NCBI GenBank assembly: GCA_001788295.1
Contig: MGBO01000021.1
Span: forward strand, 212,865-271,631
Direction of reading: 5' to 3'
Source: Candidatus Roizmanbacteria bacterium RIFOXYC1_FULL_41_16
GTDB taxonomy: Bacteria > Patescibacteriota > Microgenomatia > UBA1406
Length of the DNA: 58,767 bases
Shown here: piece after piece, positions 1 to 58,767 of the stretch
How positions within the stretch are numbered: position 1 is the stretch's first letter
How the letters are laid out: each line of letters starts with the position of its first letter
The notes under the pieces: model-generated
The model's database searches: none
Seen by the model: the letters and a program-made list of their open reading frames with translations, nothing else
What the model was told of the DNA's origin: nothing
Position numbers and translations under genes: made by a program

Positions 1-213
1 CTCAACTACCGGAGCGGCCGGAGTAACTACAGGAGCTTCAGGTACAGTTTTGACTGCTTCCTGAGCTAAATTTTCCAAATCCTTGGATAAACTTTGTAAA
101 TCTTTGTTAGCGTCTTCTGCTACCGGAACCACGGGCGGATTCAAGGGCTGGTTATTATCTTGGGCCGGTACAACGGTCTGAGCTTGTTTAGATTGGTCGT
201 TTTGATCATTCAT
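1..213 (-). CDS. hypothetical protein, N-terminal fragment (gene runs off the left edge)
   Basis: Absent from the ORF track because no stop lies in the window. ATG at 213 on the minus strand, then 71 sense codons to position 1: MNDQNDQSKQAQTVVPAQDNNQPLNPPVVPVAEDANKDLQSLSKDLENLAQEAVKTVPEAPVVTPAAPVVE. A canonical promoter sits directly upstream. Low-complexity sequence, no family recognised. Confidence 0.4.
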   Translation of the reverse strand, partial: MNDQNDQSKQAQTVVPAQDNNQPLNPPVVPVAEDANKDLQSLSKDLENLAQEAVKTVPEAPVVTPAAPVVE

Positions 214-219
214 TCTAAC

Positions 220-248
220 ACTATAAACAAATAAAAAAATTTTGTCAA
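220..248 (-). promoter_or_regulatory. sigma70-like promoter, leaderless geometry
   Basis: Minus strand reads TTGACA (248..243), a 17-nt spacer, TATAGT (225..220), 6 nt, then ATG at 213. Confidence 0.45.
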
Positions 249-255
249 CCTTTAT

Positions 256-963
256 TTAAAGACATTTGTGATCTTGGAGTGTCCGAACAATTCTTTGATG
301 AATCTCCTGACGGGAAAGAAGTTGATTTTTTTCAATACAGTCGACTCTTACCCAGTGCGGGTTTTTCTTAAGTAGCCATAAATAGGTTTCATCGACCTGT
401 TTGAGCAATTTGGTATTGCTTTCATTAATGTCCAGCTGCTTTCCTTTCAAATACTGGCGGCTCTGTTTTTGTTGAATCAGCTGCATGCTGATTTGGTAAG
501 GCACATATAAAAACAAAACCAGATTTTCTTTGGGAATGCCAAACTCTTTGTACTCTAGCGTTTTTAACCATCTGAACAAGTTGTACCGCAAGGCCGGCTT
601 GGCACGGGAAACCTGATAGGCCAGATTAGAAGAGGCATACCGATTACAAATAACCAGTTTTTTGGTTAAGAGGGCTTTTTTGATTGCCGGGCCGGCCTGC
701 CAACGATCAACAGCATAAGGCAAAGAAATCAAATATGGATTCAGGTTGCCGGCGTCGCCCAGTTCGCCGCGCAAAAATTTACCGATAAAGCGGCCAAAAA
801 AACTCTTGTGGTACTGGGGAAAATCAAAATAAGCGTGACTGATCTTTTGCTTTTTAAGGTAATCAAGAAGAAGTTTTGATTGAGTCGCTTTTCCGGATCC
901 GTCCGTGCCTTCAATCACAATTAGTTTTCCCAAATTCTGACTCATAGAAAAAAATGATATCAT
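256..963 (-). CDS. tmk: thymidylate (dTMP) kinase
   Basis: P-loop LIVIEGTDGSGKATQSKLL near the N-terminus, a size of 235 aa and a DRW/LID-type region, all typical of Tmk. Confidence 0.88.
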   Translation of the reverse strand: MISFFSMSQNLGKLIVIEGTDGSGKATQSKLLLDYLKKQKISHAYFDFPQYHKSFFGRFIGKFLRGELGDAGNLNPYLISLPYAVDRWQAGPAIKKALLTKKLVICNRYASSNLAYQVSRAKPALRYNLFRWLKTLEYKEFGIPKENLVLFLYVPYQISMQLIQQKQSRQYLKGKQLDINESNTKLLKQVDETYLWLLKKNPHWVRVDCIEKNQLLSRQEIHQRIVRTLQDHKCL

Positions 964-970
964 AATTTAT

Positions 971-1489
971 ATGAAACGGTTGTTGTTAATTATTTTGAGT
1001 GCGGCTCTGGTCATTTGGCTGGTAAAACCAGAGATACTTTCCCAATTGGCCAATAATGCCGGCAAGCTGATGCAAAAAAGAATAAAAAAAGAGTCTCGGT
1101 CTGTAGTCACCAGCGCCGTCAGCTCGGTAAATAAGTATGTTCAGGAACAAAGCCAGGCCGTTTTGGGCGAAAAAATTGGCATTAATCTGCAGATTAAGCC
1201 CGACACTGAAATTGTAGACGATGTTCCGGACCAGCAGCTAGACAACATCATTCTGATTGATTATGCGACAGCCAAGGATCTTAGTCTGGACCTTTCTGCT
1301 AATCAAACGTATTATCTGGATTTGCGCAATGTTCCGGAGGGCTATTGTTTGTACGTTGATCAAATTAGTTATTCTGTCAACAAGGATGAATATTTGAGCC
1401 TGAGCTTTTCCAACAGCGGCAGTTATGATCTGGCTTTTGACAAGTGCGACAAGAAACTGCAAAAGTTTGGCCGGGTTGTTGTAGAATAA
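971..1489 (+). CDS. hypothetical membrane-anchored protein
   Basis: 172-aa ORF with an N-terminal hydrophobic helix (LLLIILSAALVIWLV). No recognised motif. Confidence 0.5.
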   Translation: MKRLLLIILSAALVIWLVKPEILSQLANNAGKLMQKRIKKESRSVVTSAVSSVNKYVQEQSQAVLGEKIGINLQIKPDTEIVDDVPDQQLDNIILIDYATAKDLSLDLSANQTYYLDLRNVPEGYCLYVDQISYSVNKDEYLSLSFSNSGSYDLAFDKCDKKLQKFGRVVVE

Positions 1490-1493
1490 GGCT

Positions 1494-2591
1494 ATGCTTA
1501 ATCTAGAAGACCGGCTTAATTTAATCAAACAGGTCGGCGAAGAAATTATTAGTGAAGAAGAACTGAAAAAGTTATTGCAAGGCAGCCAGAACCTAGTGGC
1601 CTACGACGGCTTTGAACCCTCAGGCCAAATCCACATTGCCCAAGGCATTTTGCGGGCGATTAATGTCAATAAAATGATTCGCTCCGGCATTCATTTTAAA
1701 ATGTGGGTGGCTGATTGGCATGCCATGGCCAATAATAAAATGGGTGGTGATCTGGATAGAATCCAAACTGTGGGCCGTTATTTTATTGAGGTCTGGAAAG
1801 CCTCAGGTATGAATTTAGATCAAGTTGAATTTTTGTGGGCATCAGAGATAGTGAAAGATCCCGATTACTGGAAACTGGTTTTGAAAGTCGCCAAAACCAA
1901 TTCGCTGCGGCGCTTTATTCGGACGGCCGAAATTATGGGCCGGGCCGAATCTTTGGACACTCTCACCGGCGCAAATATCCTTTATTCTTGTATGCAAACC
2001 GCCGATATTTTTTACCTGAAGGCCAATATCACCCAGCTGGGCATGGATCAGCGTAAAGTCAATGTACTGGCGCGGGAGATTGGACCGCAACTCGGATTTT
2101 ACAAACCAGTTGTCGTTTCTCATCATATGCTCATGGGCTTGGGAAAGCCCAATACTACCTCCACTGACAAAATCACCAAAACAATTGATCTGAAAATGTC
2201 CAAGTCCAAGCCCGACAGCGCCATTTTTATGACCGACACCCTTGAGGACATTACCCGCAAAATTAACAAAGCTTACTGTCCCGAAGGTCAGATAGAGGAA
2301 AATCCGGTTTTAGAATATTGCCGCTATATCTTGTTTGAGTCTTTTGACCGATTGAATATTAAAGAATTTACTATTGATCGACCCGAAAAGTTCGGCGGTA
2401 CTTTATCTTTTAAAACTTACCCAAATTTGGAAATAGCTTTTGCTAACAAACAGTTACATCCCCAAGATTTAAAACAGGCCGTAATTGGCTATCTTGATCA
2501 ATTGTTGCAACCGGTACGTAATCATTTTGAAAACGACGATAAAGCCAAAGCCCTATTATCTCAAGTCAAATCATTTCAAGTCACCCGCTAA
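1494..2591 (+). CDS. tyrS: tyrosyl-tRNA synthetase, archaeal/eukaryotic type
   Basis: Colinear with the M. jannaschii-type TyrRS. Matching segments are EIISEEELKKLL, AYDGFEPSGQIHIAQG (HIGH-like), the KMSKS motif (LKMSKSKP), KINKAYCPEGQIEENPVLEY and RPEKFGGTLSF...LHPQDLKQAV. Confidence 0.92.
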   Translation: MLNLEDRLNLIKQVGEEIISEEELKKLLQGSQNLVAYDGFEPSGQIHIAQGILRAINVNKMIRSGIHFKMWVADWHAMANNKMGGDLDRIQTVGRYFIEVWKASGMNLDQVEFLWASEIVKDPDYWKLVLKVAKTNSLRRFIRTAEIMGRAESLDTLTGANILYSCMQTADIFYLKANITQLGMDQRKVNVLAREIGPQLGFYKPVVVSHHMLMGLGKPNTTSTDKITKTIDLKMSKSKPDSAIFMTDTLEDITRKINKAYCPEGQIEENPVLEYCRYILFESFDRLNIKEFTIDRPEKFGGTLSFKTYPNLEIAFANKQLHPQDLKQAVIGYLDQLLQPVRNHFENDDKAKALLSQVKSFQVTR

Positions 2592-2595
2592 CAGC

Positions 2596-2618
2596 CGTTC
2601 CAAATCGGGAATGGAACG
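2596..2618. terminator. hairpin between convergent tyrS and tatD (possible bidirectional terminator)
   Basis: A 7-bp stem, CGTTCCA (2596..2602) pairing with TGGAACG (2612..2618), and a 9-nt loop. No clear U-tract. Confidence 0.3.
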
Positions 2619-2620
2619 TA

Positions 2621-3445
2621 TTATCCTGGCAATCCGAAGAGAGAAACGGCGTTATTGGTAGTTTGGGTTGCTACATTATTGCTGCTGATTTCTTTAAAAG
2701 CCGCCAATAAATCACAGATCAAGATCACGTTCTTGGGTTCGTTTAGATTGGGCTCCCCTTCTTTGCGAGCTGATAAAGGAGTCAAATACGGACTATCGGT
2801 TTCCAGCACTAGTTTTTCCAAAGGGACTTGTTTGATAAAACGCTGCTTTTTTTTACTCCAGCTAAGATCACCATCCACTCCTATATATATGTGGTGTTTT
2901 ATCGCAAAGTCCAGCAAACGTTCGTCTGCCTCACAACAGTGAAATACCGTTCGATTTTTTAATTTTTGGTCCCAATTGTTTTCTAAAAGCGGTAAAAGCA
3001 CCTCGACTGCCTGGCGATTGTGCAGGATCAAAGTTTTATTAAATTCCAAAGCCAACTTGATCTGGGTAACAAACAATTGTTCTTGCGCTTTGACAAATTC
3101 CGGAGTAATTTTATAATCCAAATATTTAGTCTGCTCATACTGATACAGATCAATCCCAATCTCGCCCACTGCTACTACCTTTGGTTTTAAAATTAGGGTC
3201 TTTAGATTGTCCAATAGCTCCGAAACACCCCCGGGGTGTTGGACAGCGTGGTGGGGATGGACGCCTACAGCAGCATAGACGGACGGATATTTTTGTGCCA
3301 ACATTACTGCTTGTTGTGAAGTTTTCGGGTCCGCTCCCGGAACAATGAACAATTTCACTCCAACTGCTTGCGCCCTATTAATCATTACCTCTTCCCGACC
3401 CCGAAACACCTTGAAATTCAGATGACAGTGAGTATCAATCAGCAT
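2621..3445 (-). CDS. tatD: TatD-family metal-dependent hydrolase/DNase
   Basis: N-terminal MLIDTHCHLNF plus the later GVHPHH, GEIGIDLY, LILHNR and LETDSPYL motifs of the TatD family. Confidence 0.9.
   Translation of the reverse strand: MLIDTHCHLNFKVFRGREEVMINRAQAVGVKLFIVPGADPKTSQQAVMLAQKYPSVYAAVGVHPHHAVQHPGGVSELLDNLKTLILKPKVVAVGEIGIDLYQYEQTKYLDYKITPEFVKAQEQLFVTQIKLALEFNKTLILHNRQAVEVLLPLLENNWDQKLKNRTVFHCCEADERLLDFAIKHHIYIGVDGDLSWSKKKQRFIKQVPLEKLVLETDSPYLTPLSARKEGEPNLNEPKNVILICDLLAAFKEISSNNVATQTTNNAVSLFGLPG
3217..3240. repeat. REP-like palindromic element copy inside tatD (1 mismatch)
   Basis: gctccgAaacacccccggggtgtt, against gctccgtaacacccccggggtgtt at 17571. It is translated as QHPGGVSEL in tatD. 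Confidence 0.7.
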
Positions 3446-5018
3446 CTTGTTGTTGAATATACTGATAAATTTGATTTAAGCTCTGATTATATGGAAATCT
3501 GGGCAAGGCCCGATTTTCCAAAAAGTGCCGCAGTTTGTCGTATTTTTTTTGCTTGAGTAATAAAGTGGCATAATTCTCATAAGCCAAATAATAATCACCA
3601 TTATTAATTGCTTTCAAATAAGCCTGCCGAGCCAAGGCCGACTTGCCTTGAGCCTGATAAGTAACTCCAAGATTATTCCAATTGGTCCACCAATGCGGCG
3701 CAATGATTGTGGATTTTAAATAATGTTGCTGAGCTCGATCATATTGGCCGGCTCGATACAAATAGACCCCTAAATTATTTTCAAAGTCAAAGTTTCCGGC
3801 CGCCCGCGGTTCATCCTGCAAATACAGTGTAAGGCCGTCGCGCCAATCTAACGTCCGCCAAAAACTCCGAACGCTAAAAATTGTAATTACAATCAGAATT
3901 ACAGCGAGACCAAATTCACTTTTTATGTTTTTCCGATCCAATAAAATCATTACCATTGCTAGCCAGGCAAATAAAGGAAAATACACCCAGCGCTCGGAAA
4001 CGGTCATGTCCAAAGGAACCAGTTGACTATGAATTCCCAGACCAATTAAAAGTAAGGAACCAAAAAACCAAAGCAATCGGCTTTTTTGCTTGGAACAAAA
4101 AGCTGCTAGTCCCAAAAAAAACAAGCCATCAATCAGAAGTGGCAGGAAAAACTCCGACCATGAAATTTGCTTTACAACCCAATGCTGAGAAATGGCCAGA
4201 GAAAAGGGCCAAAAAAACAACCTCAAATAGTAGAAAATGATTTTGGGCAAAGTAATCAACCGCTCTGGCAAACTTGCAAGCATGATTGGCGACAATTTGT
4301 TTTCGTTTAAGCCGACTCCGGCCATACCAAAACGTAAAATTAAATATAAACAAACTAATAAACTCAGATAAAGAAAATATGGTCGCAAGGCACTTTTTTT
4401 AAACCAGATAAAATAGGCCGGCAAGGCCAGCAAGAACAAAACTCCGGTTTCTTTACTTAAAATCGAAAGCAGCAAAAAGCTAAAAATAACCAACCAGTCT
4501 TTTTCGGTTAAGGACTGTTTTTTTCCAACCCAAAAGAAAGCCAGCAGACCAAAAAACATAAACAACACGTCTTGCAATCCCGAGATATAAGCAACGCTTT
4601 CCACGTTTCCCGGATGCGCCAAAAACAGTAATCCGGCAAGAGCGGCCCAATGAGGCTTAATAAATCGTTTCAAGATAAGGTAAATTAAATAAGCGTTTGC
4701 CAAATGAATCAAAACTTGCACCAAATGATAGCCCCAGGCATTCAAACCAGAAAACTGGTAAATGAGCGTAAAAAAGAACGGCATCATTGGTTTGTAATAC
4801 ATTCCGCCCATTCCGGCAGCGCCACCGGTATTAAAAGTGCTTTGGGTAAACAAATAAGGAATGTTGCTTAAACTGCGAATCGCCAGATTATTGACCACCT
4901 GTTCCTCATCGTCCCAGACAAAACCATTGAACAGGGTCGCTCCATAAATCAGCAAACCCAATATCAAAACAATCCAGGGAAAATATTTGATTAGCTTATT
5001 TTTTACGTTTTTTAGCAT
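3435..5018 (-). CDS. GT-C-type membrane glycosyltransferase-like protein with C-terminal TPR repeats (TMTC/PMT-like)
   Basis: About 10 predicted TM helices. The first-loop motif NGFVWDDEEQVVNN carries the acidic DD/DE typical of GT-C enzymes. The C-terminus has TPR-like repeats (YLYRAGQYDRAQQHYLKS, GVTYQAQGKSALARQAYLKAI). Confidence 0.6.
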   Translation of the reverse strand: MLKNVKNKLIKYFPWIVLILGLLIYGATLFNGFVWDDEEQVVNNLAIRSLSNIPYLFTQSTFNTGGAAGMGGMYYKPMMPFFFTLIYQFSGLNAWGYHLVQVLIHLANAYLIYLILKRFIKPHWAALAGLLFLAHPGNVESVAYISGLQDVLFMFFGLLAFFWVGKKQSLTEKDWLVIFSFLLLSILSKETGVLFLLALPAYFIWFKKSALRPYFLYLSLLVCLYLILRFGMAGVGLNENKLSPIMLASLPERLITLPKIIFYYLRLFFWPFSLAISQHWVVKQISWSEFFLPLLIDGLFFLGLAAFCSKQKSRLLWFFGSLLLIGLGIHSQLVPLDMTVSERWVYFPLFAWLAMVMILLDRKNIKSEFGLAVILIVITIFSVRSFWRTLDWRDGLTLYLQDEPRAAGNFDFENNLGVYLYRAGQYDRAQQHYLKSTIIAPHWWTNWNNLGVTYQAQGKSALARQAYLKAINNGDYYLAYENYATLLLKQKKYDKLRHFLENRALPRFPYNQSLNQIYQYIQQQDAD

Positions 5019-5271
5019 TTTTCATTTCCTTTAATTTCCACATAAAGAGTGCGCCTTTGTTGTTCGCGTTGCTATCCATCACAAACGAAAGCGCCTCGTC
5101 CAATAAGAACCGCGGCGTGGTTTTGGCCAAACGCAAATACAGAGTTTTGTGCTTGGGGTCTTCTAATTTTTGACACAAATACAACCCAAACGATTGAAAC
5201 TCGCGACTGATATATTTACCGGACTGCGGATCAAATCGTTTTAATACTTTGCCGACCTGCTCAAAACCCAT
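4996..5271 (-). CDS. hypothetical small basic protein
   Basis: 91-aa ORF that overlaps the next gene by 23 nt. No motif recognised. Confidence 0.35.
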   Translation of the reverse strand: MGFEQVGKVLKRFDPQSGKYISREFQSFGLYLCQKLEDPKHKTLYLRLAKTTPRFLLDEALSFVMDSNANNKGALFMWKLKEMKNAKKRKK

Positions 5272-5284
5272 GGAGAAATTATAT

Positions 5285-5290
5285 TATAAT
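5285..5290 (+). promoter_or_regulatory. -10 box TATAAT 6 nt upstream of the fmt ATG
   Basis: TATAAT at 5285..5290, then ctgctt, then ATG at 5297. No convincing -35 element. Confidence 0.35.
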
Positions 5291-5296
5291 CTGCTT

Positions 5297-6145
5297 ATGA
5301 AATATGTTTATCTTTCCTCAGGCTTGTTCGGCGCCAAAGTATTATCTAACCTAGATCCCAAACCCGACTTGGTCATTACTCAGCCGGATCGAAAAGGCGG
5401 CCGCGGCTTAAAACAAATAATTGTCACGCCGGTAAAACAATATTGCCAAAAAAATGGCCTTATAGTAAAAGGGTGGAACCCTTTTCCAGATTGCCAGATG
5501 GCGCTGGTAGCCGATTATGGCGTCATTATTCCCAAAGATTTGTTAGACAGGCCAAAATACGGATTTTTCAACATTCACCCCTCTTTGTTACCCAAATACC
5601 GCGGCAGCACTCCCCTGCAGTCGGCCATTTTGAATGATGAAAAAATCACTGGCGTGAGCATTATTAAAATGGACGAAAAAGTGGATCACGGACCGATTGT
5701 AGCACAGGAGAAAATTGCCATTAGTAATAGTGATACTTATTTAAGTTTACTCGAAAAAACTGCCCATTGTGGCGCTTTGCTGTTTGCCGAATCAAACCGC
5801 CGCGGTTTGTTTGGGCCTGATTTGGCAGGACGATTAAGGCAACAAGATCACTCACTAGCCACTTACACCCATAAATTCACCAAGCAAGACGGCTATGTCC
5901 CAATTAGTCAGTTAATCCCCTACCTCACGCCAATATTTAAAAAATATAATCTGCTACATCTATTGCCCAACCAAGCGCAACAACCTATTAGCCCTAAAGA
6001 ACTTCATAGTCTTATCCGCGGCCTTTCTCCCTGGCCAGGCGTGTGGACAAAAGCCGAAAACAGGGTTATAAAAATAGTTTCAAATCAAAATTCTCAGAAC
6101 ATTGAGGCTCTAGAGATTGTTATTGACGGAAAAATATATTTGTAA
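5297..6145 (+). CDS. fmt: methionyl-tRNA formyltransferase
   Basis: Motifs VITQPDRKGGRGLK, FNIHPSLLPKYRGSTPLQSAIL and a C-terminal Fmt_C-like region. The start was moved from the track's 5249 to the ATG at 5297. This removes the overlap with the 4996..5271 ORF and places the start just after the -10 box. Confidence 0.85.
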   Translation: MKYVYLSSGLFGAKVLSNLDPKPDLVITQPDRKGGRGLKQIIVTPVKQYCQKNGLIVKGWNPFPDCQMALVADYGVIIPKDLLDRPKYGFFNIHPSLLPKYRGSTPLQSAILNDEKITGVSIIKMDEKVDHGPIVAQEKIAISNSDTYLSLLEKTAHCGALLFAESNRRGLFGPDLAGRLRQQDHSLATYTHKFTKQDGYVPISQLIPYLTPIFKKYNLLHLLPNQAQQPISPKELHSLIRGLSPWPGVWTKAENRVIKIVSNQNSQNIEALEIVIDGKIYL

Positions 6146-6153
6146 TTATTATT

Positions 6154-6162
6154 TGGTAAAAT
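6154..6162 (+). promoter_or_regulatory. extended -10 (TGGTAAAAT) 7 nt before the ATG at 6170
   Basis: TGG-TAAAAT at 6154..6162. No SD sequence before the start codon. Confidence 0.35.
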
Positions 6163-6169
6163 AGTTCTT

Positions 6170-7333
6170 ATGTCTGAAAAATTAAGGGTCGCAATAATTT
6201 CCTCCCTAACTGGCGGCCTTGGCCATTATAACGCTCATTTGGCTGAGCCTTTATCCAAACATTGTTTTCCTAAGTTTATTACTTATCCTCAACTCGATTT
6301 ATTGGGTATGCCGACCAAGCGAATCACCGATGCTTTTGTCCGGAGCAAAATCAAATGGCCCAGATTCGACATTCGTGAAAATAATCCGGAAAGTATCATT
6401 GAAATTGTTGATTATGTAAAAAAACACGGAATCAAAGTAATTAATATCCATATTGGTACCACAGTTAAACGTAAAATTTCCTATTTTATGACTTTTTTAA
6501 AGTATGCCAAAGAAAATTCCAATTTGAAGTTCGTTTTTACTCTTCATGATGTTTTTCCCTTTGACGAAGACCGCAAACTTACCAAATTATTAGCTTCTTT
6601 TTATTCCATGGCCGATCATTTGACGGTAGGCAATGAATTTGAACACAAAAAGCTTATTCGTTATTTTAAAATTCCGGAACGGAAAATATCAATCATTCCA
6701 CACGGTATTTACGATCTTTTTGATAACAACACGTATTCTAAAAACTTGTCGCGAAGCTATCTTGGAATTCCCAGTAACGTTAATTCTTTGTTATTTTTTG
6801 GGTTTTTACGCGAATACAAAGGTTTTGATTATTTAATCAAAGCAGCCAAGATTCTTAAGCAAAAGAAGCAAAACTTTGTAGTTTATGTTGCCTCTGGTCT
6901 CAAATATACTCCTAGGGATTTAGTAAAAAAATATCTGAAAATGATTAAGAAACTGGGCTTGGAGGATCGTTTTATTCTCAACTTAAATTATCTTGACACC
7001 TCGGATGTTGAAGCAGTATTTAAGGCCAGCGATTTAGTCGTACTACCCTACACTCATGCTTCTCAAAGTGGAGTGATGATGATGGCCTTTGGTTTTAAGA
7101 AACCGGTGATTATTACCGATACTTTTGCTGATAAGCACTGGGTAAACAACAAGGCTGGATTAGTTGCCAAGAGCAAAGATTCTTCCGACCTAGCTAAAAA
7201 GATTTCCTTAATGCTTAAGGATAAGGAACAATTGATTAAAATGGGTGCTTATGGCTACAAGTATTCTGAGGATAATCTAAATTGGGACAAAATTGCCAAG
7301 ATGTACTTTGATGTTTATAAAAAACTTCATTAG
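6170..7333 (+). CDS. glycosyltransferase family 4 (GT-B)
   Basis: GT-B layout with a C-terminal region (LVVLPYTHASQSGVMMMAFGFKKPVIITD) resembling the E-x7-E region of GT4 enzymes. Confidence 0.75.
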   Translation: MSEKLRVAIISSLTGGLGHYNAHLAEPLSKHCFPKFITYPQLDLLGMPTKRITDAFVRSKIKWPRFDIRENNPESIIEIVDYVKKHGIKVINIHIGTTVKRKISYFMTFLKYAKENSNLKFVFTLHDVFPFDEDRKLTKLLASFYSMADHLTVGNEFEHKKLIRYFKIPERKISIIPHGIYDLFDNNTYSKNLSRSYLGIPSNVNSLLFFGFLREYKGFDYLIKAAKILKQKKQNFVVYVASGLKYTPRDLVKKYLKMIKKLGLEDRFILNLNYLDTSDVEAVFKASDLVVLPYTHASQSGVMMMAFGFKKPVIITDTFADKHWVNNKAGLVAKSKDSSDLAKKISLMLKDKEQLIKMGAYGYKYSEDNLNWDKIAKMYFDVYKKLH

Positions 7334-8377
7334 ATGGATACAGAACCCTCCATCAACATCGAAATTACTGAAAAACAATCTAATCTCGTTGGTAAGCTAC
7401 GCAAACGACTCGCTCAAAATAAGCCAGCAGATGTGATTGTTTTAGACATGGATGGAACGGTGTATGGACTACAGAAAAATAAGAATAATGAATGGGAGAA
7501 AACAGGACAACCACATAATGCCGAGACAAGTAAAATATTTCGAGAAAATAATTTGCCTTACGGAATAGTTTCTGCCCGACCGGATTGGGACGAGAAAGCT
7601 GATCGTGAAATGAATGACTTAGGAATGGATACTTTGCCAGATTTTGTCATTAGCGGTGCCGGCACTCTATTATATTGGCGCGATACTCAAGGAAAATTGC
7701 AGCTTGATCCGGATTTTATTCATAAGTTACATGAACATCAAATTTCCTTGGGAAATAAACCGCAGCAAAACTATAACCCCCAAGCCATTTTTGAATTTTT
7801 AGATCAAATTGATTTATCCGGCCAGTTCGCTGGTCAGGGTTTTACCAAACATAAAATAGATACCAATAATGGTTTGGGATTTAATGTTGTTAGTGTTGAT
7901 AAAATGCAACTCTCTAAATTTAAAGAATTAATTTTAGAGCTCAAAAAACAACTAAAAGGAATAAAGATTGAGTTTTCCGAAGATTTAAAAAGACTCGACA
8001 GTACCGGTGAGACTTTTTCCGGATGGGTACAGTTGGTACCGTCTATTGCCGGAAAAGACGATGCTCTACGCTATACATTGGAAAAGATAAATCAGGATCT
8101 TGGAGCAAAACCCAGGGCTCACATTTTTGGCGACGCCTCAGTTGATGTTTGGATGCTCGCCATGGGAGCATCTTCAAAAGATGAATATGAATGCCAACAA
8201 TATGCGCTGAATAACCTTACTCCCTTAGCCAGAACCAAACTGGAACCAGTTATTCAAGTACTTTCTTCAAAAAAAGCAGTCGAATTGAAAGAAAGGGGGT
8301 ATCCTCAGGCCAATCTACAAATACTACCTAAGCCTTCATCAGCAGGTATTCTTGATATCACTATGGAAATTGCGTAA
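7334..8377 (+). CDS. HAD-superfamily (IIB-like) sugar-phosphate phosphatase-like protein
   Basis: HAD motif I VIVLDMDGTVY, motif II GIVSARP and motif IV-like FGDASVDVWM. The start codon abuts the stop of the upstream GT4 gene (TAGATG). Confidence 0.6.
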   Translation: MDTEPSINIEITEKQSNLVGKLRKRLAQNKPADVIVLDMDGTVYGLQKNKNNEWEKTGQPHNAETSKIFRENNLPYGIVSARPDWDEKADREMNDLGMDTLPDFVISGAGTLLYWRDTQGKLQLDPDFIHKLHEHQISLGNKPQQNYNPQAIFEFLDQIDLSGQFAGQGFTKHKIDTNNGLGFNVVSVDKMQLSKFKELILELKKQLKGIKIEFSEDLKRLDSTGETFSGWVQLVPSIAGKDDALRYTLEKINQDLGAKPRAHIFGDASVDVWMLAMGASSKDEYECQQYALNNLTPLARTKLEPVIQVLSSKKAVELKERGYPQANLQILPKPSSAGILDITMEIA

Positions 8378-8387
8378 GATTGATTTG

Positions 8388-9602
8388 ATGCCTATTTTAA
8401 GAATTCTGATCGACGGCCGCACCATTAAAAACAATCCTAGCGGTTTGGGGATTTGGAATTTGCAATTAGTTCGCCATTTGGTAAAGTACGAAAACATCCA
8501 GCTTTTTTTGATTCTGACCAAAAACTGTGATTACGACTTTAGCAACGATGGATTACTAAGTCCATTTTTAAAAGAAAAATTAATTCTGATTAACTCCAAT
8601 CATGATTATAAATTTGTCTCTTTAGATCGCTTTGTTTTCGAACAATTTCAGTTACCCAAAATTATTCAACGACTGAAAATTGATCTTTACCATGCCACGG
8701 ATTCGTTCGGAATCCCAATAAATTTACCAAAAAAAATTAAGGTTATGCTCACTATTCACGATCTGATTCCCCTAACCCCATATCGGGAGTATTTAAATTG
8801 GCAACAGTTTCTTATATATAGAGTCTCTTTGTTTTTATCAATCAAGCGGGCCAACCTAATTACTGCTATCTCGGACAAAACAAAAACCGATATCAAACAT
8901 TATCTGCAACCCAAAACCAATGTAGTTGCAGTTTACGACGGCGTAGACGAACCTACTCTCTATTCCGAAAAAATAATTGACAAAGCTTTTGTGCAACTCA
9001 ATCAACAATATTTGCTCAAAAAACAACAGTATCTCCTCTATTATGGCGGATTTGGACCAAGAAGAAATACCGAAACTTTAATTAAAGTTCTTCGACAACT
9101 AATCGATCAACAAATTGTATCGCCGGATTTTAAACTGGTCTTGTCGGGCAGGATCAAAAACGCCAAAACCCAAGCACTTTTGATCCTTAATGGTTTAAAA
9201 AACCTGATTAAGAATCTCAAGTTACAAGACAATGTGGTGATCATTGATTACCTTATGCCCGAATCCAAGGCAGCTTTGATTAAAAATTCGTCCTTGTTTG
9301 TTACATTAACTTTGTATGAAGGATTTGGCCTTACGCCTATGGAAGTCATTAAGTACAATAAATACGCCCTCACCACCAGAACCGGTATTTGGCATCAGTT
9401 TCCCAGTTTGAATAATATTTTCATAATTGAGGATCCTTTTTCTATTCCTGAAATTTCTCACAAAGTCAGCCTGATTATTCAAAACTCGAGCAATCTGAAA
9501 GCCGATTATCAAAAAATGGTAAACTTTACCAAGGTATTTCAATGGTCGTCAATGGCCAAAAATTACTTTAAATTGTATGGAAAAATTATCAAAACAATCT
9601 AA
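8388..9602 (+). CDS. glycosyltransferase family 4
   Basis: N-terminal MPILRILIDGRTIKNNPSGLGIW, typical of GT4 enzymes, and a C-terminal YEGFGLTPMEV motif. The start was placed at the ATG at 8388 rather than the track's 8352. Confidence 0.75.
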   Translation: MPILRILIDGRTIKNNPSGLGIWNLQLVRHLVKYENIQLFLILTKNCDYDFSNDGLLSPFLKEKLILINSNHDYKFVSLDRFVFEQFQLPKIIQRLKIDLYHATDSFGIPINLPKKIKVMLTIHDLIPLTPYREYLNWQQFLIYRVSLFLSIKRANLITAISDKTKTDIKHYLQPKTNVVAVYDGVDEPTLYSEKIIDKAFVQLNQQYLLKKQQYLLYYGGFGPRRNTETLIKVLRQLIDQQIVSPDFKLVLSGRIKNAKTQALLILNGLKNLIKNLKLQDNVVIIDYLMPESKAALIKNSSLFVTLTLYEGFGLTPMEVIKYNKYALTTRTGIWHQFPSLNNIFIIEDPFSIPEISHKVSLIIQNSSNLKADYQKMVNFTKVFQWSSMAKNYFKLYGKIIKTI

Positions 9603-10383
9603 GGTTTCGTTTTATACTTTTGCTAACAAAACAGATCAACCGCTCTTAAGGGCCATTAAAAATGTTTATAATTCTGTTGACAAATTAGTTGTGGTTCTTA
9701 ATCACAAAAGCCTTGAATATAAGCAGATTAAGGCCTTAGACAAAGAAAATAAAATTGAGATCTATAACCATCGCTTTCGTAATTATTCCCAAATGCGCAA
9801 CTTTGCTCTATCTAAGATTGAAAGCGGCTGGGTTTTGATCTTGGACTCGGATGAGACTTTTTCCGAAACTTTTTTAAAAAAAATCCCTCATCTAGTCAGT
9901 AGTAACGAATATTCAGGATACAAAGTACCAAGAATTCACTTTTACAACACCAAGTATCAAACTTTTGATCCCTTTTTACACCTAAGGTTGTATAAAAAGA
10001 CGCCAGCAATTAAATATGTCGGTCAGGTTCACGAAATGCTGATGAACGTAAAAAAGGTTAAAAAGATTGTTGATCCCAAAATGGCGATTAATCATTACAA
10101 TAGCCTTTCCGTGATGATTAAAAATAATAAAAAATACCATCAAATGCTTTTGGAATACCGGAAAATTGCCAATCAATATAAAGATGAAAATTTAATTAAA
10201 TTATCTGATTTTCTAATCTGGTGTAACCAAAATATTGATAATCCGCTTTTTTTTGTTCATAAGAAAGGGTTGAAAAAAGTCCAGGAAGAGTATCAAATTC
10301 GTTTAAAGCAGATTTTAAGAGGCAGAAAGCATTACCATCGAGATATTATTAAACTTAACCAGCTTTTATCAAACAATGGTTAA
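9577..10383 (+). CDS. glycosyltransferase family 2-like
   Basis: The motifs RNFALSKIESGWVLILDSDETFS (DxD-type) and the overall size fit a small GT2 enzyme. Confidence 0.5.
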   Translation: MEKLSKQSKVSFYTFANKTDQPLLRAIKNVYNSVDKLVVVLNHKSLEYKQIKALDKENKIEIYNHRFRNYSQMRNFALSKIESGWVLILDSDETFSETFLKKIPHLVSSNEYSGYKVPRIHFYNTKYQTFDPFLHLRLYKKTPAIKYVGQVHEMLMNVKKVKKIVDPKMAINHYNSLSVMIKNNKKYHQMLLEYRKIANQYKDENLIKLSDFLIWCNQNIDNPLFFVHKKGLKKVQEEYQIRLKQILRGRKHYHRDIIKLNQLLSNNG

Positions 10384-11296
10384 GAATAAGATTGCTCAAA
10401 TACTGAAGGCTAATAATTTCGTACCGATAAGATACCTTCAAGGAGAAGCTGAATATAATTATCTAGGGTTGCCCGGTTATTCAAACCGTTTATTCAATAA
10501 AAAAGAGTCCGTACTGATTGAGGGCAGGTACTTAAACAAACCGGCTGTGCTTAAAATGATTGTTGCCTACAATAACAACGCCCTGCTTTTTAAACGCGAA
10601 CTCTATGCTTATCGGATATTGGCCAAGAAACAATTTTTAATTCGGAAACTTATTCCCAAATACTACTTTCATTCTTTCGATCCTTGTCCCTATGTTATTA
10701 TTGAAAAAGCGAACGGTGAGAAATTTGGTGATTGGTACCAAGTTCAAGATAATGCTTTTGAATTGATCAAACAGTGCCTATCAAGACTAAAAACACTTCA
10801 CCAATCCATTTCCTTACCTAAATACATTGCTTATCCAATTATTAATCGAGAACCGAATATTTTATTTATGAAACTGATTAAACAGCTGGCAATAACCGAT
10901 TATCAAAACAAATTACGGTTGACTGATTATCTTCGGACAAAATTACCCCAGGCGCAAAGCGAGTGGAAAAAAGCGCGTAAGGGATTTAGTTATGGTGATT
11001 TTAGCTTGTCTAATGTGATTGTTAATAAAGGCTCAATTAAGTTCATCGATTGGGAGAATATTGGCAACGCAGTTTTGGGACATGATCATTCGCTTTTGAT
11101 TTTTGCCGCTATCGGTTCTAAGATTGAGAAATCAATTGTTAATTTATGCCAAAATATCGCCAAAGACAATAAGCAACTTGAATTATTGAATTTTTTAGTT
11201 CTCTATCAGGTAGTTAAGAATATTTCTAAATTTAGTCACAAAGACAAAAATAAGTTCCTCAATCTGTCTGGTTTTATTGACAGACAAATAAATTAA
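10376..11296 (+). CDS. aminoglycoside/choline-kinase-like phosphotransferase (APH fold)
   Basis: The catalytic-loop-like motif YGDFSLSNVIVNKGSIKFIDWENIG matches the HGDxxxxN...IDWE pattern of APH/ChoK kinases. Confidence 0.6.
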   Translation: MVKNKIAQILKANNFVPIRYLQGEAEYNYLGLPGYSNRLFNKKESVLIEGRYLNKPAVLKMIVAYNNNALLFKRELYAYRILAKKQFLIRKLIPKYYFHSFDPCPYVIIEKANGEKFGDWYQVQDNAFELIKQCLSRLKTLHQSISLPKYIAYPIINREPNILFMKLIKQLAITDYQNKLRLTDYLRTKLPQAQSEWKKARKGFSYGDFSLSNVIVNKGSIKFIDWENIGNAVLGHDHSLLIFAAIGSKIEKSIVNLCQNIAKDNKQLELLNFLVLYQVVKNISKFSHKDKNKFLNLSGFIDRQIN

Positions 11297-11308
11297 AATG
11301 GACAAAAT

Positions 11309-12442
11309 ATGAAGGTCGCAATTTTGTCTCGAGGAACACTGCCAATTTCCAAAGATTCGATCAAAGGAACTGAAACCTGGGTTTACAATTTTATACGTAA
11401 ATTTCCAAAAAATAATATAAAGTTGGAGCTATTTTCCTCCGGAGATTCAAAAGTCCGAATTCCTATTCACTCCCTGCACAAAAAAGCTTATTTTAACACT
11501 CCATCAATCAAGAATTTTAACTATCGAATTTTTCGTAATGCTTTAATCAGCCAGGCTTTTATTTACAAACCCAAATTCGATCTTTACCACGACAACACTA
11601 ATTGTGGTGATTTGATAATGTCTTGGGCTCAATTTATTAATCGGCCGATTTTAGTTACCATTCATGGCAATCTATTCAGTCCTCATCTATCAATCTTTTT
11701 TTCAATATATAAACACCTTAACAATGTCTATTTTGTGGCTGTTTCCCAATCGCAAAGAAAAGCCATTCCTTCATTAAATTTTATTCGCACTATTTATCAC
11801 GGAATTGATACCAATCGTTTTGTGTTTTCGGTCAGAGGCGGTCAATCTGGCTTCTGGGCCGGTCGAGGAACACCAGAAAAATCACCGGAATTGGTGGTTA
11901 AATTATTCAATAAAATTAAACAACCTCTTTATTTAGCCATAATTAGAGAAAACGACAAAAGTCAATGGCTCAAAAACAAAGTCTTAAAAAAAATAAAATC
12001 AGACCGAATTAAATATCGATTTCGTTTAAAAAAAAGTATGATGATCAAACGCTATGGCAAATCCAAAGTTTTGGTTATGCCTTACCAATGGGAAGAGCCC
12101 TTTGGCCTGGTGATGATCGAGTCAATGGCCTGTGGCACGCCGGTAGTGGCTTATGCTCGCGGATCGGTCCCGGAGATTATCAAAGACGGCCAGACTGGTT
12201 TTATTGTTAATTCCTCCGAAAAAGACAAACGCGGAGATTGGATTGTCAAAAAAACCGGTATCGAGGGTTTACTTGAGGCGGTTGAAAAAATCTATGCCAT
12301 GCCTGAGGCTGAATATTTAGAAATGCGCCGCAATTGCCGCAAGCACATCGAAAAACATTTTACAATTGAGCGAATGATAAACGACTACGTTGAAACCTAT
12401 AAGGAAGTCGTTGCCGACTATAAGCAAAAGAAACAAAATTAA
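11309..12442 (+). CDS. glycosyltransferase family 4
   Basis: Contains EPFGLVMIESMACGTPVVAYARGSVPEIIKDGQTGFIV, the canonical GT4 E-x7-E nucleotide-sugar binding region. Confidence 0.85.
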   Translation: MKVAILSRGTLPISKDSIKGTETWVYNFIRKFPKNNIKLELFSSGDSKVRIPIHSLHKKAYFNTPSIKNFNYRIFRNALISQAFIYKPKFDLYHDNTNCGDLIMSWAQFINRPILVTIHGNLFSPHLSIFFSIYKHLNNVYFVAVSQSQRKAIPSLNFIRTIYHGIDTNRFVFSVRGGQSGFWAGRGTPEKSPELVVKLFNKIKQPLYLAIIRENDKSQWLKNKVLKKIKSDRIKYRFRLKKSMMIKRYGKSKVLVMPYQWEEPFGLVMIESMACGTPVVAYARGSVPEIIKDGQTGFIVNSSEKDKRGDWIVKKTGIEGLLEAVEKIYAMPEAEYLEMRRNCRKHIEKHFTIERMINDYVETYKEVVADYKQKKQN

Positions 12443-12723
12443 GGCAGTAAAGACTGCAAAATAGCCGTGTTGCCGGTAAAAATCAAATACCCCAAACCAC
12501 TACTTACTGTTAACAACAGCATGACGATAATAATTAATATGGTCGAGGGTTTGGCTGATGGCTCTGTTTGAATTTTGGCTTGGGCTTCTGGCTGGGAAGG
12601 TGGCGACACCGGCGCCTGTTCATGAGCTGGTTCGCCTTTATTGGTTGGTTCAACCGGACAATAGTCTTTTTGTGGGACAACTTCCATATTGATAACTTTA
12701 CGGGAAACCCCAAAGAGTGTCAA
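12439..12723 (-). CDS. hypothetical Pro-rich protein with C-terminal TM helix
   Basis: 94-aa ORF with a C-terminal helix (ILIIIVMLLLTVSSGLGYLIF). It has 4-nt overlaps with both neighbouring genes. Confidence 0.35.
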   Translation of the reverse strand: MTLFGVSRKVINMEVVPQKDYCPVEPTNKGEPAHEQAPVSPPSQPEAQAKIQTEPSAKPSTILIIIVMLLLTVSSGLGYLIFTGNTAILQSLLP

Positions 12724-13559
12724 GCCTCAAGTACGATTCCAGCGATTTCGGCAAATCTTTGCACCACTACGGTTTGGAAAAAATCCAAACGTTTGTTTTC
12801 TGCATATTGGTTAAACTCTTGCCATAGCGATCGGCCGGCTAAAAAACCCACAGCGCCATTTCTTATCGCTATTTTCAACTGCTCTCTGAAATTAGCAAAA
12901 GAGTCGCCTTTGGTTAACAAAATCCAAGGGGTTTTTTTTAGAAGTTTGCTGATTTGAAAACAAGCGACCGGATCACCCGGATATTCTAGTTTAAATACGT
13001 CCGGAATAATTCCTGCTTCGAGAAATTGATACACAGAGTCCAGAACTAATTCGGGCTTATGCGAATTATAATTTTCGATTGAATAAGTGACCAGCTCCAA
13101 AAATAAAGGCAGATTAAAACGGCGACAATCTAAAAGCACCTGGCGGGCAATATTTAGCTGATGATCTTTGGTGGGCGCTGAGGGGTGATAATAAAGCAAT
13201 AATTTAATTCCACTGGCGCCTTGATTTTTCAAGTTCTCAACCGAATATTCAAGCTGGGTTTTGCGACTCCCCTGCTCATCTTCATAACCAGTTTTTTCAA
13301 TACACAGAAGATAAGGTTTTTTAATTGCTTTAGACACGGCGACTTTTTCAAACGCCGGCAAACCGCCGATGGAATCGATTAAAATCCCGGAAAACTGATC
13401 ATAAAGGCTGGCAATTATCTCTTTTTTGATATCAATTACCTGCGGCAAAGTAACAGACTCGGGTGAGCTCGGATTAATCAGCTTATTAAAACTGCCCCGA
13501 TGATCCAAAGCCAGCATCAGGATTTTGTTTTTTAGTGTGAAGTCAGAAATACTGGACAT
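12720..13559 (-). CDS. class I aldolase of the LacD (tagatose-1,6-bisphosphate aldolase) family
   Basis: Colinear with LacD. MLALDHRGSF matches ALAFDQRG, EKTGYE matches YEKTGYD, GIKLLLYY matches AVKFLLYY, PLFLELVTY matches PFFLEVLTY, and DVFKLEYP and GFLAGRSLW also align. Confidence 0.7.
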   Translation of the reverse strand: MSSISDFTLKNKILMLALDHRGSFNKLINPSSPESVTLPQVIDIKKEIIASLYDQFSGILIDSIGGLPAFEKVAVSKAIKKPYLLCIEKTGYEDEQGSRKTQLEYSVENLKNQGASGIKLLLYYHPSAPTKDHQLNIARQVLLDCRRFNLPLFLELVTYSIENYNSHKPELVLDSVYQFLEAGIIPDVFKLEYPGDPVACFQISKLLKKTPWILLTKGDSFANFREQLKIAIRNGAVGFLAGRSLWQEFNQYAENKRLDFFQTVVVQRFAEIAGIVLEA

Positions 13560-13585
13560 GATTTAAATATAGCAAATACTTATTT

Positions 13586-14428
13586 TTATAAACTCAAATT
13601 GTGCAAAATTTTTAGATTTTCTCTATCCGGCCCCTCGCCTTTTATCCCTGGCACTTCCATAATAAAAGGAATGTTTTTTAATACAGACTGGCTCAAAATG
13701 TTTTGGAAGCCGGCCCTGCCAATTAAACCCTGGCCGATGTTTTCGTGTCTGTCTCTTTTGCTATTAAACTCAGTCTTGGAATCGTTTGCGTGCATACAAA
13801 CCAAATTTTGAATGCCGATCTGTTGATCAAATTGTTTTAACCAGTTGCCAAAAATGGCTTTATCTGCCACATTGACTCCACTGGCCCATAAATGCTGGGT
13901 GTCCAGACAGACCTTAAGTCGAGTTGAATCAACTTGGTTGAACAATTGCGCCAGTTCATCTAAACTGTTCCCGATCACGTTGCCGGCACCGGCGGCCGAC
14001 TCGATAATTAATAACTGGTCTTTTGGGGTCGTTTCTAAAACTTTCTTAATTGCTTGAGCCACTTGATTCTTAACTTCGTCAAAACTTTGTTCTTTGCTAC
14101 TGCCGACATGAAAAATAGTTCCAGTGCAGTTAATTTTGGCTCCAAAATTTAAATATTCCACTAACGATTTAACCGACAAATTTACTAAATATTCTTTGCT
14201 TGAGGCTAGATTAAGGAGATAAATTCCGTGGAAAAACAGTTGCTTTACGACCCTACTGGCTTTCATGGCCTGATTGAAAGCAGTTATTTGATCGTTAGTG
14301 TAGTTTGTAACAGTAAAGGAACGAGGGGAGCTGGCAAAAGTTTGAATCACTTCAAAACCCTCTTTTTCTCCCCGCCCAATTGCCTTTTCTAAACCTCCAG
14401 CAATCGAAACATGACCGCCGAAAATCAT
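13586..14428 (-). CDS. nfo: endonuclease IV (AP endonuclease)
   Basis: Motifs GGHVSIAGGLEKA, FHGIYLLNL, CLDTQHLWASG and HANDSK...RDRHENIGQG, typical of Nfo. Confidence 0.9.
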   Translation of the reverse strand: MIFGGHVSIAGGLEKAIGRGEKEGFEVIQTFASSPRSFTVTNYTNDQITAFNQAMKASRVVKQLFFHGIYLLNLASSKEYLVNLSVKSLVEYLNFGAKINCTGTIFHVGSSKEQSFDEVKNQVAQAIKKVLETTPKDQLLIIESAAGAGNVIGNSLDELAQLFNQVDSTRLKVCLDTQHLWASGVNVADKAIFGNWLKQFDQQIGIQNLVCMHANDSKTEFNSKRDRHENIGQGLIGRAGFQNILSQSVLKNIPFIMEVPGIKGEGPDRENLKILHNLSL

Positions 14429-14886
14429 ATTTTGATTTTGGGAAATACTGTTTGTTTAAGTAATGTCAATTCCGCCAAAGTAAAAGGCTGCAATACGTAA
14501 TGCTCGCCGCTGACACGCTTTTCGGGATCGCGATTGTCTACCCCAATCCTGATTCGCCAAAACTCTTTGCTACCCAAAGACTGCTCGACACTTTCCACGC
14601 CGTTATGGAGTTTTGGACCTTTGCCCAATTGAATTTTGTACTCACCCAAACGCAAATCCAAATCGTCGTGGATAACGATCAGGTCAGCTGGTTTTAATTT
14701 ATAAAACTGTAGCTCTTTGACAACGGCCAAACCGGAACGGTTCATAAAAGTGTCTGGCTTAAGCGTTTTGATTTGTTTATCAATCAGGTGATTTTCAACC
14801 AAATAATCAATAAAAAGAAAGCCGACATTGTGACGAGTTAAAGCATATTTGACTCCGGGATTGCCCAATCCCACCACTAGCTTCAT
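14425..14886 (-). CDS. pth: peptidyl-tRNA hydrolase
   Basis: N-terminal MKLVVGLGNPGVKYALTRHNVGF, plus HDDLDL and GHNG-like motifs. The start was set at the ATG at 14886 rather than the track's 14946. Confidence 0.9.
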   Translation of the reverse strand: MKLVVGLGNPGVKYALTRHNVGFLFIDYLVENHLIDKQIKTLKPDTFMNRSGLAVVKELQFYKLKPADLIVIHDDLDLRLGEYKIQLGKGPKLHNGVESVEQSLGSKEFWRIRIGVDNRDPEKRVSGEHYVLQPFTLAELTLLKQTVFPKIKI

Positions 14887-14887
14887 T

Positions 14888-15703
14888 TTACGAGTGTTGT
14901 GAATCTGTAAATACCTGTCCAGGCTCCAGGCGGAACAAGGGCTCATTTAAACGCTTTTGATCCAGGTAATGAGCGACTAAACCCACAGAGCGGGAAAGAA
15001 CAAACAGGCTGTTGAAAAATTCGCTTTTAATTAAAGTGCTGATTTGATCAAGATCAAGTTTTTCCTCAATTGTCAGAACATCCAAAAGCACGGCCGCCAT
15101 GGTGCCGTCGATATTAAGGATAAGATTGGGTTTTTTAGCCAAAGTAATCGACTCGATTTTGAGCGCAAAATCCAAATACGAGTGCTTACTTAAAACCAAG
15201 CCTTTTCGCTTAAGCAATTGCACTCTGGGATCTGGCATTTCCAAACGATATTGGCGATGACCAATGCCCGGAAGATAACGTTTGGTTTTGGCAAAGTTTT
15301 CCACAATCTCACCGGGATTAGAACGATTGTTTACTCCCTCGAACCAGAGTTTTGCCGCGTTGTTAACCGCTCCGCCAAACTTTGGTCCGATCGTTAATAA
15401 ACCTGCCGTCAGTGAACTTACCAGATCTTTACCGGCACGGGCAGTAATTATGGTGTTTACCGCTCCGGACTGGTAAGGACCGTGATCCACTAATAATTTG
15501 AGAATCAGATCAATTAAGGCTTCGGTTTTATTTGACTTAATCTCTTGGCCAAGCAGAAGTCCAAAAGTAATCCGGGCAAAACTTTGGCTTTGCGCCAGCT
15601 TTAATAACGGTTTGCCCAAAATTTGCACTTCTCCATTGACTTCTTGAGAAATAGTCGAGGTAAATTGAGTGTGAACTCGGTTGTTTAAATCAGTTTGGCT
15701 CAT
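14888..15703 (-). CDS. ATP-citrate lyase alpha C-terminal part: citrate-synthase-like / citryl-CoA lyase domain protein
   Basis: DHGPYQSGAVNTIITARAGKDLVSSLTAGLLTIGPKFGGAVNNAAKLW closely matches the ACLY/AclA C-terminal domain. GIGHRQYR is the GHRxY motif of the citrate synthase fold. Confidence 0.8.
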   Translation of the reverse strand: MSQTDLNNRVHTQFTSTISQEVNGEVQILGKPLLKLAQSQSFARITFGLLLGQEIKSNKTEALIDLILKLLVDHGPYQSGAVNTIITARAGKDLVSSLTAGLLTIGPKFGGAVNNAAKLWFEGVNNRSNPGEIVENFAKTKRYLPGIGHRQYRLEMPDPRVQLLKRKGLVLSKHSYLDFALKIESITLAKKPNLILNIDGTMAAVLLDVLTIEEKLDLDQISTLIKSEFFNSLFVLSRSVGLVAHYLDQKRLNEPLFRLEPGQVFTDSQHS

Positions 15704-16647
15704 AATTGCTTAGTTAATTTTAACAAATCGCTGAATTTCTCAGTTACCAAAAAACCAGCGGCTTTGAGCGCCTGTCGTTTGGCCGAGGCTTTTTCCAGCT
15801 CGGTTTCGGCTTTGGCTTTGGCGTGTCCAAATTGCGGACTCTGAGCAAATAAATCAGCCACTGTGCCACTGATATGCACCAAAACCGGCTTAGTCAGTTT
15901 GCCTTGCTGTTTCAGTTTAATGAGTTCGTATTCCTCAGTTCCACCCAACTCACCATAATAGATAATGGCAGCAGTTTGCGGGTCGTTTTCTGCCAAAGTA
16001 AAGGCAATGGTAATCTCCGGCTGGGGAAAACGATCACCGCCGGTCGAAAAAGCAAAAGAAAGGTTCTTGCCAGCCTGGCTGACCAGATTAATTAATTCGT
16101 TCGTCATACCGCCAGAGGCAGAAATAATCGCTAACGTCCCCGGCTCAGACAATTTGACATTAATCAACTGCTCTGGCGTAATACCGGCAATCGGACCAAG
16201 TTTTAGCGATCCCGGAACGACCATACCCACACTCGCGGAACCGATTAATAACAGATCGTGTTTTTGAGCCAGATCAGACAAAGCCTGCGCGTGCACCTCA
16301 GGCACGTTTTCGGCAAACAAACTACCACCAACAATATTTTTTACTGACGTGATTAAATCATGACTACTGGTCAGGGTACGCCGGCCGGATAACAGATTAA
16401 GAAACCAAAGATTGCTCTTGGCATCTGGTTGTAATTCTTGCGGTTGAGAAAATAGCGTCAGCAAAATTTCCTGCCGACCCCAAAAATACTTAGCCTTTCC
16501 TCGACCGTTTCCCATAATTCCAATTACGCTTGGTTTTTTTTGGCCGCAAAGATAGTCAAAATCCAAAATTGATTGAATAATGGGCGAATGATTGCCCAAA
16601 ACAATAATTTGGTTGTTAGTATTTCTGATTTGTTTAAGGCTGATCAT
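15700..16647 (-). CDS. aclA: ATP-citrate lyase alpha N-terminal part / succinyl-CoA-synthetase-alpha-like CoA-ligase domain
   Basis: Motifs GSASVGMVVPG and SASGGMTNELINL, plus the phosphohistidine loop SPQFGHAKAKAE (FGHAGA in ACL/SucD). Confidence 0.78.
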   Translation of the reverse strand: MISLKQIRNTNNQIIVLGNHSPIIQSILDFDYLCGQKKPSVIGIMGNGRGKAKYFWGRQEILLTLFSQPQELQPDAKSNLWFLNLLSGRRTLTSSHDLITSVKNIVGGSLFAENVPEVHAQALSDLAQKHDLLLIGSASVGMVVPGSLKLGPIAGITPEQLINVKLSEPGTLAIISASGGMTNELINLVSQAGKNLSFAFSTGGDRFPQPEITIAFTLAENDPQTAAIIYYGELGGTEEYELIKLKQQGKLTKPVLVHISGTVADLFAQSPQFGHAKAKAETELEKASAKRQALKAAGFLVTEKFSDLLKLTKQL

Positions 16648-17792
16648 TGTTCTTTTCTTAATATCTTCACTGCTAATTTGATTACTTCGGTCAAAACGGC
16701 TGAGGAGTCCAAAACTGTACCATACAAGCCACTGTCTTTGAGAAACCTAGCCATCAGTGCCAAGCCTTGTTTTTGGTTTGGGCCACCACGACGCACAAAC
16801 ACCAAAACATCTTGCTTTTTCAAAGCCTGTTTATTCTCCTCAAGCGCTTTAATCACTCCCTGAAACGTTTTGGCAACATCAGTAAAATTAGCCACTCCAC
16901 CGGCAATAACCAATACTTTTTGGTGACTTTTTGACTTTAGCAAATCAGTTAAAATAACTCTCGTGTATAAATATGTATCCTGCATGGTTGGATTGCCCGA
17001 ATATTCTCCATAATTAGCCAGCTCCTGGCCAAAACCAAAGTCTGCCACTTCGTCTGCCAAAACCAGGCTGGCACCACCGCCTGAAAGTAACATCCAAACA
17101 GAACCATTAGGATTGAGCAAACGGTACTTTAATGAAGCTGGACTGGATTTGTCTAGCTTGGCAATTTGCTCCTCGCTGGAACTTAACTTTATTGGCGAAA
17201 TCGGCTCAATTTGTAGATTACTCACGACCGGAATGTTAAGAGCAGCATCGTCAATTTCCACTGCCAAATCAAGAAGATATATCTGCTCATCTTTAACTAC
17301 AAGCGGATTTATTTCCAGAAAACTAAAGTAATATTTATCAAAAATTGTCTTGAGCTTAGCAACAAGTTTTTTCACAATGGGATCGCTGATCGTACTATTG
17401 ACCTGTTGCCAATGATCTTCAATTTCTACCCCTCCGTGAGGACTGTAAAGAACCTTGATACCATCCCTAACCCGTTCTAAACTCAAATATTGCTCTTGAT
17501 TAGCAGTATGGGGAACAAAAGGCTCGATCAAAAATTGCGAAAATTTTTGCTGGCTTTTGGCTTTCACAAAGCTCCGTAACACCCCCGGGGTGTTCCGGAT
17601 GGAGACAAGGCCTTGTTTGGCTCGTTTTTTAATGCCCTGATCCACTTTCGCAACCAATTCTACAGGGCCAAAAAAAGCCTCAATCGTGGCGGCTGTAATT
17701 CGTGAATCGACCTGTAAACCTTGCCATGGTAAATTAAGCTCTTTGGTGAGAATTTTTTTTGCTTGAAATTCACTGATTCTTACTCTGGCCAT
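16644..17792 (-). CDS. aclB: ATP-citrate lyase beta-like subunit (ATP-grasp + citrate-binding)
   Basis: The N-terminal ISEFQAKKIL is typical of the SucC/AclB ATP-grasp, and VIAGGVANFTDVAKTF is also present. The gene overlaps the next gene by 4 nt. Confidence 0.72.
   Translation of the reverse strand: MARVRISEFQAKKILTKELNLPWQGLQVDSRITAATIEAFFGPVELVAKVDQGIKKRAKQGLVSIRNTPGVLRSFVKAKSQQKFSQFLIEPFVPHTANQEQYLSLERVRDGIKVLYSPHGGVEIEDHWQQVNSTISDPIVKKLVAKLKTIFDKYYFSFLEINPLVVKDEQIYLLDLAVEIDDAALNIPVVSNLQIEPISPIKLSSSEEQIAKLDKSSPASLKYRLLNPNGSVWMLLSGGGASLVLADEVADFGFGQELANYGEYSGNPTMQDTYLYTRVILTDLLKSKSHQKVLVIAGGVANFTDVAKTFQGVIKALEENKQALKKQDVLVFVRRGGPNQKQGLALMARFLKDSGLYGTVLDSSAVLTEVIKLAVKILRKEQ
17571..17594. 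repeat. REP-like palindromic element copy inside the aclB-like CDS
   Basis: gctccgtaacacccccggggtgtt. The first 23 nt are identical to 40369..40391 in leuS. It is translated as NTPGVLRS. Confidence 0.75.
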
Positions 17793-17797
17793 AATTG

Positions 17798-17871
17798 TGG
17801 CAGGGGCGGAGGGAATCGAACCCCCAACAAAGGTTTTGGAGACCTCTATTATGCCATTTAACTACGCCCCT
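17798..17871 (-). tRNA. tRNA-Trp (anticodon CCA), 3' CCA encoded
   Basis: The reverse complement folds as a cloverleaf. The acceptor stem is AGGGGCG/CGCCCCT. The anticodon stem GAGGT/ACCTT encloses the loop CTCCAAA. The T-loop is GTTCGATTC, followed by a terminal GCCA. Confidence 0.9.
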
Positions 17872-17942
17872 AATAAACTGATTTATCTATTATACAAAAC
17901 CGGGCTTGAAGTTCGCTTTTGGATTTATGTATACTAGAGGCA

Positions 17943-18809
17943 ATGGCCAAATACATACCGGACATCAAAAGCCACCGCTGGGTAATTCTGGCGCCGGGCC
18001 GGCTTGGCAAACCCGCTGCTTCTAATAAAGACTATACTATTAGTACTAAAAATGGCCTCAAAGTCGCTCAAGAGTGCCCGTTTTGCCCGGGCAACGAAGC
18101 CAAGACTCCGCCTGAGATTGATAGTATTAAAAAGGACGAGTTGTGGCTAGTAAGAGCCTTTTCCAATAAATATCCTATAACAGATATTCATGAAGTGATT
18201 ATCCACAGTCCGGATCATTGCCAAGACCTTGAAGATTTTAGCGATGAGCAACTTTTGGCCTTATTTAGGATTTATAAAAAAAGATTGACTACTTTGTCGA
18301 GTCAGGGCGTGCCGATTTTGTTCCGCAATCACGGCGTTACTGCCGGCACCAGTCTTCCCCACCCCCATTCACAGGTAATTGTTTTGCCTCAGCAAATCAA
18401 CCTGGAAAGCCTGTTTTTGGAACCAGTCAAAAACATGGTTCTTGATAATAATCATTTTGTGCTCTACTGCCCGGACTTTTCTCAATATCCATACGAAGTC
18501 TGGATCACTCACAAAGACTGTTCCAAATATGAGTTTGGCGCCTCTGAGCTTTTGGAGATCAAACTAGAACATTTTAACGACGAGGAGTTGTTGGATCTTG
18601 GCCAGCTGGTGCAAAAAACCTTGAAAGGATTGCAGAAAATACTGGGCAAATTCGACTACAACTATTATATCGCGCCCAAACCGCCTTTTTACTTGCGCCT
18701 AATCCCTCGTGTGGTGACCCGTGGCGGCTTTGAATTGGGCACCGGCCTGTCTACCAATGTTCTGGATCCAGCTGTGGCGGCAGAAGAGCTGAAGAAGGTA
18801 ATTAGATAG
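17943..18809 (+). CDS. galactose-1-phosphate uridylyltransferase-like HIT-family nucleotidyltransferase
   Basis: Zinc motif CPFCPGNE and the HIT-like catalytic motif HPHSQV, in a half-size GalT architecture. The ATG at 17943 is preferred over the track's TTG at 17919. Confidence 0.72.
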   Translation: MAKYIPDIKSHRWVILAPGRLGKPAASNKDYTISTKNGLKVAQECPFCPGNEAKTPPEIDSIKKDELWLVRAFSNKYPITDIHEVIIHSPDHCQDLEDFSDEQLLALFRIYKKRLTTLSSQGVPILFRNHGVTAGTSLPHPHSQVIVLPQQINLESLFLEPVKNMVLDNNHFVLYCPDFSQYPYEVWITHKDCSKYEFGASELLEIKLEHFNDEELLDLGQLVQKTLKGLQKILGKFDYNYYIAPKPPFYLRLIPRVVTRGGFELGTGLSTNVLDPAVAAEELKKVIR

Positions 18810-18811
18810 TT

Positions 18812-19912
18812 TTAATCGCAAATATCATAATCAGAGTTTTTTTTCTTTTGTAACTTAGCCCATTTTTCTTTGGTCATCTTACAGGATGGACACTGATTTC
18901 CTACTGGCGACCAGCTAACATAACCACAACTAGGACAAGTAAAAGGTTCGGAGTATAAATAATCGGCATAACCATACATCGAAAACCCAGCTTGAATAAT
19001 CGGGCAAGAACCACCCATATAAATTAGTGGCATGGGCATTGTCTGCGATTGCCTGCCGGCTAAGCCAATTAGTTCTGCTTTAACCTGAGTGATTTGATAA
19101 AGCTGAGAAAGAATTTCTAAGATACGTGTTTGGCTGAAGTTATCAGAACTAAGCAACTGTTGATATCTGGCTAGCCAGAAAACAAACGCTTTGTCTTTTA
19201 ACAAAGCCTGTTCTAGTAAGGCTCCACGATTATCGACAGAAAATCCTAGCTGTTTGAGTAAATCCTCGGTCGTGTGGCTGTCAAGTTGAAAGTCTTGCGG
19301 CCCGGCGATCAGTGAATTAGCGACTCCGCCAGAAGAATGATAATTAATCTTTAATTGGTTTGCCAATAACTGACTTTGATCAAGAGTCTGGCGATGTTCG
19401 TCGTAGCGCAAAATATGATTAATTACCTGCTTATCTTTGCGCTCAAACCAGAATAAAAAACCATAGTCACCATGATGCAAATTATCCGGGTCCGGAGGCG
19501 ACAGTTGTAACACCTGATCTGCCTGATTTTTGGCAAAAAGATCTTGCATTCTTTGCCAACCCAATAACTCAGAGAGCTCTCGACTACCAGCCAAATTAGA
19601 TTGTGCTGATTGAGACAACATGTCTTCCATCACTAACCCAATCTCCGGATAAACAACTTTGTCTTGATTATTCAACTCATAAACAATTTGAGTTTTTTTA
19701 ACTCCGGCAGCAAACTCCAGTAAAAACTTTAACACTTGTTCTCGGCTGTAAAAAGCAATTTGGGCAAACTCAACGCCTTTCTGCTTTAAATTCTCTAGAA
19801 ATCGCCGCTCTGCCGAAATGTCAAAAAAATTGGCAATCTGTTGTTCTAAACGAAAGTCTTTGGGAAAAAAGCCCAACTCTTTAGGATTAATATAAGTTTC
19901 TAATCTATTCAT
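18812..19912 (-). CDS. hypothetical protein with C-terminal zinc ribbon
   Basis: 366-aa ORF whose C-terminus carries CPSCGYVSWSPVGNQCPSCK (CxxC-x12-CxxC). No family recognised for the remaining 320 or so residues. Confidence 0.5.
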   Translation of the reverse strand: MNRLETYINPKELGFFPKDFRLEQQIANFFDISAERRFLENLKQKGVEFAQIAFYSREQVLKFLLEFAAGVKKTQIVYELNNQDKVVYPEIGLVMEDMLSQSAQSNLAGSRELSELLGWQRMQDLFAKNQADQVLQLSPPDPDNLHHGDYGFLFWFERKDKQVINHILRYDEHRQTLDQSQLLANQLKINYHSSGGVANSLIAGPQDFQLDSHTTEDLLKQLGFSVDNRGALLEQALLKDKAFVFWLARYQQLLSSDNFSQTRILEILSQLYQITQVKAELIGLAGRQSQTMPMPLIYMGGSCPIIQAGFSMYGYADYLYSEPFTCPSCGYVSWSPVGNQCPSCKMTKEKWAKLQKKKNSDYDICD

Positions 19913-20075
19913 TTTTCTTGCTCGAGATCTAATAGATAAGAATTGTTTTCGGGCTTTAACCGTTGCGGCACAGCTCCCGAATAGCTTGTTTTGTCAAGCT
20001 TCACGGGATTCCATTATACCCTAAGGGGGTATACTTTACCTCTTATCTTCAACTAGCTTGGCTATTGTAACTAAG

Positions 20076-20104
20076 TTGCAAATAATATGCAAGTTTGGCA
20101 AAAT
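20076..20104 (+). promoter_or_regulatory. sigma70-like promoter, leaderless geometry
   Basis: TTGCAA (20076..20081), a 17-nt spacer, CAAAAT (20099..20104), 6 nt, then ATG at 20111. Confidence 0.4.
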
Positions 20105-20110
20105 GAGAGA

Positions 20111-20821
20111 ATGGAATGCCCAAATTGCCAAGCTGAACTCAAACCGGAGAAAATCGGCAGCACTGTTTATTGGCGCTGTGCGAGCTGTGGAGCGCTCTGG
20201 TTTGACAACAAAGAAAGCGATTTTCTGAGCGAAGAAGAAGCGGCCAAACTTAATAAAATCAAAAAACAACCTTCGTTTAGCCGGCTAAATTATACTTGTC
20301 CTAGAGACAAAACCAAACTCAAATATGATGGCTATTATTACCGTTGTTATTCTTGTGGCGGTCTAATGGCTAGCTCGGCCTCAATTTTGGAGGAAAAAAT
20401 GGCCAAGCGCCAACGACTAGCTTCTACTTTGAAAAAACCGATCAGCTTTAGTCAGATGAAAACCGTGGTTATTTTTGCCTTGGCCGTTTTGTTTGTGGGA
20501 GTAAATGTCAGCTTGGTTAACGGCCTCAGACACCGCTTGACTCTGGAAACCCAGGCACAGCAGGTAAAAAGCACTCTGCAAATCCATGCGGTCAATCAGG
20601 ATAAGCTGGCGCTATATTTCAATACCGAAGAGCCCTACCGCACCACTGCTCTTTTTAAGAGCGCGGACAGACAATGGGAACAGGTAATTAACCCTAATTA
20701 CAGTCTTAACCATTTTTTAATCGTCAGCAGGCCAAGTAAGGCCACCAAAGTCCAGGTCCGGCTGCAGTCTGTTAAGAACGAGGAGTATTTGACCGAAGAA
20801 GTGGCACTAGAACCACGCTAA
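20111..20821 (+). CDS. zinc-ribbon (TFIIB-like zf) membrane protein
   Basis: Two ribbons, MECPNCQAEL...WRCASCGALWFD and CPRDKTKL...YRCYSCGG, followed by one TM helix (VVIFALAVLFVGVNVSLV). The start was set at 20111 because of the promoter geometry; the track gives 20087. Confidence 0.55.
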   Translation: MECPNCQAELKPEKIGSTVYWRCASCGALWFDNKESDFLSEEEAAKLNKIKKQPSFSRLNYTCPRDKTKLKYDGYYYRCYSCGGLMASSASILEEKMAKRQRLASTLKKPISFSQMKTVVIFALAVLFVGVNVSLVNGLRHRLTLETQAQQVKSTLQIHAVNQDKLALYFNTEEPYRTTALFKSADRQWEQVINPNYSLNHFLIVSRPSKATKVQVRLQSVKNEEYLTEEVALEPR

Positions 20822-21470
20822 CTAACAGCATAGTGACAACAATTACCACCAAACTATAGAAAAGGCCGTTTCGTAAGTAAAACAGGTTGTGGCTGACAAA
20901 ACTAACTAATTGATTCTTGGCGTTTATTAAGGGAACAAAAGTCACGATTTCCCCGATATATTTAACCAATAAAAACACCAGGCTGGCCAAAAACAATCCC
21001 ACCACACTGCCCTCAAGATCTTTGGCTGAAGAAAACATTGTTAATCCAACTTGCAATAGTAGATAAATGTAGAGCGCCACAAAGACCCATTCCATTCCCG
21101 ATTTGGAATAGGCGGTGGCGACCCAAATAAGAATTAAACCAAAAAAGACCGGCGCCAAGCCAATCAGAGTGCGCCGCAACGGATCGGTTTGCTCGATTTT
21201 CACCCCACCTAACTTGATAGAACGATCTGCTTTTATCTCCGGCATAACCGATATTCCATCGGTTCTCACTTGCATAAACTCGGCCAAGATCAAATGTGCC
21301 GCTTCGTGAATAAAGGTTCCGGGCAATAGAATAAAGGCCAAACCCTTAACTACAGCCGCCTCGTTTTTGAAAATCCGGAATAAATATTGACCCAGAATTT
21401 TAATAAAGGTACGGCTGGCCCAAAAAATCAAGAACAGCAAGCCTAAAATCTGCAGCAAAAGAATGGTCAT
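20772..21470 (-). CDS. integral-membrane putative zinc metallopeptidase (HExxH)
   Basis: FIHEAAHLILAEF lies next to TM helices. The protein has about 6 TM segments and resembles DUF3267-type membrane zincins. Confidence 0.5.
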   Translation of the reverse strand: MTILLLQILGLLFLIFWASRTFIKILGQYLFRIFKNEAAVVKGLAFILLPGTFIHEAAHLILAEFMQVRTDGISVMPEIKADRSIKLGGVKIEQTDPLRRTLIGLAPVFFGLILIWVATAYSKSGMEWVFVALYIYLLLQVGLTMFSSAKDLEGSVVGLFLASLVFLLVKYIGEIVTFVPLINAKNQLVSFVSHNLFYLRNGLFYSLVVIVVTMLLVSVVLVPLLRSNTPRS

Positions 21471-22213
21471 GACCGTTTAAACTTGGCTTTGATCACCAAG
21501 ATTAGAAAACTAATAAGCTTGAGTTGCCGCCCCAAACGCCAAGGTTGCCGAATCAGCCGGTAAAGCCATTCAAGTCCCAAGCGCTGCATTACTTTGGGTG
21601 CCCGAGGCAAAAGACCACTATTCATGGCAAAACCACCGCCCACTCCCACTACCAAACAGCCCTTAAAGAGCTCCTGATTCGCCTGAATCCATAGCTCTTG
21701 AGCCGGACTGCCAAAAGCCACGAAAACCAGACAGGGCTTGCTAGTGCGCACTATCTGTTTTAACCTCAGAATTTCATGGTCTTTTGGCTGTTTTATGTCG
21801 TCAATTGCCTGCAAACCCTGTATTTTAAGCTCAGGGTATCGGCGGCTGTAGCACTTGGCGGTTAGCTCTGCCAAATTGGCGTCTCCTCCGATAAGCAGGC
21901 ATCTCAAGCTATGTTGGGCAGCATAGGCAATCAACCTATCCATCAACTCTACCCCTGGCAACCGCCTTAGGCTTGTCCCAGTAAGCAATCTCGCTGCCAG
22001 AACAATCCCCACGCCGTCCACAATGAGGGTTTGGCTTGATAGAACAAGCTTTTCAAACTCCTTCTGCCTGGTCATGATCATTAGGTTTTCCGGATTAAGG
22101 GAGATAATTTGGCAAAATTCACCCTTAGACAAGACGCCTTTTTTAATTCGCTCTAGGATATCCTCAAAATCAACGAAATTTAAGCTGTAATTAAGTAACT
22201 TAATTGGCTGCAT
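21467..22213 (-). CDS. tagA: WecB/TagA/CpsF-family glycosyltransferase (GT26)
   Basis: Motifs DGVGIVLAARLL, FVAFGSPAQELW and LPRAPKVMQRLGLEWLYRLIRQPWR. The start was set at the ATG at 22213. Confidence 0.82.
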   Translation of the reverse strand: MQPIKLLNYSLNFVDFEDILERIKKGVLSKGEFCQIISLNPENLMIMTRQKEFEKLVLSSQTLIVDGVGIVLAARLLTGTSLRRLPGVELMDRLIAYAAQHSLRCLLIGGDANLAELTAKCYSRRYPELKIQGLQAIDDIKQPKDHEILRLKQIVRTSKPCLVFVAFGSPAQELWIQANQELFKGCLVVGVGGGFAMNSGLLPRAPKVMQRLGLEWLYRLIRQPWRLGRQLKLISFLILVIKAKFKRS

Positions 22214-22469
22214 AATCTTCAGATTGATTATAAGATAAAAGTACAAACAAAGAAATAGACTTTGGTTGCCATTCTTGTACAGCTTTGTTGAACTCTAATT
22301 GTTTATTAATTTGGTTGTTATATAAGTACATGTTTTAAAGACTTATTAAAATAGCTGCATAAAAGACATATTAACTATAGTCTTTACTACAAGATGTGAT
22401 GCTTTGCTACTTTTTTTTCTGTTAGTGAAATTAAACATCATATTTTTTTATTAAGCTTTTTATTATAAG

Positions 22470-23477
22470 CTATATCTTCCCGGCGGCTTGTCGGTAAAGC
22501 TCAAAATTCTCGGCAATCAAACCCAAACCCCTAATCACACAAAGGAGCGGATCTTCAGCTACGAAAACCGGAAAGTTGAGCTCGTCGCTCAAATATTTGT
22601 CTAAATTGTGCAGCATGGCGCTACCGCCGGAAATAATCGCCCCTTTTTCGGCAATGTCAGCGGAAATCTCAGGCGGGATATGTTCTAAAACGTGCTTGGC
22701 AGTATAGCTAATGCCTTTCAGCGGTTTTTGAATGCTCTCGGATAACTCGCGCTCACTGATTTCGATGTGTTTGGGTAAACCGTAACGCAAATCCCGGCCC
22801 TTGACCAAAATCATTTTGTCTGCCTTGGCTTCCTTAAGATAAGCGGTTGCATGTTTAATTTTGAGCTCTTCCACCGAACGTTCGCCAATGATCAGATTGT
22901 GTTTTTTACGCAAGTGCCCCACAATCGCCTGCTCAATCTTGCTCCCGGCCACCCGCTCGCTCTGATAAGCTACCAGCTCGCCTAAGGAAATGACTGCCAC
23001 CTCAGTCGTGCCGCCGCCGATATTGATAATCAAGTTACCGGAGGCCTCTGCAATTGAAATTTTGGCGCCGATAGCCGCGGCAATCGGTTCATCAATTAAG
23101 TAAACGTGCCGCGCGCCGGCAGAATAACAGGCGTTGGCAATCGCTCGTCGCTCCACTTGAGTGGCGCCGCCGGGAATCGAAATAATGATGTCTGGCTTAA
23201 AAAAAAAGTTGCCCAAGGCCTTATTCAAAAAATAGCGGATCATGGCCCGGGTAACCGTGTATTCGGCAATGACTCCATCTTTCATTGGATGCGTAGCAAT
23301 AATGGTTCCCGGAGTTCGGCCCAACATTTCTTTTGCTTGACTACCCACGGCGACAATTTTTTTTTCATACACAGAATAAGCAACCACCGTGGCCTCATTC
23401 AGAATAATTCCTTTGCCCTCTAAATAAACCAGAGTGTTAGCTGTTCCCAAATCAATACCCACCCGCTTACTAAACAT
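22470..23477 (-). CDS. mreB: rod-shape-determining actin homologue MreB
   Basis: Motifs GIDLGTANTLVY, DEPIAAAIG, INIGGGTTEVAVISLG and ISGGSAMLHNLD. The start at 23477 is supported by a TATAAT box (23484..23489 on the minus strand) 6 nt upstream. Confidence 0.9.
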   Translation of the reverse strand: MFSKRVGIDLGTANTLVYLEGKGIILNEATVVAYSVYEKKIVAVGSQAKEMLGRTPGTIIATHPMKDGVIAEYTVTRAMIRYFLNKALGNFFFKPDIIISIPGGATQVERRAIANACYSAGARHVYLIDEPIAAAIGAKISIAEASGNLIINIGGGTTEVAVISLGELVAYQSERVAGSKIEQAIVGHLRKKHNLIIGERSVEELKIKHATAYLKEAKADKMILVKGRDLRYGLPKHIEISERELSESIQKPLKGISYTAKHVLEHIPPEISADIAEKGAIISGGSAMLHNLDKYLSDELNFPVFVAEDPLLCVIRGLGLIAENFELYRQAAGKI

Positions 23478-23582
23478 AAAAGCATTATATAGGATTTTGC
23501 CAGAGAGTAAATAATCATTCAAATAATACTACTCAATACTCATTAAGTATATCAAAGTAGATTATATATTCTAATCTAGATA

Positions 23583-23591
23583 TGCTATAAT
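23583..23591 (+). promoter_or_regulatory. extended -10 (TGCTATAAT) 6 nt before the ATG at 23598
   Basis: TGC-TATAAT at 23583..23591, with no SD sequence. Confidence 0.4.
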
Positions 23592-23597
23592 TAACCA

Positions 23598-24905
23598 ATG
23601 GTTTATTTGAAACGCTCGGCAATTGCCCTCCTGATCATTATTGCCATTCTGGCTGTTGCCGTCACCATCATTTTATTTGCCCGAGGCTATCGCTTTAATC
23701 TTAATAACGGTGAATTGGGCAGCAAAGGCATTCTCGTGGCTAATTCTGCTCCTAATAACGCTCAAATTTATGTTGACAGCAAATTTGTCAGCCTGACTTC
23801 GGATAACGTTTATCTGTCTCCGGGAAAATATCAAATCAGTATTCGTAAAGAAGGCTACAGCAACTGGAACAAAGAATTCACTATCAAAGGCGAAGTTGTT
23901 TCCAGAGTCGATGCCCAGCTTTTTTCGAGCAATCCTTCTCTCAGCCCACTGACCAACAGCGGCGTGGTAGGCCCTTATTTGTCACCATTAAAAGACAAGG
24001 TCAGCTATATTATTATGCCAAATGAAACTCAACTGACACTGGAGGAAAACGGCGGTTTGATGATTGGTAATCTCAAAACCGGTACCCTAAACTTTTTTAA
24101 ACAACACAATTTATTGTTGCCTTATAGCAGCCTGCCCCTGACAATGGTTCCGGACAAAACCCAAGTGATTTTTAGCAACAATGAAAAAAATCTCTTGGCT
24201 TTTTTTTACGATGAATACGATAATCTTTTGGCTGTTTATCTGATGTCCATTAACGGCAGCCAAGGAGATTATCTTGATGTAACGCTATCGTATCAACAAC
24301 TTCTTGACCAATGGTGGCAGGAAAAAACCAGTCTTCAACAAAAGATTTATGACACGGCTAAACCGAAATTGCGTAAAGTCCTAAACAATAATACTTATCT
24401 GGTTGAGGTCTCGCCGGACAAAAGCAAGTTTTTGTATCTGGCCCTTAATGACGCTCTTTTGCCTCGAATTATTGTGCCGGCACTGATCGGATCGGTTCCT
24501 ACCAAAGAGATTCGTGAAATTAAGGCCGCCAACTTTTATGTTTATGACAAAAAAGAAGACAAGAACTTCCTGATTAAAAATTACTCTGACGAGGCCAGGC
24601 AGGAAATGGCTCAATTTTTAAATGAAGTTAGGCTCAGCGAGAGTCTGGCGCTTTTAGATTGGTTGAAATTAAATCAGCTTTTTAATCAACTCACCTGGTA
24701 TTCGGATTCCCGACATCTAATTGCCAGCCACAACGGTACCATTTCGGTAATGGAATACGACGGCGCCAATAAGATTCTGGTGTATTCCGGGCCTTTTGAA
24801 GAAAACTTTTTGGCTGCAAGCTCGGATGGTCGGCTGGTTGTCTTAACCAATATCAATCCCAAAAAGAACGTTTTGGCTGATCTCTACTCGGTTTCGATTA
24901 AATAA
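23598..24905 (+). CDS. PEGA-domain membrane-anchored protein
   Basis: N-terminal TM helix followed by GILVANSAPNNAQIYVDSKFVSL...YLSPGKYQISIRKEGYSNWNKEFTI, the PEGA motif context. Confidence 0.65.
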   Translation: MVYLKRSAIALLIIIAILAVAVTIILFARGYRFNLNNGELGSKGILVANSAPNNAQIYVDSKFVSLTSDNVYLSPGKYQISIRKEGYSNWNKEFTIKGEVVSRVDAQLFSSNPSLSPLTNSGVVGPYLSPLKDKVSYIIMPNETQLTLEENGGLMIGNLKTGTLNFFKQHNLLLPYSSLPLTMVPDKTQVIFSNNEKNLLAFFYDEYDNLLAVYLMSINGSQGDYLDVTLSYQQLLDQWWQEKTSLQQKIYDTAKPKLRKVLNNNTYLVEVSPDKSKFLYLALNDALLPRIIVPALIGSVPTKEIREIKAANFYVYDKKEDKNFLIKNYSDEARQEMAQFLNEVRLSESLALLDWLKLNQLFNQLTWYSDSRHLIASHNGTISVMEYDGANKILVYSGPFEENFLAASSDGRLVVLTNINPKKNVLADLYSVSIK

Positions 24906-24933
24906 AACCCCAAACTTTGCTACTCTATATATT

Positions 24934-25638
24934 ATGAAGCTTAATAGCCAGGTACTGCGAATTTTGTTCTTCCGGACCTTGGGTAATTTTATGATTTTGA
25001 TGAGTTTGGTGATCATTGGAAAGACGTTTGTGCCGGCGCTCTATCAGGAGCTGGAATATGGTCTAAAACAAATTCGAAAAGTGACAGTTAAAGTGGTGGC
25101 CACTAAGCCTGCAGATAAGCCAGTTCCCTCACCTACTCCAAGCAATCCATTTAGCCGGCTACTAGGCCAATTTACTCAAACTACCGAAACAATTGTGCCT
25201 GTGGATACCCAGTTTGGAATTGTCATTCCCAAAATCAGCGCCAACAGCCGGATAATTGGCAATGTTGACACCAGCTCTTACGACGATTATATCCGGGCTT
25301 TGCAAATTGGAGTGGCGCATGCCCAAGGCACGGCTTTTCCCGGCGACAACGGCCATATTTATCTTTTTGCCCATTCTACGGATAATATTTTGAGCGTTGG
25401 CACTTATAACGCTGTGTTTTATCTGCTTTATAAACTTGAGCCAACCGACAAGATCCTGCTCTTTTATCGCGGCCAAAAACACGTCTATAAGGTCACCAGC
25501 AAGCGTGTCGTTAACCCATCAGAGGTTCATTACCTCACCCGGGCTTCGGCTGAGGAATTTCTCACGCTCCAAACCTGTTGGCCGCCAGGCACTACTCTGC
25601 AGCGATTACTGGTTTTCGCGTCCCCGGTGGTAAAATAG
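24934..25638 (+). CDS. sortase-family transpeptidase
   Basis: N-terminal TM helix, catalytic His context (IYLFAHS) and the TLQTCWP motif (TLxTC), plus a downstream Arg. Confidence 0.8.
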   Translation: MKLNSQVLRILFFRTLGNFMILMSLVIIGKTFVPALYQELEYGLKQIRKVTVKVVATKPADKPVPSPTPSNPFSRLLGQFTQTTETIVPVDTQFGIVIPKISANSRIIGNVDTSSYDDYIRALQIGVAHAQGTAFPGDNGHIYLFAHSTDNILSVGTYNAVFYLLYKLEPTDKILLFYRGQKHVYKVTSKRVVNPSEVHYLTRASAEEFLTLQTCWPPGTTLQRLLVFASPVVK

Positions 25639-25644
25639 GATTAC

Positions 25645-25719
25645 GTCCTCATAGCTCAACGGATAGAGCACAGGTTTCCTAAACCTGGGATGAAGGTTCA
25701 ATTCCTTCTGAGGACACCA
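25645..25719 (+). tRNA. tRNA-Arg (anticodon CCT), 3' CCA encoded
   Basis: The acceptor stem is GTCCTCA/TGAGGAC and the D-arm is AGCTCAACGGATAGAGC. The anticodon stem CAGGT/ACCTG encloses the loop TTCCTAA. The T-loop is GGTTCAATTCC, followed by ACCA. Confidence 0.9.
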
Positions 25720-25722
25720 ACC

Positions 25723-25744
25723 AACACCCCGGGGGTGTTACGGG
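25723..25744 (-). repeat. REP-like palindromic element (left, inverted orientation)
   Basis: Begins 4 nt after the 3' end of tRNA-Arg. The core palindrome is AACACCCC(G)GGGGTGTT. Confidence 0.8.
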
Positions 25745-25828
25745 CTGACAGAACAATCGAAAACCCCAAATTTTTTTTGAGGCATAGAAACTCTTGTCTT
25801 TTTGTAGTTTACGCGGCAAATTATTGAT

Positions 25829-26497
25829 ATGCCTTGCCGAAAAATTACTTTTAGCAATCAGGAAGTTTACCATCTTTATAATAAAACCATTGATCATCGC
25901 ACAATTTTTGTTGAGCAGCCTTTAGTTCATTTATTCGTCGATTTAATTAGATATTATCAACCAAAAAAACACTTACTACGTTATTCTCATTACCAAAAGC
26001 TCGAGCCAACAACCCAAGATGAGTATTGGCAGAATCGGCAAGCAATAAATAATCAGCAGATAGAACTCCTGGCGTATGTTTTAATGCCTAACCATTTTCA
26101 TTTATTGGTAAAGCAAAAACTTAAAAATGGAGTGGTTCAATTTATTTCACAAGTTACCAATGCTTTTACCAGAGCCTACAATTGCTATCATCAACGGCTT
26201 GGCCCAATTTTTTTGCCCCGCTTTAAGGCTAAAATCATTTTATCAAGAGAACAACTTATACATACCAGCCGCTATATTCATCTTAATCCGTATTCAAGTG
26301 GAATTGTCAAAAATATAAACATCTTAAAAAATTACCAGAGTAGTTCCCTACCAGAATATTTAATAAAACCTAAAATATGCCAAACGGATTTGATTTTGTC
26401 ACTCTTTAATCTAGATGCCAGTAAATATTGGGAATTCTTATGTAACAATGCGGAGCGTCAAAAAAGTCTGGAAAAAATTAAGCACTTTGGAGCATAA
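25829..26497 (+). CDS. REP-associated tyrosine transposase (IS200/IS605-like Y1 HUH transposase, RAYT)
   Basis: HUH motif LMPNHFHLLV and the catalytic-Tyr motif SRYIHLNPYSSGIV, in a 222-aa protein flanked by REPs. Confidence 0.85.
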   Translation: MPCRKITFSNQEVYHLYNKTIDHRTIFVEQPLVHLFVDLIRYYQPKKHLLRYSHYQKLEPTTQDEYWQNRQAINNQQIELLAYVLMPNHFHLLVKQKLKNGVVQFISQVTNAFTRAYNCYHQRLGPIFLPRFKAKIILSREQLIHTSRYIHLNPYSSGIVKNINILKNYQSSSLPEYLIKPKICQTDLILSLFNLDASKYWEFLCNNAERQKSLEKIKHFGA

Positions 26498-26503
26498 CAT
26501 AAG

Positions 26504-26525
26504 CCCGTAACACCCCCGGGGTGTT
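26504..26525 (+). repeat. REP-like palindromic element (right)
   Basis: cccgtaacacccccggggtgtt. It overlaps the stop codon of the convergent rhodanese-like gene by 2 nt. Confidence 0.8.
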
Positions 26526-27105
26526 ATTTTTCAGGCAGGGTGACAAAGCGCTCCAGTTCCCACTTCTCCCAATCCTTTTCCGGCAACCAGAAATTGGGAA
26601 AATGGCGCCATTCGTTGTAGCCAATCGCGAGGTAATAAGCTTCCCAACCGACTTTTTTCAGATAAAGAGCGGCTTTTTGCGGTGCCACCGAAGCGCTGGA
26701 ATACTGATAAAAAATCAGTTTTTGGCCCTTTAATTTTAAGGCCTTAAAGTTTTTTAACCAGAGATTAAGATCTGTTTGCCAAGGCAGATTATAACTGCTT
26801 CGGATATGCCCTTGTGCAAATTCCTTTTTCAACCTTAAATCAATGATTGCAATTTGACTGGACCGGGTTTGAATTTCGTGCTTTAGATCAAGCGGATCAT
26901 AAACGGCCAGAAGAGGAGCCTGCGTTTGTAAGCGCCAGCGAAGCTGCCAAAGCGACAATTGGCGAAAAACAAAAAAAGTTAAAACAGCTGAGAATAAAAC
27001 CAAAAAAATCGTCTTTAAATATCTGGCTTTATTATTTGACTTTTTTTTAAACCGGTTGAAAATCAAATTCCTAATTTTTTTGATCATTAATCTCAATAAT
27101 ACCAA
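26524..27105 (-). CDS. membrane-anchored rhodanese-like domain protein (active-site Cys absent)
   Basis: One TM helix followed by IAIIDLRLKKEFAQGHIRSSYNLPW. The expected CxxxxxR loop reads IFYQYSSASVAPQKAA, with no cysteine. Confidence 0.55.
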   Translation of the reverse strand: MVLLRLMIKKIRNLIFNRFKKKSNNKARYLKTIFLVLFSAVLTFFVFRQLSLWQLRWRLQTQAPLLAVYDPLDLKHEIQTRSSQIAIIDLRLKKEFAQGHIRSSYNLPWQTDLNLWLKNFKALKLKGQKLIFYQYSSASVAPQKAALYLKKVGWEAYYLAIGYNEWRHFPNFWLPEKDWEKWELERFVTLPEK

Positions 27106-27117
27106 AAAGACTAATTT

Positions 27118-29247
27118 TTATTCATACCGCAATGCGTTCAAGGCGCTGGTTTTTTTGGCTCGTTGAGCCGGATACAAACCAGTAACCAATCCCACCATAA
27201 ACGAACAGGCCAGAATAAAAATAACCAAAAATATCGGCACGTAGCTCACATTAAGATAACCCACTCCGCTGGCTACAGCAAAGGCTGACAAACCCAAAGA
27301 CGTCAACTCGCCCATAAAATAACCCAAAGCCAAGCCGCCGATACCGCCGGCAAAACCCATAATCATGGCCTCAGACAAAAACAGTTCTTGAATTTCCGCA
27401 CTCACCATGCCCATGGTTTTCATACCACCAATTTCCCGGGTACGCTCCAACAAAGAGACAGTGAGCGTATTAAACATACCCAAAGCCGCCACTCCCAAAG
27501 CAATTGTGCCTAATAAACCTAATAACAACCGGATGTTCACAAACAGACCTTCGATTTGGGCAACAGTATCGGCCGTACTTGAGGTGGCGACTCCCAGTAC
27601 TTCAATGTCGCGTCGGACTTGTTTAAGACTACTCTTGTCATTGGTAATCACTTTTAATTGCGAATAATTTTGCAAACCCAAGCGTTCCAGATCCGAAAGC
27701 GGTAAGTAAAAATACTCGGTATTATCGTCATTAATCAAACCAATAATCTCGTATTTAATCTCTTGAGTGATAAGCTTGCCCTCGGCTTCCTTAAGCAGAC
27801 TCCGCACTAAAATAAAAGAAACCTTGAAGCTTTTACCCACGGCTTTGTTTAAAGGAATATCTAAATAGTTAGCCATGGCAGTGGAAATAACGGCTTTACC
27901 CGACGGCAGACCTCTAAACTTAAGGAAATCTTGTTTAGCAGTTTCTTTCAGCGACGCCGACACTGTGGAGCCCAAAGACACGAGCTCCAAGCCGCCGGAC
28001 CCGCTGGCCTCCAAAACCGTGACCTCGAACTCTGAAGTCGCCGAAGGCGTGGCTTCTTCAGTCACAGTCTCGATTTGACCGCTTTGGGTCGCCACACCCA
28101 AAACATTGGCAAACTGCAATTTGTCCTGGATAATGATGGACCGCTCCTGCAAACAAACTTCCTGCCAAAGCTGATGCCCCTGATCATCCAACCGCGGCTG
28201 AACTTGATCTTTGGGTAACTTGTCGTAAAGCGGGACTTTGCTTTTGAGCCACTTCCCTAAATATAAATTATTATAGGAATCATAAGCGATCCGACCGGCC
28301 GGTGAATATGGAGCATACTCACCACCCCAATACTCAGTGCCAATAAAACCGCCCTCAATTCGCTTGGTGTAGCCCAAGATCTTGGCATCCAAATCGCATT
28401 GCGCTCGAGCCACAATTAGTTGATTAGGTTCGATATTAAACAAAGCCGTGGCCGAATTGATCAGCTCTCCGTATCTGGCCCTGATCAGCCTAGTGGTTGC
28501 GGCGCCTTTGACTGAGCCAATCTCCATGGTCAGCTCTGTCCCTTTATCCGAAAAGTATGAACCGCGCATAAATTGACTGGCCAATACCTGCATATACTCT
28601 TCAGTGACGGCATAAGCCAAAATGTCGGTCTTGGCATTGTTGTAATCCACCTTACCTACTACCGAAACAACCGGCAGCACTCTGTCCACGTTTTCGATGC
28701 CGCTGATTTTGGCCATTAGTTTCTGGTTGATCTTGACATCGCCGGTTTCACCCGGAACAACATCAGCCATTTTCAGCTCGTCCAGTCGTGCCACTTTGCT
28801 AATAACCAAACGTTCGACTCCATATCCCAACGATAACAAATAAACAATAATGCCCACGCCCACTGACATACCGAAAATCGTAATCAAAGAACGTGACTTT
28901 TTGATTTTCAAATTATTAAAAGCCAGATTAATCAAATAATAGCGTTTGACTTTGAAGCTGCGCACCGCCTCGATTTTGTTGATAATCTGCTGGCCCAAAC
29001 TATCGGCATGAGTCAGCAAACCCTTTGGCACTACTTTTTTCAAAACCGGTGAAACAATTGGCAAGTGAGCCAGAAATTGAACTGTCAGACGGCTAACAAA
29101 AATCAAAAGCAAAACAAAAAAACTGGCAAAAGCCAATATATTTTGCGGCAGATGAACCAAAGTGTAAAAGGCCGCTTTTAATATTCGCTGACGGGCTTGC
29201 GAATCAGTGACTGTGCTAATCAAGTTTTTCAAAAAATTATTTGTCAT
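27118..29247 (-). CDS. ABC transporter permease, FtsX/MacB type with very large extracytoplasmic domain
   Basis: 709 aa. After the N-terminal TM helices comes a hydrophilic segment of about 430 aa. The C-terminus holds a three-TM FtsX domain (ALGMFNTLTVSLLERTREIGGMKTMG...LYPAQRAKKTSALNALRYE). Confidence 0.8.
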   Translation of the reverse strand: MTNNFLKNLISTVTDSQARQRILKAAFYTLVHLPQNILAFASFFVLLLIFVSRLTVQFLAHLPIVSPVLKKVVPKGLLTHADSLGQQIINKIEAVRSFKVKRYYLINLAFNNLKIKKSRSLITIFGMSVGVGIIVYLLSLGYGVERLVISKVARLDELKMADVVPGETGDVKINQKLMAKISGIENVDRVLPVVSVVGKVDYNNAKTDILAYAVTEEYMQVLASQFMRGSYFSDKGTELTMEIGSVKGAATTRLIRARYGELINSATALFNIEPNQLIVARAQCDLDAKILGYTKRIEGGFIGTEYWGGEYAPYSPAGRIAYDSYNNLYLGKWLKSKVPLYDKLPKDQVQPRLDDQGHQLWQEVCLQERSIIIQDKLQFANVLGVATQSGQIETVTEEATPSATSEFEVTVLEASGSGGLELVSLGSTVSASLKETAKQDFLKFRGLPSGKAVISTAMANYLDIPLNKAVGKSFKVSFILVRSLLKEAEGKLITQEIKYEIIGLINDDNTEYFYLPLSDLERLGLQNYSQLKVITNDKSSLKQVRRDIEVLGVATSSTADTVAQIEGLFVNIRLLLGLLGTIALGVAALGMFNTLTVSLLERTREIGGMKTMGMVSAEIQELFLSEAMIMGFAGGIGGLALGYFMGELTSLGLSAFAVASGVGYLNVSYVPIFLVIFILACSFMVGLVTGLYPAQRAKKTSALNALRYE

Positions 29248-29250
29248 TGT

Positions 29251-30036
29251 TTATTTTAATTTAGATAAAAAGTCCTTGTCCCGAACATTGGCCTGCTCTT
29301 TTTTGTCCAGACCGCGCTTACCGCTAATCTTTAGTTGTTGCCCGGCCACGGCTTTTTGCTCCACCACTTCCCCATCAAGCATATGAATAAGTTTGTCGCC
29401 GTATTTAAGGTACTCCAGATCATGAGTAACCATAATAATGGTCTTGCCATTTGTCGCTAACTGACGAAACAAATCAATCAATTCCTGGCCGGAAACTGTG
29501 TCCAGATTACCGGTGGGCTCGTCGGCGACGATCAACAACGGATCAAGCGCCAAGGCTCGCGCCAAACTAATCTTTTGCTGCTGCCCGCTGGAAAGCTCCA
29601 TTGGCATATAGTTGGTTTTTTCCTGCATTTGAACAGTAGCCAGTACTTTGCTGATTTTTTCCTTTATTTCGGCCTCGGCCACGTCTTGCAAATACAAGGG
29701 AAAAGCGACATTGCCAAAAACGTCGAGCGAATGAATCCAAAGTGGCTGCTGATAAATCATCCCTACCCGCTCCCGGCGATAAAGAGCGCGATCATCCTCA
29801 TTTCCCTGGTAAAAATCCTTGCCTTCAATCAGAACTTTGCCTTGAGTAGGCGCTTCTAATCCCAGCAAACAGTGTAATAAAGTACTTTTGCCGCAACCTG
29901 AAGGCCCAAAAATAATCACAAATTCACCCTTGTTAATTGTAAAGTCGATTTTTTTTAGAACTTGGACCACGCCCTCCCGAACCGGAAAGCTTTTTTCCAA
30001 GTTTTGGATCGTGATTAAGGCCTGTTGACTACTCAT
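29251..30036 (-). CDS. ABC transporter ATP-binding protein (MacB/LolD/FtsE-like)
   Basis: Walker A GPSGCGKSTLL, signature LSSGQQQKISLARAL, Walker B LIVADEPTGNLD and an H-loop VTHD. The start overlaps the stop of the giant gene (ATGA). Confidence 0.9.
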   Translation of the reverse strand: MSSQQALITIQNLEKSFPVREGVVQVLKKIDFTINKGEFVIIFGPSGCGKSTLLHCLLGLEAPTQGKVLIEGKDFYQGNEDDRALYRRERVGMIYQQPLWIHSLDVFGNVAFPLYLQDVAEAEIKEKISKVLATVQMQEKTNYMPMELSSGQQQKISLARALALDPLLIVADEPTGNLDTVSGQELIDLFRQLATNGKTIIMVTHDLEYLKYGDKLIHMLDGEVVEQKAVAGQQLKISGKRGLDKKEQANVRDKDFLSKLK

Positions 30037-33000
30037 TTTACTTTGACTCCTTTTAAGAAACCAAAACTTTTAGATAGATTGTCGACGACTAACTCCAGCG
30101 CGCCTTTAGTTGACTTAGGCGTAATCACGACCGTGTCTTCGCTGCGAGTGGCGTTTTTGGCCTTATCTTTGCTGATCGCCCGTAAATGATAAATGGTCGA
30201 GGGCCGCAAACCAGTAATCGTGACAACATGGTTTGAAGTCAGAGCTTTGTCTTCTTGGGTTGTTTGAGAATAAGTGCCTGAGGTTCCTTGAGCATATTCC
30301 ACTTGTGTGGTTGATGGTTCGTCAGTATCCCAGGTAATCACTAGTTTGGCACGCGCCTCGTCGCCTACTCCAACCACTGTAGTTTCCAGATTAAAATTTT
30401 CAATTAAAGGCGGCCGGAAATCAGTGGCGGTTTTGACTTTCTGATCCGGATAACCAGCCTCGTTGCCAACCAGATCCTTACCGCTTACCAGCAAAGTATA
30501 GTCGGTCTCGTCTTGCAGATCCTGAATAATAACTTCGTGAGTTTTCTTCAAGGTCAGATTGATGTAGTCTTTGGCGCTTTCGGGATAAAGAGACGGATAA
30601 TAAGTGATAATCGAAGACACATCGGTATTGGTTGTCCATAACAAACGCAAAGTGGCTTTGGGCATACCCACAACCTGTTGCACTTTGAGAGCAAGGATTT
30701 TTGGCACTGGCAGCGTTTCAAAAGTATAGTTATCAGAATAGTAGACATTGGCCTCGTCATCTTCAGCCTTAATTCTAAAGTTGTAAGCACTGCCCTCAGT
30801 CAGATCACTTAAAATAACAGTGTGAGTGGATTCATTTTTGGCAATGGAAATGCTTTGGCTACCGCCGTAATTAAGATCCAAACCATATTCAACCGTGGCT
30901 TTAATGGCATTAGCAATCGTAAAAGTGACATTGGCACCATAAATACTGACGTTAGACGTCGTCACTTGTGAAACCGTGGGCGCCGGATTGGTGGTAAAAC
31001 TGATTTCATCAGACGAACCACTGTTGCCGTCCTCGTCCGTCCAAAGAGCTTTGAAATAATAGGTGGCACCCGGATCCAAACCGGTTAACTCAACCGAATG
31101 GCTGGTTACTTGGGTGGAACTGCCGGTTTCTTCACCATAAGTACCGGAGCTTTTGCCGTATTGAACAAATGAATTGCTGGTGCGATTGGTACTCCAAACA
31201 ATAATGGCTGATTTGGTTTTGATTGTCGCTGAAGGGCTGGCAGTTAGGGCCGGGGCCACCCGCCAACGACCATCAGGGTAAAGGCTAACCGTGTCTGAAG
31301 AAATACCACAACCTTTACCGCCAGTGTAATTACAGGCATTGACACAATAATATTTGGTTTCTTGAGTTAAACCAGTATCCACATAAGAAGTTTGGCTGGT
31401 TGAGGCAATGTAGGTAAAGTCGGTATCTGAGGCAGCTTCACTATTGCATTCGGCATCCTCTACACTGGAACGGTAGATCCGGTATTCGGCAATGCCAGAA
31501 CCGGACGATTCGGGCTGATCCCAGGACAAAGCCAGACGCCAGGCGCTGGTTTCTTTAATAGAAACATCGGAAATGTCTAAATTCCGCGGCACGCCCGGTG
31601 AAGACGTTGACGACGTAAAAGTGATTGAGGAATAATTATTGTAGTCAAGATTGCCAGCCTCATCCTCAGCAACGACATAAAGCGTATTTTGGCCCGGATC
31701 TTGAGCATAAGCGCCTTTGCTTAAATAAGTGACAGCCAAACCAAGGGCGTTTTCGGCCGTATCGGCTGAGGGCAGACGATTAATCCAGTAATGATAACGC
31801 AAACTGGCTTGCTGACCGTAATAGATTGACGGCGGATCCCAAGCAAAGGCAAATTCGTTCACAGTATTACTACTGCCACTTACCGGATACGTAATCCGTA
31901 AATTAGTCGGCGCGCCGGCCGCTGTTCCGGAATAATAATAAGAGGCAGTCACCCAACTTGAAGCCCGATTGCCAGCGTAGTCTTCGGCCTGCAAATAAAG
32001 GGTGTTAGTACCAGTTGTGTATTTCACCACACCGCTAGCAGTCGCCTCAACCGTAGACATCTCTGTGCCGGCCGGCCCGGTTTTGTACCAATAGCGCCTG
32101 ATTAAAGAAGCGCTATCAGATGCTCCAGACCAACTAAAGGTATAATCATTAACGTTCGTGTATCCTGATGGAGTAACGACAATTGTGGTCGGGTTTTCCG
32201 GAACCACGTTATCGTATTTATAGATAAACGGTTGCCAATTGGTAGGAGCAAAATTGTCTGAGTCATCAATAGCCTGAATACGCAGATAATATGTTTCCCC
32301 GGATGCTAAATTACTAGCAGTGTACTCAGGATCAATAACCAAAGTGCCGCTTTCTGAAGCATTGGCCTCACTATCAGTGCCTAAATAAACATAATAACCG
32401 GCAATGCCTGAGCCGCCCTCGCCGTCTGATGCTCCATAAGCCGCCTCGGCTGCGGCCCAATTAAAGTATGGCGCACTGCTATTAGCCCAAGTTTCGGTGG
32501 TGAGTGTCGCGGCCTGAGTGGCAGTGGTATAAGCATTAAAGCCAGTGTCTGACGGATTGCTTGGTAAGGTCACATCCTGATAATAATTCACGGTATAGTC
32601 ACTAATGACACCAGAATAAATTCCGTCGCCAGAGGCCAGCTCAAATTTGAGCTGTAAATAACGATTGACCGCAGAATTAATCTTGTAAGTATAGTTATTA
32701 GCCACCTGTTTCTCCTCGGTCGAGGTGACCCAGGATGACCAAGTCTCGTTATCCGCCGAAGACCGGCTGCTCACGGTCAGAGTAGTATTAGTTCCTGACG
32801 TGTAAGTTAAAGCTAAATCGGCAAAACGGTAAACCGATGTCAGATCATGAACCAGTGAAATATAACTGCCGTTTTCTTCAAAAGAACTGTTGTTAGTTTG
32901 CATTACCAAAGTGTATAAACCATTGGTAAAAGTGTTGTTGCCGCCTGAACCAGGAATGACATAGATCTTGTCTACACCGTTACTGGCAGCAGCGCCACCG

Positions 33001-36000
33001 GCAGAAATGTAAGGAGCATAAACATCACTGATCACTTCCCAAGTATTATTGGTCAAAGAATAGCGCAAACAGTCTTTTTGATTCCAACCTCGGCAGGCAT
33101 ACAAATAATCGCCACCGCCATCGACCAAAAAGCCGTCGTTATATATACCATAGCCAGTGGGCAAATCAGCGACAACGGCATCATTCCAGGTATTGGCCGC
33201 AGGGTCATAACGGTAAAAGGTAAGGCCAGTACCACCACGAATGGCATAAATATAACCATTGCGATAAACCAGATCGGCGCCGTAAGACATGGTACTTGGC
33301 GCGTTAGTCAAAAGCTCCCATCGACTGGCCGCTTCACCTTGCAAATTATAACGATAAAAAGTATTGGCATTACCCCTAAGCCAGTAAATATATTGAGCGC
33401 CATCAAAAACCATGGCCGAGCCCACATAAGGATCATAGGGCGGCGGATCAGTGGTGATCTCACTCCAAATATCAGTGGCAATGTCGTATTTGTAAAACTT
33501 ACGATCGTAGTAGTTTGATGTGGCGTATATTTGATTGTTAACACTGTCGTAAACTAGCTCAGTCCCGTAATAAAAACTTGAGGGGGCGTCAGCCATTTGC
33601 ACCACTTCGGCCGTGGTTTCGTTATAACGGAAAAAAGTATTGTCAAAATTGCCCCGGGTAAAATAAAAGTAATTGCCATTGCCTTTGATAATATCGGCGC
33701 CGTAATTAAAAGTGCGCGAGTCAGAACCTCGATACCAGCCGCCAAACAAACCCACCTGTGGTGTTTGCCAAGAGGCCTTGGCAATATTGTATTTGTACAA
33801 AGTTTGAGCTCCACCACCTCTCATTACATAAAGCTCACCATTGACATTTTTCATGGTTGATCCATAAGAAATTGGACCAGGTACCTCGGTTAACTCCGAC
33901 CAAGTTTGATTGTCAATGCTGTATTTATAAAAAAAGGTTTTGTTGTTGCCGGGAAAATAATAGACCGCATTGGTCGTGCTGTCGTATTCAATTCGGGCGC
34001 CAGACGATTCGATAAAAGGCGCATTGGGCAATACTAACCATTGATCGCTGGTAATACTATAAGCACTAAAACCAGTGCGACTATTACCCTGAATGGCATA
34101 AATGGTATCAGCCCCGTCGTAAGCCAAATCAGCGCCAGCCTGAACCAAATTGTTGATCTGCACCGAGGTGGCGCCGAAATCAATATTGGCTTTTTGTTCC
34201 CAAAGATCAGTCAGGGTATCATAACGATAAAAAGCGTCGTCGCCATTACCTCGTAAAGCATAAATATAACGATCTCCGGTTGAAATCAGGGTTGCCCCAT
34301 AAGAAGTGGATTGAGGAAAATCGGTCGCCGCCGCATCAGACCAAGTGTCGTTGGCAATATCATACCGCCAGAAGCCACTAGTATTTAGACCTTTTAAGGC
34401 ATAAAGATAGCCGGCTGGGCCTTCGGCAAGATCCGAACCATAATAGGCGGCCGAAGGTGTAACCGCTTTGGTTGTCCAAACGTCAGTGGTCAGATCATAT
34501 TCATAAAAAGTGGTTGTATTGTAGCCTCGAAGTAAATACAGTTTGTTTGAAGAAGCAATATAAGCAAACTCCGAGCCCAAATAGACTCCGGCCGGCGAAT
34601 ACATTAAACGTTCGTTTTCCCAAAAACTGCTTTTAGAACTTAATTTGATTTGATCACTGGAGGTTGAAACGTTATCCAAAGTCCCTTGACTAAAATCCTC
34701 AGTTAAGGTTTGTGTCAGTGTTTGCGGCGGCGACACGCCTTGGTAAACATAAGTGAACAAGGTTTCGGCCGCGCTCACATTACCCAAACTGTCTTTGGTT
34801 TGAATAATCAGATAATATGTGCCGTTGGCCATTGGCGTGGTCACCATATAATTAGTACTGATTTGATAGCTCCCCTCTGTTTCGGGATCGGCCGTATTTG
34901 ACGAACCAAAATAAACATAATAGCCGCTCACTTCTGTCTCAGCGTCAAGAGCGCCGGACCAAGTAAAATACGGATGAGCATGACCATAGCTATTACCGCT
35001 AATCAGGGTCGAGCCACCAACCTGACTGGAAAGAGCGGTAAGGCTGGAGGGATTGCTGGGTGGATTGGCGTCGCCGGTATAATCAACAGTAACAGAATAT
35101 AAAACTGGTGTTTGAGAATTGTCAGAGCTGCTGGTAAAAGCCGCTTTAATCTGCAAATATTGATTGGGAGTTGAACTAATGGCTCCACCAGAAACTGTTT
35201 CCCAATCGGTCCAGGTAATTTGATCACTACTGGAGCGAGTCTGAAAGACCAAATCAGCGTCTCCCGGAGTCGCCATCGAAGTCGTGAGTGAAGTCCAGGA
35301 ATCAACATGAGTCAAATCCAAAACAGCGCTGGTCCAGGTACCGCTAGTTTGATAATTATTGGCGCTCACGCTAAAGGTTTGCATTCGTAAAACATCCATG
35401 CCGTAGATTGAATAAAAATTACCGCTGCCATCATTGACCAAAGAACCGCCATTCCAGGGACCAATTTCAGTTGGGCCATAAGTAGCCATGGGCAAGAGAT
35501 AGCGCCAAGAGTTATTGGCAATCGAGTACTCCCACAAATCGCCCTTATAATAACCGGCTTGAGCATAAATTTTGCCGTTGTAATAGCTGATATCAGTGCC
35601 CCAATAAGGCGCAAACGGTAAGTTGTTTAGCTTGGTCCAAGTATTTCCAGTAATTGAATATTTCAAAATTTCCGAAGTACCGTAACCGGACGTGTAATAA
35701 AGATCCGTTCCATCACTGATTAACCTGGACCCAAAACCCGCCTCAGCATTATCCGGCAAATCGGCAACAGCCACGTCGCTCCAAGAGTTACCACTGATGC
35801 TGTAGCGCCAAAAAGAAGTGGTCATCGAACCTCTGGTGCCATAAAGAAAATCGCCTGATCCCGGATAAACCAAAGCGCCTCCATAATAGGCATTGCTTGG
35901 CGCGTCGGCTAATTGAGCCCAGGAGTTTCCGGCAATATTATAACTGTAAAAAGCGGCGGTACTGTTGCCCAGATAAAAATAAATCGTACCGTTAGCCAAC

Positions 36001-37184
36001 TCAGCCTTGGTATCATTGTTGAAATTGACTGTTGAACTGGTTAATGTTTCCCAGGTTTTTGAGCTTGTACTATAGCGATAAAAACCGTTCGCATTGTGTC
36101 CTCGATGATAGTAAACATAACCGTTGTCGTAAACTAAATCAGCGCCGCTTCCTGGGGCAATTGGCAAGTCAATCTCACCTAGAAATTCATTATTGGCAAT
36201 GTCGTATTTCCAGAAGTCATATAAACCACTGCCCCGGAAAACATATAAATAACCGTCCGCCGCATTATAAACATTGCCCACGTAAGCCGTTGCCTGCGGT
36301 AGTGTCACCAAAGATTCCCAGGTGTTCGTACTGATTTGGTACCGATAGAAGCCGGTGGTTGAAGCATAATCCCGCATAAAATAAATATAATCGCCATTAA
36401 TATCAATGTTGTGGTTGCCATACATCGGGTAAAAATCAGCCGGCACGCTGGTTAATGACGACCAGGTGTTACTGGCAATATTATATTTATAAAAATCCTG
36501 GTAATAGCCGCGAGGGACATAAAGCGAACCGTCTTGATAAACCATGTCTGAGCCTTGTTGTAAAGCGCCTGGCGGGTATGAAAGCGTGGTGAGCCAAGTA
36601 TTGGTGGAGGGATCATATCGCCAGAAATCCTGAGTCCAACCACCTTTGGTGGCGTAGATATAAGTGCCGTCGCTGACAATACTGGCGCCGTCTAATATTA
36701 AGTCCGGCAAATCAGCCAGGTCTTCCCAGCTATTATTAATAATCGAATAACGGCTGAATTCATTTTGATAACCGCCATAAATGGCATAAATGTAATTACC
36801 CATTATAGTTAAACTGGTGCCGTTGTACGCACCATGAGGGGCTGATGCTAGTTCTTGCCATCGGTCTTCGTTTGGCAAATAGCGGGCAAAATACCGGTCA
36901 AAACCAGCCAAAATATAAACATAGTTGCCGTCGCTGACAACTCCGGTTTGATTGGTCAAAGGAATTTTGGGCGTTTTCCACGAGCGGGCGCCCCAGCTAC
37001 CGGCTGACTTAAGTTTGATTTCCCCTTCTTTACTGGCTGCTTCGGTATTGGTAAAAGTGCCGGTTTCAAAATCGGTTTTGGCAGTTAAAGTACTGGTAGT
37101 TGCCTGCACAGAATAAGGCATTATCACTGTTATGATCATAGCCATCAGTAAGATTGCAACTCTATTAATTTGCCGACTGTTCAT
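30033..37184 (-). CDS. giant secreted protein (2383 aa): multiple Kelch-type beta-propeller arrays interleaved with and followed by FN3-like domains
   Basis: Signal-peptide-like N-terminus (VAILLMAMIITVIMPYSVQA). Dozens of repeats of about 45-50 aa follow, for example GNYIYAIYGGYQNEFSRYSIINNSWEDL, GTYIYATKGGWTQDFWRYDPSTNTWLT and DGSLYVPRGYYQDFYKYNIASNTWSSL. The C-terminal third has at least 5 FN3 / purple-acid-phosphatase-N-like units (AIIVWSTNRTSNSFVQYGKSSGTY...HSVELTGLDPGATYYFKA). Confidence 0.85.
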   Translation of the reverse strand: MNSRQINRVAILLMAMIITVIMPYSVQATTSTLTAKTDFETGTFTNTEAASKEGEIKLKSAGSWGARSWKTPKIPLTNQTGVVSDGNYVYILAGFDRYFARYLPNEDRWQELASAPHGAYNGTSLTIMGNYIYAIYGGYQNEFSRYSIINNSWEDLADLPDLILDGASIVSDGTYIYATKGGWTQDFWRYDPSTNTWLTTLSYPPGALQQGSDMVYQDGSLYVPRGYYQDFYKYNIASNTWSSLTSVPADFYPMYGNHNIDINGDYIYFMRDYASTTGFYRYQISTNTWESLVTLPQATAYVGNVYNAADGYLYVFRGSGLYDFWKYDIANNEFLGEIDLPIAPGSGADLVYDNGYVYYHRGHNANGFYRYSTSSKTWETLTSSTVNFNNDTKAELANGTIYFYLGNSTAAFYSYNIAGNSWAQLADAPSNAYYGGALVYPGSGDFLYGTRGSMTTSFWRYSISGNSWSDVAVADLPDNAEAGFGSRLISDGTDLYYTSGYGTSEILKYSITGNTWTKLNNLPFAPYWGTDISYYNGKIYAQAGYYKGDLWEYSIANNSWRYLLPMATYGPTEIGPWNGGSLVNDGSGNFYSIYGMDVLRMQTFSVSANNYQTSGTWTSAVLDLTHVDSWTSLTTSMATPGDADLVFQTRSSSDQITWTDWETVSGGAISSTPNQYLQIKAAFTSSSDNSQTPVLYSVTVDYTGDANPPSNPSSLTALSSQVGGSTLISGNSYGHAHPYFTWSGALDAETEVSGYYVYFGSSNTADPETEGSYQISTNYMVTTPMANGTYYLIIQTKDSLGNVSAAETLFTYVYQGVSPPQTLTQTLTEDFSQGTLDNVSTSSDQIKLSSKSSFWENERLMYSPAGVYLGSEFAYIASSNKLYLLRGYNTTTFYEYDLTTDVWTTKAVTPSAAYYGSDLAEGPAGYLYALKGLNTSGFWRYDIANDTWSDAAATDFPQSTSYGATLISTGDRYIYALRGNGDDAFYRYDTLTDLWEQKANIDFGATSVQINNLVQAGADLAYDGADTIYAIQGNSRTGFSAYSITSDQWLVLPNAPFIESSGARIEYDSTTNAVYYFPGNNKTFFYKYSIDNQTWSELTEVPGPISYGSTMKNVNGELYVMRGGGAQTLYKYNIAKASWQTPQVGLFGGWYRGSDSRTFNYGADIIKGNGNYFYFTRGNFDNTFFRYNETTAEVVQMADAPSSFYYGTELVYDSVNNQIYATSNYYDRKFYKYDIATDIWSEITTDPPPYDPYVGSAMVFDGAQYIYWLRGNANTFYRYNLQGEAASRWELLTNAPSTMSYGADLVYRNGYIYAIRGGTGLTFYRYDPAANTWNDAVVADLPTGYGIYNDGFLVDGGGDYLYACRGWNQKDCLRYSLTNNTWEVISDVYAPYISAGGAAASNGVDKIYVIPGSGGNNTFTNGLYTLVMQTNNSSFEENGSYISLVHDLTSVYRFADLALTYTSGTNTTLTVSSRSSADNETWSSWVTSTEEKQVANNYTYKINSAVNRYLQLKFELASGDGIYSGVISDYTVNYYQDVTLPSNPSDTGFNAYTTATQAATLTTETWANSSAPYFNWAAAEAAYGASDGEGGSGIAGYYVYLGTDSEANASESGTLVIDPEYTASNLASGETYYLRIQAIDDSDNFAPTNWQPFIYKYDNVVPENPTTIVVTPSGYTNVNDYTFSWSGASDSASLIRRYWYKTGPAGTEMSTVEATASGVVKYTTGTNTLYLQAEDYAGNRASSWVTASYYYSGTAAGAPTNLRITYPVSGSSNTVNEFAFAWDPPSIYYGQQASLRYHYWINRLPSADTAENALGLAVTYLSKGAYAQDPGQNTLYVVAEDEAGNLDYNNYSSITFTSSTSSPGVPRNLDISDVSIKETSAWRLALSWDQPESSGSGIAEYRIYRSSVEDAECNSEAASDTDFTYIASTSQTSYVDTGLTQETKYYCVNACNYTGGKGCGISSDTVSLYPDGRWRVAPALTASPSATIKTKSAIIVWSTNRTSNSFVQYGKSSGTYGEETGSSTQVTSHSVELTGLDPGATYYFKALWTDEDGNSGSSDEISFTTNPAPTVSQVTTSNVSIYGANVTFTIANAIKATVEYGLDLNYGGSQSISIAKNESTHTVILSDLTEGSAYNFRIKAEDDEANVYYSDNYTFETLPVPKILALKVQQVVGMPKATLRLLWTTNTDVSSIITYYPSLYPESAKDYINLTLKKTHEVIIQDLQDETDYTLLVSGKDLVGNEAGYPDQKVKTATDFRPPLIENFNLETTVVGVGDEARAKLVITWDTDEPSTTQVEYAQGTSGTYSQTTQEDKALTSNHVVTITGLRPSTIYHLRAISKDKAKNATRSEDTVVITPKSTKGALELVVDNLSKSFGFLKGVKVK

Positions 37185-37480
37185 GCTAATAATTCACTGG
37201 TAATTTTTGATAATTCATTCTGACTGATCACCTGTTGGTTTAATTTCCATCTTAAGCCGCGTCCGGCCTTGGGCCGGCCCCAAGCAATCACCAGTCTCTC
37301 CCCCAATATTTTTTGCCGCGAAAGCGAGGAAAATAACCCGCCCAAACTCTTGCCTTTGAGACCGATTTTGGCACCAGAATCGGTTGAGGAAATAATGCCT
37401 TTGGGGCTTTTGGCCAACAACAACAAAGCCCGCAACTGATTGGGGCTCAACCGATGTAACTTATCGATCACAGAGCTCAT
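37181..37480 (-). CDS. hypothetical small basic protein, first gene of the giant-protein operon
   Basis: 99-aa ORF whose stop overlaps the start of the giant gene by 4 nt. It sits directly behind a canonical promoter. It may be helix-turn-helix-like (LSPNQLRALLLLAKSPKG), which is unverified. Confidence 0.5.
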   Translation of the reverse strand: MSSVIDKLHRLSPNQLRALLLLAKSPKGIISSTDSGAKIGLKGKSLGGLFSSLSRQKILGERLVIAWGRPKAGRGLRWKLNQQVISQNELSKITSELLA

Positions 37481-37488
37481 TATTAATC

Positions 37489-37517
37489 AGTATATTGATG
37501 CACTCAATGGATGTCAA
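37489..37517 (-). promoter_or_regulatory. sigma70-like promoter, leaderless geometry
   Basis: Minus strand reads TTGACA (37517..37512), a 17-nt spacer, TATACT (37494..37489), 8 nt, then ATG at 37480. Confidence 0.5.
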
Positions 37518-37623
37518 GTACTATATATATAGATTGTATCTGTTCTATTACTTGTATCTAATGTATATAATGCACTTTAAAATAGACTATTAAATAAAGC
37601 TATTATCAGGATTTTGTCGGAAA

Positions 37624-38205
37624 TCAGCCAACCATTACTTCTTCGTCGGTTCGGCGATATTTGAGAATTTCCTCTTTTTTAAACCATAAAGGAATTTCGT
37701 ATTTCGCCTCCTCCACTGTGCCTGAAGCGTGCATCATGTTGCGAATGGCGCGCTTGGCGGTATTTGCCAAAAAGGACGAGTCAAAAGCAAAGTCGCCGCG
37801 AATGGTGCCCGGAGGCGCGATCAAAGGCAAAGTGTGACCGCAAAGTTTGCGGACGAGCTCAACGCTGTGCGGCGCTTCCAGAACATAGGCCATTACCGGG
37901 CCTTCCTGAATATAACCGATCAGCCACTCTCTAATCATTTTACCGATCTCAAGCGGACTGTCTGTGCCTAATTTTTCAACCGGATCAGCGCCCATTTGCG
38001 CATAATTTTCCAAGGTTTTGTTACCCATCCCTTTGAGAAATTCTTCCCGGTCGGCCGGATAGTGTTTTACAGCCAATTCCTGACTGACTCGGGTTAATTT
38101 GGCGGCCACAATTTTTAGGCCGGTTTTTTCAAAACGAGAAGTAATTTCACCCACCAAACCGCGCGCCACGCCATCGAATTTGACCAAGACTAAAGTTTGC
38201 TCCAT
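37624..38205 (-). CDS. ndk: nucleoside-diphosphate kinase (long variant)
   Basis: Motifs LVLVKFDGVARGLVGEITSRFEKTGLKIVAAKL and PGTIRGDFA, plus the active-site His context RNMMHASG. At 193 aa it is longer than the usual 140-150 aa. Confidence 0.78.
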   Translation of the reverse strand: MEQTLVLVKFDGVARGLVGEITSRFEKTGLKIVAAKLTRVSQELAVKHYPADREEFLKGMGNKTLENYAQMGADPVEKLGTDSPLEIGKMIREWLIGYIQEGPVMAYVLEAPHSVELVRKLCGHTLPLIAPPGTIRGDFAFDSSFLANTAKRAIRNMMHASGTVEEAKYEIPLWFKKEEILKYRRTDEEVMVG

Positions 38206-38239
38206 ATATTTATTAAATTAATAATTATTTATATTTTAA

Positions 38240-39499
38240 CTAAATTTTGATCTTTTTGTGCGGACTAATTAAGGCCAAATTCAGTTTATCCGGTTTTAAG
38301 ATCTGCTTTGCCAGCTCAATCACCTCTTCCAAACTCACCTGATCAATTTTATTAAGAACCGTTTCCAAATCTTTTTCCGACTGATCAAATAATTCCCGTT
38401 TGCCAAAAAAAGAGGCCAGATCAAATGAATCCTCGAGCGCCAAAATCGTGCGGCCCTTAATCATTTCTTTGGCTTTGTTGAGTTCGTCTTTTTTTAGTTT
38501 GGCCTGAATTATTTTTTGCTGCTCCTTAATGATCAAACTGATCGCCTGCTCAATCTTCACTTGGCTGACATTGACGCCGGCGCGGGTATACATGTAGCCG
38601 GTTTCCTCGTAAAGCTCCATCCCTGATTGGATGTAATAACACAGCCCCCGGCGCTCCCGCAATTCATAGAAAAGGCGGCTGCTCATGCCGCCCCCAAGAA
38701 TGGCCGTCAAAACATTAAGACCATATTTGTGACGACTGGAGCGGGAAAAGGCCGGATAACCAATCACAAAATGTGCTTGCTCGGTGGCCTTGGAGATCAG
38801 GTTTGTTTGCGGCCGGGCCTGTTGCTGATTAATGGGGACAAATTCTTGAGTGGGTTTTGGCTGCCAAGATCCAAACTTAGCCTCAATCTGCTCTTTAATA
38901 GTTGATTCCTGACCATTCAAACCACCGGCGACCACCAAGACCGCGTTATTGGGGCGGTAAAGACAATCCATATAATTGGTAAAAGTTTGGCGATTAAAAC
39001 TAGACACGATTTCTTTAGTTCCGGTAGTGGGATAGCCCAGAGGGCTATGAGGAAAAATAATATCTTCAAAAACATCCCAAACCTTGTACTGTGGCAAATC
39101 CTCATACATATTAATCTCTTCAATAATAACTCCTTTTTCACGCTCAACTTCTTCAGATTTTAAAAGTGAATGCAGCAGCATCTCTGACAAAACATCAATC
39201 ACCGTGGCAAAATGCTTTAAGGGCGCCTTAATCCAATAGCCGGTGTGGTCTTTGCTGGTAAAGGCGTTTTGCTGGCTGCCGATTCCGTCTAATAGCGTCG
39301 AAATGGACAAGGCCGACGGATATTTTTGGCTGCCCTTAAAAGCCATATGCTCAAAAAAATGAGCAATGCCGTTGTTTTTCTTATTTTCGTAGCGGGAGCC
39401 CGCGCTCACCAACAGCAAAGTGGCCACTGACGGAAAAGCCTGAGTATCCAATAATAGTACCCGTAGGCCGTTTTTGAGCTTATATTCTGTTTTGATCAT
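38240..39499 (-). CDS. M16-family (pitrilysin-like) zinc peptidase
   Basis: Inverted zincin motif HFFEHMAFKG (HxxEH) with a downstream Glu region (EEVEREKGVIIEEI). Confidence 0.85.
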   Translation of the reverse strand: MIKTEYKLKNGLRVLLLDTQAFPSVATLLLVSAGSRYENKKNNGIAHFFEHMAFKGSQKYPSALSISTLLDGIGSQQNAFTSKDHTGYWIKAPLKHFATVIDVLSEMLLHSLLKSEEVEREKGVIIEEINMYEDLPQYKVWDVFEDIIFPHSPLGYPTTGTKEIVSSFNRQTFTNYMDCLYRPNNAVLVVAGGLNGQESTIKEQIEAKFGSWQPKPTQEFVPINQQQARPQTNLISKATEQAHFVIGYPAFSRSSRHKYGLNVLTAILGGGMSSRLFYELRERRGLCYYIQSGMELYEETGYMYTRAGVNVSQVKIEQAISLIIKEQQKIIQAKLKKDELNKAKEMIKGRTILALEDSFDLASFFGKRELFDQSEKDLETVLNKIDQVSLEEVIELAKQILKPDKLNLALISPHKKIKI

Positions 39500-42024
39500 T
39501 TAATAATGAAGTTTAAAACTTTTCCCGGAACATAAATGTAGCGGTATTTTTGCAAAGCAAGATATTTTATGATTGACTGATGTGATAAAGCCAAATTCAG
39601 GATCTGTTTTTCGTTTTTGGCAATCTGGTTGTCTACCTTTAATAAAGCCCTAATCTTGCCATTAATCGAAATGGGTAGATTAATTTCAAGTTTTTGATCG
39701 TCCAGAGTTATTGAGTTTGGCCAGGCTTCCAAATGGATTGAAGTGGTTTTTTTAAACACTTTTTGCCAAATTTGCTCAGCCATAAATGGCGCAAAAGGCG
39801 CCAGCAATTTTAAGAACTTTTCGGCGTTGTGTTGCGCTAACCTTGTTTTTTGCCAGTCGTTGACAAACTCCATTAAGGTCGAAATTGCGGTATTAAACTT
39901 CACGTTGGTTATGTCCTTGTCCACCTTGTCAATCGTGGTTTGAAGCTTGGCAACAAGCGTTGAGTCCTCTTCGGCCGCTGTCTTGGCTATCTTAGCAGAG
40001 TCATTCAACAACTGATAAACTTTTTGCAAGAAGCGCCTGGCACCAAGCAAATTATTAGTAGACCAACCGATTTCCTGAGAAAAAGGCGCCATGAACATCT
40101 CGTAAAGCCTCAAACTATCAGCTCCGTACTTCTCCACCACCTCGTCCGGATTAATGACGTTGCCCACACTCTTACTCATTTTGCGATGATCTTCGGCCAA
40201 AACCATACCGACGTTTTTCAAACGTAGAAACGGCTCGCGAAAATCAAGTATTTTTAAATCATTTAAAACATGAACCCAAAAACGGGCGTATAAAAGATGC
40301 AGGACCGCGTGCTCGGCGCCACCCAAATACCAGTCGACTGGCAAATAGGGGGAATTGCCTATTGCCTTGCTCCGTAACACCCCCGGGGTGTGGTTTTGAG
40401 CGAAGTGGAGGAAATACCAGCAGGAACCGGCCCAGTTGGGCATCGTGTCGGTTTCCCGCTTGGCCGGACCTTTACAATGTGGACAGCTGACCTTCAGCCA
40501 ATCGCCACTTTTAGCCAAAGGCGACTGACCATCACTACTGGGCTCGTATTTTTGTAAATGCGGTAGTTCCAAAGGTAATTCTGTTTCTTTGATCGGAAAC
40601 CAACCATAAAGATTGGCACGAAATTTGAGTAGACGTTTAAGAGTGGCCTGGTAAAGTTGAGGATTAGTTTTATTAATTTTTTCTAGCTCTATCTCATACT
40701 CTTCTGTATCAAAATAGCTCTTTTTTTGCTCGGCACAGACTTTACAATAAACCATTGGAATCGGTTCGCCCCAGTAACGCTGGCGGGAAAAAATCCAGTC
40801 CCGCAAATGATAATTGATTTGCCAAAGAGCCAGTTTTTGATCAATCAGCCATTGGGCCATTTTTTGCTTGCCCGCTCCACTGGCAGACAAATGATTAAAT
40901 TGATCAGAGTTGATAATTTTGTCGTTTTTAATGACCTCAATAACAGGCAGCTGGTATTTTTTGGCAAAGGCCAGATCTCGCTCGTCGTGAGCCGGAACGC
41001 CCATCACCGCCGCCGTACCAACATTGGAAAGAACATAATCAGCCACCCAAATCGGCACTGTCTGACCATTGACCGGATTGATAGCATAGCAGCCGGTGAA
41101 AACGCCGGTTTTGGCTTTTTCTTCTTTGAGCCGTTGCTCATCGGTTTTGCGTAACGCTTGTTCAACATAATCGTTAACTGCCTTGGGAAAACGTTTTTTG
41201 GCTAAGCCTTCACTCACCCATGAATGTTCCGGGGCCATGACCAAAAAAGTGACTCCAAACAAAGTTTCCCAAAACCTGGTCCAGACAGTAATTGGCTCTT
41301 TCGTATGTTTATCAGTAAAATGGATGTTTAAACCCTTGTCTTTGCCAATCCAATTTTTCTGCATTTGCAAAATGCCATTGGGCCAATTTAAATCTTTAAG
41401 AGTCGAAAGCAAGCTGTCGCTGTAGTCGGTAATTTTGAAAAGCCACTGAGGTAAATTTTTACGGGTAATCGGTTTGCCACATCTTTCGTGAGTGCCGTTA
41501 GCCAAAACTTCCTCCTCGGCTAAACCGGTACGGCAGCTGTCACAATAATAGACCGGGGTATTTTTTTTATAGAGCAAGCCCAAGCGGAAAAACTGCAAAA
41601 ACAATTCCTGGGTATGACGATAGTATTGCGGATCAGTCGTCGATAACTGCCGTTGCCAATCGTAAGACAAGCCCAGCCGCTGCATCTGCTTTTTGAAATT
41701 GATAATGTTTTGCGGCACCATTTCCATCGGATTTTTTTTGGCTTTGATGGCCGCGTTTTCGGCCGGCAAACCAAAAGCATCAAAACCCATTGGGTGCAAC
41801 ACGTCGTAACCTTTCATTCGTAAATAACGCGCCAAAACATCAGTACCTGTATAAATACGAACGTGACCAACATGCAATCCAGAGCCTGAGGGATAAGGAA
41901 ACATCGCCAAAACATAACGTTTTTTTTCCGGTCTTGGCTGGCTGGGTGTTTGGTAAATCTTGTTTTTTTCCCAATAAACCTGCCAACTATCTTCAAATTC
42001 CTGAGGAACATAAGCAGTTGTCAT
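39496..42024 (-). CDS. leuS: leucyl-tRNA synthetase
   Basis: Motifs MFPYPSGSGLHVGHV (HIGH), KMSKSVGNVI (KMSKS) and GGAEHAVLHLLYARFW. The protein is 842 aa. Confidence 0.95.
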   Translation of the reverse strand: MTTAYVPQEFEDSWQVYWEKNKIYQTPSQPRPEKKRYVLAMFPYPSGSGLHVGHVRIYTGTDVLARYLRMKGYDVLHPMGFDAFGLPAENAAIKAKKNPMEMVPQNIINFKKQMQRLGLSYDWQRQLSTTDPQYYRHTQELFLQFFRLGLLYKKNTPVYYCDSCRTGLAEEEVLANGTHERCGKPITRKNLPQWLFKITDYSDSLLSTLKDLNWPNGILQMQKNWIGKDKGLNIHFTDKHTKEPITVWTRFWETLFGVTFLVMAPEHSWVSEGLAKKRFPKAVNDYVEQALRKTDEQRLKEEKAKTGVFTGCYAINPVNGQTVPIWVADYVLSNVGTAAVMGVPAHDERDLAFAKKYQLPVIEVIKNDKIINSDQFNHLSASGAGKQKMAQWLIDQKLALWQINYHLRDWIFSRQRYWGEPIPMVYCKVCAEQKKSYFDTEEYEIELEKINKTNPQLYQATLKRLLKFRANLYGWFPIKETELPLELPHLQKYEPSSDGQSPLAKSGDWLKVSCPHCKGPAKRETDTMPNWAGSCWYFLHFAQNHTPGVLRSKAIGNSPYLPVDWYLGGAEHAVLHLLYARFWVHVLNDLKILDFREPFLRLKNVGMVLAEDHRKMSKSVGNVINPDEVVEKYGADSLRLYEMFMAPFSQEIGWSTNNLLGARRFLQKVYQLLNDSAKIAKTAAEEDSTLVAKLQTTIDKVDKDITNVKFNTAISTLMEFVNDWQKTRLAQHNAEKFLKLLAPFAPFMAEQIWQKVFKKTTSIHLEAWPNSITLDDQKLEINLPISINGKIRALLKVDNQIAKNEKQILNLALSHQSIIKYLALQKYRYIYVPGKVLNFIIK
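40369..40391. repeat. REP-like palindromic element copy inside leuS
   Basis: gctccgtaacacccccggggtgt, identical to 17571..17593. It is translated in the same frame as HTPGVLRS. Confidence 0.75.
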
Positions 42025-42057
42025 ATCCAGAAATTATAGCAAACAAATTAAGAATAA

Positions 42058-42309
42058 TTAGTGACTAAAATTGACGTACAGGTTGCGTTCGGCCGAGGCA
42101 ACATTGAGAGTGTGACCATTTAGTTTCTCCATTGCCTCTCTGGCCTCATTTAGATTGCTCATTTCCACAAAACCATAACCGCGAGAACGACGGCGCTGAT
42201 CTTTGACAATCTCGACTTTGGCCACTAAACCGACCTTGGCAAAAACCTGTTTGAGATCAGCTTCAGTCGCGGGATAAGGAATGTTGCCAACATAAAGTTT
42301 GTTATTCAT
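42058..42309 (-). CDS. RRM-type RNA-binding protein
   Basis: RNP2 KLYVGNI and RNP1 RGYGFVEM, in an 83-aa protein. Confidence 0.85.
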   Translation of the reverse strand: MNNKLYVGNIPYPATEADLKQVFAKVGLVAKVEIVKDQRRRSRGYGFVEMSNLNEAREAMEKLNGHTLNVASAERNLYVNFSH

Positions 42310-43321
42310 GTTTGAGCTTGGACTTTAGAAATAATAATAGCACAAACGCGAAAATAAACAAAAGCAAAACCGTTTTAGTGAGCTTGATTGGCAGGGCCCA
42401 GAATTCGCTCTGACCAAAAATCTTTTGATTGGCGCCGGCAAAACCGATGTCAGCCGACAACTGATATTTGCCAAAATAAAAACCGCGAAAAACCGCGCTC
42501 GGCTGAGTTTGACAATGCCCACAACTATCCAACTCCCGTGTCGTCAGCAATCGTTGCGAACTGCTCAAAACATTAACGGCCAGCATTTTTTTGCTTTTAT
42601 TAATCCCAAAAGGGCCTTTGACCTGAATCTTTGCGTCCGGAGTAATTAAAAACGCACCGGTATTGGCCAGTTTTAAAACGACCGGAACTTCGTCGGTAGG
42701 CTCAACCACTAAAAAAGTTTTGCCAAAAAGCCGGAACTGGTAACGCGGAACAATTTGAAACTGGGCCACCTTGACGCTCGACGGAGTCAGGCCGGTGTTA
42801 GTAACACTGATTAAAATATTGGCGCCAATCATGGCGCTTCCGCGGCCGGTAGTGGCCTGACTTGTAGGCGGCTCGCTAACCATTAATAAGGTGTAATAAT
42901 AGTCCCCTTCAGGCGCGTTGTCTGTGGTTCGGATTTTCACAATTGCCTGAGCAGTGTCGCGACTGGGCAAAAAGAATTTGTCGCCCAGCCTTTTGTCCGA
43001 ATTTTCCAAAGAAAAGCGAACTGGACCCTCGGCTTGATCCAATAATTGCAGATTGCCCTGATCACCGCGAGGCTTAAAGGAGACAATTTGAAATGAAAAA
43101 ATGCCGGGATCGCCCTGATTTTCAAAATTAAAAGCCTTAATCAGGCTGATATCGGGTTTGCTTAAAATATGCACCTGTGGTGGCAAAACGCTGATTTTAA
43201 CTTGTTGAGCCCTTGCTGATTGGGGCAAAACCAAAATTAAGAGCCAGATAAATAAATTCAGTACTTTGGCGCTTATTGTCAGCCCGTAACACCCCCGGGG
43301 TGTTGTTTGTGATTTTTTCAT
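42302..43321 (-). CDS. secreted protein with C-terminal TM anchor; paralogue of 49302..50282 (DUF916/DUF3324-like architecture)
   Basis: Signal peptide, a beta-rich body and a C-terminal helix (VLLLFIFAFVLLLFL). Blocks shared with 49302..50282 are NAPEGDYYYTLLM/NAKPGGRYVAIYF, KLANTGAFLITPDAKIQVKGPFG/EILNRGDYHITPKAVIAMSNAFG and FGKYQLS/FGRYKLS. Confidence 0.6.
   Translation of the reverse strand: MKKSQTTPRGCYGLTISAKVLNLFIWLLILVLPQSARAQQVKISVLPPQVHILSKPDISLIKAFNFENQGDPGIFSFQIVSFKPRGDQGNLQLLDQAEGPVRFSLENSDKRLGDKFFLPSRDTAQAIVKIRTTDNAPEGDYYYTLLMVSEPPTSQATTGRGSAMIGANILISVTNTGLTPSSVKVAQFQIVPRYQFRLFGKTFLVVEPTDEVPVVLKLANTGAFLITPDAKIQVKGPFGINKSKKMLAVNVLSSSQRLLTTRELDSCGHCQTQPSAVFRGFYFGKYQLSADIGFAGANQKIFGQSEFWALPIKLTKTVLLLFIFAFVLLLFLKSKLKHE
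43283..43304. repeat. REP-like palindromic element copy at the 5' end of the CDS
   Basis: cccgtaacacccccggggtgtt lies 17 nt inside the ORF. It is translated as TTPRGCYG in the n-region of the signal peptide. Confidence 0.75.
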
Positions 43322-44073
43322 TAGAATTTGGGCAGGGCAATAAATCTTAATACGGTTTGGTAAGTGCCGGCTTCCTGGGTATTGTCGATATTGATTTTGG
43401 CAGTAATGACTGACTGGCGATTGCGAGCCGCCTGACTTGATTCCATAAAAGTGACTGGTGAGGTGGAAAACGGCCGGAAATAATCGGCGCTGCCATTGAA
43501 ATCGGCACTGACATCGTGGCCGGTGACATTATAACCAAAACCATAGACAGCACTGGAAATCCAACTTTCGGCTGTATCGGCATCACAATACGGATTGTCG
43601 CAGGCCGTATCCTCAATCCAGGTATTGCCATCGAAAGTCTGTAATTTGTGATCCTGATAAACCATGACTTCATAACCTTGGCCGCGGTGAGTAATTGTGG
43701 CAGTGAGCTGTTCGGTGACTGGCGTGCCGGGAATCAAAGTGCCAAAATCCAGGGTGGTATCGGACAATTCAAAAGAAAAAGGATAAAGAATGTGAATATA
43801 TTGAAAGCCGGCCCGAACAATATAGCCGTTTTCTTCCCAGCGCTTGGCCACGGTTTGGCCCAAGGACATGTCCAATGTGTAGTTAGGAGAACCAGTAGTC
43901 CGACCGCCCATATTAATGTTGGTAAAAACAAACTCGTAACTGTCTGAACCCATCCGATCGGCCATAACTTGACTGATTGACAAACTCAGAAAAACTAAAA
44001 TAATCAACCAGAACTTAATTAAGTTTTTCAATGTAATCTTCAAAACTATCAAAAGCTTTTTCCAGCTCCTCAA
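43321..44073 (-). CDS. secreted beta-rich protein with conserved C-terminal ...RFIALPKF tail; C-terminal domain homologous to that of 47839..49299
   Basis: N-terminal hydrophobic helix and a duplicated S-x-[SN]-Y motif (SDSYEFVF, SPNYTLDM). It also has FSFELSDTTLDFGTLIPG...GQGYEVMVYQ and ends AGTYQTVLRFIALPKF. The exact start is uncertain because of a 59-nt overlap with the upstream ORF. The stop overlaps the next ATG (TAATG). Confidence 0.55.
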   Translation of the reverse strand: MRSWKKLLIVLKITLKNLIKFWLIILVFLSLSISQVMADRMGSDSYEFVFTNINMGGRTTGSPNYTLDMSLGQTVAKRWEENGYIVRAGFQYIHILYPFSFELSDTTLDFGTLIPGTPVTEQLTATITHRGQGYEVMVYQDHKLQTFDGNTWIEDTACDNPYCDADTAESWISSAVYGFGYNVTGHDVSADFNGSADYFRPFSTSPVTFMESSQAARNRQSVITAKINIDNTQEAGTYQTVLRFIALPKF

Positions 44074-44707
44074 CTTTGTGCTTGAGGTATTCCAAATCCG
44101 AATCGCCCATAAAGTTTTTCAAGCGATCGTTGATGTCATCCAGATGACTCTGAAAAACTGTATTTAGAAAAATCAACGTCTGCTCTTTTTCATACGCCTG
44201 AAGATTATTGCTTTTTTGCCTGGCTTTTTCCAAATGTTTTAATTCATTTTTCTGCTGAAAATAACGCCGTTGCAAATCACCCAAATATTTGGCAAAAGGA
44301 GCGATAAACGGTAACGACAATACCGGTAACAACTCTTTGAGATTGGCGCTGAAATTACTCAAACTCAAAAACATAATTACCAGAGTAATCGTGAGAACCA
44401 AGCCCACCAACGGATCCAAAATCAAGGCCACGGCAAAGAGCAAAAAATACAGCAAGAAGAAAAAGGGCGACACTACCCCGCCGGTTGAAAACACAGTAGA
44501 GGTAATGATAAACACAAACAGCCAAGCTTCAAAATACAACATGCCGCTGGAATGACCAAACCGGCGCTTGGTAAAAAAGTAGATGATAAAAAGCAGCGCC
44601 ACCAGCTGCAAATCGTATTTAGCAAGAGAAGAAACGCTGAAGATTACGGCTAACACCAAAGTGAAAACAACTCCGATAATTTGAAAAATCAGTGGTTTTT
44701 TTGGCAT
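44015..44707 (-). CDS. hypothetical polytopic membrane protein with C-terminal coiled-coil
   Basis: About 6 TM helices followed by a charged helical tail (QRRYFQQKNELKHLEKARQKSNNLQAYEKEQ...). It is the first gene of the surface module. Confidence 0.5.
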   Translation of the reverse strand: MPKKPLIFQIIGVVFTLVLAVIFSVSSLAKYDLQLVALLFIIYFFTKRRFGHSSGMLYFEAWLFVFIITSTVFSTGGVVSPFFFLLYFLLFAVALILDPLVGLVLTITLVIMFLSLSNFSANLKELLPVLSLPFIAPFAKYLGDLQRRYFQQKNELKHLEKARQKSNNLQAYEKEQTLIFLNTVFQSHLDDINDRLKNFMGDSDLEYLKHKVEELEKAFDSFEDYIEKLN

Positions 44708-44767
44708 ATTCTCATTATATAAGATTAAAAAAAGAGAAAGTCACAAAATCTTGCGGTGTAAAAACTC

Positions 44768-44796
44768 TTGTGTCTTTAGGAGAAACAAGGTTACAT
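44768..44796 (+). promoter_or_regulatory. possible promoter of comEA, leaderless geometry
   Basis: TTGTGT (44768..44773), a 17-nt spacer, TTACAT (44791..44796), 7 nt, then ATG at 44804. Confidence 0.3.
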
Positions 44797-44803
44797 TGAG
44801 ACT

Positions 44804-45376
44804 ATGAACAATCAGGCATTACCCAAGCTCTTACTATTGATTATGGGTTTGGCGGCTTTTTCAGCAGTGATCGCTTTAACTGGAATTGTTCAGCTTAGTA
44901 GCCTAAACAAGCCGGCTCTTAGCCAGTCCCCGATTAAAATCACCCGAAACCGGGCCCCAGCCAATCCCTTAATTATTGATGTGGAAGGCGCGGTAGAAAA
45001 ACCCGGAGTCTACGAACTAAAAGCCAACAGCCGTTTGCTTGACGCCATTAAAAAAGCCGGCGGCCTCAGTAGCAGTGCTGACAGATATTTGATTGCCAAA
45101 ACCTACAATCTGGCTAAAAAACTAGCGGACGAAGAAAAAGTGTACATGCCATTTTGGGAGGAAAGAGACAGCAATGTCTTAGGAACCTTTACCAGTGATT
45201 TGACTTATATTAATTCTGCCAGCCTTACCCAACTGGAACTGTTGCCTGGAATTGGGCCGGTGCGGGCGCAAAAAATTATCGACAGCCGGCCCTATAGCCA
45301 GCTTGAAGAATTAATCAGCAAAAAGGTGCTGGGAGAGGCAACTTTTGCCAAACTGAGCGGATTAATTGGTTTGTAA
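44804..45376 (+). CDS. comEA: competence protein ComEA (SLBB + helix-hairpin-helix DNA receptor)
   Basis: TM anchor, an SLBB-like segment (IDVEGAVEKPGVYELKANSRLLDAIKKAGG) and an HhH segment (SLTQLELLPGIGPVRAQKIIDSRPY). Confidence 0.85.
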   Translation: MNNQALPKLLLLIMGLAAFSAVIALTGIVQLSSLNKPALSQSPIKITRNRAPANPLIIDVEGAVEKPGVYELKANSRLLDAIKKAGGLSSSADRYLIAKTYNLAKKLADEEKVYMPFWEERDSNVLGTFTSDLTYINSASLTQLELLPGIGPVRAQKIIDSRPYSQLEELISKKVLGEATFAKLSGLIGL

Positions 45377-46165
45377 ATGATCGATTATTTGGTCAGGCCT
45401 TTTTTCCAATATTTACCCACTGATCTGGGGGCAATAGCCGCCGCCATGATTTGGGGCCAAAAGCAATATTTAACCAGCCAACAGTATCAAGTTTGGCAAA
45501 CAACCGGCTTATTGCATCTACTGGTCTTGTCTGGCCAAAACATTACTTTATTGGTCAATTTTCTGCAAATCTTTACCAAACGCTTGGGTCTAAAATGGCA
45601 ATTATTGATTACTATTCTGGTGGCTATATTTTATCTGGTTATTTTTGGAACCGAAGCGCCAATTGTGCGCGCTTCTGTGATGGCTATTTTGAGCTCGCTG
45701 GTTATTTTTGAACAAACCACGACCCCACCTTTATATTTGTTGTTGTTGACTGCTTCTTTAATGGTGATTGTCAAGCCAGAGTGGCTAACCAGCTTGTCTT
45801 TTCAGCTATCGTTTGCTGCCACTTTGGGGATTTTGGTTTTTTATCCGTATTTTCAGGCCAGATTTAAGTTCAAATCGGCACTCTCGAAGATGTTTTTTGT
45901 CTCGCTTTCGGCCCAACTCTTAACCACTCCCCTTTTGCTAGTCACTTTTCGGGAAATCTCAGTTCTGGCTTTATTCATTAATACTCTGGTGGCGTTATTA
46001 GTGGAGCCGATTATGCTGGTAGGCATTATTACCAGTTTGGCCGGCAACTGGATAGACATAATTAATATGGCTTTAAGTCTGATTTTGTTTGGCTTGCTGG
46101 GAATACTGAACTGGCTGGTGAATGTTTGTTACCCGCTAAGTTTATTGATGCAATTGCGGATATGA
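45377..46165 (+). CDS. comEC: ComEC/Rec2 competence channel domain (membrane part only)
   Basis: The polytopic sequence TGLLHLLVLSGQNITLL matches the GxxHLLAISGLH motif of the Competence domain. The stop overlaps the next start (ATGA at 46162..46165). Confidence 0.8.
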   Translation: MIDYLVRPFFQYLPTDLGAIAAAMIWGQKQYLTSQQYQVWQTTGLLHLLVLSGQNITLLVNFLQIFTKRLGLKWQLLITILVAIFYLVIFGTEAPIVRASVMAILSSLVIFEQTTTPPLYLLLLTASLMVIVKPEWLTSLSFQLSFAATLGILVFYPYFQARFKFKSALSKMFFVSLSAQLLTTPLLLVTFREISVLALFINTLVALLVEPIMLVGIITSLAGNWIDIINMALSLILFGLLGILNWLVNVCYPLSLLMQLRI

Positions 46166-47004
46166 GAACAATTTTGATTTTGGTAATCATAGGGGTCGTT
46201 TCGGCTATTTTTGTTCTATCCAGCAATCAGGCCAGGACCGCTACCAGAATCGTTTTTTGCGACGTGGGCCAAGGCGACGCCATTTATTTACGCCTGGATT
46301 CACAAATCGATGTTTTGATTGACAGCGGACCTTATTCTCAAATAATAAGTTGTTTAAACCAAGAGATGCCCTATTTTGACCGCACTATTGAGCTGGCTTT
46401 TCTCACCCATCCGGAAAAAGATCATTTTGGCGGCTTTCCCTATCTTTTGGGCAGCTTCAAAATCCAGGCGCTTTATTTACCCACATCTGTTAGAAATAAT
46501 TTGCCGTCAAACGAGCCTTGGCAACAATTCTGGCAACAGGCAAAAAATAACATTAATGAAATCAATTATCTGTCTCAAGGAGACGAGATCAGTATCGGCA
46601 CAAGTTTGTTTACTATTCTTTGGCCAGAAGCAACGTCGACAGAATCCAAAATCCAGGAATACAATAATTCGGCTTTGGGAATTTTGGCTCAGGTAAAGGA
46701 TAAACAAATTCTGCTGCTGTCGGATATGGACATTGCTCCAGCCGAAAGAGCGATCTCTCAACTCAATCTTAACGTGGATATTTTCAAAATCAATCATCAC
46801 GGCTCAAAATATGGCCTTTCTCAAAAATTATTAAAGTTAGCAGACCCGCAATTGGCAGTGATAAGCGTGGGTAAGCAAAATTGGTACGGCCACCCGCACA
46901 ACGAGGTTATTCAACTATTACAAAGCCTTAACGTTCCCATCAAGCGAACTGATAAAAATGGAAAGATTGTCCTACCGCTCTATTCCATTCCCGATATGGA
47001 TTAG
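46162..47004 (+). CDS. comEC: ComEC C-terminal metallo-beta-lactamase domain as a separate ORF
   Basis: One TM helix followed by VFCDVGQGDAIYL, THPEKDHFGG (HxHxDH-like) and INHHGS. The start was set at the ATG at 46162. Confidence 0.8.
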   Translation: MRTILILVIIGVVSAIFVLSSNQARTATRIVFCDVGQGDAIYLRLDSQIDVLIDSGPYSQIISCLNQEMPYFDRTIELAFLTHPEKDHFGGFPYLLGSFKIQALYLPTSVRNNLPSNEPWQQFWQQAKNNINEINYLSQGDEISIGTSLFTILWPEATSTESKIQEYNNSALGILAQVKDKQILLLSDMDIAPAERAISQLNLNVDIFKINHHGSKYGLSQKLLKLADPQLAVISVGKQNWYGHPHNEVIQLLQSLNVPIKRTDKNGKIVLPLYSIPDMD

Positions 47005-47750
47005 GCGGAGAGGAGGATCCGGCGCATTTCCTGAAAAATATTCCAGGCTTCGGCGCCAATCCAGGTTTGGCCAACTAATTCTTGTGGCAGGCCCGGATCG
47101 GTTTTCAATATTTCAATATATTTATTGACAATTTTTTTGAGCTTTTCCTCACGTGAAAGCGTTTGGTCTGAAAGATACTCGTGCCATTCTTTAAAGATCT
47201 GGCGATACTGTTTCTCTACCTGACTGATATTCCACACCTTTTCAATCAAAATTTTTAAGTCTCCGACTACCGGCTTGCCTTCAAACGCCTGAACATAATC
47301 AGCAAAGGCCGGCTGGGTCTTGACTAGCGCTTGCAAAGCCGCGGCCACCGGATGCGGAGTGAGCCAAAAAGACCGGTGCCAAGGGCCCAAACCCCAGCCA
47401 CTGATTTCCCGGCGCAAACTGTCGCGCAAGGCTCTTTTTTTCTCAGGAATTTCGTAAGTAATAATCCGGTAAAAACCATCCCAGGGAAAAATCGTGAAAC
47501 GCACATACGGAAAAGATAATGACAGCTCAGCCAAACCTTTTTCTGTAATCTGATAGCTGCCAGACTCATGTTTCACAATTACCTCGTCCGCCAACATCTG
47601 GCGAACTGTGCCACGGGAACGCGGTGAATCAGCCGGCAGCGAAAACACAGTTTTGATCTTAGCATTGTAAATCAGATGGGGTTTATCTTTGTCCAGTAAA
47701 TATAAAGTGAGCAAAGTTCTTGTCCGCCGTTCTTTAATTGAAGCTACCAT
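47001..47750 (-). CDS. PaaX-family transcriptional regulator-like protein
   Basis: A winged-helix-like N-terminus is followed by WDGFYRIITYEIPEKKRALRDSLRREISGWGLGPWHRSFWLTPHP. This matches the PaaX pattern W-x-G-x-W-x-[LV]-x-[YF]-S-[IV]-P-E...R-x-x-L-R...GFG...W-[IV]-x-P. Confidence 0.65.
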   Translation of the reverse strand: MVASIKERRTRTLLTLYLLDKDKPHLIYNAKIKTVFSLPADSPRSRGTVRQMLADEVIVKHESGSYQITEKGLAELSLSFPYVRFTIFPWDGFYRIITYEIPEKKRALRDSLRREISGWGLGPWHRSFWLTPHPVAAALQALVKTQPAFADYVQAFEGKPVVGDLKILIEKVWNISQVEKQYRQIFKEWHEYLSDQTLSREEKLKKIVNKYIEILKTDPGLPQELVGQTWIGAEAWNIFQEMRRILLSA

Positions 47751-47757
47751 TAATCAT

Positions 47758-47786
47758 AAAATAACAAACGTGAATATTTTTGTCAA
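47758..47786 (-). promoter_or_regulatory. possible promoter of the paaX-like gene, leaderless geometry
   Basis: Minus strand reads TTGACA (47786..47781), a 17-nt spacer, TATTTT (47763..47758), 7 nt, then ATG at 47750. Confidence 0.35.
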
Positions 47787-47801
47787 GTTTTAATAATGCG
47801 C

Positions 47802-47830
47802 TTGACAAATATCTCAAGCTTTAATTAAAT
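47802..47830 (+). promoter_or_regulatory. sigma70-like promoter of surface module 2, leaderless geometry
   Basis: TTGACA (47802..47807), a 17-nt spacer, TTAAAT (47825..47830), 8 nt, then ATG at 47839. The 15-mer cttgacaaatatctc (47801..47815) recurs at 53877..53891. Confidence 0.45.
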
Positions 47831-47838
47831 GATGGTAT

Positions 47839-49299
47839 ATGAAAAAGATCTTGAGCTGCCTCCTTATTGGTTTGGTTTTTGGCCAATCTTTATTTTCTTT
47901 TACCTTAATCAAGCCTTTGAGCGTTGACGACGCTGTGATTACGGCGGCCAGCGCGACGCTTTCTAACCCCAGACGTTCCTATTATGCCTCAGTGAGCGGC
48001 CCGCTGGTTGCTAGTACTGCTATTATTCCGATTAAAACCAGCGGCGGCACCGGACCGGAAACAACTGTTGCCGGTTTATTTCCTGGCGACACCGTGGTTA
48101 TCGGACCAAACGGTGACGAAACTGTGGCTTCGATTCCCTCTACCACTGGCTCGAATTTTGTCATTGACGGCGGCCTTAATGTGGGCGCCAGTGACAACAC
48201 TGATATTATTGCCACTCAAAGCGGCACTTTAACTGTGACTTTTACCATTGGTTCGGCGATTCCGGCCAATGGCTATGTGGAACTAGTCATTCCTGATCCG
48301 CCGTCTAACGGTAACGACGGCAAGCCGGATTATAACGCTACCTTGGCCAATCTTGGTTTTGACGCTAATGGCATAGCCAACACCAACACCACCACAAGTG
48401 GCGGCACTGGCTGTACCTGGAGCGGTACCGAAACTTTCACTGCCGGTACTGGTGCCGGCCATACCTATTCTTTTGTAACAACTACTCAATGCACTGCAGG
48501 CACCATTACCATGACTGTGGGTGATGGGACGACTGGCTTAGTGAATCCGGCCAGAGTCGGTGCAATAGGCTCAGCTGATATTTATCAAATGAATATTTAC
48601 ACCAAAACCAGCGGTGGTGTGATAATTGAATCTCGCGATGTGTCGGTAGCCATTGTTGAAGGTGTTTTGGTTTCGGCTAATGTTGACGAAACTTTGTCTT
48701 TTACTGTGGCTGGCCGTGCCTCTGGCACAACCTCCTGCAATATTGCCACTTCAATTACAACTACTGCCACCACAGTTCCCTGGGGCGTGCTCTCAACTAC
48801 TTATGCCGCCGGCACTCATAATGCGGCTCAACAATTAACCTTAAGCACTAATTCTTCCAGCGGCTACAAAGTATATGCTCAAGAAAACGACCAAATGGGC
48901 CTAAACGGCAATACCTGTACTGGAGCGGCTCCAAGCGCTGGCGAGTATACTTTTGTAGCTGGCACTTGCATTCGCGACATTCCCACAGCCACTCATACCA
49001 CTGCTTTTGACTGGGGCACCCCAGGTACTAATTATGGCTTGGGTTATTCTTTGGAAAACGCGACCGGCACGCCAGCCCAATTCCTTTATAACGACAGCGG
49101 TACTTTTTATGCCAAACAGTTTGCCGATAAAGAAGTACCGGAAAGCGAAACCGACGCTGACGCACAATTAATGGTCGAAACTACCGGTCCGGTAGCGGCT
49201 AACAGCGTTTATGTTTGTTTCCGAATCAACATTCCCGGCGACCAACCCTCAGGCTATTATTACAATATTGTTAAGTACACAGCCGTACCGATTTTTTAA
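47839..49299 (+). CDS. secreted Thr/Gly/Ala-rich surface protein with conserved C-terminal ...KYTAVPIF tail
   Basis: Signal peptide and a 486-aa Thr/Gly-rich body. The C-terminal domain (LSFTVAG...TVPWGVLS...SSSGYKVYAQ...) ends PSGYYYNIVKYTAVPIF, paralleling 43321..44073. Confidence 0.6.
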   Translation: MKKILSCLLIGLVFGQSLFSFTLIKPLSVDDAVITAASATLSNPRRSYYASVSGPLVASTAIIPIKTSGGTGPETTVAGLFPGDTVVIGPNGDETVASIPSTTGSNFVIDGGLNVGASDNTDIIATQSGTLTVTFTIGSAIPANGYVELVIPDPPSNGNDGKPDYNATLANLGFDANGIANTNTTTSGGTGCTWSGTETFTAGTGAGHTYSFVTTTQCTAGTITMTVGDGTTGLVNPARVGAIGSADIYQMNIYTKTSGGVIIESRDVSVAIVEGVLVSANVDETLSFTVAGRASGTTSCNIATSITTTATTVPWGVLSTTYAAGTHNAAQQLTLSTNSSSGYKVYAQENDQMGLNGNTCTGAAPSAGEYTFVAGTCIRDIPTATHTTAFDWGTPGTNYGLGYSLENATGTPAQFLYNDSGTFYAKQFADKEVPESETDADAQLMVETTGPVAANSVYVCFRINIPGDQPSGYYYNIVKYTAVPIF

Positions 49300-49301
49300 A
49301 C

Positions 49302-50282
49302 ATGAAAAAAATTATTTATTTTCTTTTAATCACTTCCCTATTCTTAAGCTTGACCGGCTCAGCTTTGGCTCAAGAAAAGTTGCAGATGATTGTGGGTCCG
49401 GTGCGCCAGGAGATCTTCTTAAATCCGGGTGAAAACGATCAGGTGGAAATCCGTTTTTACAATCAATCCGAACGACCGATTACCGGACAACTAACTGCGG
49501 TTGATTTTATTGTGACCAGTTCAGACGGCGCGCCCACTCTTTTGGACGACCCCTCCCAAGCGTCACCCAAATTCTCCGGCACCAGCTGGATCAGCTTGCC
49601 TTACGATCAGATTACCATTGCCGCTACCAACCGCGTTAATGTGCCTGTTTCTATTCAGGTACCGAATAATGCCAAACCAGGCGGCCGCTATGTGGCCATT
49701 TACTTTCAGCCAAACAACAACACACCAACCAGCAGTGGTTCGGGTGTCGCCTCCAGAATTGCCGGTTTACTCTATATCAGAGTCAATGGCGAAATTACTG
49801 AAAACGCCTTGATCACCCGTTTTTACAGCCCGAGCTTTTTTGAATACGGCCCAATCACAGTCAACACTGAGATTCTTAATCGCGGTGACTATCACATTAC
49901 TCCCAAAGCCGTCATTGCCATGAGCAATGCTTTTGGCACGCTCACTGACCAGGTTTCATTAAGAGATGAAAACATTTTTCCAGACGCCACCCGCATCTTT
50001 ACAAATGAGATTGGACCAAAATGGCTTTTTGGCCGCTACAAACTTTCTCTGATGGGATCATATGGCACCAATGGCAAATCACTTGAAGCAACGACCTATG
50101 TGTGGGTGATGCCTTGGCGGATTATTGCCATCGTGATCCTAGGTATTATTTTGATCTATATCTTAATCAAAAAAGTAATTCTCTCTTCTAATGAACAGGT
50201 GTCAGAGCTGGAATCGCGGCTAAGCAAGGAAGAGGAAGAACTTGAAGAACTCAAAAAACTCTTACGCAAAAAGAACGAATAA
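49302..50282 (+). CDS. secreted protein with C-terminal TM anchor and coiled-coil tail; paralogue of 42302..43321
   Basis: Signal peptide (FLSLTGSALAQE), a beta-rich body, a TM helix (IIAIVILGIILIYILI) and a cytoplasmic tail (ELESRLSKEEEELEELKKLLRKK). Confidence 0.6.
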   Translation: MKKIIYFLLITSLFLSLTGSALAQEKLQMIVGPVRQEIFLNPGENDQVEIRFYNQSERPITGQLTAVDFIVTSSDGAPTLLDDPSQASPKFSGTSWISLPYDQITIAATNRVNVPVSIQVPNNAKPGGRYVAIYFQPNNNTPTSSGSGVASRIAGLLYIRVNGEITENALITRFYSPSFFEYGPITVNTEILNRGDYHITPKAVIAMSNAFGTLTDQVSLRDENIFPDATRIFTNEIGPKWLFGRYKLSLMGSYGTNGKSLEATTYVWVMPWRIIAIVILGIILIYILIKKVILSSNEQVSELESRLSKEEEELEELKKLLRKKNE

Positions 50283-50292
50283 GTTTATCCTA

Positions 50293-51420
50293 CTAAACAT
50301 GAGTTGTCTGCAAAAAAGACCAATAGTTTTCTTGATTAATAACTTGAAAACTGGCTTGAGGATAAGTATCTAACCATAGTTTAGGAGGGGTTTTTTGGAA
50401 TTTTTGCCATTTTATTTCATAAGCCCAAAGTTTGCCTTCTTTTTCTTCAAGATAATCTATTTCTTGCTTGGTCCAGGTCCGCCAAAAAAAACTATTGGAA
50501 AATTGTCGCTGCGCCTGATTAAGTTTAATCCTTTCGGCAATGACAAAATTTTCCCATAAAGCCCCGATATCGTTACGTAAATTTAAAGGATTAAAGTTAT
50601 TAATAATGGCATTTCTAATTCCTAAGTCCCAAAAATAGATTTTGCGCGATTTAGAGATCTCTTTGCGTAAATTGCGAGAAAATGGCCGAAGCGTAAAAAT
50701 AACAAAAGATAGTTCGAGCAAACGCAGATAAGTTCTGACAGTTTTTTGATCAATCCCCAGCAAGCTACCTAGCTCAGTATAGGAAACCTGGCTACCAATC
50801 TGTAAAGCCAATGCTTCTAAAAGACGTGGAATGAGCTCGTTATTACGTAAACCTTGATACTCTAAAGCATCTTTATAAAGATAATTTTGATAAAGGTGAC
50901 GTAGGGTTTCCTGAGCTTCTTCAGGCATATTAACTACTTCAGGGTAAGTGCCAAAACGCAGACGAACATGAAGTAAACGCTGAGCGGCTTGCGGCTCCTG
51001 ATGAAGCTCTGATAATAGTAAGGGGGCTAGATAAAATTCCCGAGCTCGTCCTGTTAAAGGTTCTTTGATTTGGTTAGACAGATCAAAAGATGAAGAACCG
51101 GTTGTGATTATTTGCTTACTACTATTATCACTAATTAGTTTTAAGGTTAAGCCAATATTTCTGACTCTTTGTGCCTCATCAATAATCACTAGGGTTTTAT
51201 TACCTAAATAATTAATTAGTTCGGTTGAGGTTTTATTAGTTAAGGCCTGCCGGACATCAGGTTCATCACAATTTAAATATACACTCTGTTGAGGAACTTC
51301 TGACATAATTTTTTTTACTAAAGTAGTTTTACCAACTCGACGAGCCCCATAAATAATAATTATCCTGTTTTTGAATAACTGTTTTTTGATTTCTGGTTCG
51401 ATTATTCGTGAATAATACAT
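50293..51420 (-). CDS. AAA+ ATPase with DUF4143-type C-terminal domain
   Basis: Walker A IIIYGARRVGKTTL and Walker B LVIIDEAQRV. A winged-helix-like middle region and a C-terminal segment typical of the AAA_14/DUF4143 family follow. Confidence 0.75.
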   Translation of the reverse strand: MYYSRIIEPEIKKQLFKNRIIIIYGARRVGKTTLVKKIMSEVPQQSVYLNCDEPDVRQALTNKTSTELINYLGNKTLVIIDEAQRVRNIGLTLKLISDNSSKQIITTGSSSFDLSNQIKEPLTGRAREFYLAPLLLSELHQEPQAAQRLLHVRLRFGTYPEVVNMPEEAQETLRHLYQNYLYKDALEYQGLRNNELIPRLLEALALQIGSQVSYTELGSLLGIDQKTVRTYLRLLELSFVIFTLRPFSRNLRKEISKSRKIYFWDLGIRNAIINNFNPLNLRNDIGALWENFVIAERIKLNQAQRQFSNSFFWRTWTKQEIDYLEEKEGKLWAYEIKWQKFQKTPPKLWLDTYPQASFQVINQENYWSFLQTTHV

Positions 51421-51502
51421 AGTTTTCAGGAACTTATTCCTCTAAATTAATATAATTTGCAGGAATTGTCAAGTTCATTTAAATCATATATACTTAATTA
51501 TT

Positions 51503-53032
51503 ATGCGCAGAACGCAATTTTCTCTCTTTTGTTTGTTTTTGTTATTGGGACTGATGGTAACGCCGAGAATTCTCAAGCCAGAACAGCCTAAGCCGGCAGT
51601 ACTGGCCGACGTGACTAACTCTGCGACTGTGGTTACCCCAACCCCCACGCCAGTGGTTACCAGCACCCCAACCCCGACGCCAACTTCGACTCTGACGCCC
51701 ACTACCACCCTGACGCCCACGCCAACCACAGTACTCTCTAATCTGGAATTATCTTTTGTTGTCAACCCGCCCTTAAACGGCTCATATTATGTCGCAGACG
51801 AAATTATCACCATTACTATTATTTATCGCTCTTTAACACCAATTTCACAACCGTTGACTCTGTCGCTTAATTATCCCTTGGGCCGGATCAATGACTCGCC
51901 CCTTGACCTGATTGAAGCTCTAAGCTATATCAGTGGCTCAGCGAGCACCAGCCCTCAAGGAGCCACGCCCAGTATTAATTTAAACAGTCATCTCATTACT
52001 TGGAACATCGCTTCTCTAGCAAGCGCCAGCAGCCCCAGCCAAGTCAGTCTGAAACTACGAGTACTGGAAAACACGGCAATTACTGATCCAGTGCTTAATG
52101 ACCTGATTTTGTCCAGCGTTTTTGGCACTACTAAGTTGCCAGATCAAAAAACCACCCTTAATCTTTATGGTTCATTTGTTGCCCAGGTTTCCCCGACTCC
52201 GGCAATACCACCAACACCCAAGCCGGCTGAGGAACCCGAACAGTTTTTTGTGTATTCTTTGTTTGGCTATACCTCAAGCCATGCCAACGTGCGCTTAGAA
52301 GGGCTTAAGTTACTGGAAGGCACCAAAGCTAACCAAGATGGTTATTTTGAGTTTGTTAATTTCAGAGCTTCCAGCCGCAATCTGGAGTTTTGTCTGCTGA
52401 GCGTTGACACCGAAAACCTGGTGTCACCGCCTCTTTGTGTTCCGGTGCCACCGGTTGAGGCTAACCGCAAATACGGACCCTATTTGTTGCCACCGACAAT
52501 CAGATTGGATAAGGGCGATATTAAGACCGGGCAGCAAGCCCAAGTGAACGGCAAAACCATTCCCGGAGCGAGCGTGAATCTTAACGTCTTTGATCAAGCA
52601 GAAAAGCCTTTGGCTATTTTAATTAAAACAGCCTATGCCGCCACCAAACCCGAAGTGATTAAGCTTGATTCGGCTTCAGACGGCAGCTTTAGTACCACTC
52701 TAAGCGGCACTAACCCAGGTAAAAAGCGCGTTTTTGCTCAATCAACTTTTAATATTGAAGAAAATGAGAACAAAACTCCCAAAAGCGTGACTCTGACGCT
52801 CAACATCCTTAGCCTATTCTTGGCCTTATTAATCCAATTTTTGGGCTTATTCCGGTCTTTGTTTAGTCTTAACTTTATTCTGTTTTTGCAGTTTTTACTC
52901 GTCCTTTATCTCTTGCTGAGACGGCGCCTGATCTTTAACTGGCTAAGCCTGATGCACCACAAACGGACTGCCATTATCCTTTACCGGCAAAACAGTATTG
53001 TGAAAGCAGAAAAGAATTACTGCCCGCTTTAA
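51503..53032 (+). CDS. secreted protein with Thr/Pro-rich linker and C-terminal TM region
   Basis: Signal peptide, then the PTPTPVVTSTPTPTPTSTLTPTTTLTPTPTT linker, a beta-rich body and C-terminal hydrophobic helices (LSLFLALLIQFLGLF, ILFLQFLLVLYLLL). Confidence 0.6.
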   Translation: MRRTQFSLFCLFLLLGLMVTPRILKPEQPKPAVLADVTNSATVVTPTPTPVVTSTPTPTPTSTLTPTTTLTPTPTTVLSNLELSFVVNPPLNGSYYVADEIITITIIYRSLTPISQPLTLSLNYPLGRINDSPLDLIEALSYISGSASTSPQGATPSINLNSHLITWNIASLASASSPSQVSLKLRVLENTAITDPVLNDLILSSVFGTTKLPDQKTTLNLYGSFVAQVSPTPAIPPTPKPAEEPEQFFVYSLFGYTSSHANVRLEGLKLLEGTKANQDGYFEFVNFRASSRNLEFCLLSVDTENLVSPPLCVPVPPVEANRKYGPYLLPPTIRLDKGDIKTGQQAQVNGKTIPGASVNLNVFDQAEKPLAILIKTAYAATKPEVIKLDSASDGSFSTTLSGTNPGKKRVFAQSTFNIEENENKTPKSVTLTLNILSLFLALLIQFLGLFRSLFSLNFILFLQFLLVLYLLLRRRLIFNWLSLMHHKRTAIILYRQNSIVKAEKNYCPL

Positions 53033-53436
53033 TTGAATTTGATTTTTAGAGCCTGGCCAAGCTTAGTATTGTCCAGTACCGCCTCAATGACGTACTCGCC
53101 CGAAGTGGTGGTTGAAAGATCAAAGATGGCCCGACCATAAGAGTCTGTCAGTGAATTAAGCTGCTCAATGACTAATTCCGGCGACTTGCTAAGCATTACC
53201 GGCTGATTGGCCACTCCCAAACCCTGATTATTGAGCACAAAGACTGTAATTCGGATCCTGTCGATGCTATTAGCCCTGGCCACAATTGGCGAAGCAAAAA
53301 GATATGAGTTTTCGGCTGAATAATTACCGCTGCCTGTCGCTCGACTTGAAATAATCAGCCTGACATTGGCAAAGACGCTCATCAACAATAACATTACTAA
53401 TAAAACTGCCAAAGCCGGAAAAAGACGCTTATTCAT
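53029..53436 (-). CDS. small secreted protein with bacterial Ig-like (Big_1-like) domain
   Basis: Signal peptide (FPALAVLLVMLLLMSVFA) followed by IRITVFVLNNQGLGVANQPVMLS...DSYGRAIFDLSTTTSGEYVIEAVL, an invasin/intimin-type Ig pattern. Confidence 0.5.
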   Translation of the reverse strand: MNKRLFPALAVLLVMLLLMSVFANVRLIISSRATGSGNYSAENSYLFASPIVARANSIDRIRITVFVLNNQGLGVANQPVMLSKSPELVIEQLNSLTDSYGRAIFDLSTTTSGEYVIEAVLDNTKLGQALKIKFN

Positions 53437-53877
53437 AGCTTAATTATAGTAAACTGACAAATCTAGTCAAGTAGGGCCAAACACTAGGACAAGCGTAGTA
53501 TATCCATATCCTGGCACTAGTGGTAGCCTGGTGCTAATAAGCCTAAGAAATTAACCTGAAACTATAAAAAAATATACGCTTACTAACAAATACATCACTA
53601 TAAGATAATAAATTAGGATTGGATTGCCAAGACAATCCAGCGTCTTACTATAGGCATTCTTATTAATCTTCTCGTTCTATAGGATATCCAGTATTTTGGT
53701 AAGGGCAAAAAACATTATAAAGAATATATTATAGGTCTTGATACAGTTATATGCGCTTTAAATGAACCATTTTTTCCTGCGGTAATATGTATAAATCTAT
53801 GTAAAACGTATTACAGGATAGTAGTTGATGTTTTTTGATAATGTATCTAAGTATATCAGTATATATTAAAATGCCTC

Positions 53878-53906
53878 TTGACAAATATCTCTTCTCTATT
53901 AATAAT
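53878..53906 (+). promoter_or_regulatory. sigma70-like promoter, leaderless geometry
   Basis: TTGACA (53878..53883), a 17-nt spacer, AATAAT (53901..53906), 6 nt, then ATG at 53913. It shares the 15-mer cttgacaaatatctc with the promoter at 47801. Confidence 0.4.
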
Positions 53907-53912
53907 GTATAT

Positions 53913-54404
53913 ATGTTAAATACTGATCATAATACTGCCAGTTATCAAGCCAAATTCGCCGATTTCCTATTGACCAAAAAGTATGGTAGTTTGTCTGTGA
54001 AAAGTTATCTGGCGGATTTGGAACATTACTTAGATTGGGCTGCTACAAAGATTAAACGAGCTAATAGCAAATTAAGCAACCATAACTCTTTAACAACCTT
54101 TTTCAGCTCTAGGGCCTTAGAACAATATCTTTTGGAAATTCAAGGCTCGGAGAGTCCTTCGGCGATTAAGCGAAGATTAGCAGCGCTTTCTAGCTTTCTA
54201 AAATACGCGTGTGCAGAAAAATGGCTTAATAGCAGCCTATTGAACGTATTTAAGACTTTAGCAGAGACTACTCACCAAGCGCTAAAAACCACTGATCAGG
54301 TACTGTCTGATTTTACTTTGCATCTACAGGAGAAGCAAACTCCCAAAAACAGCTTGCGTAGCTATGTGGCTGACATTAAAGAGTTTTTAACCATTACAAA
54401 TTAA
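53913..54404 (+). CDS. protein made only of tyrosine-recombinase N-terminal (SAM-like/core-binding) motifs; no catalytic domain
   Basis: Three helical motifs of the integrase core-binding type: FADFLLTKKYGSLSVKSYLADLEHYLDWA, SPSAIKRRLAALSSFLKYACAEKWL and LQEKQTPKNSLRSYVADIKEFL. The start was set at 53913 behind the promoter; the track gives 53835. Confidence 0.55.
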   Translation: MLNTDHNTASYQAKFADFLLTKKYGSLSVKSYLADLEHYLDWAATKIKRANSKLSNHNSLTTFFSSRALEQYLLEIQGSESPSAIKRRLAALSSFLKYACAEKWLNSSLLNVFKTLAETTHQALKTTDQVLSDFTLHLQEKQTPKNSLRSYVADIKEFLTITN

Positions 54405-54615
54405 TTGCTTGATATGAAACTTATCTACAACCTTTGGAAGCAACTAGACCCCTCAAGCCAAGGAAGCGCTTATCTGCCCATGCCCAAGGAAAGACTGCCA
54501 AAACTGGATTCTTTTATCAGCTTTAGGCTGAGGAGCAAGTGGGCGTTTCGCAAATATTGATTGATTAATCACTCCGACGCCGGCACATAAGCCTGGTCGG
54601 AGAAATTAGCCAACC

Positions 54616-57600
54616 ATGAGCAAACAAAGCCATTTTTTCTCGACCAAGAACCTAAATACATATCGAAATTCTTTAAAGAATAAGGGCTATTCTGTAGCCA
54701 CAATCAAGCGAAAAATTGCGTCCGTACTTAAATTTGCTAATTGGGCTTACGAAACAGGCCGAATCCACCATAATCAGCTTCAGGAAATCCGGAAAATCTT
54801 GGCTTCTAAAACAGGCTCTAATCGCCCAAATAAAACACGAAATTGGGCACAATTGTTATCATTTGGCAAGCTGGTATCTCCCAGCCGCCTGATCAATTTG
54901 CTTGGCTTATTGCTTTTGCTGGCTTTTGCTGTCGGGGCCGGTATTGGTATTTATAACCAATTTTTTAGTCGGGCGCAGATCAACCTGGCCGCTCAACCCG
55001 GCCCGGTGCGTGCCGGCCGGATCATTAACTTTCAGGGTTTTCTCACTGACAGCAACGGCACACCGATTGTAAGCTCGATCAACATGCGATATCGGCTCTA
55101 CAACGCTGCATCTGGCGGTGATGTTTTGTACGATACCAGCACCTGTTCTGTGGAACCGGACAACGATGGCATCGTAAATGTTTTGATTGGCACTAACTCT
55201 CCTACCGGTGGTGCCTGCTGGGATGGCAATGAAATTCCGGCTGAAGTTTTCTCCATGAACCCTAACGTTTATCTTGGTGTGACAGTGGGAACAGATCCGG
55301 AGATGACTGACAGACAGCAAATTGCTAATGTGGGTTATGCTATCAATGCGGAGCTTTTGCAGGGCTACCCACTAGGGACAGGATCAGCTTCAGTGCCATT
55401 TATCAATGGCGATGGTGATCTGCTAATTGGGGCCGCTACCCCTAGTGTGAGCTCGATCAATACCAGCGCTAACTTCCGACTCTCAAGCGCCAACGCCATC
55501 ACGATCGTTTCGGCTGGTTCTGGCGACCTGGTTTTACAAGCGACTGAAAGCGGCGCTATTAATCTGCGAACCGGAGGCGAAACCGATGCCAATTCTCGGC
55601 TCTATATTGCCAATAACGGCAATGTGGGGATTGGCACAACCACCCCAAGTAGCAAACTTGATGTCGACGGGGCAGTGACTATGACCGGCTTTAAGCTGAC
55701 TACTTCTCCAAGTGCCGGCTATGTCTTAAGCTCAGATGCCAATGGTGTGGGAACCTGGGCGGATGTTTCCTCCACCGCCGGCCCGTGGACTTTGTCCGGC
55801 AGCAATCTCTACCCCGACTCCACCAGCTACAACGTCGGCATTGGCACCACGGCACCAAGTAGTAAATTACATCTGAATGGTGGCACTGGTAGTATAAGTA
55901 CTGGAATTGTCTTTGGTGACGCTGATACTGGTATATTTGAAAGTTCTGACGATAATCTATATATTCAGGCCGCCTCCAGTGGTTCAATCCAGCTCCGAAC
56001 TACTGGTAACGCTTGGGTAGCTTTTGCCGAAGGTGGCCACACAAGTTATAAACCATTCAGAGTAGATAGTACTTTTACAGTTACCGGCGGTGGCCCTCAT
56101 TATTTTAGCACTGGCAACGTTGGCATTGGAACTACAAGTCCAGGCGCAAAATTACATATCTCAGGAGGCGGTATGCTGTTAGATAATAGCTACTACGTTT
56201 ATGGAAAAGATACCGGTGGAACAACAAGAACATTAATCGGAGTAGATGGAAATAATTTTACCAGAGTTGGTAGTACCGGACTAAGCGACCTGTACTTGGA
56301 TGTTGGAGGAGTAAGTGCTTTAATTGCAAAAACCACAACTGGCGATATTGGAATTGGAGACAATAGTCCCGATGCAAGATTGGAAGTTTCGGCAAATGGT
56401 GGCGCCACTGACTTATTTAAGCTCTCAAGTGATGACAGCAATGACGGTAACTTGTTTATTGTTAACAACAGCGGCAATGTGGGGATTGGCACAACCACCC
56501 CAAGTAGCAAGCTTGATGTCGACGGGACAGTGACTATGACCGGCTTTAAGCTGACTACTTCTCCAAGTGCCGGCTACGTGCTTAGCTCAGACGCTAACGG
56601 CGTGGGTACCTGGACCGATGTCTCCTCTACCGCCGGCCCCTGGACTTTATCCGGCTCCAACCTCTACCCCGACTCCACCAGCTACAATGTTGGTATTGGC
56701 ACAACCGCTCCAAGCTCGACTTTAGAAGTAGTGACGTCTGGCGCAGGCACAGGTTCGATAAAATTACGATCTTCTGTATACGGAGGCTATATTGATACAA
56801 CAACCGGTAGTTCTACTGGTCACTTGTATTTAATGCCTGTAAGTCGAACAGTATATTTGGGAGATAACTCCTCAAATGACTATTCGCTAGGTATTTATGG
56901 TACTTCTGGCAATACTGTAATGCTACGTGCTAACGGTGCCAGTTTTTTAAATGGCGGCAACGTGGGTATCGGCACCACGGTGCCTGCATACAAACTCCAA
57001 GTTGCTGGAGATTTTAGAGCCGGATTAACCTCTACTAATCGATATGTTACCATCGGTTCTTCTGGAGTACTAACCAGCCGCTATGACGACGACGGCACTG
57101 AAAATGTTTTAATCGCTGAAAACAGAGGTTATTCAGTGGGCAACGAAGCTGTTGCTCTACTTTTTAATATGTCGACCCAAGGCGACTATACAGCCTTAGG
57201 CGCTGGCCAAATTATTGTGGCAAAAGAACAAGCTTGGACATCGGCTGGCACACAGGATTCAAGTATGTCGTTTTTAACAAGACTGGATGGAACACTGGCT
57301 GAAAAAATGAGAATTGCGTCTAACGGCAATGTGGGGATTGGCACCACTGCCCCAGCTGAAAAGCTGGATGTAGCGGGCAACGTGCAATTTAGTGGCGCCC
57401 TCATGCCCAACGGCAGTGCCGGAACCAGTGGCTATATGCTGCAATCCGCCGGCGCCGGCGCTCCCCCCACCTGGACTGATGTTTCCTCCACTGCCGGCCC
57501 CTGGACTTTGTCCGGCTCTAACCTCTACCCCGACTCCACCACCTACAATGTGGGGATTGGGACAACGGCTCCAAATCAACAGTTAGAAATTACAAAAAAC

Positions 57601-58767
57601 TTTAGATTACCTAGTACTACCTACAATAGTGGAAATCCATATGGAGTAATCTATAAAGATGGGAATAGCTTCCTCCATGATTTTAATCATGGCTACAATG
57701 GAACTGTTACCACAAGTGGTGGTAATACATTTTTAGGTATCGGGGCCGGTAACTTTACCATGGGGTCTACGGCCACCAACACCGCTCATGGCTCATACAA
57801 TACTGCTGTGGGTTATCAAGTTCTTCAAGCTAACACTACCGGCTTTTATAACAGTGCCCTTGGTTACCAAGCTCTCTTTTCCAACACCAATGGAACTCAA
57901 AGTACTGCCATAGGGTGGAAAGCACTCTATAATAACACCACTGGTGGAACTAACAGTGCGCTGGGCTCGGAAGCTCTCGTTGCCAACACCACCGGATACG
58001 ATAATGTTGCTGTGGGTTATCGTTCACTCTTTGCAAACACCGAGGGACGCAGTAATATCGCCGTAGGTCAGCAAGCTCTCGTTGCCAACACCACCGGAAT
58101 CTATAACACTGCCGTAGGTTCTCTAGCCCTCTCTAGTATCACCACTGCTAACAGTAATACTGCAGTAGGTTTTTATGCAGGCAAATTTATTTCCGGTGGC
58201 GTTACCGCCAATCAAACCTCAAGCAGTTCTCTCTATTTAGGATATGATACCCGAGCTTTAGCCAATGGTGACACTAATGAAACCGTCATTGGTTATAACG
58301 CAACTGGTATTGGTAGTAATACTGTAACTTTGGGAAATGACTCGGTTATCAAAACAGCATTGAAAGGCAATGTGGGGATTGGCACCACGGCTCCAACCGA
58401 GAAACTAGATGTAGCGGGCAACGTGCAATTTAGTGGCGCCCTCATGCCCAACGGCAGTGCCGGAACGAGTGGCTATATGTTGCAATCCGCCGGCGCAGGC
58501 GCTCCCCCAACTTGGACCGATGTCTCCTCCACCGCCGGCCCCTGGACTTTGGCTGGGAGCAATCTTTACCCGGATTCCACAAGTTACAACGTGGGGATTG
58601 GAACAACTGCACCAATTACTTGGTTGCATACTAGTAATTCCGGCTTAACTGCCAAAGGCAAAGCTCTGGCAATATTTGATCAATACGAAAACCAACCAAT
58701 ATTAGTAGCCTCAGCCAGCGGTTCAACCAAGTTTATGGTTGATTACAACGGCAACGTGGGGATTGGA
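54616..58767 (+). CDS. giant membrane-anchored repetitive fibre protein, 5' part (at least 1384 aa, open at the window end): SAM-like N-domain + TM helix + tail-fibre/adhesin-like repeats
   Basis: Absent from the ORF track because it has no stop. I read 1384 sense codons from the ATG at 54616 to the last base of the window. The N-terminus is LNTYRNSLKNKGYSVATIKRKIASVLKFANWAYETG. The TM helix is LINLLGLLLLLAFAVGAGIGIY. At least 11 copies of the motif GNVGIGTTxPxxKL[DHEQ]V follow. A block of NT-rich 14-15-aa repeats is also present (NTAVGYQVLQANTTGFYNSALGYQALFSNTNG...). Confidence 0.8.
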   Translation, partial: MSKQSHFFSTKNLNTYRNSLKNKGYSVATIKRKIASVLKFANWAYETGRIHHNQLQEIRKILASKTGSNRPNKTRNWAQLLSFGKLVSPSRLINLLGLLLLLAFAVGAGIGIYNQFFSRAQINLAAQPGPVRAGRIINFQGFLTDSNGTPIVSSINMRYRLYNAASGGDVLYDTSTCSVEPDNDGIVNVLIGTNSPTGGACWDGNEIPAEVFSMNPNVYLGVTVGTDPEMTDRQQIANVGYAINAELLQGYPLGTGSASVPFINGDGDLLIGAATPSVSSINTSANFRLSSANAITIVSAGSGDLVLQATESGAINLRTGGETDANSRLYIANNGNVGIGTTTPSSKLDVDGAVTMTGFKLTTSPSAGYVLSSDANGVGTWADVSSTAGPWTLSGSNLYPDSTSYNVGIGTTAPSSKLHLNGGTGSISTGIVFGDADTGIFESSDDNLYIQAASSGSIQLRTTGNAWVAFAEGGHTSYKPFRVDSTFTVTGGGPHYFSTGNVGIGTTSPGAKLHISGGGMLLDNSYYVYGKDTGGTTRTLIGVDGNNFTRVGSTGLSDLYLDVGGVSALIAKTTTGDIGIGDNSPDARLEVSANGGATDLFKLSSDDSNDGNLFIVNNSGNVGIGTTTPSSKLDVDGTVTMTGFKLTTSPSAGYVLSSDANGVGTWTDVSSTAGPWTLSGSNLYPDSTSYNVGIGTTAPSSTLEVVTSGAGTGSIKLRSSVYGGYIDTTTGSSTGHLYLMPVSRTVYLGDNSSNDYSLGIYGTSGNTVMLRANGASFLNGGNVGIGTTVPAYKLQVAGDFRAGLTSTNRYVTIGSSGVLTSRYDDDGTENVLIAENRGYSVGNEAVALLFNMSTQGDYTALGAGQIIVAKEQAWTSAGTQDSSMSFLTRLDGTLAEKMRIASNGNVGIGTTAPAEKLDVAGNVQFSGALMPNGSAGTSGYMLQSAGAGAPPTWTDVSSTAGPWTLSGSNLYPDSTTYNVGIGTTAPNQQLEITKNFRLPSTTYNSGNPYGVIYKDGNSFLHDFNHGYNGTVTTSGGNTFLGIGAGNFTMGSTATNTAHGSYNTAVGYQVLQANTTGFYNSALGYQALFSNTNGTQSTAIGWKALYNNTTGGTNSALGSEALVANTTGYDNVAVGYRSLFANTEGRSNIAVGQQALVANTTGIYNTAVGSLALSSITTANSNTAVGFYAGKFISGGVTANQTSSSSLYLGYDTRALANGDTNETVIGYNATGIGSNTVTLGNDSVIKTALKGNVGIGTTAPTEKLDVAGNVQFSGALMPNGSAGTSGYMLQSAGAGAPPTWTDVSSTAGPWTLAGSNLYPDSTSYNVGIGTTAPITWLHTSNSGLTAKGKALAIFDQYENQPILVASASGSTKFMVDYNGNVGIG
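55618..55860 (+). repeat. fibre module type A, copy 1 (243 nt)
   Basis: Encodes GNVGIGTTTPSSKLDVDGAVTMTGFKLTTSPSAGYVLSSDANGVGTWADVSSTAGPWTLSGSNLYPDSTSYNVGIGTTAPS. It is near-identical to 56473..56715, and the first 100 nt or so differ at only 2 positions. Confidence 0.85.
56473..56715 (+). repeat. fibre module type A, copy 2
   Basis: Direct repeat of 55618..55860, offset by 855 nt and in frame. The differences are mostly synonymous third-position changes. Confidence 0.85.
57325..57573 (+). repeat. fibre module type B, copy 1 (249 nt)
   Basis: Encodes GNVGIGTTAPAEKLDVAGNVQFSGALMPNGSAGTSGYMLQSAGAGAPPTWTDVSSTAGPWTLSGSNLYPDSTTYNVGIGTTAP. It repeats at 58366..58614. Confidence 0.85.
58366..58614 (+). 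repeat. fibre module type B, copy 2
   Basis: Direct repeat of 57325..57573, offset by 1041 nt and in frame. Confidence 0.85.

What the first reader, a model, noticed from the sequence alone, without database searches (positions are those of the whole stretch)
17571..17594. Identical 23-nt REP core, in the same frame, in two unrelated essential-type genes (aclB-like and leuS)
gctccgtaacacccccggggtgt occurs at 17571..17593 and again at 40369..40391. Both copies lie on the coding strand's complement and both are read as T-P-G-V-L-R-S. The same 20-nt core (ccgtaacacccccggggtgt) forms the inverted repeats around the RAYT gene at 25723 and 26504.

A 23-nt identity between non-homologous genes cannot be chance. 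It resembles Rickettsia palindromic elements, which insert in frame into protein-coding genes. Here, though, the element is tied to a RAYT/REP system, whose elements are normally strictly intergenic.
Basis: seen in the sequence. Interest (0 to 1): 0.75.

Follow-up and report, generated by a model that had tools for sequence, protein, structure and literature searches.

The report
RAYT-linked palindromic repeat inside coding genes
A short GC-rich hairpin repeat, belonging to a tyrosine-transposase (RAYT) gene in a tiny gene-dense CPR (Microgenomates-type) bacterial genome, sits in frame inside several conserved genes; this is a known kind of event, but here some copies overwrite native codons without changing protein length and the same sites are occupied in distant relatives.

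Summary
GCTCCGTAACACCCCCGGGGTGT occurs exactly at 17571-17593 and 40369-40391, and both copies are read as TPGVLRS. The 20-nt core occurs six times in the window, against zero expected by chance. Two of these copies are inverted flanks of an intact RAYT-like Y1/HUH transposase gene.

The element comes in a short form (about 21-24 nt) and a long form (about 51-58 nt).
- LeuS carries the short form. It adds 7 aa relative to the closest orthologue and lies in a loop predicted to be disordered.
- A secreted protein carries the long form in its signal peptide, adding 15 aa.
- The ACL-like and TatD copies are long forms that replace native codons with no net gain in length. In the ACL-like protein the element encodes a confidently folded strand-turn-helix.

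The closest relative lacks the RAYT and lacks the element at all three sites that could be checked. More distant relatives carry a lineage-specific stem variant (A·T changed to T·A) at the same sites.

Identical cores also lie in frame in SecA, CysS, DprA and a cytidylate kinase on other contigs. All three reading frames are used.

Intragenic REPs and Rickettsia palindromic elements are already published. This is therefore a new variant of a known kind, of moderate interest.

The parts
25829..26497 (+). RAYT-like Y1 (HUH) tyrosine transposase gene, 222 aa, intact; HUH motif NHFHLL and catalytic-Tyr motif RYIHLNPY
   Evidence: Pfam Y1_Tnp scores 29.2 bits against a cut-off of 23. NCBIfam REP_Tyr_transpos scores 55 bits (cut-off 80), against 14 bits for IS200. 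The only PDB hit is E. coli TnpA_REP, 4er8. There are 129 representative clusters at E<=1e-30, and the named ones among the ten best hits come from Candidatus Roizmanbacteria.
25718..25777 (-). Long-form element, left inverted repeat of the RAYT unit; the hairpin begins 4 nt after the tRNA-Arg 3' end; core at 25724-25743
   Evidence: It forms 54-60-nt inverted repeats with 26472-26525 (74% complementary), 43250-43309 (77%) and 3189-3242 (78%).
26472..26529 (+). Long-form element, right inverted repeat. Its distal part encodes the last RAYT codons (KIKHFGA*), and its last T is part of the stop codon of the convergent rhodanese gene (26524-27105, - strand).
   Evidence: reference copy of family D3.
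25645..25719 (+). tRNA-Arg(CCT), directly abutting the left repeat; a conserved landmark of the RAYT locus
   Evidence: ARAGORN and Rfam. The order sortase, tRNA-Arg(CCT), hairpin, RAYT remnant is also found in L027. The order sortase, tRNA-Arg(CCT), MacB, with no RAYT, is found in L028.
40369..40393 (+). Short-form element inside leuS (39496-42024, - strand), translated as (H)TPGVLRS, LeuS residues 545-552
   Evidence: It adds 7 aa relative to the closest orthologue P0002, which is 80% identical. It lies in a coil, and pLDDT is <50 exactly at residues 546-552. Its upstream flank does not resemble the long form (PWM score -0.7).
17541..17598 (+). Long-form-like element inside the ACL-beta-like gene (16644-17792, - strand), translated as RNTPGVLRSFVKAKSQQKF, residues 66-84; a length-neutral replacement
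   Evidence: There is no length difference across the 47 aligned sequences. Nucleotide identity to the sister orthologue L028 is 57% within the patch, against 82-87% in the flanks. The distal flank scores 12.0 on the PWM (p about 9e-5), against -3 in the element-free orthologue. The region is the end of strand E63-67 plus helix H69-81, at pLDDT 96-97.
3187..3244 (+). Long-form element inside the TatD gene (2621-3445, - strand), translated in another frame as HPGGVSELLDNLKTLIL; no net length gain
   Evidence: The core has one mismatch. It is 78% complementary over 54 nt to the RAYT-flank copy. Its PWM score is 17.3 (p about 3e-5), while element-free orthologues L029 and L030 score about 3. The HPHH-to-VVAVGE spacing is 23 aa, within the range of 18 to more than 40 aa in orthologues, and 20-25 aa in the element-free orthologues read at DNA level.
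43250..43309 (+). Long-form element in the N-terminal codons of secreted-protein ORF 42302-43321 (- strand), translated as TTPRGCYGLTISAKVLN within the signal-peptide n-region
   Evidence: The sister orthologue L020 has the same start context but a pre-cleavage region 15 aa shorter: MMKSK-LFILII... against MKKSQ-[17 aa]-LFIWLL.... It is 83% identical to the RAYT 3' repeat over 58 nt.

Best explanation
The 23-mer is the conserved core of a REP-type repeat that belongs to a RAYT-like Y1/HUH tyrosine transposase at 25829-26497.

The core is a 5' tail (A/G)GC(C/T)CCG-TAA followed by a 7-bp GC-rich hairpin, AACACCC-CCG-GGGTGTT. The RAYT unit is bracketed by two inverted terminal repeats of about 54-58 nt, each ending in this hairpin. 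Solo copies of the repeat are dispersed through the genome, either as the whole terminal repeat (long form) or as only the tail plus hairpin (short form).

This CPR genome has almost no intergenic space. Many copies therefore survive only inside genes, at places where the element is open in the reading frame and the encoded peptide is tolerated:
- variable loops (LeuS, TatD);
- inter-domain linkers (SecA, CysS, DprA on other contigs);
- a cleaved signal peptide;
- in the ACL-like protein, a strand-turn-helix whose native pattern (TP-x-D/E, then an amphipathic helix) the element peptide mimics.

Shown: the repeat family and its link to the RAYT; in-frame translation-compatible copies; a net insertion in LeuS and in the signal peptide; length-neutral replacement in ACL and TatD; absence from the RAYT-less sister genome; lineage-specific stem variants at the same sites in relatives.

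Inferred: the RAYT mobilises and/or homogenises the copies through single-stranded DNA intermediates. This would fit the strong strand bias and the absence of decayed copies. The length-neutral copies may arise by insertion plus compensating deletion, or by a templated patch replacement.
For: Repeat family and RAYT link:
- Six copies at 0-1 mismatch against 0 expected, with no intermediates at 2-6 mismatches.
- Inverted long repeats flank the RAYT (I3).
- The RAYT is intact and carries the HUH and Tyr motifs. Its best family hit is REP_Tyr_transpos and its only PDB hit is TnpA_REP.
- A Roizmanbacteria homologue (44% identical) is flanked by its own, different, perfect 21-nt palindrome.

Insertions:
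- LeuS is 7 aa longer than the 80%-identical orthologue, and pLDDT is <50 exactly on TPGVLRS.
- The signal peptide is 15 aa longer than in the sister genome.

Replacements:
- ACL has equal length in the 47 aligned sequences, with a patch of 57% nucleotide identity between flanks of 82-87%.
- The distal long-form signature is present in element-bearing ACL and TatD genes but not in element-free orthologues.

Dependence on the RAYT:
- The sister genome (L020/L028) has sortase, tRNA-Arg, MacB with no RAYT.
- It has no palindrome of this family in 23.7 kb.
- It has native sequence at the LeuS, ACL and signal-peptide sites.
- L027 keeps a 46-codon RAYT remnant at the syntenic position next to tRNA-Arg(CCT).

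Lineage-specific variant:
- Relatives carry TCACCCC..GGGGTGA in LeuS, ACL and TatD.

Copies are under coding selection:
- All three frames are open in the antisense orientation.
- The two frame-c copies carry the AGCTCCG tail, which avoids the TGA created by the CAGCCCG tail.
- 10 of 10 independent coding copies with the window-type core are antisense. About 60% would be expected from stop codons alone (my own frame count), giving p about 0.006.

Other hosts:
- Pfam confirms SecA, CysS, DprA and cytidylate-kinase host genes on other contigs.
Against: - No transposition or cleavage activity has been shown.
- The tag is GTAA, not the canonical GTAG.
- The RAYT scores below the NCBIfam equivalog cut-off (55 bits against 80).
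- A classical cut-and-paste or copy-in insertion does not explain the length-neutral ACL and TatD copies.
- Random insertion followed by selection does not easily explain the same four gene sites being occupied in lineages only 59-72% identical in LeuS, while the 80%-identical sister has native sequence.
- L027's lineage has only a RAYT remnant at this locus, yet keeps near-perfect copies. A second RAYT elsewhere cannot be excluded.
- Only 58.7 kb of the genome was available, so the coding-to-intergenic ratio (4 of 6) is a small sample.
- It is not certain whether the other metagenome loci come from this genome or from relatives.
Confidence: 0.8

Rival explanations
1. Templated overwrite. The element spreads mainly by a conversion-like patch replacement rather than by insertion. 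Possible routes are template switching, or annealing of RAYT-excised single-stranded copies at the replication fork, at sites that already partly resemble the element. This would keep frame and length, and would hit the same gene sites repeatedly in different lineages.
For: - The ACL copy is length-neutral, as a sharply bounded patch of about 60 nt.
- The TatD copy is length-neutral although it carries the whole long form.
- The Cmk-like and CysS copies also appear to be in register with E. coli homologues. That comparison is with sequences from my own memory and was not tested here.
- Native ACL sequence in the sister genome shares ACAC(T)CC and AAAAGC with the element at the matching offsets.
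- Occupancy of the same sites is patchy on the trees. The ACL sister has native-like TPD..VQ..LGY, as do outgroups, so independent gains are needed.
- The L022 LeuS copy is in the opposite orientation, with a 26/27-nt match to an intergenic copy in that genome. This shows an independent event in the same loop.
Against: - The LeuS copy (+7 aa) and the signal-peptide copy (+15 aa) are plain net insertions.
- Native ACL is only about 57% identical to the element over the patch, which is poor homology for annealing.
- Insertion followed by a compensating deletion, over the long divergence times involved (24% amino-acid divergence to the sister), cannot be excluded.
- If there are only a limited number of tolerant sites and about 100 copies per genome, the same sites would recur without any targeting.
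Confidence: 0.15
2. The motif is a selected DNA or RNA signal that accumulates in place, rather than a mobile repeat. Candidates are an uptake-signal-like sequence, a binding site for a nucleoid or replication protein, or an mRNA hairpin that regulates translation.
For: - It occurs inside coding sequence without a length change.
- The core is strictly conserved although it lies in unrelated contexts.
- There is a strong strand bias.
- Competence genes (ComEC-like, DprA) are present in relatives and in host loci.
- Some intergenic copies are followed by T-runs.
Against: - The motif forms the inverted ends of a transposase gene.
- Units of 45-51 nt and of 21 nt are clearly inserted relative to the sister genome.
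- There is no continuum of partial matches, which mutation-plus-drive would produce.
- Density is about 1 per 10 kb with a 20-23-nt invariant core. Uptake sequences, from my own knowledge, are 9-12 nt at about 1 per kb.
- There is no Rfam match.
Confidence: 0.04
3. The identity is a coincidence of coding constraints or an assembly artefact.
For: One unrelated hit does exist: in a 59.5% GC contig (L019) the same 20-mer encodes RNTPGVLANI in a RelA/SpoT ACT domain. This fits the usual ACT-domain sequence pattern (my own knowledge), so it looks native and the match looks like chance.
Against: - Zero copies are expected in shuffles.
- The copies are identical at synonymous positions.
- The same element occurs in three reading frames.
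- Several independent assemblies carry it.
Confidence: 0.01

Closest known systems
GTAG-tagged REPs with RAYT genes ('REPtrons'), including intragenic REPs (Di Nocera et al. 2013, PMC3733652)
   Same: - A short GC-rich stem-loop with a 5' tag next to the stem.
- A Y1/HUH transposase gene flanked by inverted copies.
- Some copies lie entirely inside ORFs of known proteins (tRNA synthetases, repair genes) and at N- and C-termini.
   Different: - The tag is GTAA, not GTAG.
- The host is a CPR/Microgenomates genome, not covered by that survey.
- Most copies seen here are intragenic (4 of 6 in the window).
- A long form of about 51-58 nt includes the RAYT 3' coding end.
- That paper does not describe, in the parts I read, the length-neutral replacements or the same-site occupancy with lineage-specific stem variants.
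REPIN-RAYT systems of Pseudomonas and Enterobacteria (Bertels & Rainey; PMC5581495, bioRxiv 10.1101/2021.07.10.451892)
   Same: - A single RAYT with a dispersed population of its flanking repeat.
- Evidence for vertical persistence: a syntenic RAYT or RAYT remnant next to tRNA-Arg(CCT) in lineages whose LeuS is only 59% identical.
- Repeats are absent where the RAYT is lost.
   Different: - Copies here are single hairpins, not inverted REP doublets (REPINs).
- They are largely intragenic.
- The RAYT is about 220 aa with an N-terminal extension, and is only distantly related to E. coli TnpA_REP (E = 0.017).
Rickettsia palindromic elements (RPE)
   Same: - In-frame insertion of palindromic repeats into conserved protein-coding genes.
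- The LeuS copy sits in a disordered surface loop.
- N-terminal copies occur as well.
   Different: - From my own knowledge and PMC3733652: RPE-1 elements are much longer, are restricted to Rickettsia and have no dedicated transposase.
- Here the element is 21-58 nt and is tied to a RAYT.
- At least one copy (ACL) replaces a folded secondary-structure element instead of adding a loop.
IS200/IS605-family transposons and their strand-specific single-stranded DNA transposition
   Same: - A Y1 HUH transposase.
- Hairpin ends.
- A strong orientation bias of copies, which would fit integration into one strand at the replication fork.
   Different: - The ends here are inverted repeats, not same-orientation subterminal hairpins.
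- NCBIfam IS200 scores only 14 bits against a cut-off of 55.
- The transposase gene itself does not appear to be multiplied.
Small dispersed repeats in heterocystous cyanobacteria (Elhai et al. 2008; own knowledge, not checked here)
   Same: Very small palindromic repeats (about 21-27 nt) found inside genes with the reading frame preserved.
   Different: - No transposase is associated with them.
- The sequences and host lineages are unrelated.

Membership tests
REP/RAYT system | A Y1 (HUH) tyrosine transposase of the RAYT type, with an HUH motif and a catalytic Tyr | tested here: met
   Pfam Y1_Tnp scores 29.2 bits against a cut-off of 23. The motifs NHFHLL and RYIHLNPY are in the translation. 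The only PDB hit is TnpA_REP, 4er8.
REP/RAYT system | Reaches NCBIfam's equivalog threshold for REP-associated tyrosine transposase | tested here: not met
   NF047646 scores 55.1 bits against a cut-off of 80. It is still far better than IS200 at 14 bits. The protein is therefore a distant relative, not an equivalog.
REP/RAYT system | The transposase gene is flanked by copies of the repeat in inverted orientation | tested here: met
   Cores at 25724-25743 (-) and 26505-26524 (+). The arms are 54 nt long and 74% complementary.
REP/RAYT system | The repeat is a short imperfect GC-rich palindrome with a GTAG tetranucleotide at its 5' foot | tested here: not met
   The hairpin is present: a 7-bp stem with a DNA folding energy of -5.8 kcal/mol. 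The tag is GTAA in the window type, and GTAT or ATAT in relatives.
REP/RAYT system | Many dispersed copies per genome | tested here: inconclusive
   Six copies in 58.7 kb, about 1 per 10 kb. The same 20-mer occurs on 18 metagenome stretches. The whole genome was not available.
REP/RAYT system | Extragenic location | tested here: not met
   Four of the 6 window copies lie inside ORFs, three of them deep inside conserved genes. Intragenic REPs are, however, documented as a minority in other genomes.
REP/RAYT system | The RAYT is inherited vertically, and the repeats are lost when it is lost | tested here: met
   L027 has a syntenic RAYT remnant next to tRNA-Arg(CCT). The sister genome L020/L028 has no RAYT at that locus, no palindromes in 23.7 kb, and native sequence at three orthologous sites. 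This rests on only a few genomes.
Rickettsia palindromic elements | In-frame insertion that lengthens a conserved protein | tested here: met
   LeuS gains 7 aa and the signal peptide gains 15 aa relative to the sister genome. This is not met for ACL or TatD.
Rickettsia palindromic elements | The encoded peptide lies in a surface loop of the host protein | tested here: inconclusive
   In LeuS the peptide is coil, with pLDDT <50 at residues 546-552. In ACL it is the end of a strand plus helix 69-81, at pLDDT 96-97.
Rickettsia palindromic elements | Membership of the RPE sequence families of Rickettsia, with no dedicated transposase | tested here: not met
   The host is a CPR bacterium, and the element flanks a RAYT. 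No sequence comparison with RPEs was run.
IS200/IS605 transposon or derived miniature element | An IS200-type TnpA with non-inverted subterminal hairpins | tested here: not met
   NCBIfam IS200 scores 14 bits against a cut-off of 55. The ends are inverted repeats.
DNA uptake sequences (USS/DUS) | A short motif at about 1 per kb, with a halo of near-matches, accumulating by point mutation | tested here: not met
   The invariant core is 20-23 nt at about 1 per 10 kb. There are no copies at 2-6 mismatches. The sister genome shows clear indel junctions at the filled sites.

The most novel reading that the evidence does not exclude
The RAYT-associated repeat can overwrite coding DNA. In this reading, a copy of about 50 nt replaces an equal length of native sequence, in frame, at sites that partly resemble it. 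It would do so repeatedly and independently at the same positions of the same genes in diverging lineages, and the copies would then be kept identical to the genome's current repeat type. That would be a conversion-like mode of REP spread distinct from insertion, and a source of concerted, non-homologous 'peptide patches' in essential proteins of gene-dense CPR genomes.
Probability: 0.15. Interest if true: 0.8.

Novelty: new variant of a known kind. Interest (0 to 1): 0.55.

Why it matters
How REPs move is still unresolved, because in most bacteria they sit in intergenic DNA of poorly defined structure. Here the copies lie inside well-conserved genes. Filled and empty sites can therefore be aligned codon by codon against relatives, which exposes element boundaries, orientation, and insertion versus replacement.

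The case also shows what a RAYT/REP system does in a genome with almost no intergenic space. It colonises loops, linkers and signal peptides, and in at least one case a folded helix, of housekeeping proteins. It thereby contributes lineage-specific peptide segments to CPR proteins.

If the length-neutral copies prove to be templated replacements, that would be a new mechanism for the spread of mobile DNA and for protein sequence turnover.

Tried and rejected
- **Reference-genome scan.** Scanning GTDB species-representative genomes for the 20-mer gave one hit, in an Elusimicrobia MAG, where it is part of a longer palindrome. The window's genome is not among the representatives, so no whole-genome census was possible.
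- **Metagenome scan.** It gave 18 stretches. One is identical to the window (L004). L019 (59.5% GC, RelA ACT domain) was set aside as a probable chance match.
- **Rfam.** Only the two tRNAs matched. The terminator and promoter scan around the RAYT showed nothing above shuffles and did not call the REP hairpins.
- **RAYT search in fetched loci.** tblastn found only the window copy and the L027 remnant.
- **Gradual motif accumulation (USS- or HIP1-like).** Rejected because there are no partial matches.
- **P0125's HTPDMVQN as a decayed element.** Rejected: its DNA and the downstream LGY match the native pattern of outgroups, and its distal flank lacks the long-form signature.
- **Long-form similarity in TatD and ACL as native sequence.** Rejected: element-free orthologues do not score.
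- **GC skew.** It is uniformly negative on the + strand. It is too weak, and the active strand is unknown, so I could not assign the copies to the leading or lagging template.
- **Literature.** The searches found no description of REP/RAYT elements in CPR genomes. The searchable library is limited.
Full report
**Observation**

The 23-mer GCTCCGTAACACCCCCGGGGTGT is present exactly at 17571-17593 and 40369-40391. With up to three mismatches there are six sites in the window and none in 100 dinucleotide-preserving shuffles. The 20-nt core CCG(T/A)AACACCCCCGGGGTGT lies at 3220, 17574, 26505, 40372 and 43284 on the + strand, and at 25724 on the - strand. The mismatch spectrum is discontinuous. It contains only these six copies at 0-1 mismatch plus their palindromic mirror images, with nothing between 2 and 6 mismatches beyond expectation. 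As single-stranded DNA the core folds into a 7-bp stem (AACACCC/GGGTGTT) with a 3-nt loop, at -5.8 kcal/mol.

**Genes involved**

- ORF 16644-17792 (-) is an ATP-citrate-lyase-beta-like ATP-grasp protein (Pfam Citrate_bind and Citrate_synth_N).
- ORF 39496-42024 (-) is LeuS.
- ORF 2621-3445 (-) is a TatD hydrolase.
- ORF 25829-26497 (+) matches Y1_Tnp.
- The organism is a CPR bacterium of the Microgenomates/Roizmanbacteria type, judging by the names attached to the best LeuS, ACL, TatD and RAYT relatives.

The TatD copy is read as HPGGVSE. The copy at 43284 is read as TPRGCYG at codons 7-14 of ORF 42302-43321.

**The transposase**

The 222-aa protein carries an HUH motif (NHFHLL) and a RYIHLNPY motif. 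Its best NCBIfam hit is REP-associated tyrosine transposase, at 55 bits. That is below the equivalog cut-off of 80, but IS200 scores only 14 bits. Its only PDB match is E. coli TnpA_REP, 4er8, at E = 0.017. It belongs to a family of about 220-aa proteins, with 129 representative clusters at E<=1e-30. The named proteins among its ten best hits are from Candidatus Roizmanbacteria and are annotated as IS200-like or hypothetical. One such homologue (P0361, 44% identical) is flanked by its own different perfect palindrome, TATCAACCTCCGAGGTTGATA, on both sides. The architecture of a Y1 gene plus flanking hairpins is thus conserved, while the hairpin sequence is lineage-specific.

**Anatomy of the repeat**

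The RAYT gene is bracketed by inverted repeats much longer than the core: 25723-25776 against 26472-25525, 54 nt, 74% complementary. The right repeat overlaps the last RAYT codons (KIKHFGA*), and its last base is part of the stop codon of the convergent rhodanese gene. The left repeat starts 4 nt after tRNA-Arg(CCT).

The repeat finder independently groups the copies at 3187-3244, 17541-17598, 26472-26529 and 43251-43308 as one 58-nt family. It also pairs 25718-25777 with 43250-43309 (77%) and with 3189-3242 (78%).

I built a position weight matrix (PWM) from the 31 nt distal to the core in nine long copies.
- The TatD flank scores 17.3 (fraction of null positions at or above this score: 3e-5).
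- The ACL flank scores 12.0 (9e-5).
- The LeuS flank scores -0.7, which is not significant.

There are therefore two forms: a long form of about 51-58 nt (RAYT flanks, signal-peptide gene, TatD, ACL) and a short form of about 21-24 nt (LeuS).

**Insertion or replacement?**

*LeuS.* The closest orthologue (P0002, 80% identical, locus L020) reads FAKS-KGAVGNSNYL where the window reads FAQNHTPGVLRSKAIGNSPYL. The difference is exactly 7 aa. The site is a loop of highly variable length, between WYF and PVDWYxGGAEH. An AlphaFold model gives coil at residues 541-562 and pLDDT <50 precisely at residues 546-552, which is TPGVLRS.

*Signal peptide.* The sister genome has the same start context. Its sequence is MMKSK-LFILII...VRA/QQVK, against MKKSQ-TTPRGCYGLTISAKVLN-LFIWLL...ARA/QQVK in the window. 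This is a net gain of 15 aa caused by the long form.

*ACL.* All 47 aligned sequences have 24 residues between GL and FLIEP. The window's IRNTPGVLRSFVKAKSQQKF aligns column for column with IQHTPDMVQNFIKEKSRLGY in the sister (P0125, 76% identical) and with the outgroup pattern N-x-T-P-x-E/D ... G-Y/W. At the DNA level, codons 66-85 are 57% identical to the sister, while the flanking 20-codon blocks are 87% and 82% identical. The sister's flank lacks the long-form signature. The model places this patch at the end of strand 63-67 and in helix 69-81, at pLDDT 96-97. This is a replacement of a folded element, not a loop insertion.

*TatD.* The whole long form is present. Yet the distance from HPHH to VVAVGE is 23 aa, within the orthologue range of 18 to more than 40 aa, and against 20-25 aa in the two element-free orthologues read at DNA level. 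Those element-free orthologues (L029, L030) lack the long-form signature. This is again a replacement rather than a net insertion.

**Relatives**

Within the clade of the ten closest LeuS sequences, six carry a related peptide at the same site and four do not. The same patchiness holds for ACL, and TatD shows a similar mix of element-bearing and element-free orthologues in the alignment.

The relatives' DNA carries a variant hairpin, TCACCCC(S)GGGGTGA, in which the outer A·T pair of the window type has become T·A. Examples are:
- LeuS: ATC ACC CCG GGG GTG ATA CGG AGC (L024);
- ACL: CGT ATC ACC CTG GGG GTG ATA CGG AGC (L027);
- TatD: TAT CAC CCC GGG GGT GAT (L026).

In L022 the LeuS copy is in the opposite orientation. 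Its 27 nt (CAACAGCCCATATCACCCCCGGGGTGA) match an intergenic copy in the same genome at 26 of 27 positions. At least one independent event therefore hit the same loop.

The sister genome (assembly ERZ13693045; loci L020 and L028) differs in four ways:
- it has native sequence at the LeuS, ACL and signal-peptide sites;
- it has no palindrome of this family within two mismatches in 23.7 kb;
- its order at the syntenic locus is sortase, tRNA-Arg(CCT), MacB, with no RAYT and no rhodanese gene;
- by contrast, L027, from a much more distant lineage, has sortase, tRNA-Arg(CCT), hairpin, and a 46-codon RAYT remnant 57% identical to the window's N-terminus.

So the RAYT locus is old and syntenic, and the repeat is absent where the RAYT is absent.

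**Other contigs**

The metagenome scan found the identical core in several other hosts:
- SecA, in the linker before the SEC-C zinc motif;
- CysS, between the catalytic and DALR domains;
- a cytidylate-kinase-like protein;
- DprA, in the linker before the winged helix, read in frame b;
- an unidentified ORF near its C-terminus, read in frame c (no Pfam match);
- the N-terminus of a membrane protein;
- upstream of a DedA/VTT gene.

Some of these loci have 46-50% GC against 42.6% for the window, so at least some probably come from other organisms.

Across the 10 independent coding copies with the window-type core, frames are used 6:2:2. All 10 are antisense to the tagged strand. The antisense strand is open in all three frames, while the sense strand has TAA in one frame. 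Stop codons alone would therefore give about 60% antisense, and p is about 0.006 for 10 of 10. The two frame-c copies carry the AGCTCCG tail, which avoids the TGA that the CAGCCCG tail would create. This is what is expected if the copies are translated and selected.

**Interpretation**

The best-supported reading is a REP-type repeat of a RAYT-like transposase. Its solo copies persist inside genes of a very gene-dense genome wherever frame and structure allow.

Three observations point to an active RAYT-dependent process on single-stranded DNA, but no activity has been shown:
- the within-genome identity of copies and the lack of decayed copies;
- the lineage-specific stem variant;
- the strand bias.

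Simple insertion does not explain the length-neutral long-form copies in ACL and TatD. Nor does it explain why the same four sites recur in distant lineages while the sister genome is native. Three explanations remain open:
- insertion followed by a compensating deletion;
- saturation of a limited set of tolerant sites;
- a templated, conversion-like overwrite of partly similar sequence.

I rate the overwrite at about 0.15.

**Comparison with the literature**

Intragenic GTAG/CGTC REPs have been catalogued, including copies in tRNA synthetase and repair genes and at ORF termini, together with the relation to Rickettsia RPEs (PMC3733652). RAYTs are described as single-copy, vertically inherited genes with persistent repeat populations (PMC5581495; bioRxiv 10.1101/2021.07.10.451892). 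My searches found no description of such a system in CPR bacteria, nor of length-neutral replacement.

**Verdict**

- This is a new variant of a known kind.
- Interest is moderate.

Noticed in passing
window 25645-27105; L028:2076-2154; L027:821-1051: The RAYT sits between tRNA-Arg(CCT) and a rhodanese gene. The sister genome has neither the RAYT nor the rhodanese gene between tRNA-Arg and MacB. A distant relative keeps only a 46-codon RAYT remnant, truncated by a convergent radical-SAM gene.
   Followed up: partly
L021:~385-410 (N-terminus of the secreted-protein orthologue): At the same signal-peptide site, this relative has a different small perfect palindrome, CACATC-G-GATGTG, read as NIHTSDVGK. 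It may be a diverged or decayed copy that has kept its stem pairing.
   Followed up: no
L001:381-400 (Elusimicrobia MAG MGVE01000006.1); also L006 and L014: The identical 20-mer occurs in an Elusimicrobia contig from the same kind of groundwater sample. It lies inside a longer imperfect palindrome and apparently outside long ORFs. The cause could be chance, a shared element or transfer; this is unresolved.
   Followed up: no
L031:2887-2907 and 3743-3763: A Roizmanbacteria RAYT homologue (44% identical) is flanked by two identical 21-nt perfect palindromes, TATCAACCTCCGAGGTTGATA. The 3' one lies inside the last codons of a convergent acyltransferase gene.
   Followed up: partly
window 14888-17792: Three adjacent genes (ACL-beta-like ATP-grasp/citrate-binding, CoA-ligase alpha-like, and a short citrate-synthase-like ORF) form a split ATP-citrate-lyase-like or citryl-CoA-type set. 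The set is conserved in synteny in L027 and L028.
   Followed up: no
window 54610-58767 and 30033-37184: Two giant ORFs were seen. One, of more than 1386 codons, runs off the window end and has internal direct repeats of 249-268 nt at 85-89% identity. The other is 2383 aa with several short internal repeat families. Both are probably repetitive surface proteins.
   Followed up: partly
L026:10862-10876: In the relative's genome, a further copy of the T..A hairpin variant sits right at the junction of the convergent TatD and TrpS-like genes, overlapping the end of the latter. This resembles the RAYT/rhodanese junction in the window.
   Followed up: no

Follow-up and report, generated by a model that had tools for sequence, protein, structure and literature searches.

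The RAYT-REP arrangement found in Roizmanbacteria is a real REPtron-like system, a new lineage of a known type. In the window (the whole stretch of 58,767 nucleotides that was analysed), it very probably takes the form of a REPtron-like unit in which a vertically inherited RAYT gene of the domesticated type and two inverted cognate REPs lie directly past tRNA-Arg(CCT). The host is a tiny groundwater bacterium of the Candidate Phyla Radiation (CPR).

ARAGORN placed tRNA-Arg(CCT), with an encoded CCA, at positions 25645..25719 of the plus strand, and the Rfam tRNA model matched it with 70.9 bits, the sole find in the Rfam scan. The left REP (25723..25746, plus strand), which consists of a 17-nt palindrome, AACACCCC-G-GGGGTGTT, and the inward tail ACGGGCT, is followed by a leader of about 82 nt (25747..25828, plus strand), by the gene for a predicted RAYT/TnpA_REP-class Y1 HUH nuclease of 222 aa (25829..26497, plus strand) and, about 4-5 nt past the RAYT stop, by the right REP (26502..26525, minus strand), the exact reverse complement of the left one. 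Besides tRNA-Arg, sortase and rhodanese genes are the neighbours of the cassette. The initial annotation had described an ORF with the motifs MPNHFHLLV and RYIHLNPYSSG that adjoins tRNA-Arg(CCT) and is bracketed by perfect inverted 22-nt repeats. This description was borne out: the motifs lie at aa 86-94 and aa 148-158, and the 22-mer AACACCCCGGGGGTGTTACGGG at 25723-25744 (plus strand) recurs as its exact reverse complement at 26504-26525, the exact inverted identity of the arms even extending to 24 nt (25723-25746 versus 26502-26525). The distance to the tRNA, given as 4 nt, had to be corrected, as a spacer of 3 nt (ACC) separates the CCA end at 25719 from the repeat, which starts at 25723 and reads AACACCCCGGGGGTGTTACGGGCT. 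The arms extend imperfectly to 54 nt (25723-25776 and 26472-26525), with a total complementarity of 74% that is exact over 24 nt only. Folding of the REP core as single-stranded DNA (ssDNA) predicted a hairpin of 7-8 bp at about -6 to -6.6 kcal/mol.

Alignment of the window with the cassettes of L001 and L003 gave 79% mean column identity from the left REP through the leader into the start of the RAYT coding sequence, and the leader motifs TAATTTTTTTG and TAGAAAC-N2-TTGT were common to the three orthologous cassettes. Judged from its sequence, the leader (25747..25828) is probably the promoter and 5' untranslated region of RAYT; the promoter consensus scan listed no site in it. On the RAYT mRNA, the right REP is a hairpin with AUUUUU behind it and may for this reason be the transcription terminator of RAYT, despite not being listed by the terminator scan. 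The initial annotation had also held that the unit is not an ordinary IS, and this distinction stood. Among the locus neighbours examined, no tnpB was found beside the RAYT gene and no IS200/IS605-type ends were present, and tblastn revealed no second RAYT copy in the 58.8-kb window. With tnpB absent and a single copy in the window, the findings that the annotation had named as speaking against its reading did not turn up.

Profile searches and a structural model support the assignment of the product of ORF 25829-26497 to the RAYT/TnpA_REP class of Y1 HUH proteins, and not to IS200. The Pfam Y1_Tnp model, the check suggested along with the original RAYT assignment, matched the protein with 29.2 bits (E = 1e-6), above the gathering score of 23. 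The NCBIfam model REP_Tyr_transpos gave 55.1 bits (E = 7e-15; equivalog cut-off 80), versus 14.2 bits for transpos_IS200 (cut-off 55). REP_Tyr_transpos was the best NCBIfam family for all 30 aligned members (best 4e-17, below the equivalog cut-off for the window protein), and none of the 30 matched IS200. The HUH motif corresponds to H89-F-H91, and the putative nucleophile is Y149 in Y-I-H-L-N-P. In the alignment of 30 homologues, H89, H91, Q96, Y149, N153 and S173 were invariant and P154 was conserved in at least 90%. The Y-x3-NP arrangement, present here, is the signature of class 2 TnpA_Y1 (TnpA_REP), and Y-x4-Q that of class 1 (Quentin et al. 2018, PMC6006769). N153 corresponds to N119, an active-site residue of E. 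coli TnpA_REP (PMC3479197).

The AlphaFold (AF2) model of the RAYT protein, built from 30 homologues, had a pLDDT of 92.7. Foldseek ranked 4ER8, the E. coli TnpA_REP, as the nearest fold to this model (E = 5e-8, TMt 0.70); the next matches, at about 1e-4, were to IS200/IS605 transposases (ISDra2/IS608 TnpA structures). The sequence identity between the RAYT protein and 4ER8 is 17%. When the family profile was compared with the PDB, 4ER8 was matched through the Tyr helix, and ISDra2 TnpA around the HUH only. Both the alignment and the AF2 model indicate a helical C-terminal extension (aa ~160-221) that is conserved in the RAYT family.

A word-indexed search (E <= 1e-5) returned 827 clusters at 90% identity, nearly all of 220-230 aa, and the named clusters belonged to Roizmanbacteria or to unclassified 'bacterium' MAGs; at 50% identity, 129 clusters with E <= 1e-30 and 1,969 with E <= 1e-10 came out of an exhaustive search. 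Nine distinct loci were examined (the window, L001/L002, L003, L004-6, L007/8, L042, L043, L044 and L045). Inverted short hairpins frame the RAYT gene in nine out of nine, and the hairpin sequence varies by lineage: ATCACCCCGGGGGTGAT in L001/L002, TCCACCTCTGGAGTGGA in L004-6 and L007/8, AACCCTCGTGGTTGG in L042, TATCAACCTCCGAGGTTGATA in L043, CCTCACCCCCGAGGTGAGG in L044 and, in the distant homologue L045, ACACCTCGGGAGTGT, which is present as REPIN-like doublets on both sides. Additional hairpin copies lie near RAYT in L043 and L044. Two RAYT paralogues from one MAG were 44.5% identical and had different hairpins; divergent paralogues in one genome are a class 2 pattern (PMC6006769). More distant RAYT homologues were located at unrelated loci.

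With up to 3 mismatches, the 22-mer AACACCCCGGGGGTGTTACGGG had 7 matches in the window, versus 0.00 expected from 100 shuffles. The 7 matches represent six distinct places, two flanking the RAYT gene and four dispersed, the latter all on the minus strand. Copies beyond the cassette had been claimed at the outset, and four of them were indeed located with 0-3 mismatches (3219-3240, 17573-17599, 40371-40392 and 43283-43304). Each of the four is located within a long ORF and runs in the sense direction, and three reading frames are represented among them. The copy at 3219..3240 (minus strand), AACACCCCGGGGGTGTTTCGGA, is in a TatD-like ORF (2621-3445) and reads QHPGGVSEL at aa 69. At 17573..17599 (minus strand), a copy with tail-like sequence on both sides reads IRNTPGVLRS at aa 65 of an ATP-grasp ORF (16644-17792), which resembles ATP-citrate-lyase/succinyl-CoA-synthetase beta. 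The leuS gene (39496-42024) carries a copy at 40371..40392 (minus strand) that reads HTPGVLRSK (aa 545) and falls within the variable linker ahead of PVDWYLGG. The remaining copy, a long form at 43251..43308 (minus strand; core 43283-43304), occupies the first codons of a membrane-protein ORF (42302-43321), reads TTPRGCYGL and matches the right REP plus the 3' end of RAYT (last codons) at 83% identity across 58 nt. That dispersed copies are intragenic, not extragenic, had been overlooked by the initial annotation.

A likeness of the 45-nt tail across all six copies was partly an alignment artefact, as the tatD and leuS tail is native coding sequence that also occurs in REP-free relatives; the copy at 43251-43308 is the only one that is convincingly long-form. 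The window leuS copy has a net gain of 21 nt (seven codons) over the relatives with an empty site, and the copy in ORF 42302-43321 a gain of 45 nt over the L046/L047 orthologues; both are multiples of three, with boundaries that are approximate because the compared genes are ~75% identical. The sense strand of the REP has no stop in any frame; on the antisense strand, one frame contains TAA. All copies in the window are singletons at least 778 nt apart, at a density of about 1 per 10 kb, and most of them are without a T-run. The BIME-like pairs for which a check had been suggested were absent from the window, as were REPIN doublets. The analogy that had been drawn between a conserved 5' CCGTA extension and the REP tetranucleotide stood in part: an unpaired one-sided tag at the REP foot is conserved, but it is YCCRW (CCGTA here), not GTAG, and it varies among relatives. 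The foot is (C/T)CCG(T/A)A in the window, with GTAA at best, CCCAAA or TCCGAA in L001 and CCCATA in L048; a conserved GTAG tetranucleotide was found in none of these three.

The leuS site differs among related genomes. In three close relatives (P0123/L046, P0125/L047 and P0126), the LeuRS linker between CWYFLxF and PVDWY is empty and consists of 13 aa, AKxxGxxGNSxYL. The linker is filled in the window, where it has 20 aa; in L001, where it is longer and contains that genome's own variant, ATCACCCCGGGGGTGAT, as a partial and a full copy in tandem partial duplications; and in four relatives (P0122, P0124/L048, P0128 and P0131), where it is of the ITPGVI type. The leuS repeat of L048 is reversed, its tail ATATGGGCTGTTGG lying on the antisense strand, which implies at least two independent events at one LeuRS hotspot. 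That the site is empty, filled or reversed among close relatives argues for recurrent insertion, although its occupancy in two species could reflect shared ancestry and gene conversion, not transposition.

The repeat of the window, as a 20-mer, occurs singly in about ten further metagenome contigs of low GC. These copies are mostly intragenic, with hosts that include the SecA C-terminus and CysRS-like, CMP-kinase-like and DprA-like genes; the metagenome scan for the REP yielded 23 loci, and a RAYT gene was present in none of them. A scan of a genome collection with ACACCCCGGGGGTGTTNCGG, the source genome not being included, gave 4 matches in unrelated genomes of 51-74% GC, about the number expected by chance. 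Sense orientation was observed in 10 of 11 scored intragenic REP sites, a count without the L001 leuS copy, which may go back to the same event as that of the window. Against a 3:2 expectation, this bias has a P of about 0.03 and is suggestive only.

The identical RAYT protein was found at the same locus in the 24 contigs read, and the neighbours were the same in all six places shown (25 contigs), in the order PEGA, sortase, tRNA-Arg, RAYT, rhodanese, FtsX. Contigs with the identical protein came from several groundwater and soil metagenomes. The two closest homologues, with 68% and 66% identity, belong to two sister species (loci L001/L002 and L003), are syntenic and likewise abut the 3' end of tRNA-Arg(CCT). 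In both, the RAYT gene and its leader are flipped between the REPs relative to the window, exactly what recombination between inverted arms would give. Between the window RAYT and its L001 orthologue, dN/dS was about 0.10 and dS was saturated, so that the gene has long been kept by selection. Taken together, the comparisons support a RAYT gene that is low-copy, vertically inherited and of the domesticated type.

The relative L047 has the order LeuRS, M16 peptidase, NDK, tRNA-Arg, sortase, PEGA, MreB, with a spacer of 114 nt only between NDK and the tRNA. RAYT is missing from its tRNA site, the REP core from the whole of its 22.5 kb, and its leuS gene is likewise without a REP. L047 thus has an empty site, produced by loss or by non-acquisition. 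Because a relative with the same synteny has an empty site, it is reasonable to say, as had been proposed, that the cassette was inserted after tRNA-Arg. A search for inversion or excision joints at the RAYT locus in Logan contigs from four runs, which cannot reveal rare variants, found none.

How such a unit might act is suggested by E. coli TnpA_REP, for which REP recognition on ssDNA, cleavage by the Tyr and strand rejoining were shown (PMC3479197, PMC8266576). By analogy, the RAYT protein would bind the hairpin that the REP forms on ssDNA and, with it, the unpaired foot tag YCCRW (CCGTA). H89, H91 and the Y149-x3-N153 helix would serve metal binding and cleavage via a 5'-phosphotyrosine, and rejoining of the strands by RAYT would allow short REP units to be spread or removed. 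We infer from the E. coli protein that the window RAYT protein cleaves and moves these hairpins. Among the sequences compared, each RAYT lineage co-varies with its own hairpin, and an intragenic copy is polymorphic in presence and orientation. In a gene-dense genome, the surviving copies would be in-frame units of 3n nt (+21, +45), stop-free in the sense frames, that sit in tolerant protein loops or termini. The gene between two inverted REPs can flip.

The GC skew of the plus strand is uniformly negative in the window, which makes the minus strand the probable lagging-strand template, and the minus strand carries five of the six REP copies in the AACACCCCGGGGG orientation. The location of five of six copies on the presumed lagging template fits an ssDNA mechanism, with orientation confounded with gene direction. 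As a speculative extension that we hold with considerable doubt, the RAYT-REP partnership may have shifted in CPR from 'extragenic' to 'coding-compatible' hairpins, stop-free and 3n nt long, which the Y1 nuclease would insert and remove seamlessly at hotspots in essential genes such as the LeuRS linker, probably on the non-template or lagging-template strand, so that protein loops would be repeatedly remodelled by a domesticated transposase. Insertion on the non-template or lagging-template strand would explain the sense bias at 10 of 11 sites.

Could the cassette instead be an ordinary autonomous IS of the IS200 kind that jumps as a complete REP-gene-REP unit and has left the dispersed hairpins as solo ends or footprints? 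Such an element would be consistent with the empty site of the close relative L047, with the copy at 43251-43308, which resembles a solo end in having 58 nt of the cassette right end at 83%, with two RAYT paralogues in one MAG and with distant homologues at unrelated loci. We nevertheless regard it as unlikely, given a single copy in 58.8 kb, an identical protein that is always at the identical locus among the contigs read, and a tRNA-Arg position that is common to three species despite saturated dS. The protein has Y-x3-NP, not Y-x4-Q, the IS200 model gives it 14 bits, and tnpB is absent. The ends of the RAYT cassette are inverted, unlike those of IS200/IS605, which are not inverted repeats. 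Even the MAG paralogues, 44.5% identical and with different hairpins, follow the class 2 pattern (PMC6006769).

Equally close relatives with a clean, empty 13-aa linker, and the reversed repeat of L048 at the leuS site, are difficult to reconcile with another reading, in which the intragenic copies are old and immobile and owe their identity within a genome to concerted evolution, through gene conversion by the copies that flank RAYT, and not to RAYT insertion. Arms of 17-24 nt are also a very short substrate for homologous recombination, and we consider this reading quite improbable, even though the window and L001 share the leuS site, each with its own species' variant, and the tandem partial duplications of L001 are of the sort that recombination or slippage typically produces. 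In competent bacteria, uptake sequences likewise occur inside genes in tolerated frames, and competence proteins are also encoded in CPR genomes, with ComEC-type genes in L047 and L048. Together with the ATTTTT behind the right REP and the sense orientation of 10 of 11 scored intragenic copies, this could be read as a host-selected signal (a DNA-uptake sequence, a terminator or an mRNA-stability hairpin) whose place around RAYT is incidental. Such a coincidence is hardly credible when nine of nine RAYT homologues have their own, different inverted hairpin pair, when the density is just ~1 per 10 kb, when the cassette-less L047 has no copy in 22.5 kb and when the T-run is absent from most copies. 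We favour the REPtron-like unit with a vertically inherited RAYT.

REP/RAYT systems, and intragenic REPs as well, have already been reported from at least 8 phyla (PMC3733652). The range extension that the initial annotation foresaw is therefore one to CPR only: the systems had not been limited to Proteobacteria before, and CPR is the part of the claim that holds. A whole-word literature search with REPIN/RAYT and 'Candidate Phyla Radiation' found no paper that contains both, none of the papers searched linked these systems to CPR, and a search with RAYT and Patescibacteria was swamped by unrelated word matches. The present analysis extends the REP/RAYT partnership to CPR, where it has a large family. 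It also provides a natural comparison set, with the cassette present, flipped or absent and an intragenic site empty, filled or reversed, by which it can be tested whether RAYTs move REPs, and how. For annotation, it is a warning that short peptide motifs which look conserved, such as NTPGVLR, TPRGCY and HPGGV in CPR proteins, may be repeat-encoded.

Among the closest known systems is the E. coli REPtron, with TnpA_REP, also known as RayT/YafM, and flanking REPs (PDB 4ER8; Messing 2012, PMC3479197; Corneloup 2021, PMC8266576). Like that system, the one in the window combines an HUH motif and a putative single catalytic Tyr on a Y-x3-N helix in the same fold, a gene between inverted copies of a cognate hairpin that is also present elsewhere in the genome, a single or low copy number (in the window) with vertical inheritance, and an unpaired tag at one foot of each REP. 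The perfect-palindrome REP resembles the second REP group of PMC8266576. Unlike E. coli TnpA_REP, which has a short inhibitory tail, the window protein has ~60 extra residues that are predicted to form a helical C-terminal domain, and has Ser in place of H123 of the E. coli protein. The window system also differs in its tag (YCCRW, against GTAG in E. coli), in its far shorter hairpin with a palindrome of 17 nt, in its copies, which are intragenic singletons and not BIMEs, and in its host, which belongs to CPR/Patescibacteria. Nunvar 2010 and Ton-Hoang 2012 are reportedly further sources on the REPtron, and RAYTs are said to fall into groups 1-5 (Bertels et al. 2017).

The HUH/Y1 fold is also shared with the TnpA proteins of IS200/IS605 elements (IS608, ISDra2), whose recognition of ssDNA hairpins can be likened to that proposed for the window system, and the seamless excision and insertion of these elements would fit the in-frame gain and loss described here. 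Class 1 TnpA, an obligate dimer with the Y-x4-Q motif, is often partnered by tnpB and occurs in multiple copies with non-inverted ends; Y-x4-Q, tnpB, multiple copies in the window and non-inverted ends were not seen here. With class 2 TnpA_Y1, the present family shares Y---NP and, in the extension past the core, a conserved Ser (S172/S173); a low copy number and the occurrence of divergent paralogues in one genome are further points in common (PMC6006769); Microgenomates and Parcubacteria are not mentioned in the text of that paper.

Intragenic GTAG/CGTC REPs and TIRYT/TIRtrons were described by Di Nocera et al. 2013 (PMC3733652). Similar to those intragenic REPs and to the Rickettsia palindromic elements (RPEs), the palindromes here are in frame in conserved genes, including tRNA synthetases, in units that are far shorter than RPEs. 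A TIRYT/TIRtron is a Y1 gene with long terminal inverted repeats in place of REPs; the cassette of the window has imperfect 54-nt arms, and one dispersed copy matches 58 nt of its end. Unlike the REPs of PMC3733652, the known copies here are mostly intragenic, not a minority, and unlike the systems described there, one site varies between close relatives, being unoccupied in some and holding a forward or a reversed copy in others.

The repeat at the start of the ORF at 42302-43321 (window 43251-43308) shares 83% identity with the cassette's right end (26472-26529) across 58 nt, and the matched stretch takes in the final codons of the RAYT gene (KHFGA*). Rather than a bare REP, this repeat appears to be either a solo end of the cassette or a product of one-ended copying. 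In L001, the sister-species locus with the RAYT orthologue, a partial tandem REP copy precedes the repeat upstream of the RAYT gene (3316-3353; AAACATCACCCC followed by AAACATCACCCCGGGGGTGAT), and a partial tandem copy likewise lies ahead of the repeat in leuS (nt ~500-570; NITPGA..NITPGVIR). The partial tandem copies in L001 suggest that copying slipped or was aborted at the hairpin.

In L047, a relative with the same synteny and without RAYT, an 11-of-12 palindrome (TTGCCCGGGCAc, 14549-14560) lies 2 nt past the 3' end of tRNA-Arg. The palindrome, present in one copy only within the L047 locus, has the CCCGGG centre in common with the REP, and it may be an ancestral tRNA terminator hairpin that was used as a landing site. 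Because the window and the relative L048, compared with L001 and L047, have a block of ~11 kb (giant protein/ABC/FtsX; window 27118-37480) between NDK and the tRNA-Arg region, the neighbourhood of the cassette is a point of rearrangement among close relatives.

A second small repeat, TTCCATTCCCGATTTGGAA(TAGGCGG), has three copies in the window (2598-2616, 21089-21115 and 46982-47008), matching at 100% over 19 nt when inverted and at 93% over 27 nt when direct. Two of the three are at convergent gene ends, and the repeat may represent a family of bidirectional terminator type, unrelated to the RAYT hairpin. The exact 20-mer ACACCCCGGGGGTGTTACGG is also carried by an Elusimicrobia MAG and metagenome contigs with a GC of ~0.5 (L009, L019 and L029); in an Elusimicrobia contig it lies inside a longer imperfect palindrome (AACCTGTTACACCCCGGGGGTGTTACGGGTT). 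The Elusimicrobia 20-mer may be a chance match or a related hairpin.

The REP copy in the ATP-grasp gene (window 17573-17599) lies downstream of the minus-strand tRNA-Trp (17798-17871), at a distance of ~200 nt, and has tail-like sequence at both flanks (TCCGG...ACGGA). These two-sided tails recall the 'double-foot' type of REP that has been described for subclass 2.4 of TnpA_Y1.

What the first reader, a model, noticed from the sequence alone, without database searches (positions are those of the whole stretch)
54616..58767. Unannotated giant ORF: integrase-type SAM-like domain + TM helix + repetitive fibre of more than 1250 aa, still open at the window edge
The supplied ORF track shows only eight short minus-strand ORFs here. 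The plus frame starting at the ATG at 54616 is open for all 4152 nt to the last base of the window (my manual translation found no stop).

Domain order:
- Residues 10-65 or so: a SAM-like core-binding motif (LNTYRNSLKNKGYSVATIKRKIASVLKFANWAYETGRI).
- Residues 95-117 or so: one TM helix (LINLLGLLLLLAFAVGAGIGIY).
- An Ig-like start (RIINFQGFLTDSNGTPIVSSINMRYRLYNAASGGDVLYD).
- At least 11 copies of the tail-fibre-type motif GNVGIGTTxPxxKLxV, separating varied modules.
- A run of about 17 NT-rich 14-15-aa repeats (NTAVGYQVLQANTTGFYNSALGYQALFSNTNGTQSTAIGWKALYNNTTGG...), as seen in phage tail fibres and trimeric adhesin heads.

A cytoplasmic recombinase-type DNA/protein-binding domain covalently tethered through the membrane to a huge extracellular fibre is an architecture I cannot match to any described system. 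With the upstream SAM-only protein it forms a two-gene locus. This is my best candidate for something new in this window.
Basis: partly seen in the sequence, partly recalled or inferred. Interest (0 to 1): 0.85.

Follow-up and report, generated by a model that had tools for sequence, protein, structure and literature searches.

The report
Membrane-anchored giant fibre with split integrase-like domain
This is the first third of a real gene of at least 4,153 codons from an ultra-small (CPR/Microgenomates) bacterium; it encodes a phage-tail-fibre-like surface fibre held in the membrane by one helix, and its short cytoplasmic head is half of an integrase-type DNA-binding domain whose other half is encoded by the neighbouring small gene.

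Summary
The ORF is real. It is open from ATG 54616 to the window edge (1384 codons). In identical public contigs it continues to at least 2940 aa, and one gene call reaches 4153 aa and still hits a contig end.

Domain order:
- a basic cytoplasmic head
- one TM helix
- a conserved beta-sandwich
- a mosaic fibre with 12 xNVGIGT motifs and eight 17-aa repeats

The fibre is homologous to Bdellovibrio MAT fibres and phage tail fibres. The closest complete homologue carries a Peptidase_S74 chaperone and an orphan conserved C-terminal domain.

The "SAM-like domain" is only half a domain (Pfam positions 43-81 of 83). The tail of the upstream small protein supplies positions 3-32. Joined in silico, they give one full-length, above-threshold PF02899 hit. 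Two Gottesmanbacteria genomes encode the same parts as a single ORF. A third form has one intact SAM-like domain and no upstream gene.

The architecture occurs in at least 106 species-level genomes, within a conserved surface-protein cluster. I found no published description.

Most likely it is an N-in/C-out adhesive surface fibre with a new cytoplasmic, recombinase-derived module of unknown role.

Verdict: a new variant of a known kind, of moderately high interest.

The parts
53835..54404 (+). Small SAM-only protein: 189 aa from TTG 53835, or 163 aa from ATG 53913 as called in NCBI. It is the partner of the giant protein.
   Evidence: PF02899 E 9e-9. Homologues lie directly upstream on the same strand only in loci whose giant ORF starts with the half SAM domain (form A), and in none of the 22 loci with an intact SAM domain (form B).
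53955..54221 (+). Complete SAM-like (core-binding-like) domain 1 of the small protein, residues 41-129.
   Evidence: PF02899 positions 4-83 of 83. XerC/XerD N-terminal matches.
54285..54389 (+). First half (helices 1-2) of SAM-like domain 2, at the C-terminal tail of the small protein.
   Evidence: Alone it matches PF02899 positions 3-32 at 15.2 bits. Joined to the giant protein's head it gives a full-length hit of 36.9 bits.
54405..54615 (.). 211-nt spacer that splits the domain. It holds a 51-codon ORF and an inverted repeat (54558-54578 / 54596-54616) that covers the GGAG upstream of the ATG.
   Evidence: Sequence. Repeats. No Rfam match. Fold z-score -1.9. The median spacer across 36 loci is 204 nt, with variable frame offsets.
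54616..58767 (+). 5' part (1384 codons) of the giant fibre gene, which is at least 4153 codons long.
54637..54753 (+). Second half (helices 3-4) of SAM-like domain 2, in the cytoplasmic head of the giant protein (residues 8-46). A third helix follows at residues 52-63.
   Evidence: PF02899 positions 43-81. AF2 helices 10-63 have pLDDT above 90. A profile of the half-SAM (form A) heads hits the integrase N-terminal domain 2key_A at E 0.02.
54880..54966 (+). Single transmembrane helix acting as a signal anchor, with the conserved GAGIYNQFF end motif.
   Evidence: It is the only Kyte-Doolittle segment above 1.6. Residues 1-92 hold 18 K/R against 2 D/E. AF2 helix 89-117. The segment is conserved across homologues.
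54967..55605 (+). Conserved juxtamembrane ectodomain. It contains a beta-sandwich (nt 55024-55290) that holds the only two cysteines (C177, C201).
   Evidence: 44-77% identity to 106 relatives. AF2 strands 137-225 have pLDDT 74-83. Cysteine positions.
55606..58767 (+). Mosaic fibre shaft: varied modules separated by 12 xNVGIGTTxPxxKL cap-like motifs. Near-identical DNA repeats lie at 55611-55859 / 56466-56714 and at 57307-57574 / 58348-58615.
   Evidence: PDB hits to MAT fibres 8ol4, 8ond and 8oml at E about 2e-6 to 5e-6. PHROG tail-fibre and virion-protein hits down to 7e-33.
57799..58206 (+). Eight tandem 17-aa repeats, N(T/S)A(V/L/I)GxxALxxNTTGxx.
   Evidence: Covered by PHROG tail-spike and virion structural hits at residues 1027-1235.
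47839..53436 (.). Conserved accessory surface-protein cluster: secreted 486-aa protein, WxLIP_PGBD-like 326-aa protein with a C-terminal TM, 509-aa secreted protein with a C-terminal TM, and a Big_1 135-aa protein on the minus strand. An AAA_14/DUF4143 gene is inserted here only in this lineage.
   Evidence: Pfam. The same order and strands occur in 53-66 of 80 related loci.

Best explanation
The ORF is the start of a gene for a very long cell-surface fibre of a CPR bacterium (Microgenomates, related to Roizmanbacteria).

Topology (inferred from sequence): residues 1-88 stay in the cytoplasm, one helix (about 89-117) spans the membrane, and everything downstream is exported.

Outside the cell (inferred from homology): after a conserved disulfide-capable beta-sandwich comes a mosaic shaft that probably forms a trimer. 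The shaft is homologous to phage tail fibres and to the Bdellovibrio mosaic adhesive trimer (MAT) proteins. In complete relatives it ends with a Peptidase_S74-type folding chaperone (in some) and a conserved orphan C-terminal domain (in all). The likely job is to reach and bind another cell or surface, as expected for an episymbiotic ultra-small bacterium. The near-identical repeats allow module shuffling.

Inside the cell (shown by sequence analysis): the head carries helices 3-4 of an integrase-type SAM-like/core-binding fold, and helices 1-2 are supplied by the C-terminal tail of the upstream small protein.

Docking (inferred): the small protein docks non-covalently on the base of the fibre by completing the split domain. 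This places its own intact SAM-like domain at the membrane.

What this cytoplasmic module binds (DNA, or an assembly or secretion partner) is unknown.
For: Gene reality and size.

Topology:
- One hydrophobic segment, a head with net charge about +16, and an acidic G/T/S/N-rich remainder.
- AF2 predicts a TM helix and a beta-sandwich.
- The only two cysteines sit in the sandwich.

Fibre homology:
- PDB MAT structures and PHROG tail fibre families.
- Hundreds of relatives named 'tail fiber domain-containing' or carrying PF13884.
- The MAT definition in PMC10769870.
- S74 in the closest complete homologue L010 (77% identity over the aligned TM and juxtamembrane ectodomain segment) and in L034.
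- A shared C-terminal domain ending in FNWLIIN.

Split domain:
- The halves score 15.2 bits (profile positions 3-32) and 19.1 bits (positions 43-81). Joined, they score 36.9 bits over positions 3-81 of 83.
- The window's pair is collinear with single ORFs in two Gottesmanbacteria genomes, which carry a full PF02899 at the same place.
- The upstream gene is present in the half-SAM (form A) loci and absent from all 22 loci with an intact SAM domain.
- The tail of the upstream protein scores above 5 bits against an independent intact-SAM (form B) HMM in 21 of 35 loci.
- Foldseek on the joined model recovers XerA, lambda Int core-binding and 3nrw domains (target TM-score 0.74-0.78, probability about 1).

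Family breadth: 106 relatives among 185,579 species genomes, and 444 clusters at 50% identity, with lengths up to 7448 aa.

Conserved synteny.
Against: - The 3' end of this particular gene was not recovered, so its tip and any S74 domain are inferred from homologues.
- Trimerisation, surface exposure and adhesion are inferred from homology only.
- Foldseek E-values for the core-binding matches are weak (0.09-1.2), and the output does not say which SAM-like copy aligned.
- The joined model was a single-sequence AF2 run (mean pLDDT 62.6).
- Proteins with an intact SAM domain (form B) manage without a small partner, so docking cannot be the universal purpose of the module.
- Most complete relatives lack a detectable S74 in their last 750 aa.
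- No host, expression or localisation data exist.
Confidence: 0.64

Rival explanations
1. Transmembrane signalling device. The fibre is a contact sensor, and the cytoplasmic SAM-like module is a DNA-binding output. It would act either tethered at the membrane like ToxR/CadC, or through the small protein being held and released like a sigma factor on an RsgI-type anti-sigma. This can coexist with an adhesive role.
For: - The layout is cytoplasmic domain, single TM, then ectodomain.
- The fold is the DNA-binding core-binding domain of tyrosine recombinases and keeps the conserved basic RRLS..RKF helix.
- The head is very basic.
- The module is conserved across all three gene arrangements.
- The TM sequence itself is highly conserved, more than a passive anchor would need.
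Against: - No DNA target was identified. The repeats in the divergent promoter region are short and unremarkable.
- The small protein is only mildly basic (20 K/R against 15 D/E).
- No protease or release site is known.
- Ectodomains of thousands of residues are unusual for sensors.
- Nothing here tests DNA binding.
Confidence: 0.17
2. Structural envelope component rather than an adhesin. The fibres would form a spacer, sheath or glycocalyx-like coat together with the WxLIP-like, Big_1 and other secreted proteins of the cluster.
For: - The gene is clustered with wall-associated-type proteins, including a WxLIP peptidoglycan-binding domain above threshold.
- The C-terminal domain is conserved rather than variable across the family.
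Against: - The characterised homologues (MAT proteins, tail fibres) are recognition or adhesion devices.
- The middle modules are extremely variable between species, and apparently between strains. This fits recognition better than scaffolding.
Confidence: 0.12
3. The two ORFs are expressed as one protein through an intron, translational bypass or frameshift across the roughly 200-nt spacer.
For: - The break falls exactly in the loop between helices 2 and 3 of a domain.
- Fused versions exist in Gottesmanbacteria.
- The spacer length is fairly constant, with a median of 204 nt.
Against: - The frame offset between the two ORFs varies (13, 17 and 6 of 36 loci for offsets 0, 1 and 2).
- The giant ORF has its own ATG in 32 of 36 loci.
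- The spacer has no Rfam intron match and only marginal fold stability.
- Stops occur in every frame of the spacer.
Confidence: 0.04
4. Prophage or tailocin tail-fibre gene, or a decayed integrase remnant fused by chance to a fibre gene.
For: PHROG tail-fibre hits and an integrase-type domain.
Against: - No phage genes lie nearby.
- The locus is syntenic with ComEA/ComEC/PaaX and surface-protein genes across 46-66 of 80 loci from different species, including a closed chromosome.
- The TM anchor is conserved.
- Neither protein has a recombinase catalytic domain.
- The architecture is kept in more than 100 species.
Confidence: 0.03

Closest known systems
Bdellovibrio bacteriovorus mosaic adhesive trimer (MAT) fibres (Bd2133, Bd3182 and others; PDB 8ol4, 8ond, 8oml; Caulton et al. 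2024, PMC10769870)
   Same: - Direct sequence matches to the solved shafts.
- Mosaic modules separated by a recurring loop motif.
- Both S74 and non-S74 subtypes exist among relatives.
- A cell-encoded (not phage) surface fibre in a bacterium that lives on other bacteria.
   Different: - MAT proteins have a cleavable signal peptide and an invariant N-terminal domain thought to bind a surface element.
- Here there is a cytoplasmic SAM-like head and a TM anchor.
- This protein is 3-7 times longer.
- It has a distinct conserved C-terminal domain and sits in a monoderm CPR envelope.
Phage tail fibres and spikes with a C-terminal Peptidase_S74 intramolecular chaperone (K1F endosialidase, T5 L-shaped fibre pb1)
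   Same: PHROG tail-fibre homology of the shaft. An S74 domain is present in the closest complete homologue.
   Different: - It is not part of a virion and is anchored in the cell membrane.
- S74, where present, is followed by another roughly 400 aa rather than being terminal.
N-terminal SAM-like / core-binding domain of tyrosine recombinases (XerC/XerD, XerA, lambda Int; Pfam PF02899, PF13102)
   Same: A four-helix fold and sequence signature, including the RRLS..R.F helix.
   Different: - No catalytic domain anywhere in the locus.
- The domain is tethered to a membrane helix.
- In most species it is split between two polypeptides.
Bitopic membrane regulators (ToxR/CadC; RsgI anti-sigma factors with extracellular carbohydrate-binding modules)
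   Same: The logic of a cytoplasmic nucleic-acid or regulator-binding head, one TM helix, and an extracellular binding domain.
   Different: - An unrelated head fold.
- An ectodomain larger by orders of magnitude.
- No evidence of regulation.
WxL / WxL-interacting-protein surface complexes of Firmicutes
   Same: A neighbouring gene carries a WxLIP peptidoglycan-binding domain and a C-terminal TM, within a conserved cluster of secreted proteins.
   Different: No WxL domain was detected. The link to the fibre is by synteny only.

Membership tests
MAT / tail-fibre-like trimeric surface fibres | Sequence homology of the shaft to solved MAT or tail-fibre structures | tested here: met
   8ol4_A, 8ond_A and 8oml_A at E 2e-6 to 5e-6. 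PHROG tail-fibre families at E 1e-13 to 5e-18, and virion structural proteins down to 7e-33.
MAT / tail-fibre-like trimeric surface fibres | Recurrent capping-loop motif between mosaic modules | tested here: inconclusive
   There are 12 xNVGIGT motifs in 1384 aa and 26 in 2940 aa. I could not compare them residue by residue with the published MAT consensus, which is in a figure only.
MAT / tail-fibre-like trimeric surface fibres | C-terminal S74 chaperone or an alternative adhesive tip | not testable with these tools
   The 3' end of this gene was not recovered. The closest complete homologue L010, and L034, have PF13884 at E 2e-12 to 2e-13. Six other complete homologues show none in their last 750 aa.
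MAT / tail-fibre-like trimeric surface fibres | Cleavable signal peptide plus the invariant MAT N-terminal domain | tested here: not met
   A 92-residue basic helical head precedes the only hydrophobic segment. The N-terminus is SAM-like instead.
MAT / tail-fibre-like trimeric surface fibres | Trimeric assembly and exposure on the cell surface | not testable with these tools
   Only monomer AF2 was available, and the shaft start (residues 227-345) has pLDDT below 50.
Tyrosine recombinase / phage integrase | N-terminal SAM-like core-binding domain | tested here: met
   The small protein scores E 9e-9. The joined halves score 36.9 bits over the full length. An intact-SAM (form B) profile hits 2key_A at E 7e-5.
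Tyrosine recombinase / phage integrase | C-terminal catalytic domain with the R-K-H-R-H/W-Y active site | tested here: not met
   There is no PF00589 hit. XerC/XerD models align only at positions 3-99 of about 295. The 211-nt spacer cannot encode a catalytic domain.
Trimeric autotransporter adhesins (YadA type) | YadA head / Hep_Hag / stalk repeats and a C-terminal beta-barrel anchor | tested here: not met
   No such Pfam hits at E up to 1 in the 1384 aa, or at E up to 0.1 in the next 1556 aa. The C-termini of complete homologues match no known family.
ToxR-like bitopic transcription regulators | Cytoplasmic DNA-binding domain, single TM, extracytoplasmic domain | tested here: met
   The topology and domain order fit.
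ToxR-like bitopic transcription regulators | OmpR-type winged-helix DNA-binding domain and demonstrated promoter binding | tested here: not met
   The head is SAM-like, not winged-helix. DNA binding cannot be tested here.

The most novel reading that the evidence does not exclude
The fibre and the small protein form a new kind of outside-in signalling or coupling system. A recombinase-derived DNA-binding domain is physically split between a soluble protein and the cytoplasmic base of a micrometre-scale surface fibre. Contact or tension at the fibre would then control whether the DNA-binding module is assembled at the membrane or released to the chromosome. In effect, an ultra-small epibiont would link host capture directly to gene expression or DNA handling (the locus lies next to ComEA/ComEC).
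Probability: 0.15. Interest if true: 0.85.

Novelty: new variant of a known kind. Interest (0 to 1): 0.62.

Why it matters
How CPR/Patescibacteria find and hold their hosts is largely unknown outside the Saccharibacteria. This family gives Microgenomates a concrete candidate: a giant, modular, tail-fibre-like surface protein that is conserved in over a hundred species and sits in a conserved surface-protein cluster.

The cytoplasmic module is the unusual part. It is a recombinase core-binding fold with no recombinase, tethered to the membrane, and found in split, single and double-fused gene arrangements. That is a clean natural fission/fusion series and predicts a testable protein-protein interaction.

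The case also shows why such genes are missed. They break assemblies at near-identical repeats, and ORF listings drop them at contig edges.

Tried and rejected
Attempts to recover the 3' end of this gene failed:
- An exact 59-nt pattern from the distal end found nothing in metagenome contigs.
- A homologue search with residues 2441-2940 returned only proteins shorter than 900 aa from other species.
- The representative library holds only truncated copies of this protein (P0163-P0165).

Other searches that gave nothing:
- Alignment A1 was too gappy for the search for related loci. It was replaced by A2.
- Foldseek with the 345-aa multi-domain model gave no significant match.
- The orphan C-terminal domain has no match in Pfam, PDB or PHROGs, and only unnamed fragment relatives.
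- The spacer has no Rfam family and only marginal folding.
- A protein self-BLAST for module mapping returned nothing usable. Motif counts and DNA repeats were used instead.

Considered and rejected:
- The weak Pfam LT-IIB hits (15-18 bits, below threshold, no stretch passing on its own) were treated as chance.
- An alternative genetic code or readthrough at the upstream stop was rejected. The stop is TAA, and the frame offsets between the two ORFs vary across species.

Full report
**Observation**

Translating window 54616-58767 on the + strand gives 1384 codons with no stop. The ORF tool does not list frames that run off the source.

The same locus was found in six public assemblies by looking up the neighbouring Big_1 gene. 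NCBI MGBS01000002.1 (L001) and a JGI contig (L002) are identical to the window over all 4152 nt, and the frame stays open for 2940 codons. The JGI gene call is 4153 aa and still ends at the contig end. So the window holds at most the first third of a real gene.

I could not recover the 3' end.

**Anatomy of the window part**

- Residues 1-92 are strongly basic (18 K/R against 2 D/E).
- The only hydrophobic segment is centred on residue 101.
- The rest is acidic and rich in G, T, S and N.
- AlphaFold2 with 19 homologues gives confident helices at residues 10-63 (pLDDT above 90), a long helix at 89-117, and a beta-sandwich at 137-225 (pLDDT 74-83). The start of the shaft is not modelled as a monomer.
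- The only two cysteines (177, 201) lie in the sandwich. This fits an extracytoplasmic location.
- There are 12 xNVGIGT motifs in the window part and 26 in the first 2940 aa.
- The NT-rich run is eight clear 17-aa repeats at residues 1062-1197, not about 17 shorter ones.
- Two pairs of 250-270-nt DNA repeats at 85-89% identity explain why assemblies break here.

**The fibre**

- The sequence matches solved Bdellovibrio MAT fibre proteins (8ol4, 8ond, 8oml; E 2e-6 to 5e-6). It also matches many PHROG tail-fibre, tail-spike and virion structural families.
- Caulton et al. (PMC10769870) define MAT proteins as surface-exposed, mosaic, trimeric fibres. They have S74 or non-S74 tips and an invariant N-terminal domain.
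- A search with distal modules returns hundreds of relatives in Patescibacteria, Omnitrophica, DPANN archaea and others. Many carry PF13884 or are named "tail fiber domain-containing protein".
- Among complete relatives (1235-3259 aa), the closest is L010 (77% identity over the aligned TM and juxtamembrane ectodomain segment). L010 and L034 have Peptidase_S74 about 400-570 aa before the end.
- Nearly all complete relatives end in a conserved domain of about 250 aa finishing in FNWLIIN. This domain matches nothing in Pfam, PDB or PHROGs, and its only relatives are unnamed fragments.

**The N-terminal module**

- On its own, the giant protein matches only positions 43-81 of the 83-position PF02899 model (19.1 bits, below threshold).
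- The last 45 residues of the upstream small protein match positions 3-32 (15.2 bits).
- Joined in silico, they give a single hit over positions 3-81 at 36.9 bits, E 4.5e-9.
- The small protein also has a complete SAM-like domain further upstream (E 9e-9).
- The window's small protein plus the giant head align collinearly with single ORFs in two Gottesmanbacteria genomes (L085, L086). Those ORFs have a full PF02899 at the equivalent place, followed by the TM helix.

Across 80 related loci there are three arrangements:
- Form A: the giant ORF starts with a half SAM domain.
- Form B: the giant ORF starts with one intact SAM domain (PF02899 E 6e-12; the profile hits integrase N-domain 2key_A at E 7e-5).
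- The double-fused form, in Gottesmanbacteria.

A homologue of the small gene lies directly upstream on the same strand in form A loci, and in none of the 22 form B loci. The tail of the small protein scores against an independent form B HMM in 21 of 35 loci.

An AF2 model of the joined sequence (single sequence, mean pLDDT 62.6, with 70-87 over the reconstituted domain) retrieves XerA, Brujita and lambda integrase core-binding domains. The isolated domains 2oxo and 3nrw give target TM-scores of 0.74-0.78, although the E-values are weak.

There is no recombinase catalytic domain anywhere in the locus.

Expression as one polypeptide is unlikely:
- The upstream stop is TAA.
- Frame offsets between the two ORFs vary across species.
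- The giant ORF has its own ATG in 32 of 36 loci.
- The spacer has no Rfam match.

**Distribution and context**

- The TM plus ectodomain signature finds 106 relatives among 185,579 species genomes. Where the record titles are credible, almost all are Microgenomates: Roizman-, Gottesman- and Woesebacteria, and WWE3.
- The N-terminal module alone defines 444 clusters at 50% identity. Lengths reach 7448 aa. A single TM helix typically follows one to several SAM-like units, and many proteins end in FNWLIIN even when the middle is different.
- The neighbourhood is conserved in 46-66 of 80 loci, in this order: ComEA, ComEC, metallo-beta-lactamase, PaaX-like, secreted 486-aa protein, WxLIP_PGBD-like protein, secreted 509-aa protein, Big_1 (opposite strand), small SAM gene, fibre gene.
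- This rules out a prophage origin.
- Literature searches found nothing that describes the architecture.

**Interpretation**

The best-supported reading is an N-in/C-out, membrane-anchored fibre that probably forms a trimer. It belongs to the tail-fibre/MAT kind and is used for contact with other cells or surfaces. It has a new cytoplasmic, recombinase-derived module that is completed in trans by the neighbouring gene in most species.

What is shown and what is inferred:
- Gene reality, domain order, the split domain and the conservation are shown by computation.
- Topology is a strong inference.
- Trimerisation, adhesion and physical docking of the small protein are inferences from homology and from the fission/fusion pattern.
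- The function of the SAM-like module is open.

A ToxR- or RsgI-like signalling role is the most interesting possibility that the evidence does not exclude. It is weakened because form B proteins have no soluble partner, and no DNA target was found.

I rate this a new variant of a known kind, with moderately high interest.

Noticed in passing
window 30033-37184 (-): A second giant gene of 2383 aa, with many Kelch repeats, fn3 domains and purple-acid-phosphatase-N-like Ig domains. Probably another surface protein.
   Followed up: no
window 49302-50282 (+), with 47839-49299 and 51503-53032: A 326-aa protein with a WxLIP peptidoglycan-binding domain (28.7 bits against a 27.3-bit threshold) and a C-terminal TM, flanked by two secreted proteins with no family match. 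The trio is syntenic with the fibre gene in 53-66 of 80 loci. It may be a wall-associated platform for the fibre.
   Followed up: partly
window 50293-51420 (-): An AAA_14/DUF4143 ATPase gene sits inside the conserved surface cluster. A homologue is found in only 2 of 80 related loci, so it is probably a lineage-specific insertion.
   Followed up: partly
window 44804-47750: ComEA, a ComEC 'Competence' domain protein, a separate metallo-beta-lactamase protein (an apparently split ComEC) and a PaaX-like regulator are conserved just upstream of the surface cluster in 46-50 loci.
   Followed up: partly
window 54558-54616: An inverted repeat (arms of 21 nt, 76% complementary, core CTCCGAC/GTCGGAG, arms 17 nt apart) overlaps the GGAG just upstream of the giant gene's ATG. 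It could mask the ribosome-binding site. The 51-codon ORF in the spacer is weakly conserved in L010 (E 4e-6).
   Followed up: partly
L003 and L004 compared with window 54616-57348: Two other assemblies encode a protein identical to the window's up to residue 911. They then switch to a different module order, exactly at a GNVGIGTT motif. This is either strain-level module shuffling or an assembly chimera at a repeat.
   Followed up: partly
L042 (JBBTSR010000005.1), end of the homologous ORF near 13162: This homologue ends in a Hint/intein-like sequence (CVTGDTLL...HPYLV) instead of the usual C-terminal domain.
   Followed up: no
L010, L013, L015 and many others; L024; L028: Many contigs that carry this Microgenomates-type locus are titled 'uncultured Gammaproteobacteria', 'Micrarchaeia archaeon' or 'Melioribacter roseus'. 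These look like mislabelled or mis-binned records.
   Followed up: no
L009 / L052 (LBPR01000003.1) 6001-11055: In Roizmanbacteria GW2011_GWC2_34_23 the homologue is called as three overlapping genes (315, 437 and 953 aa), and the SAM region upstream is uncalled. These are likely frameshifts or assembly errors in a repeat-rich gene.
   Followed up: no
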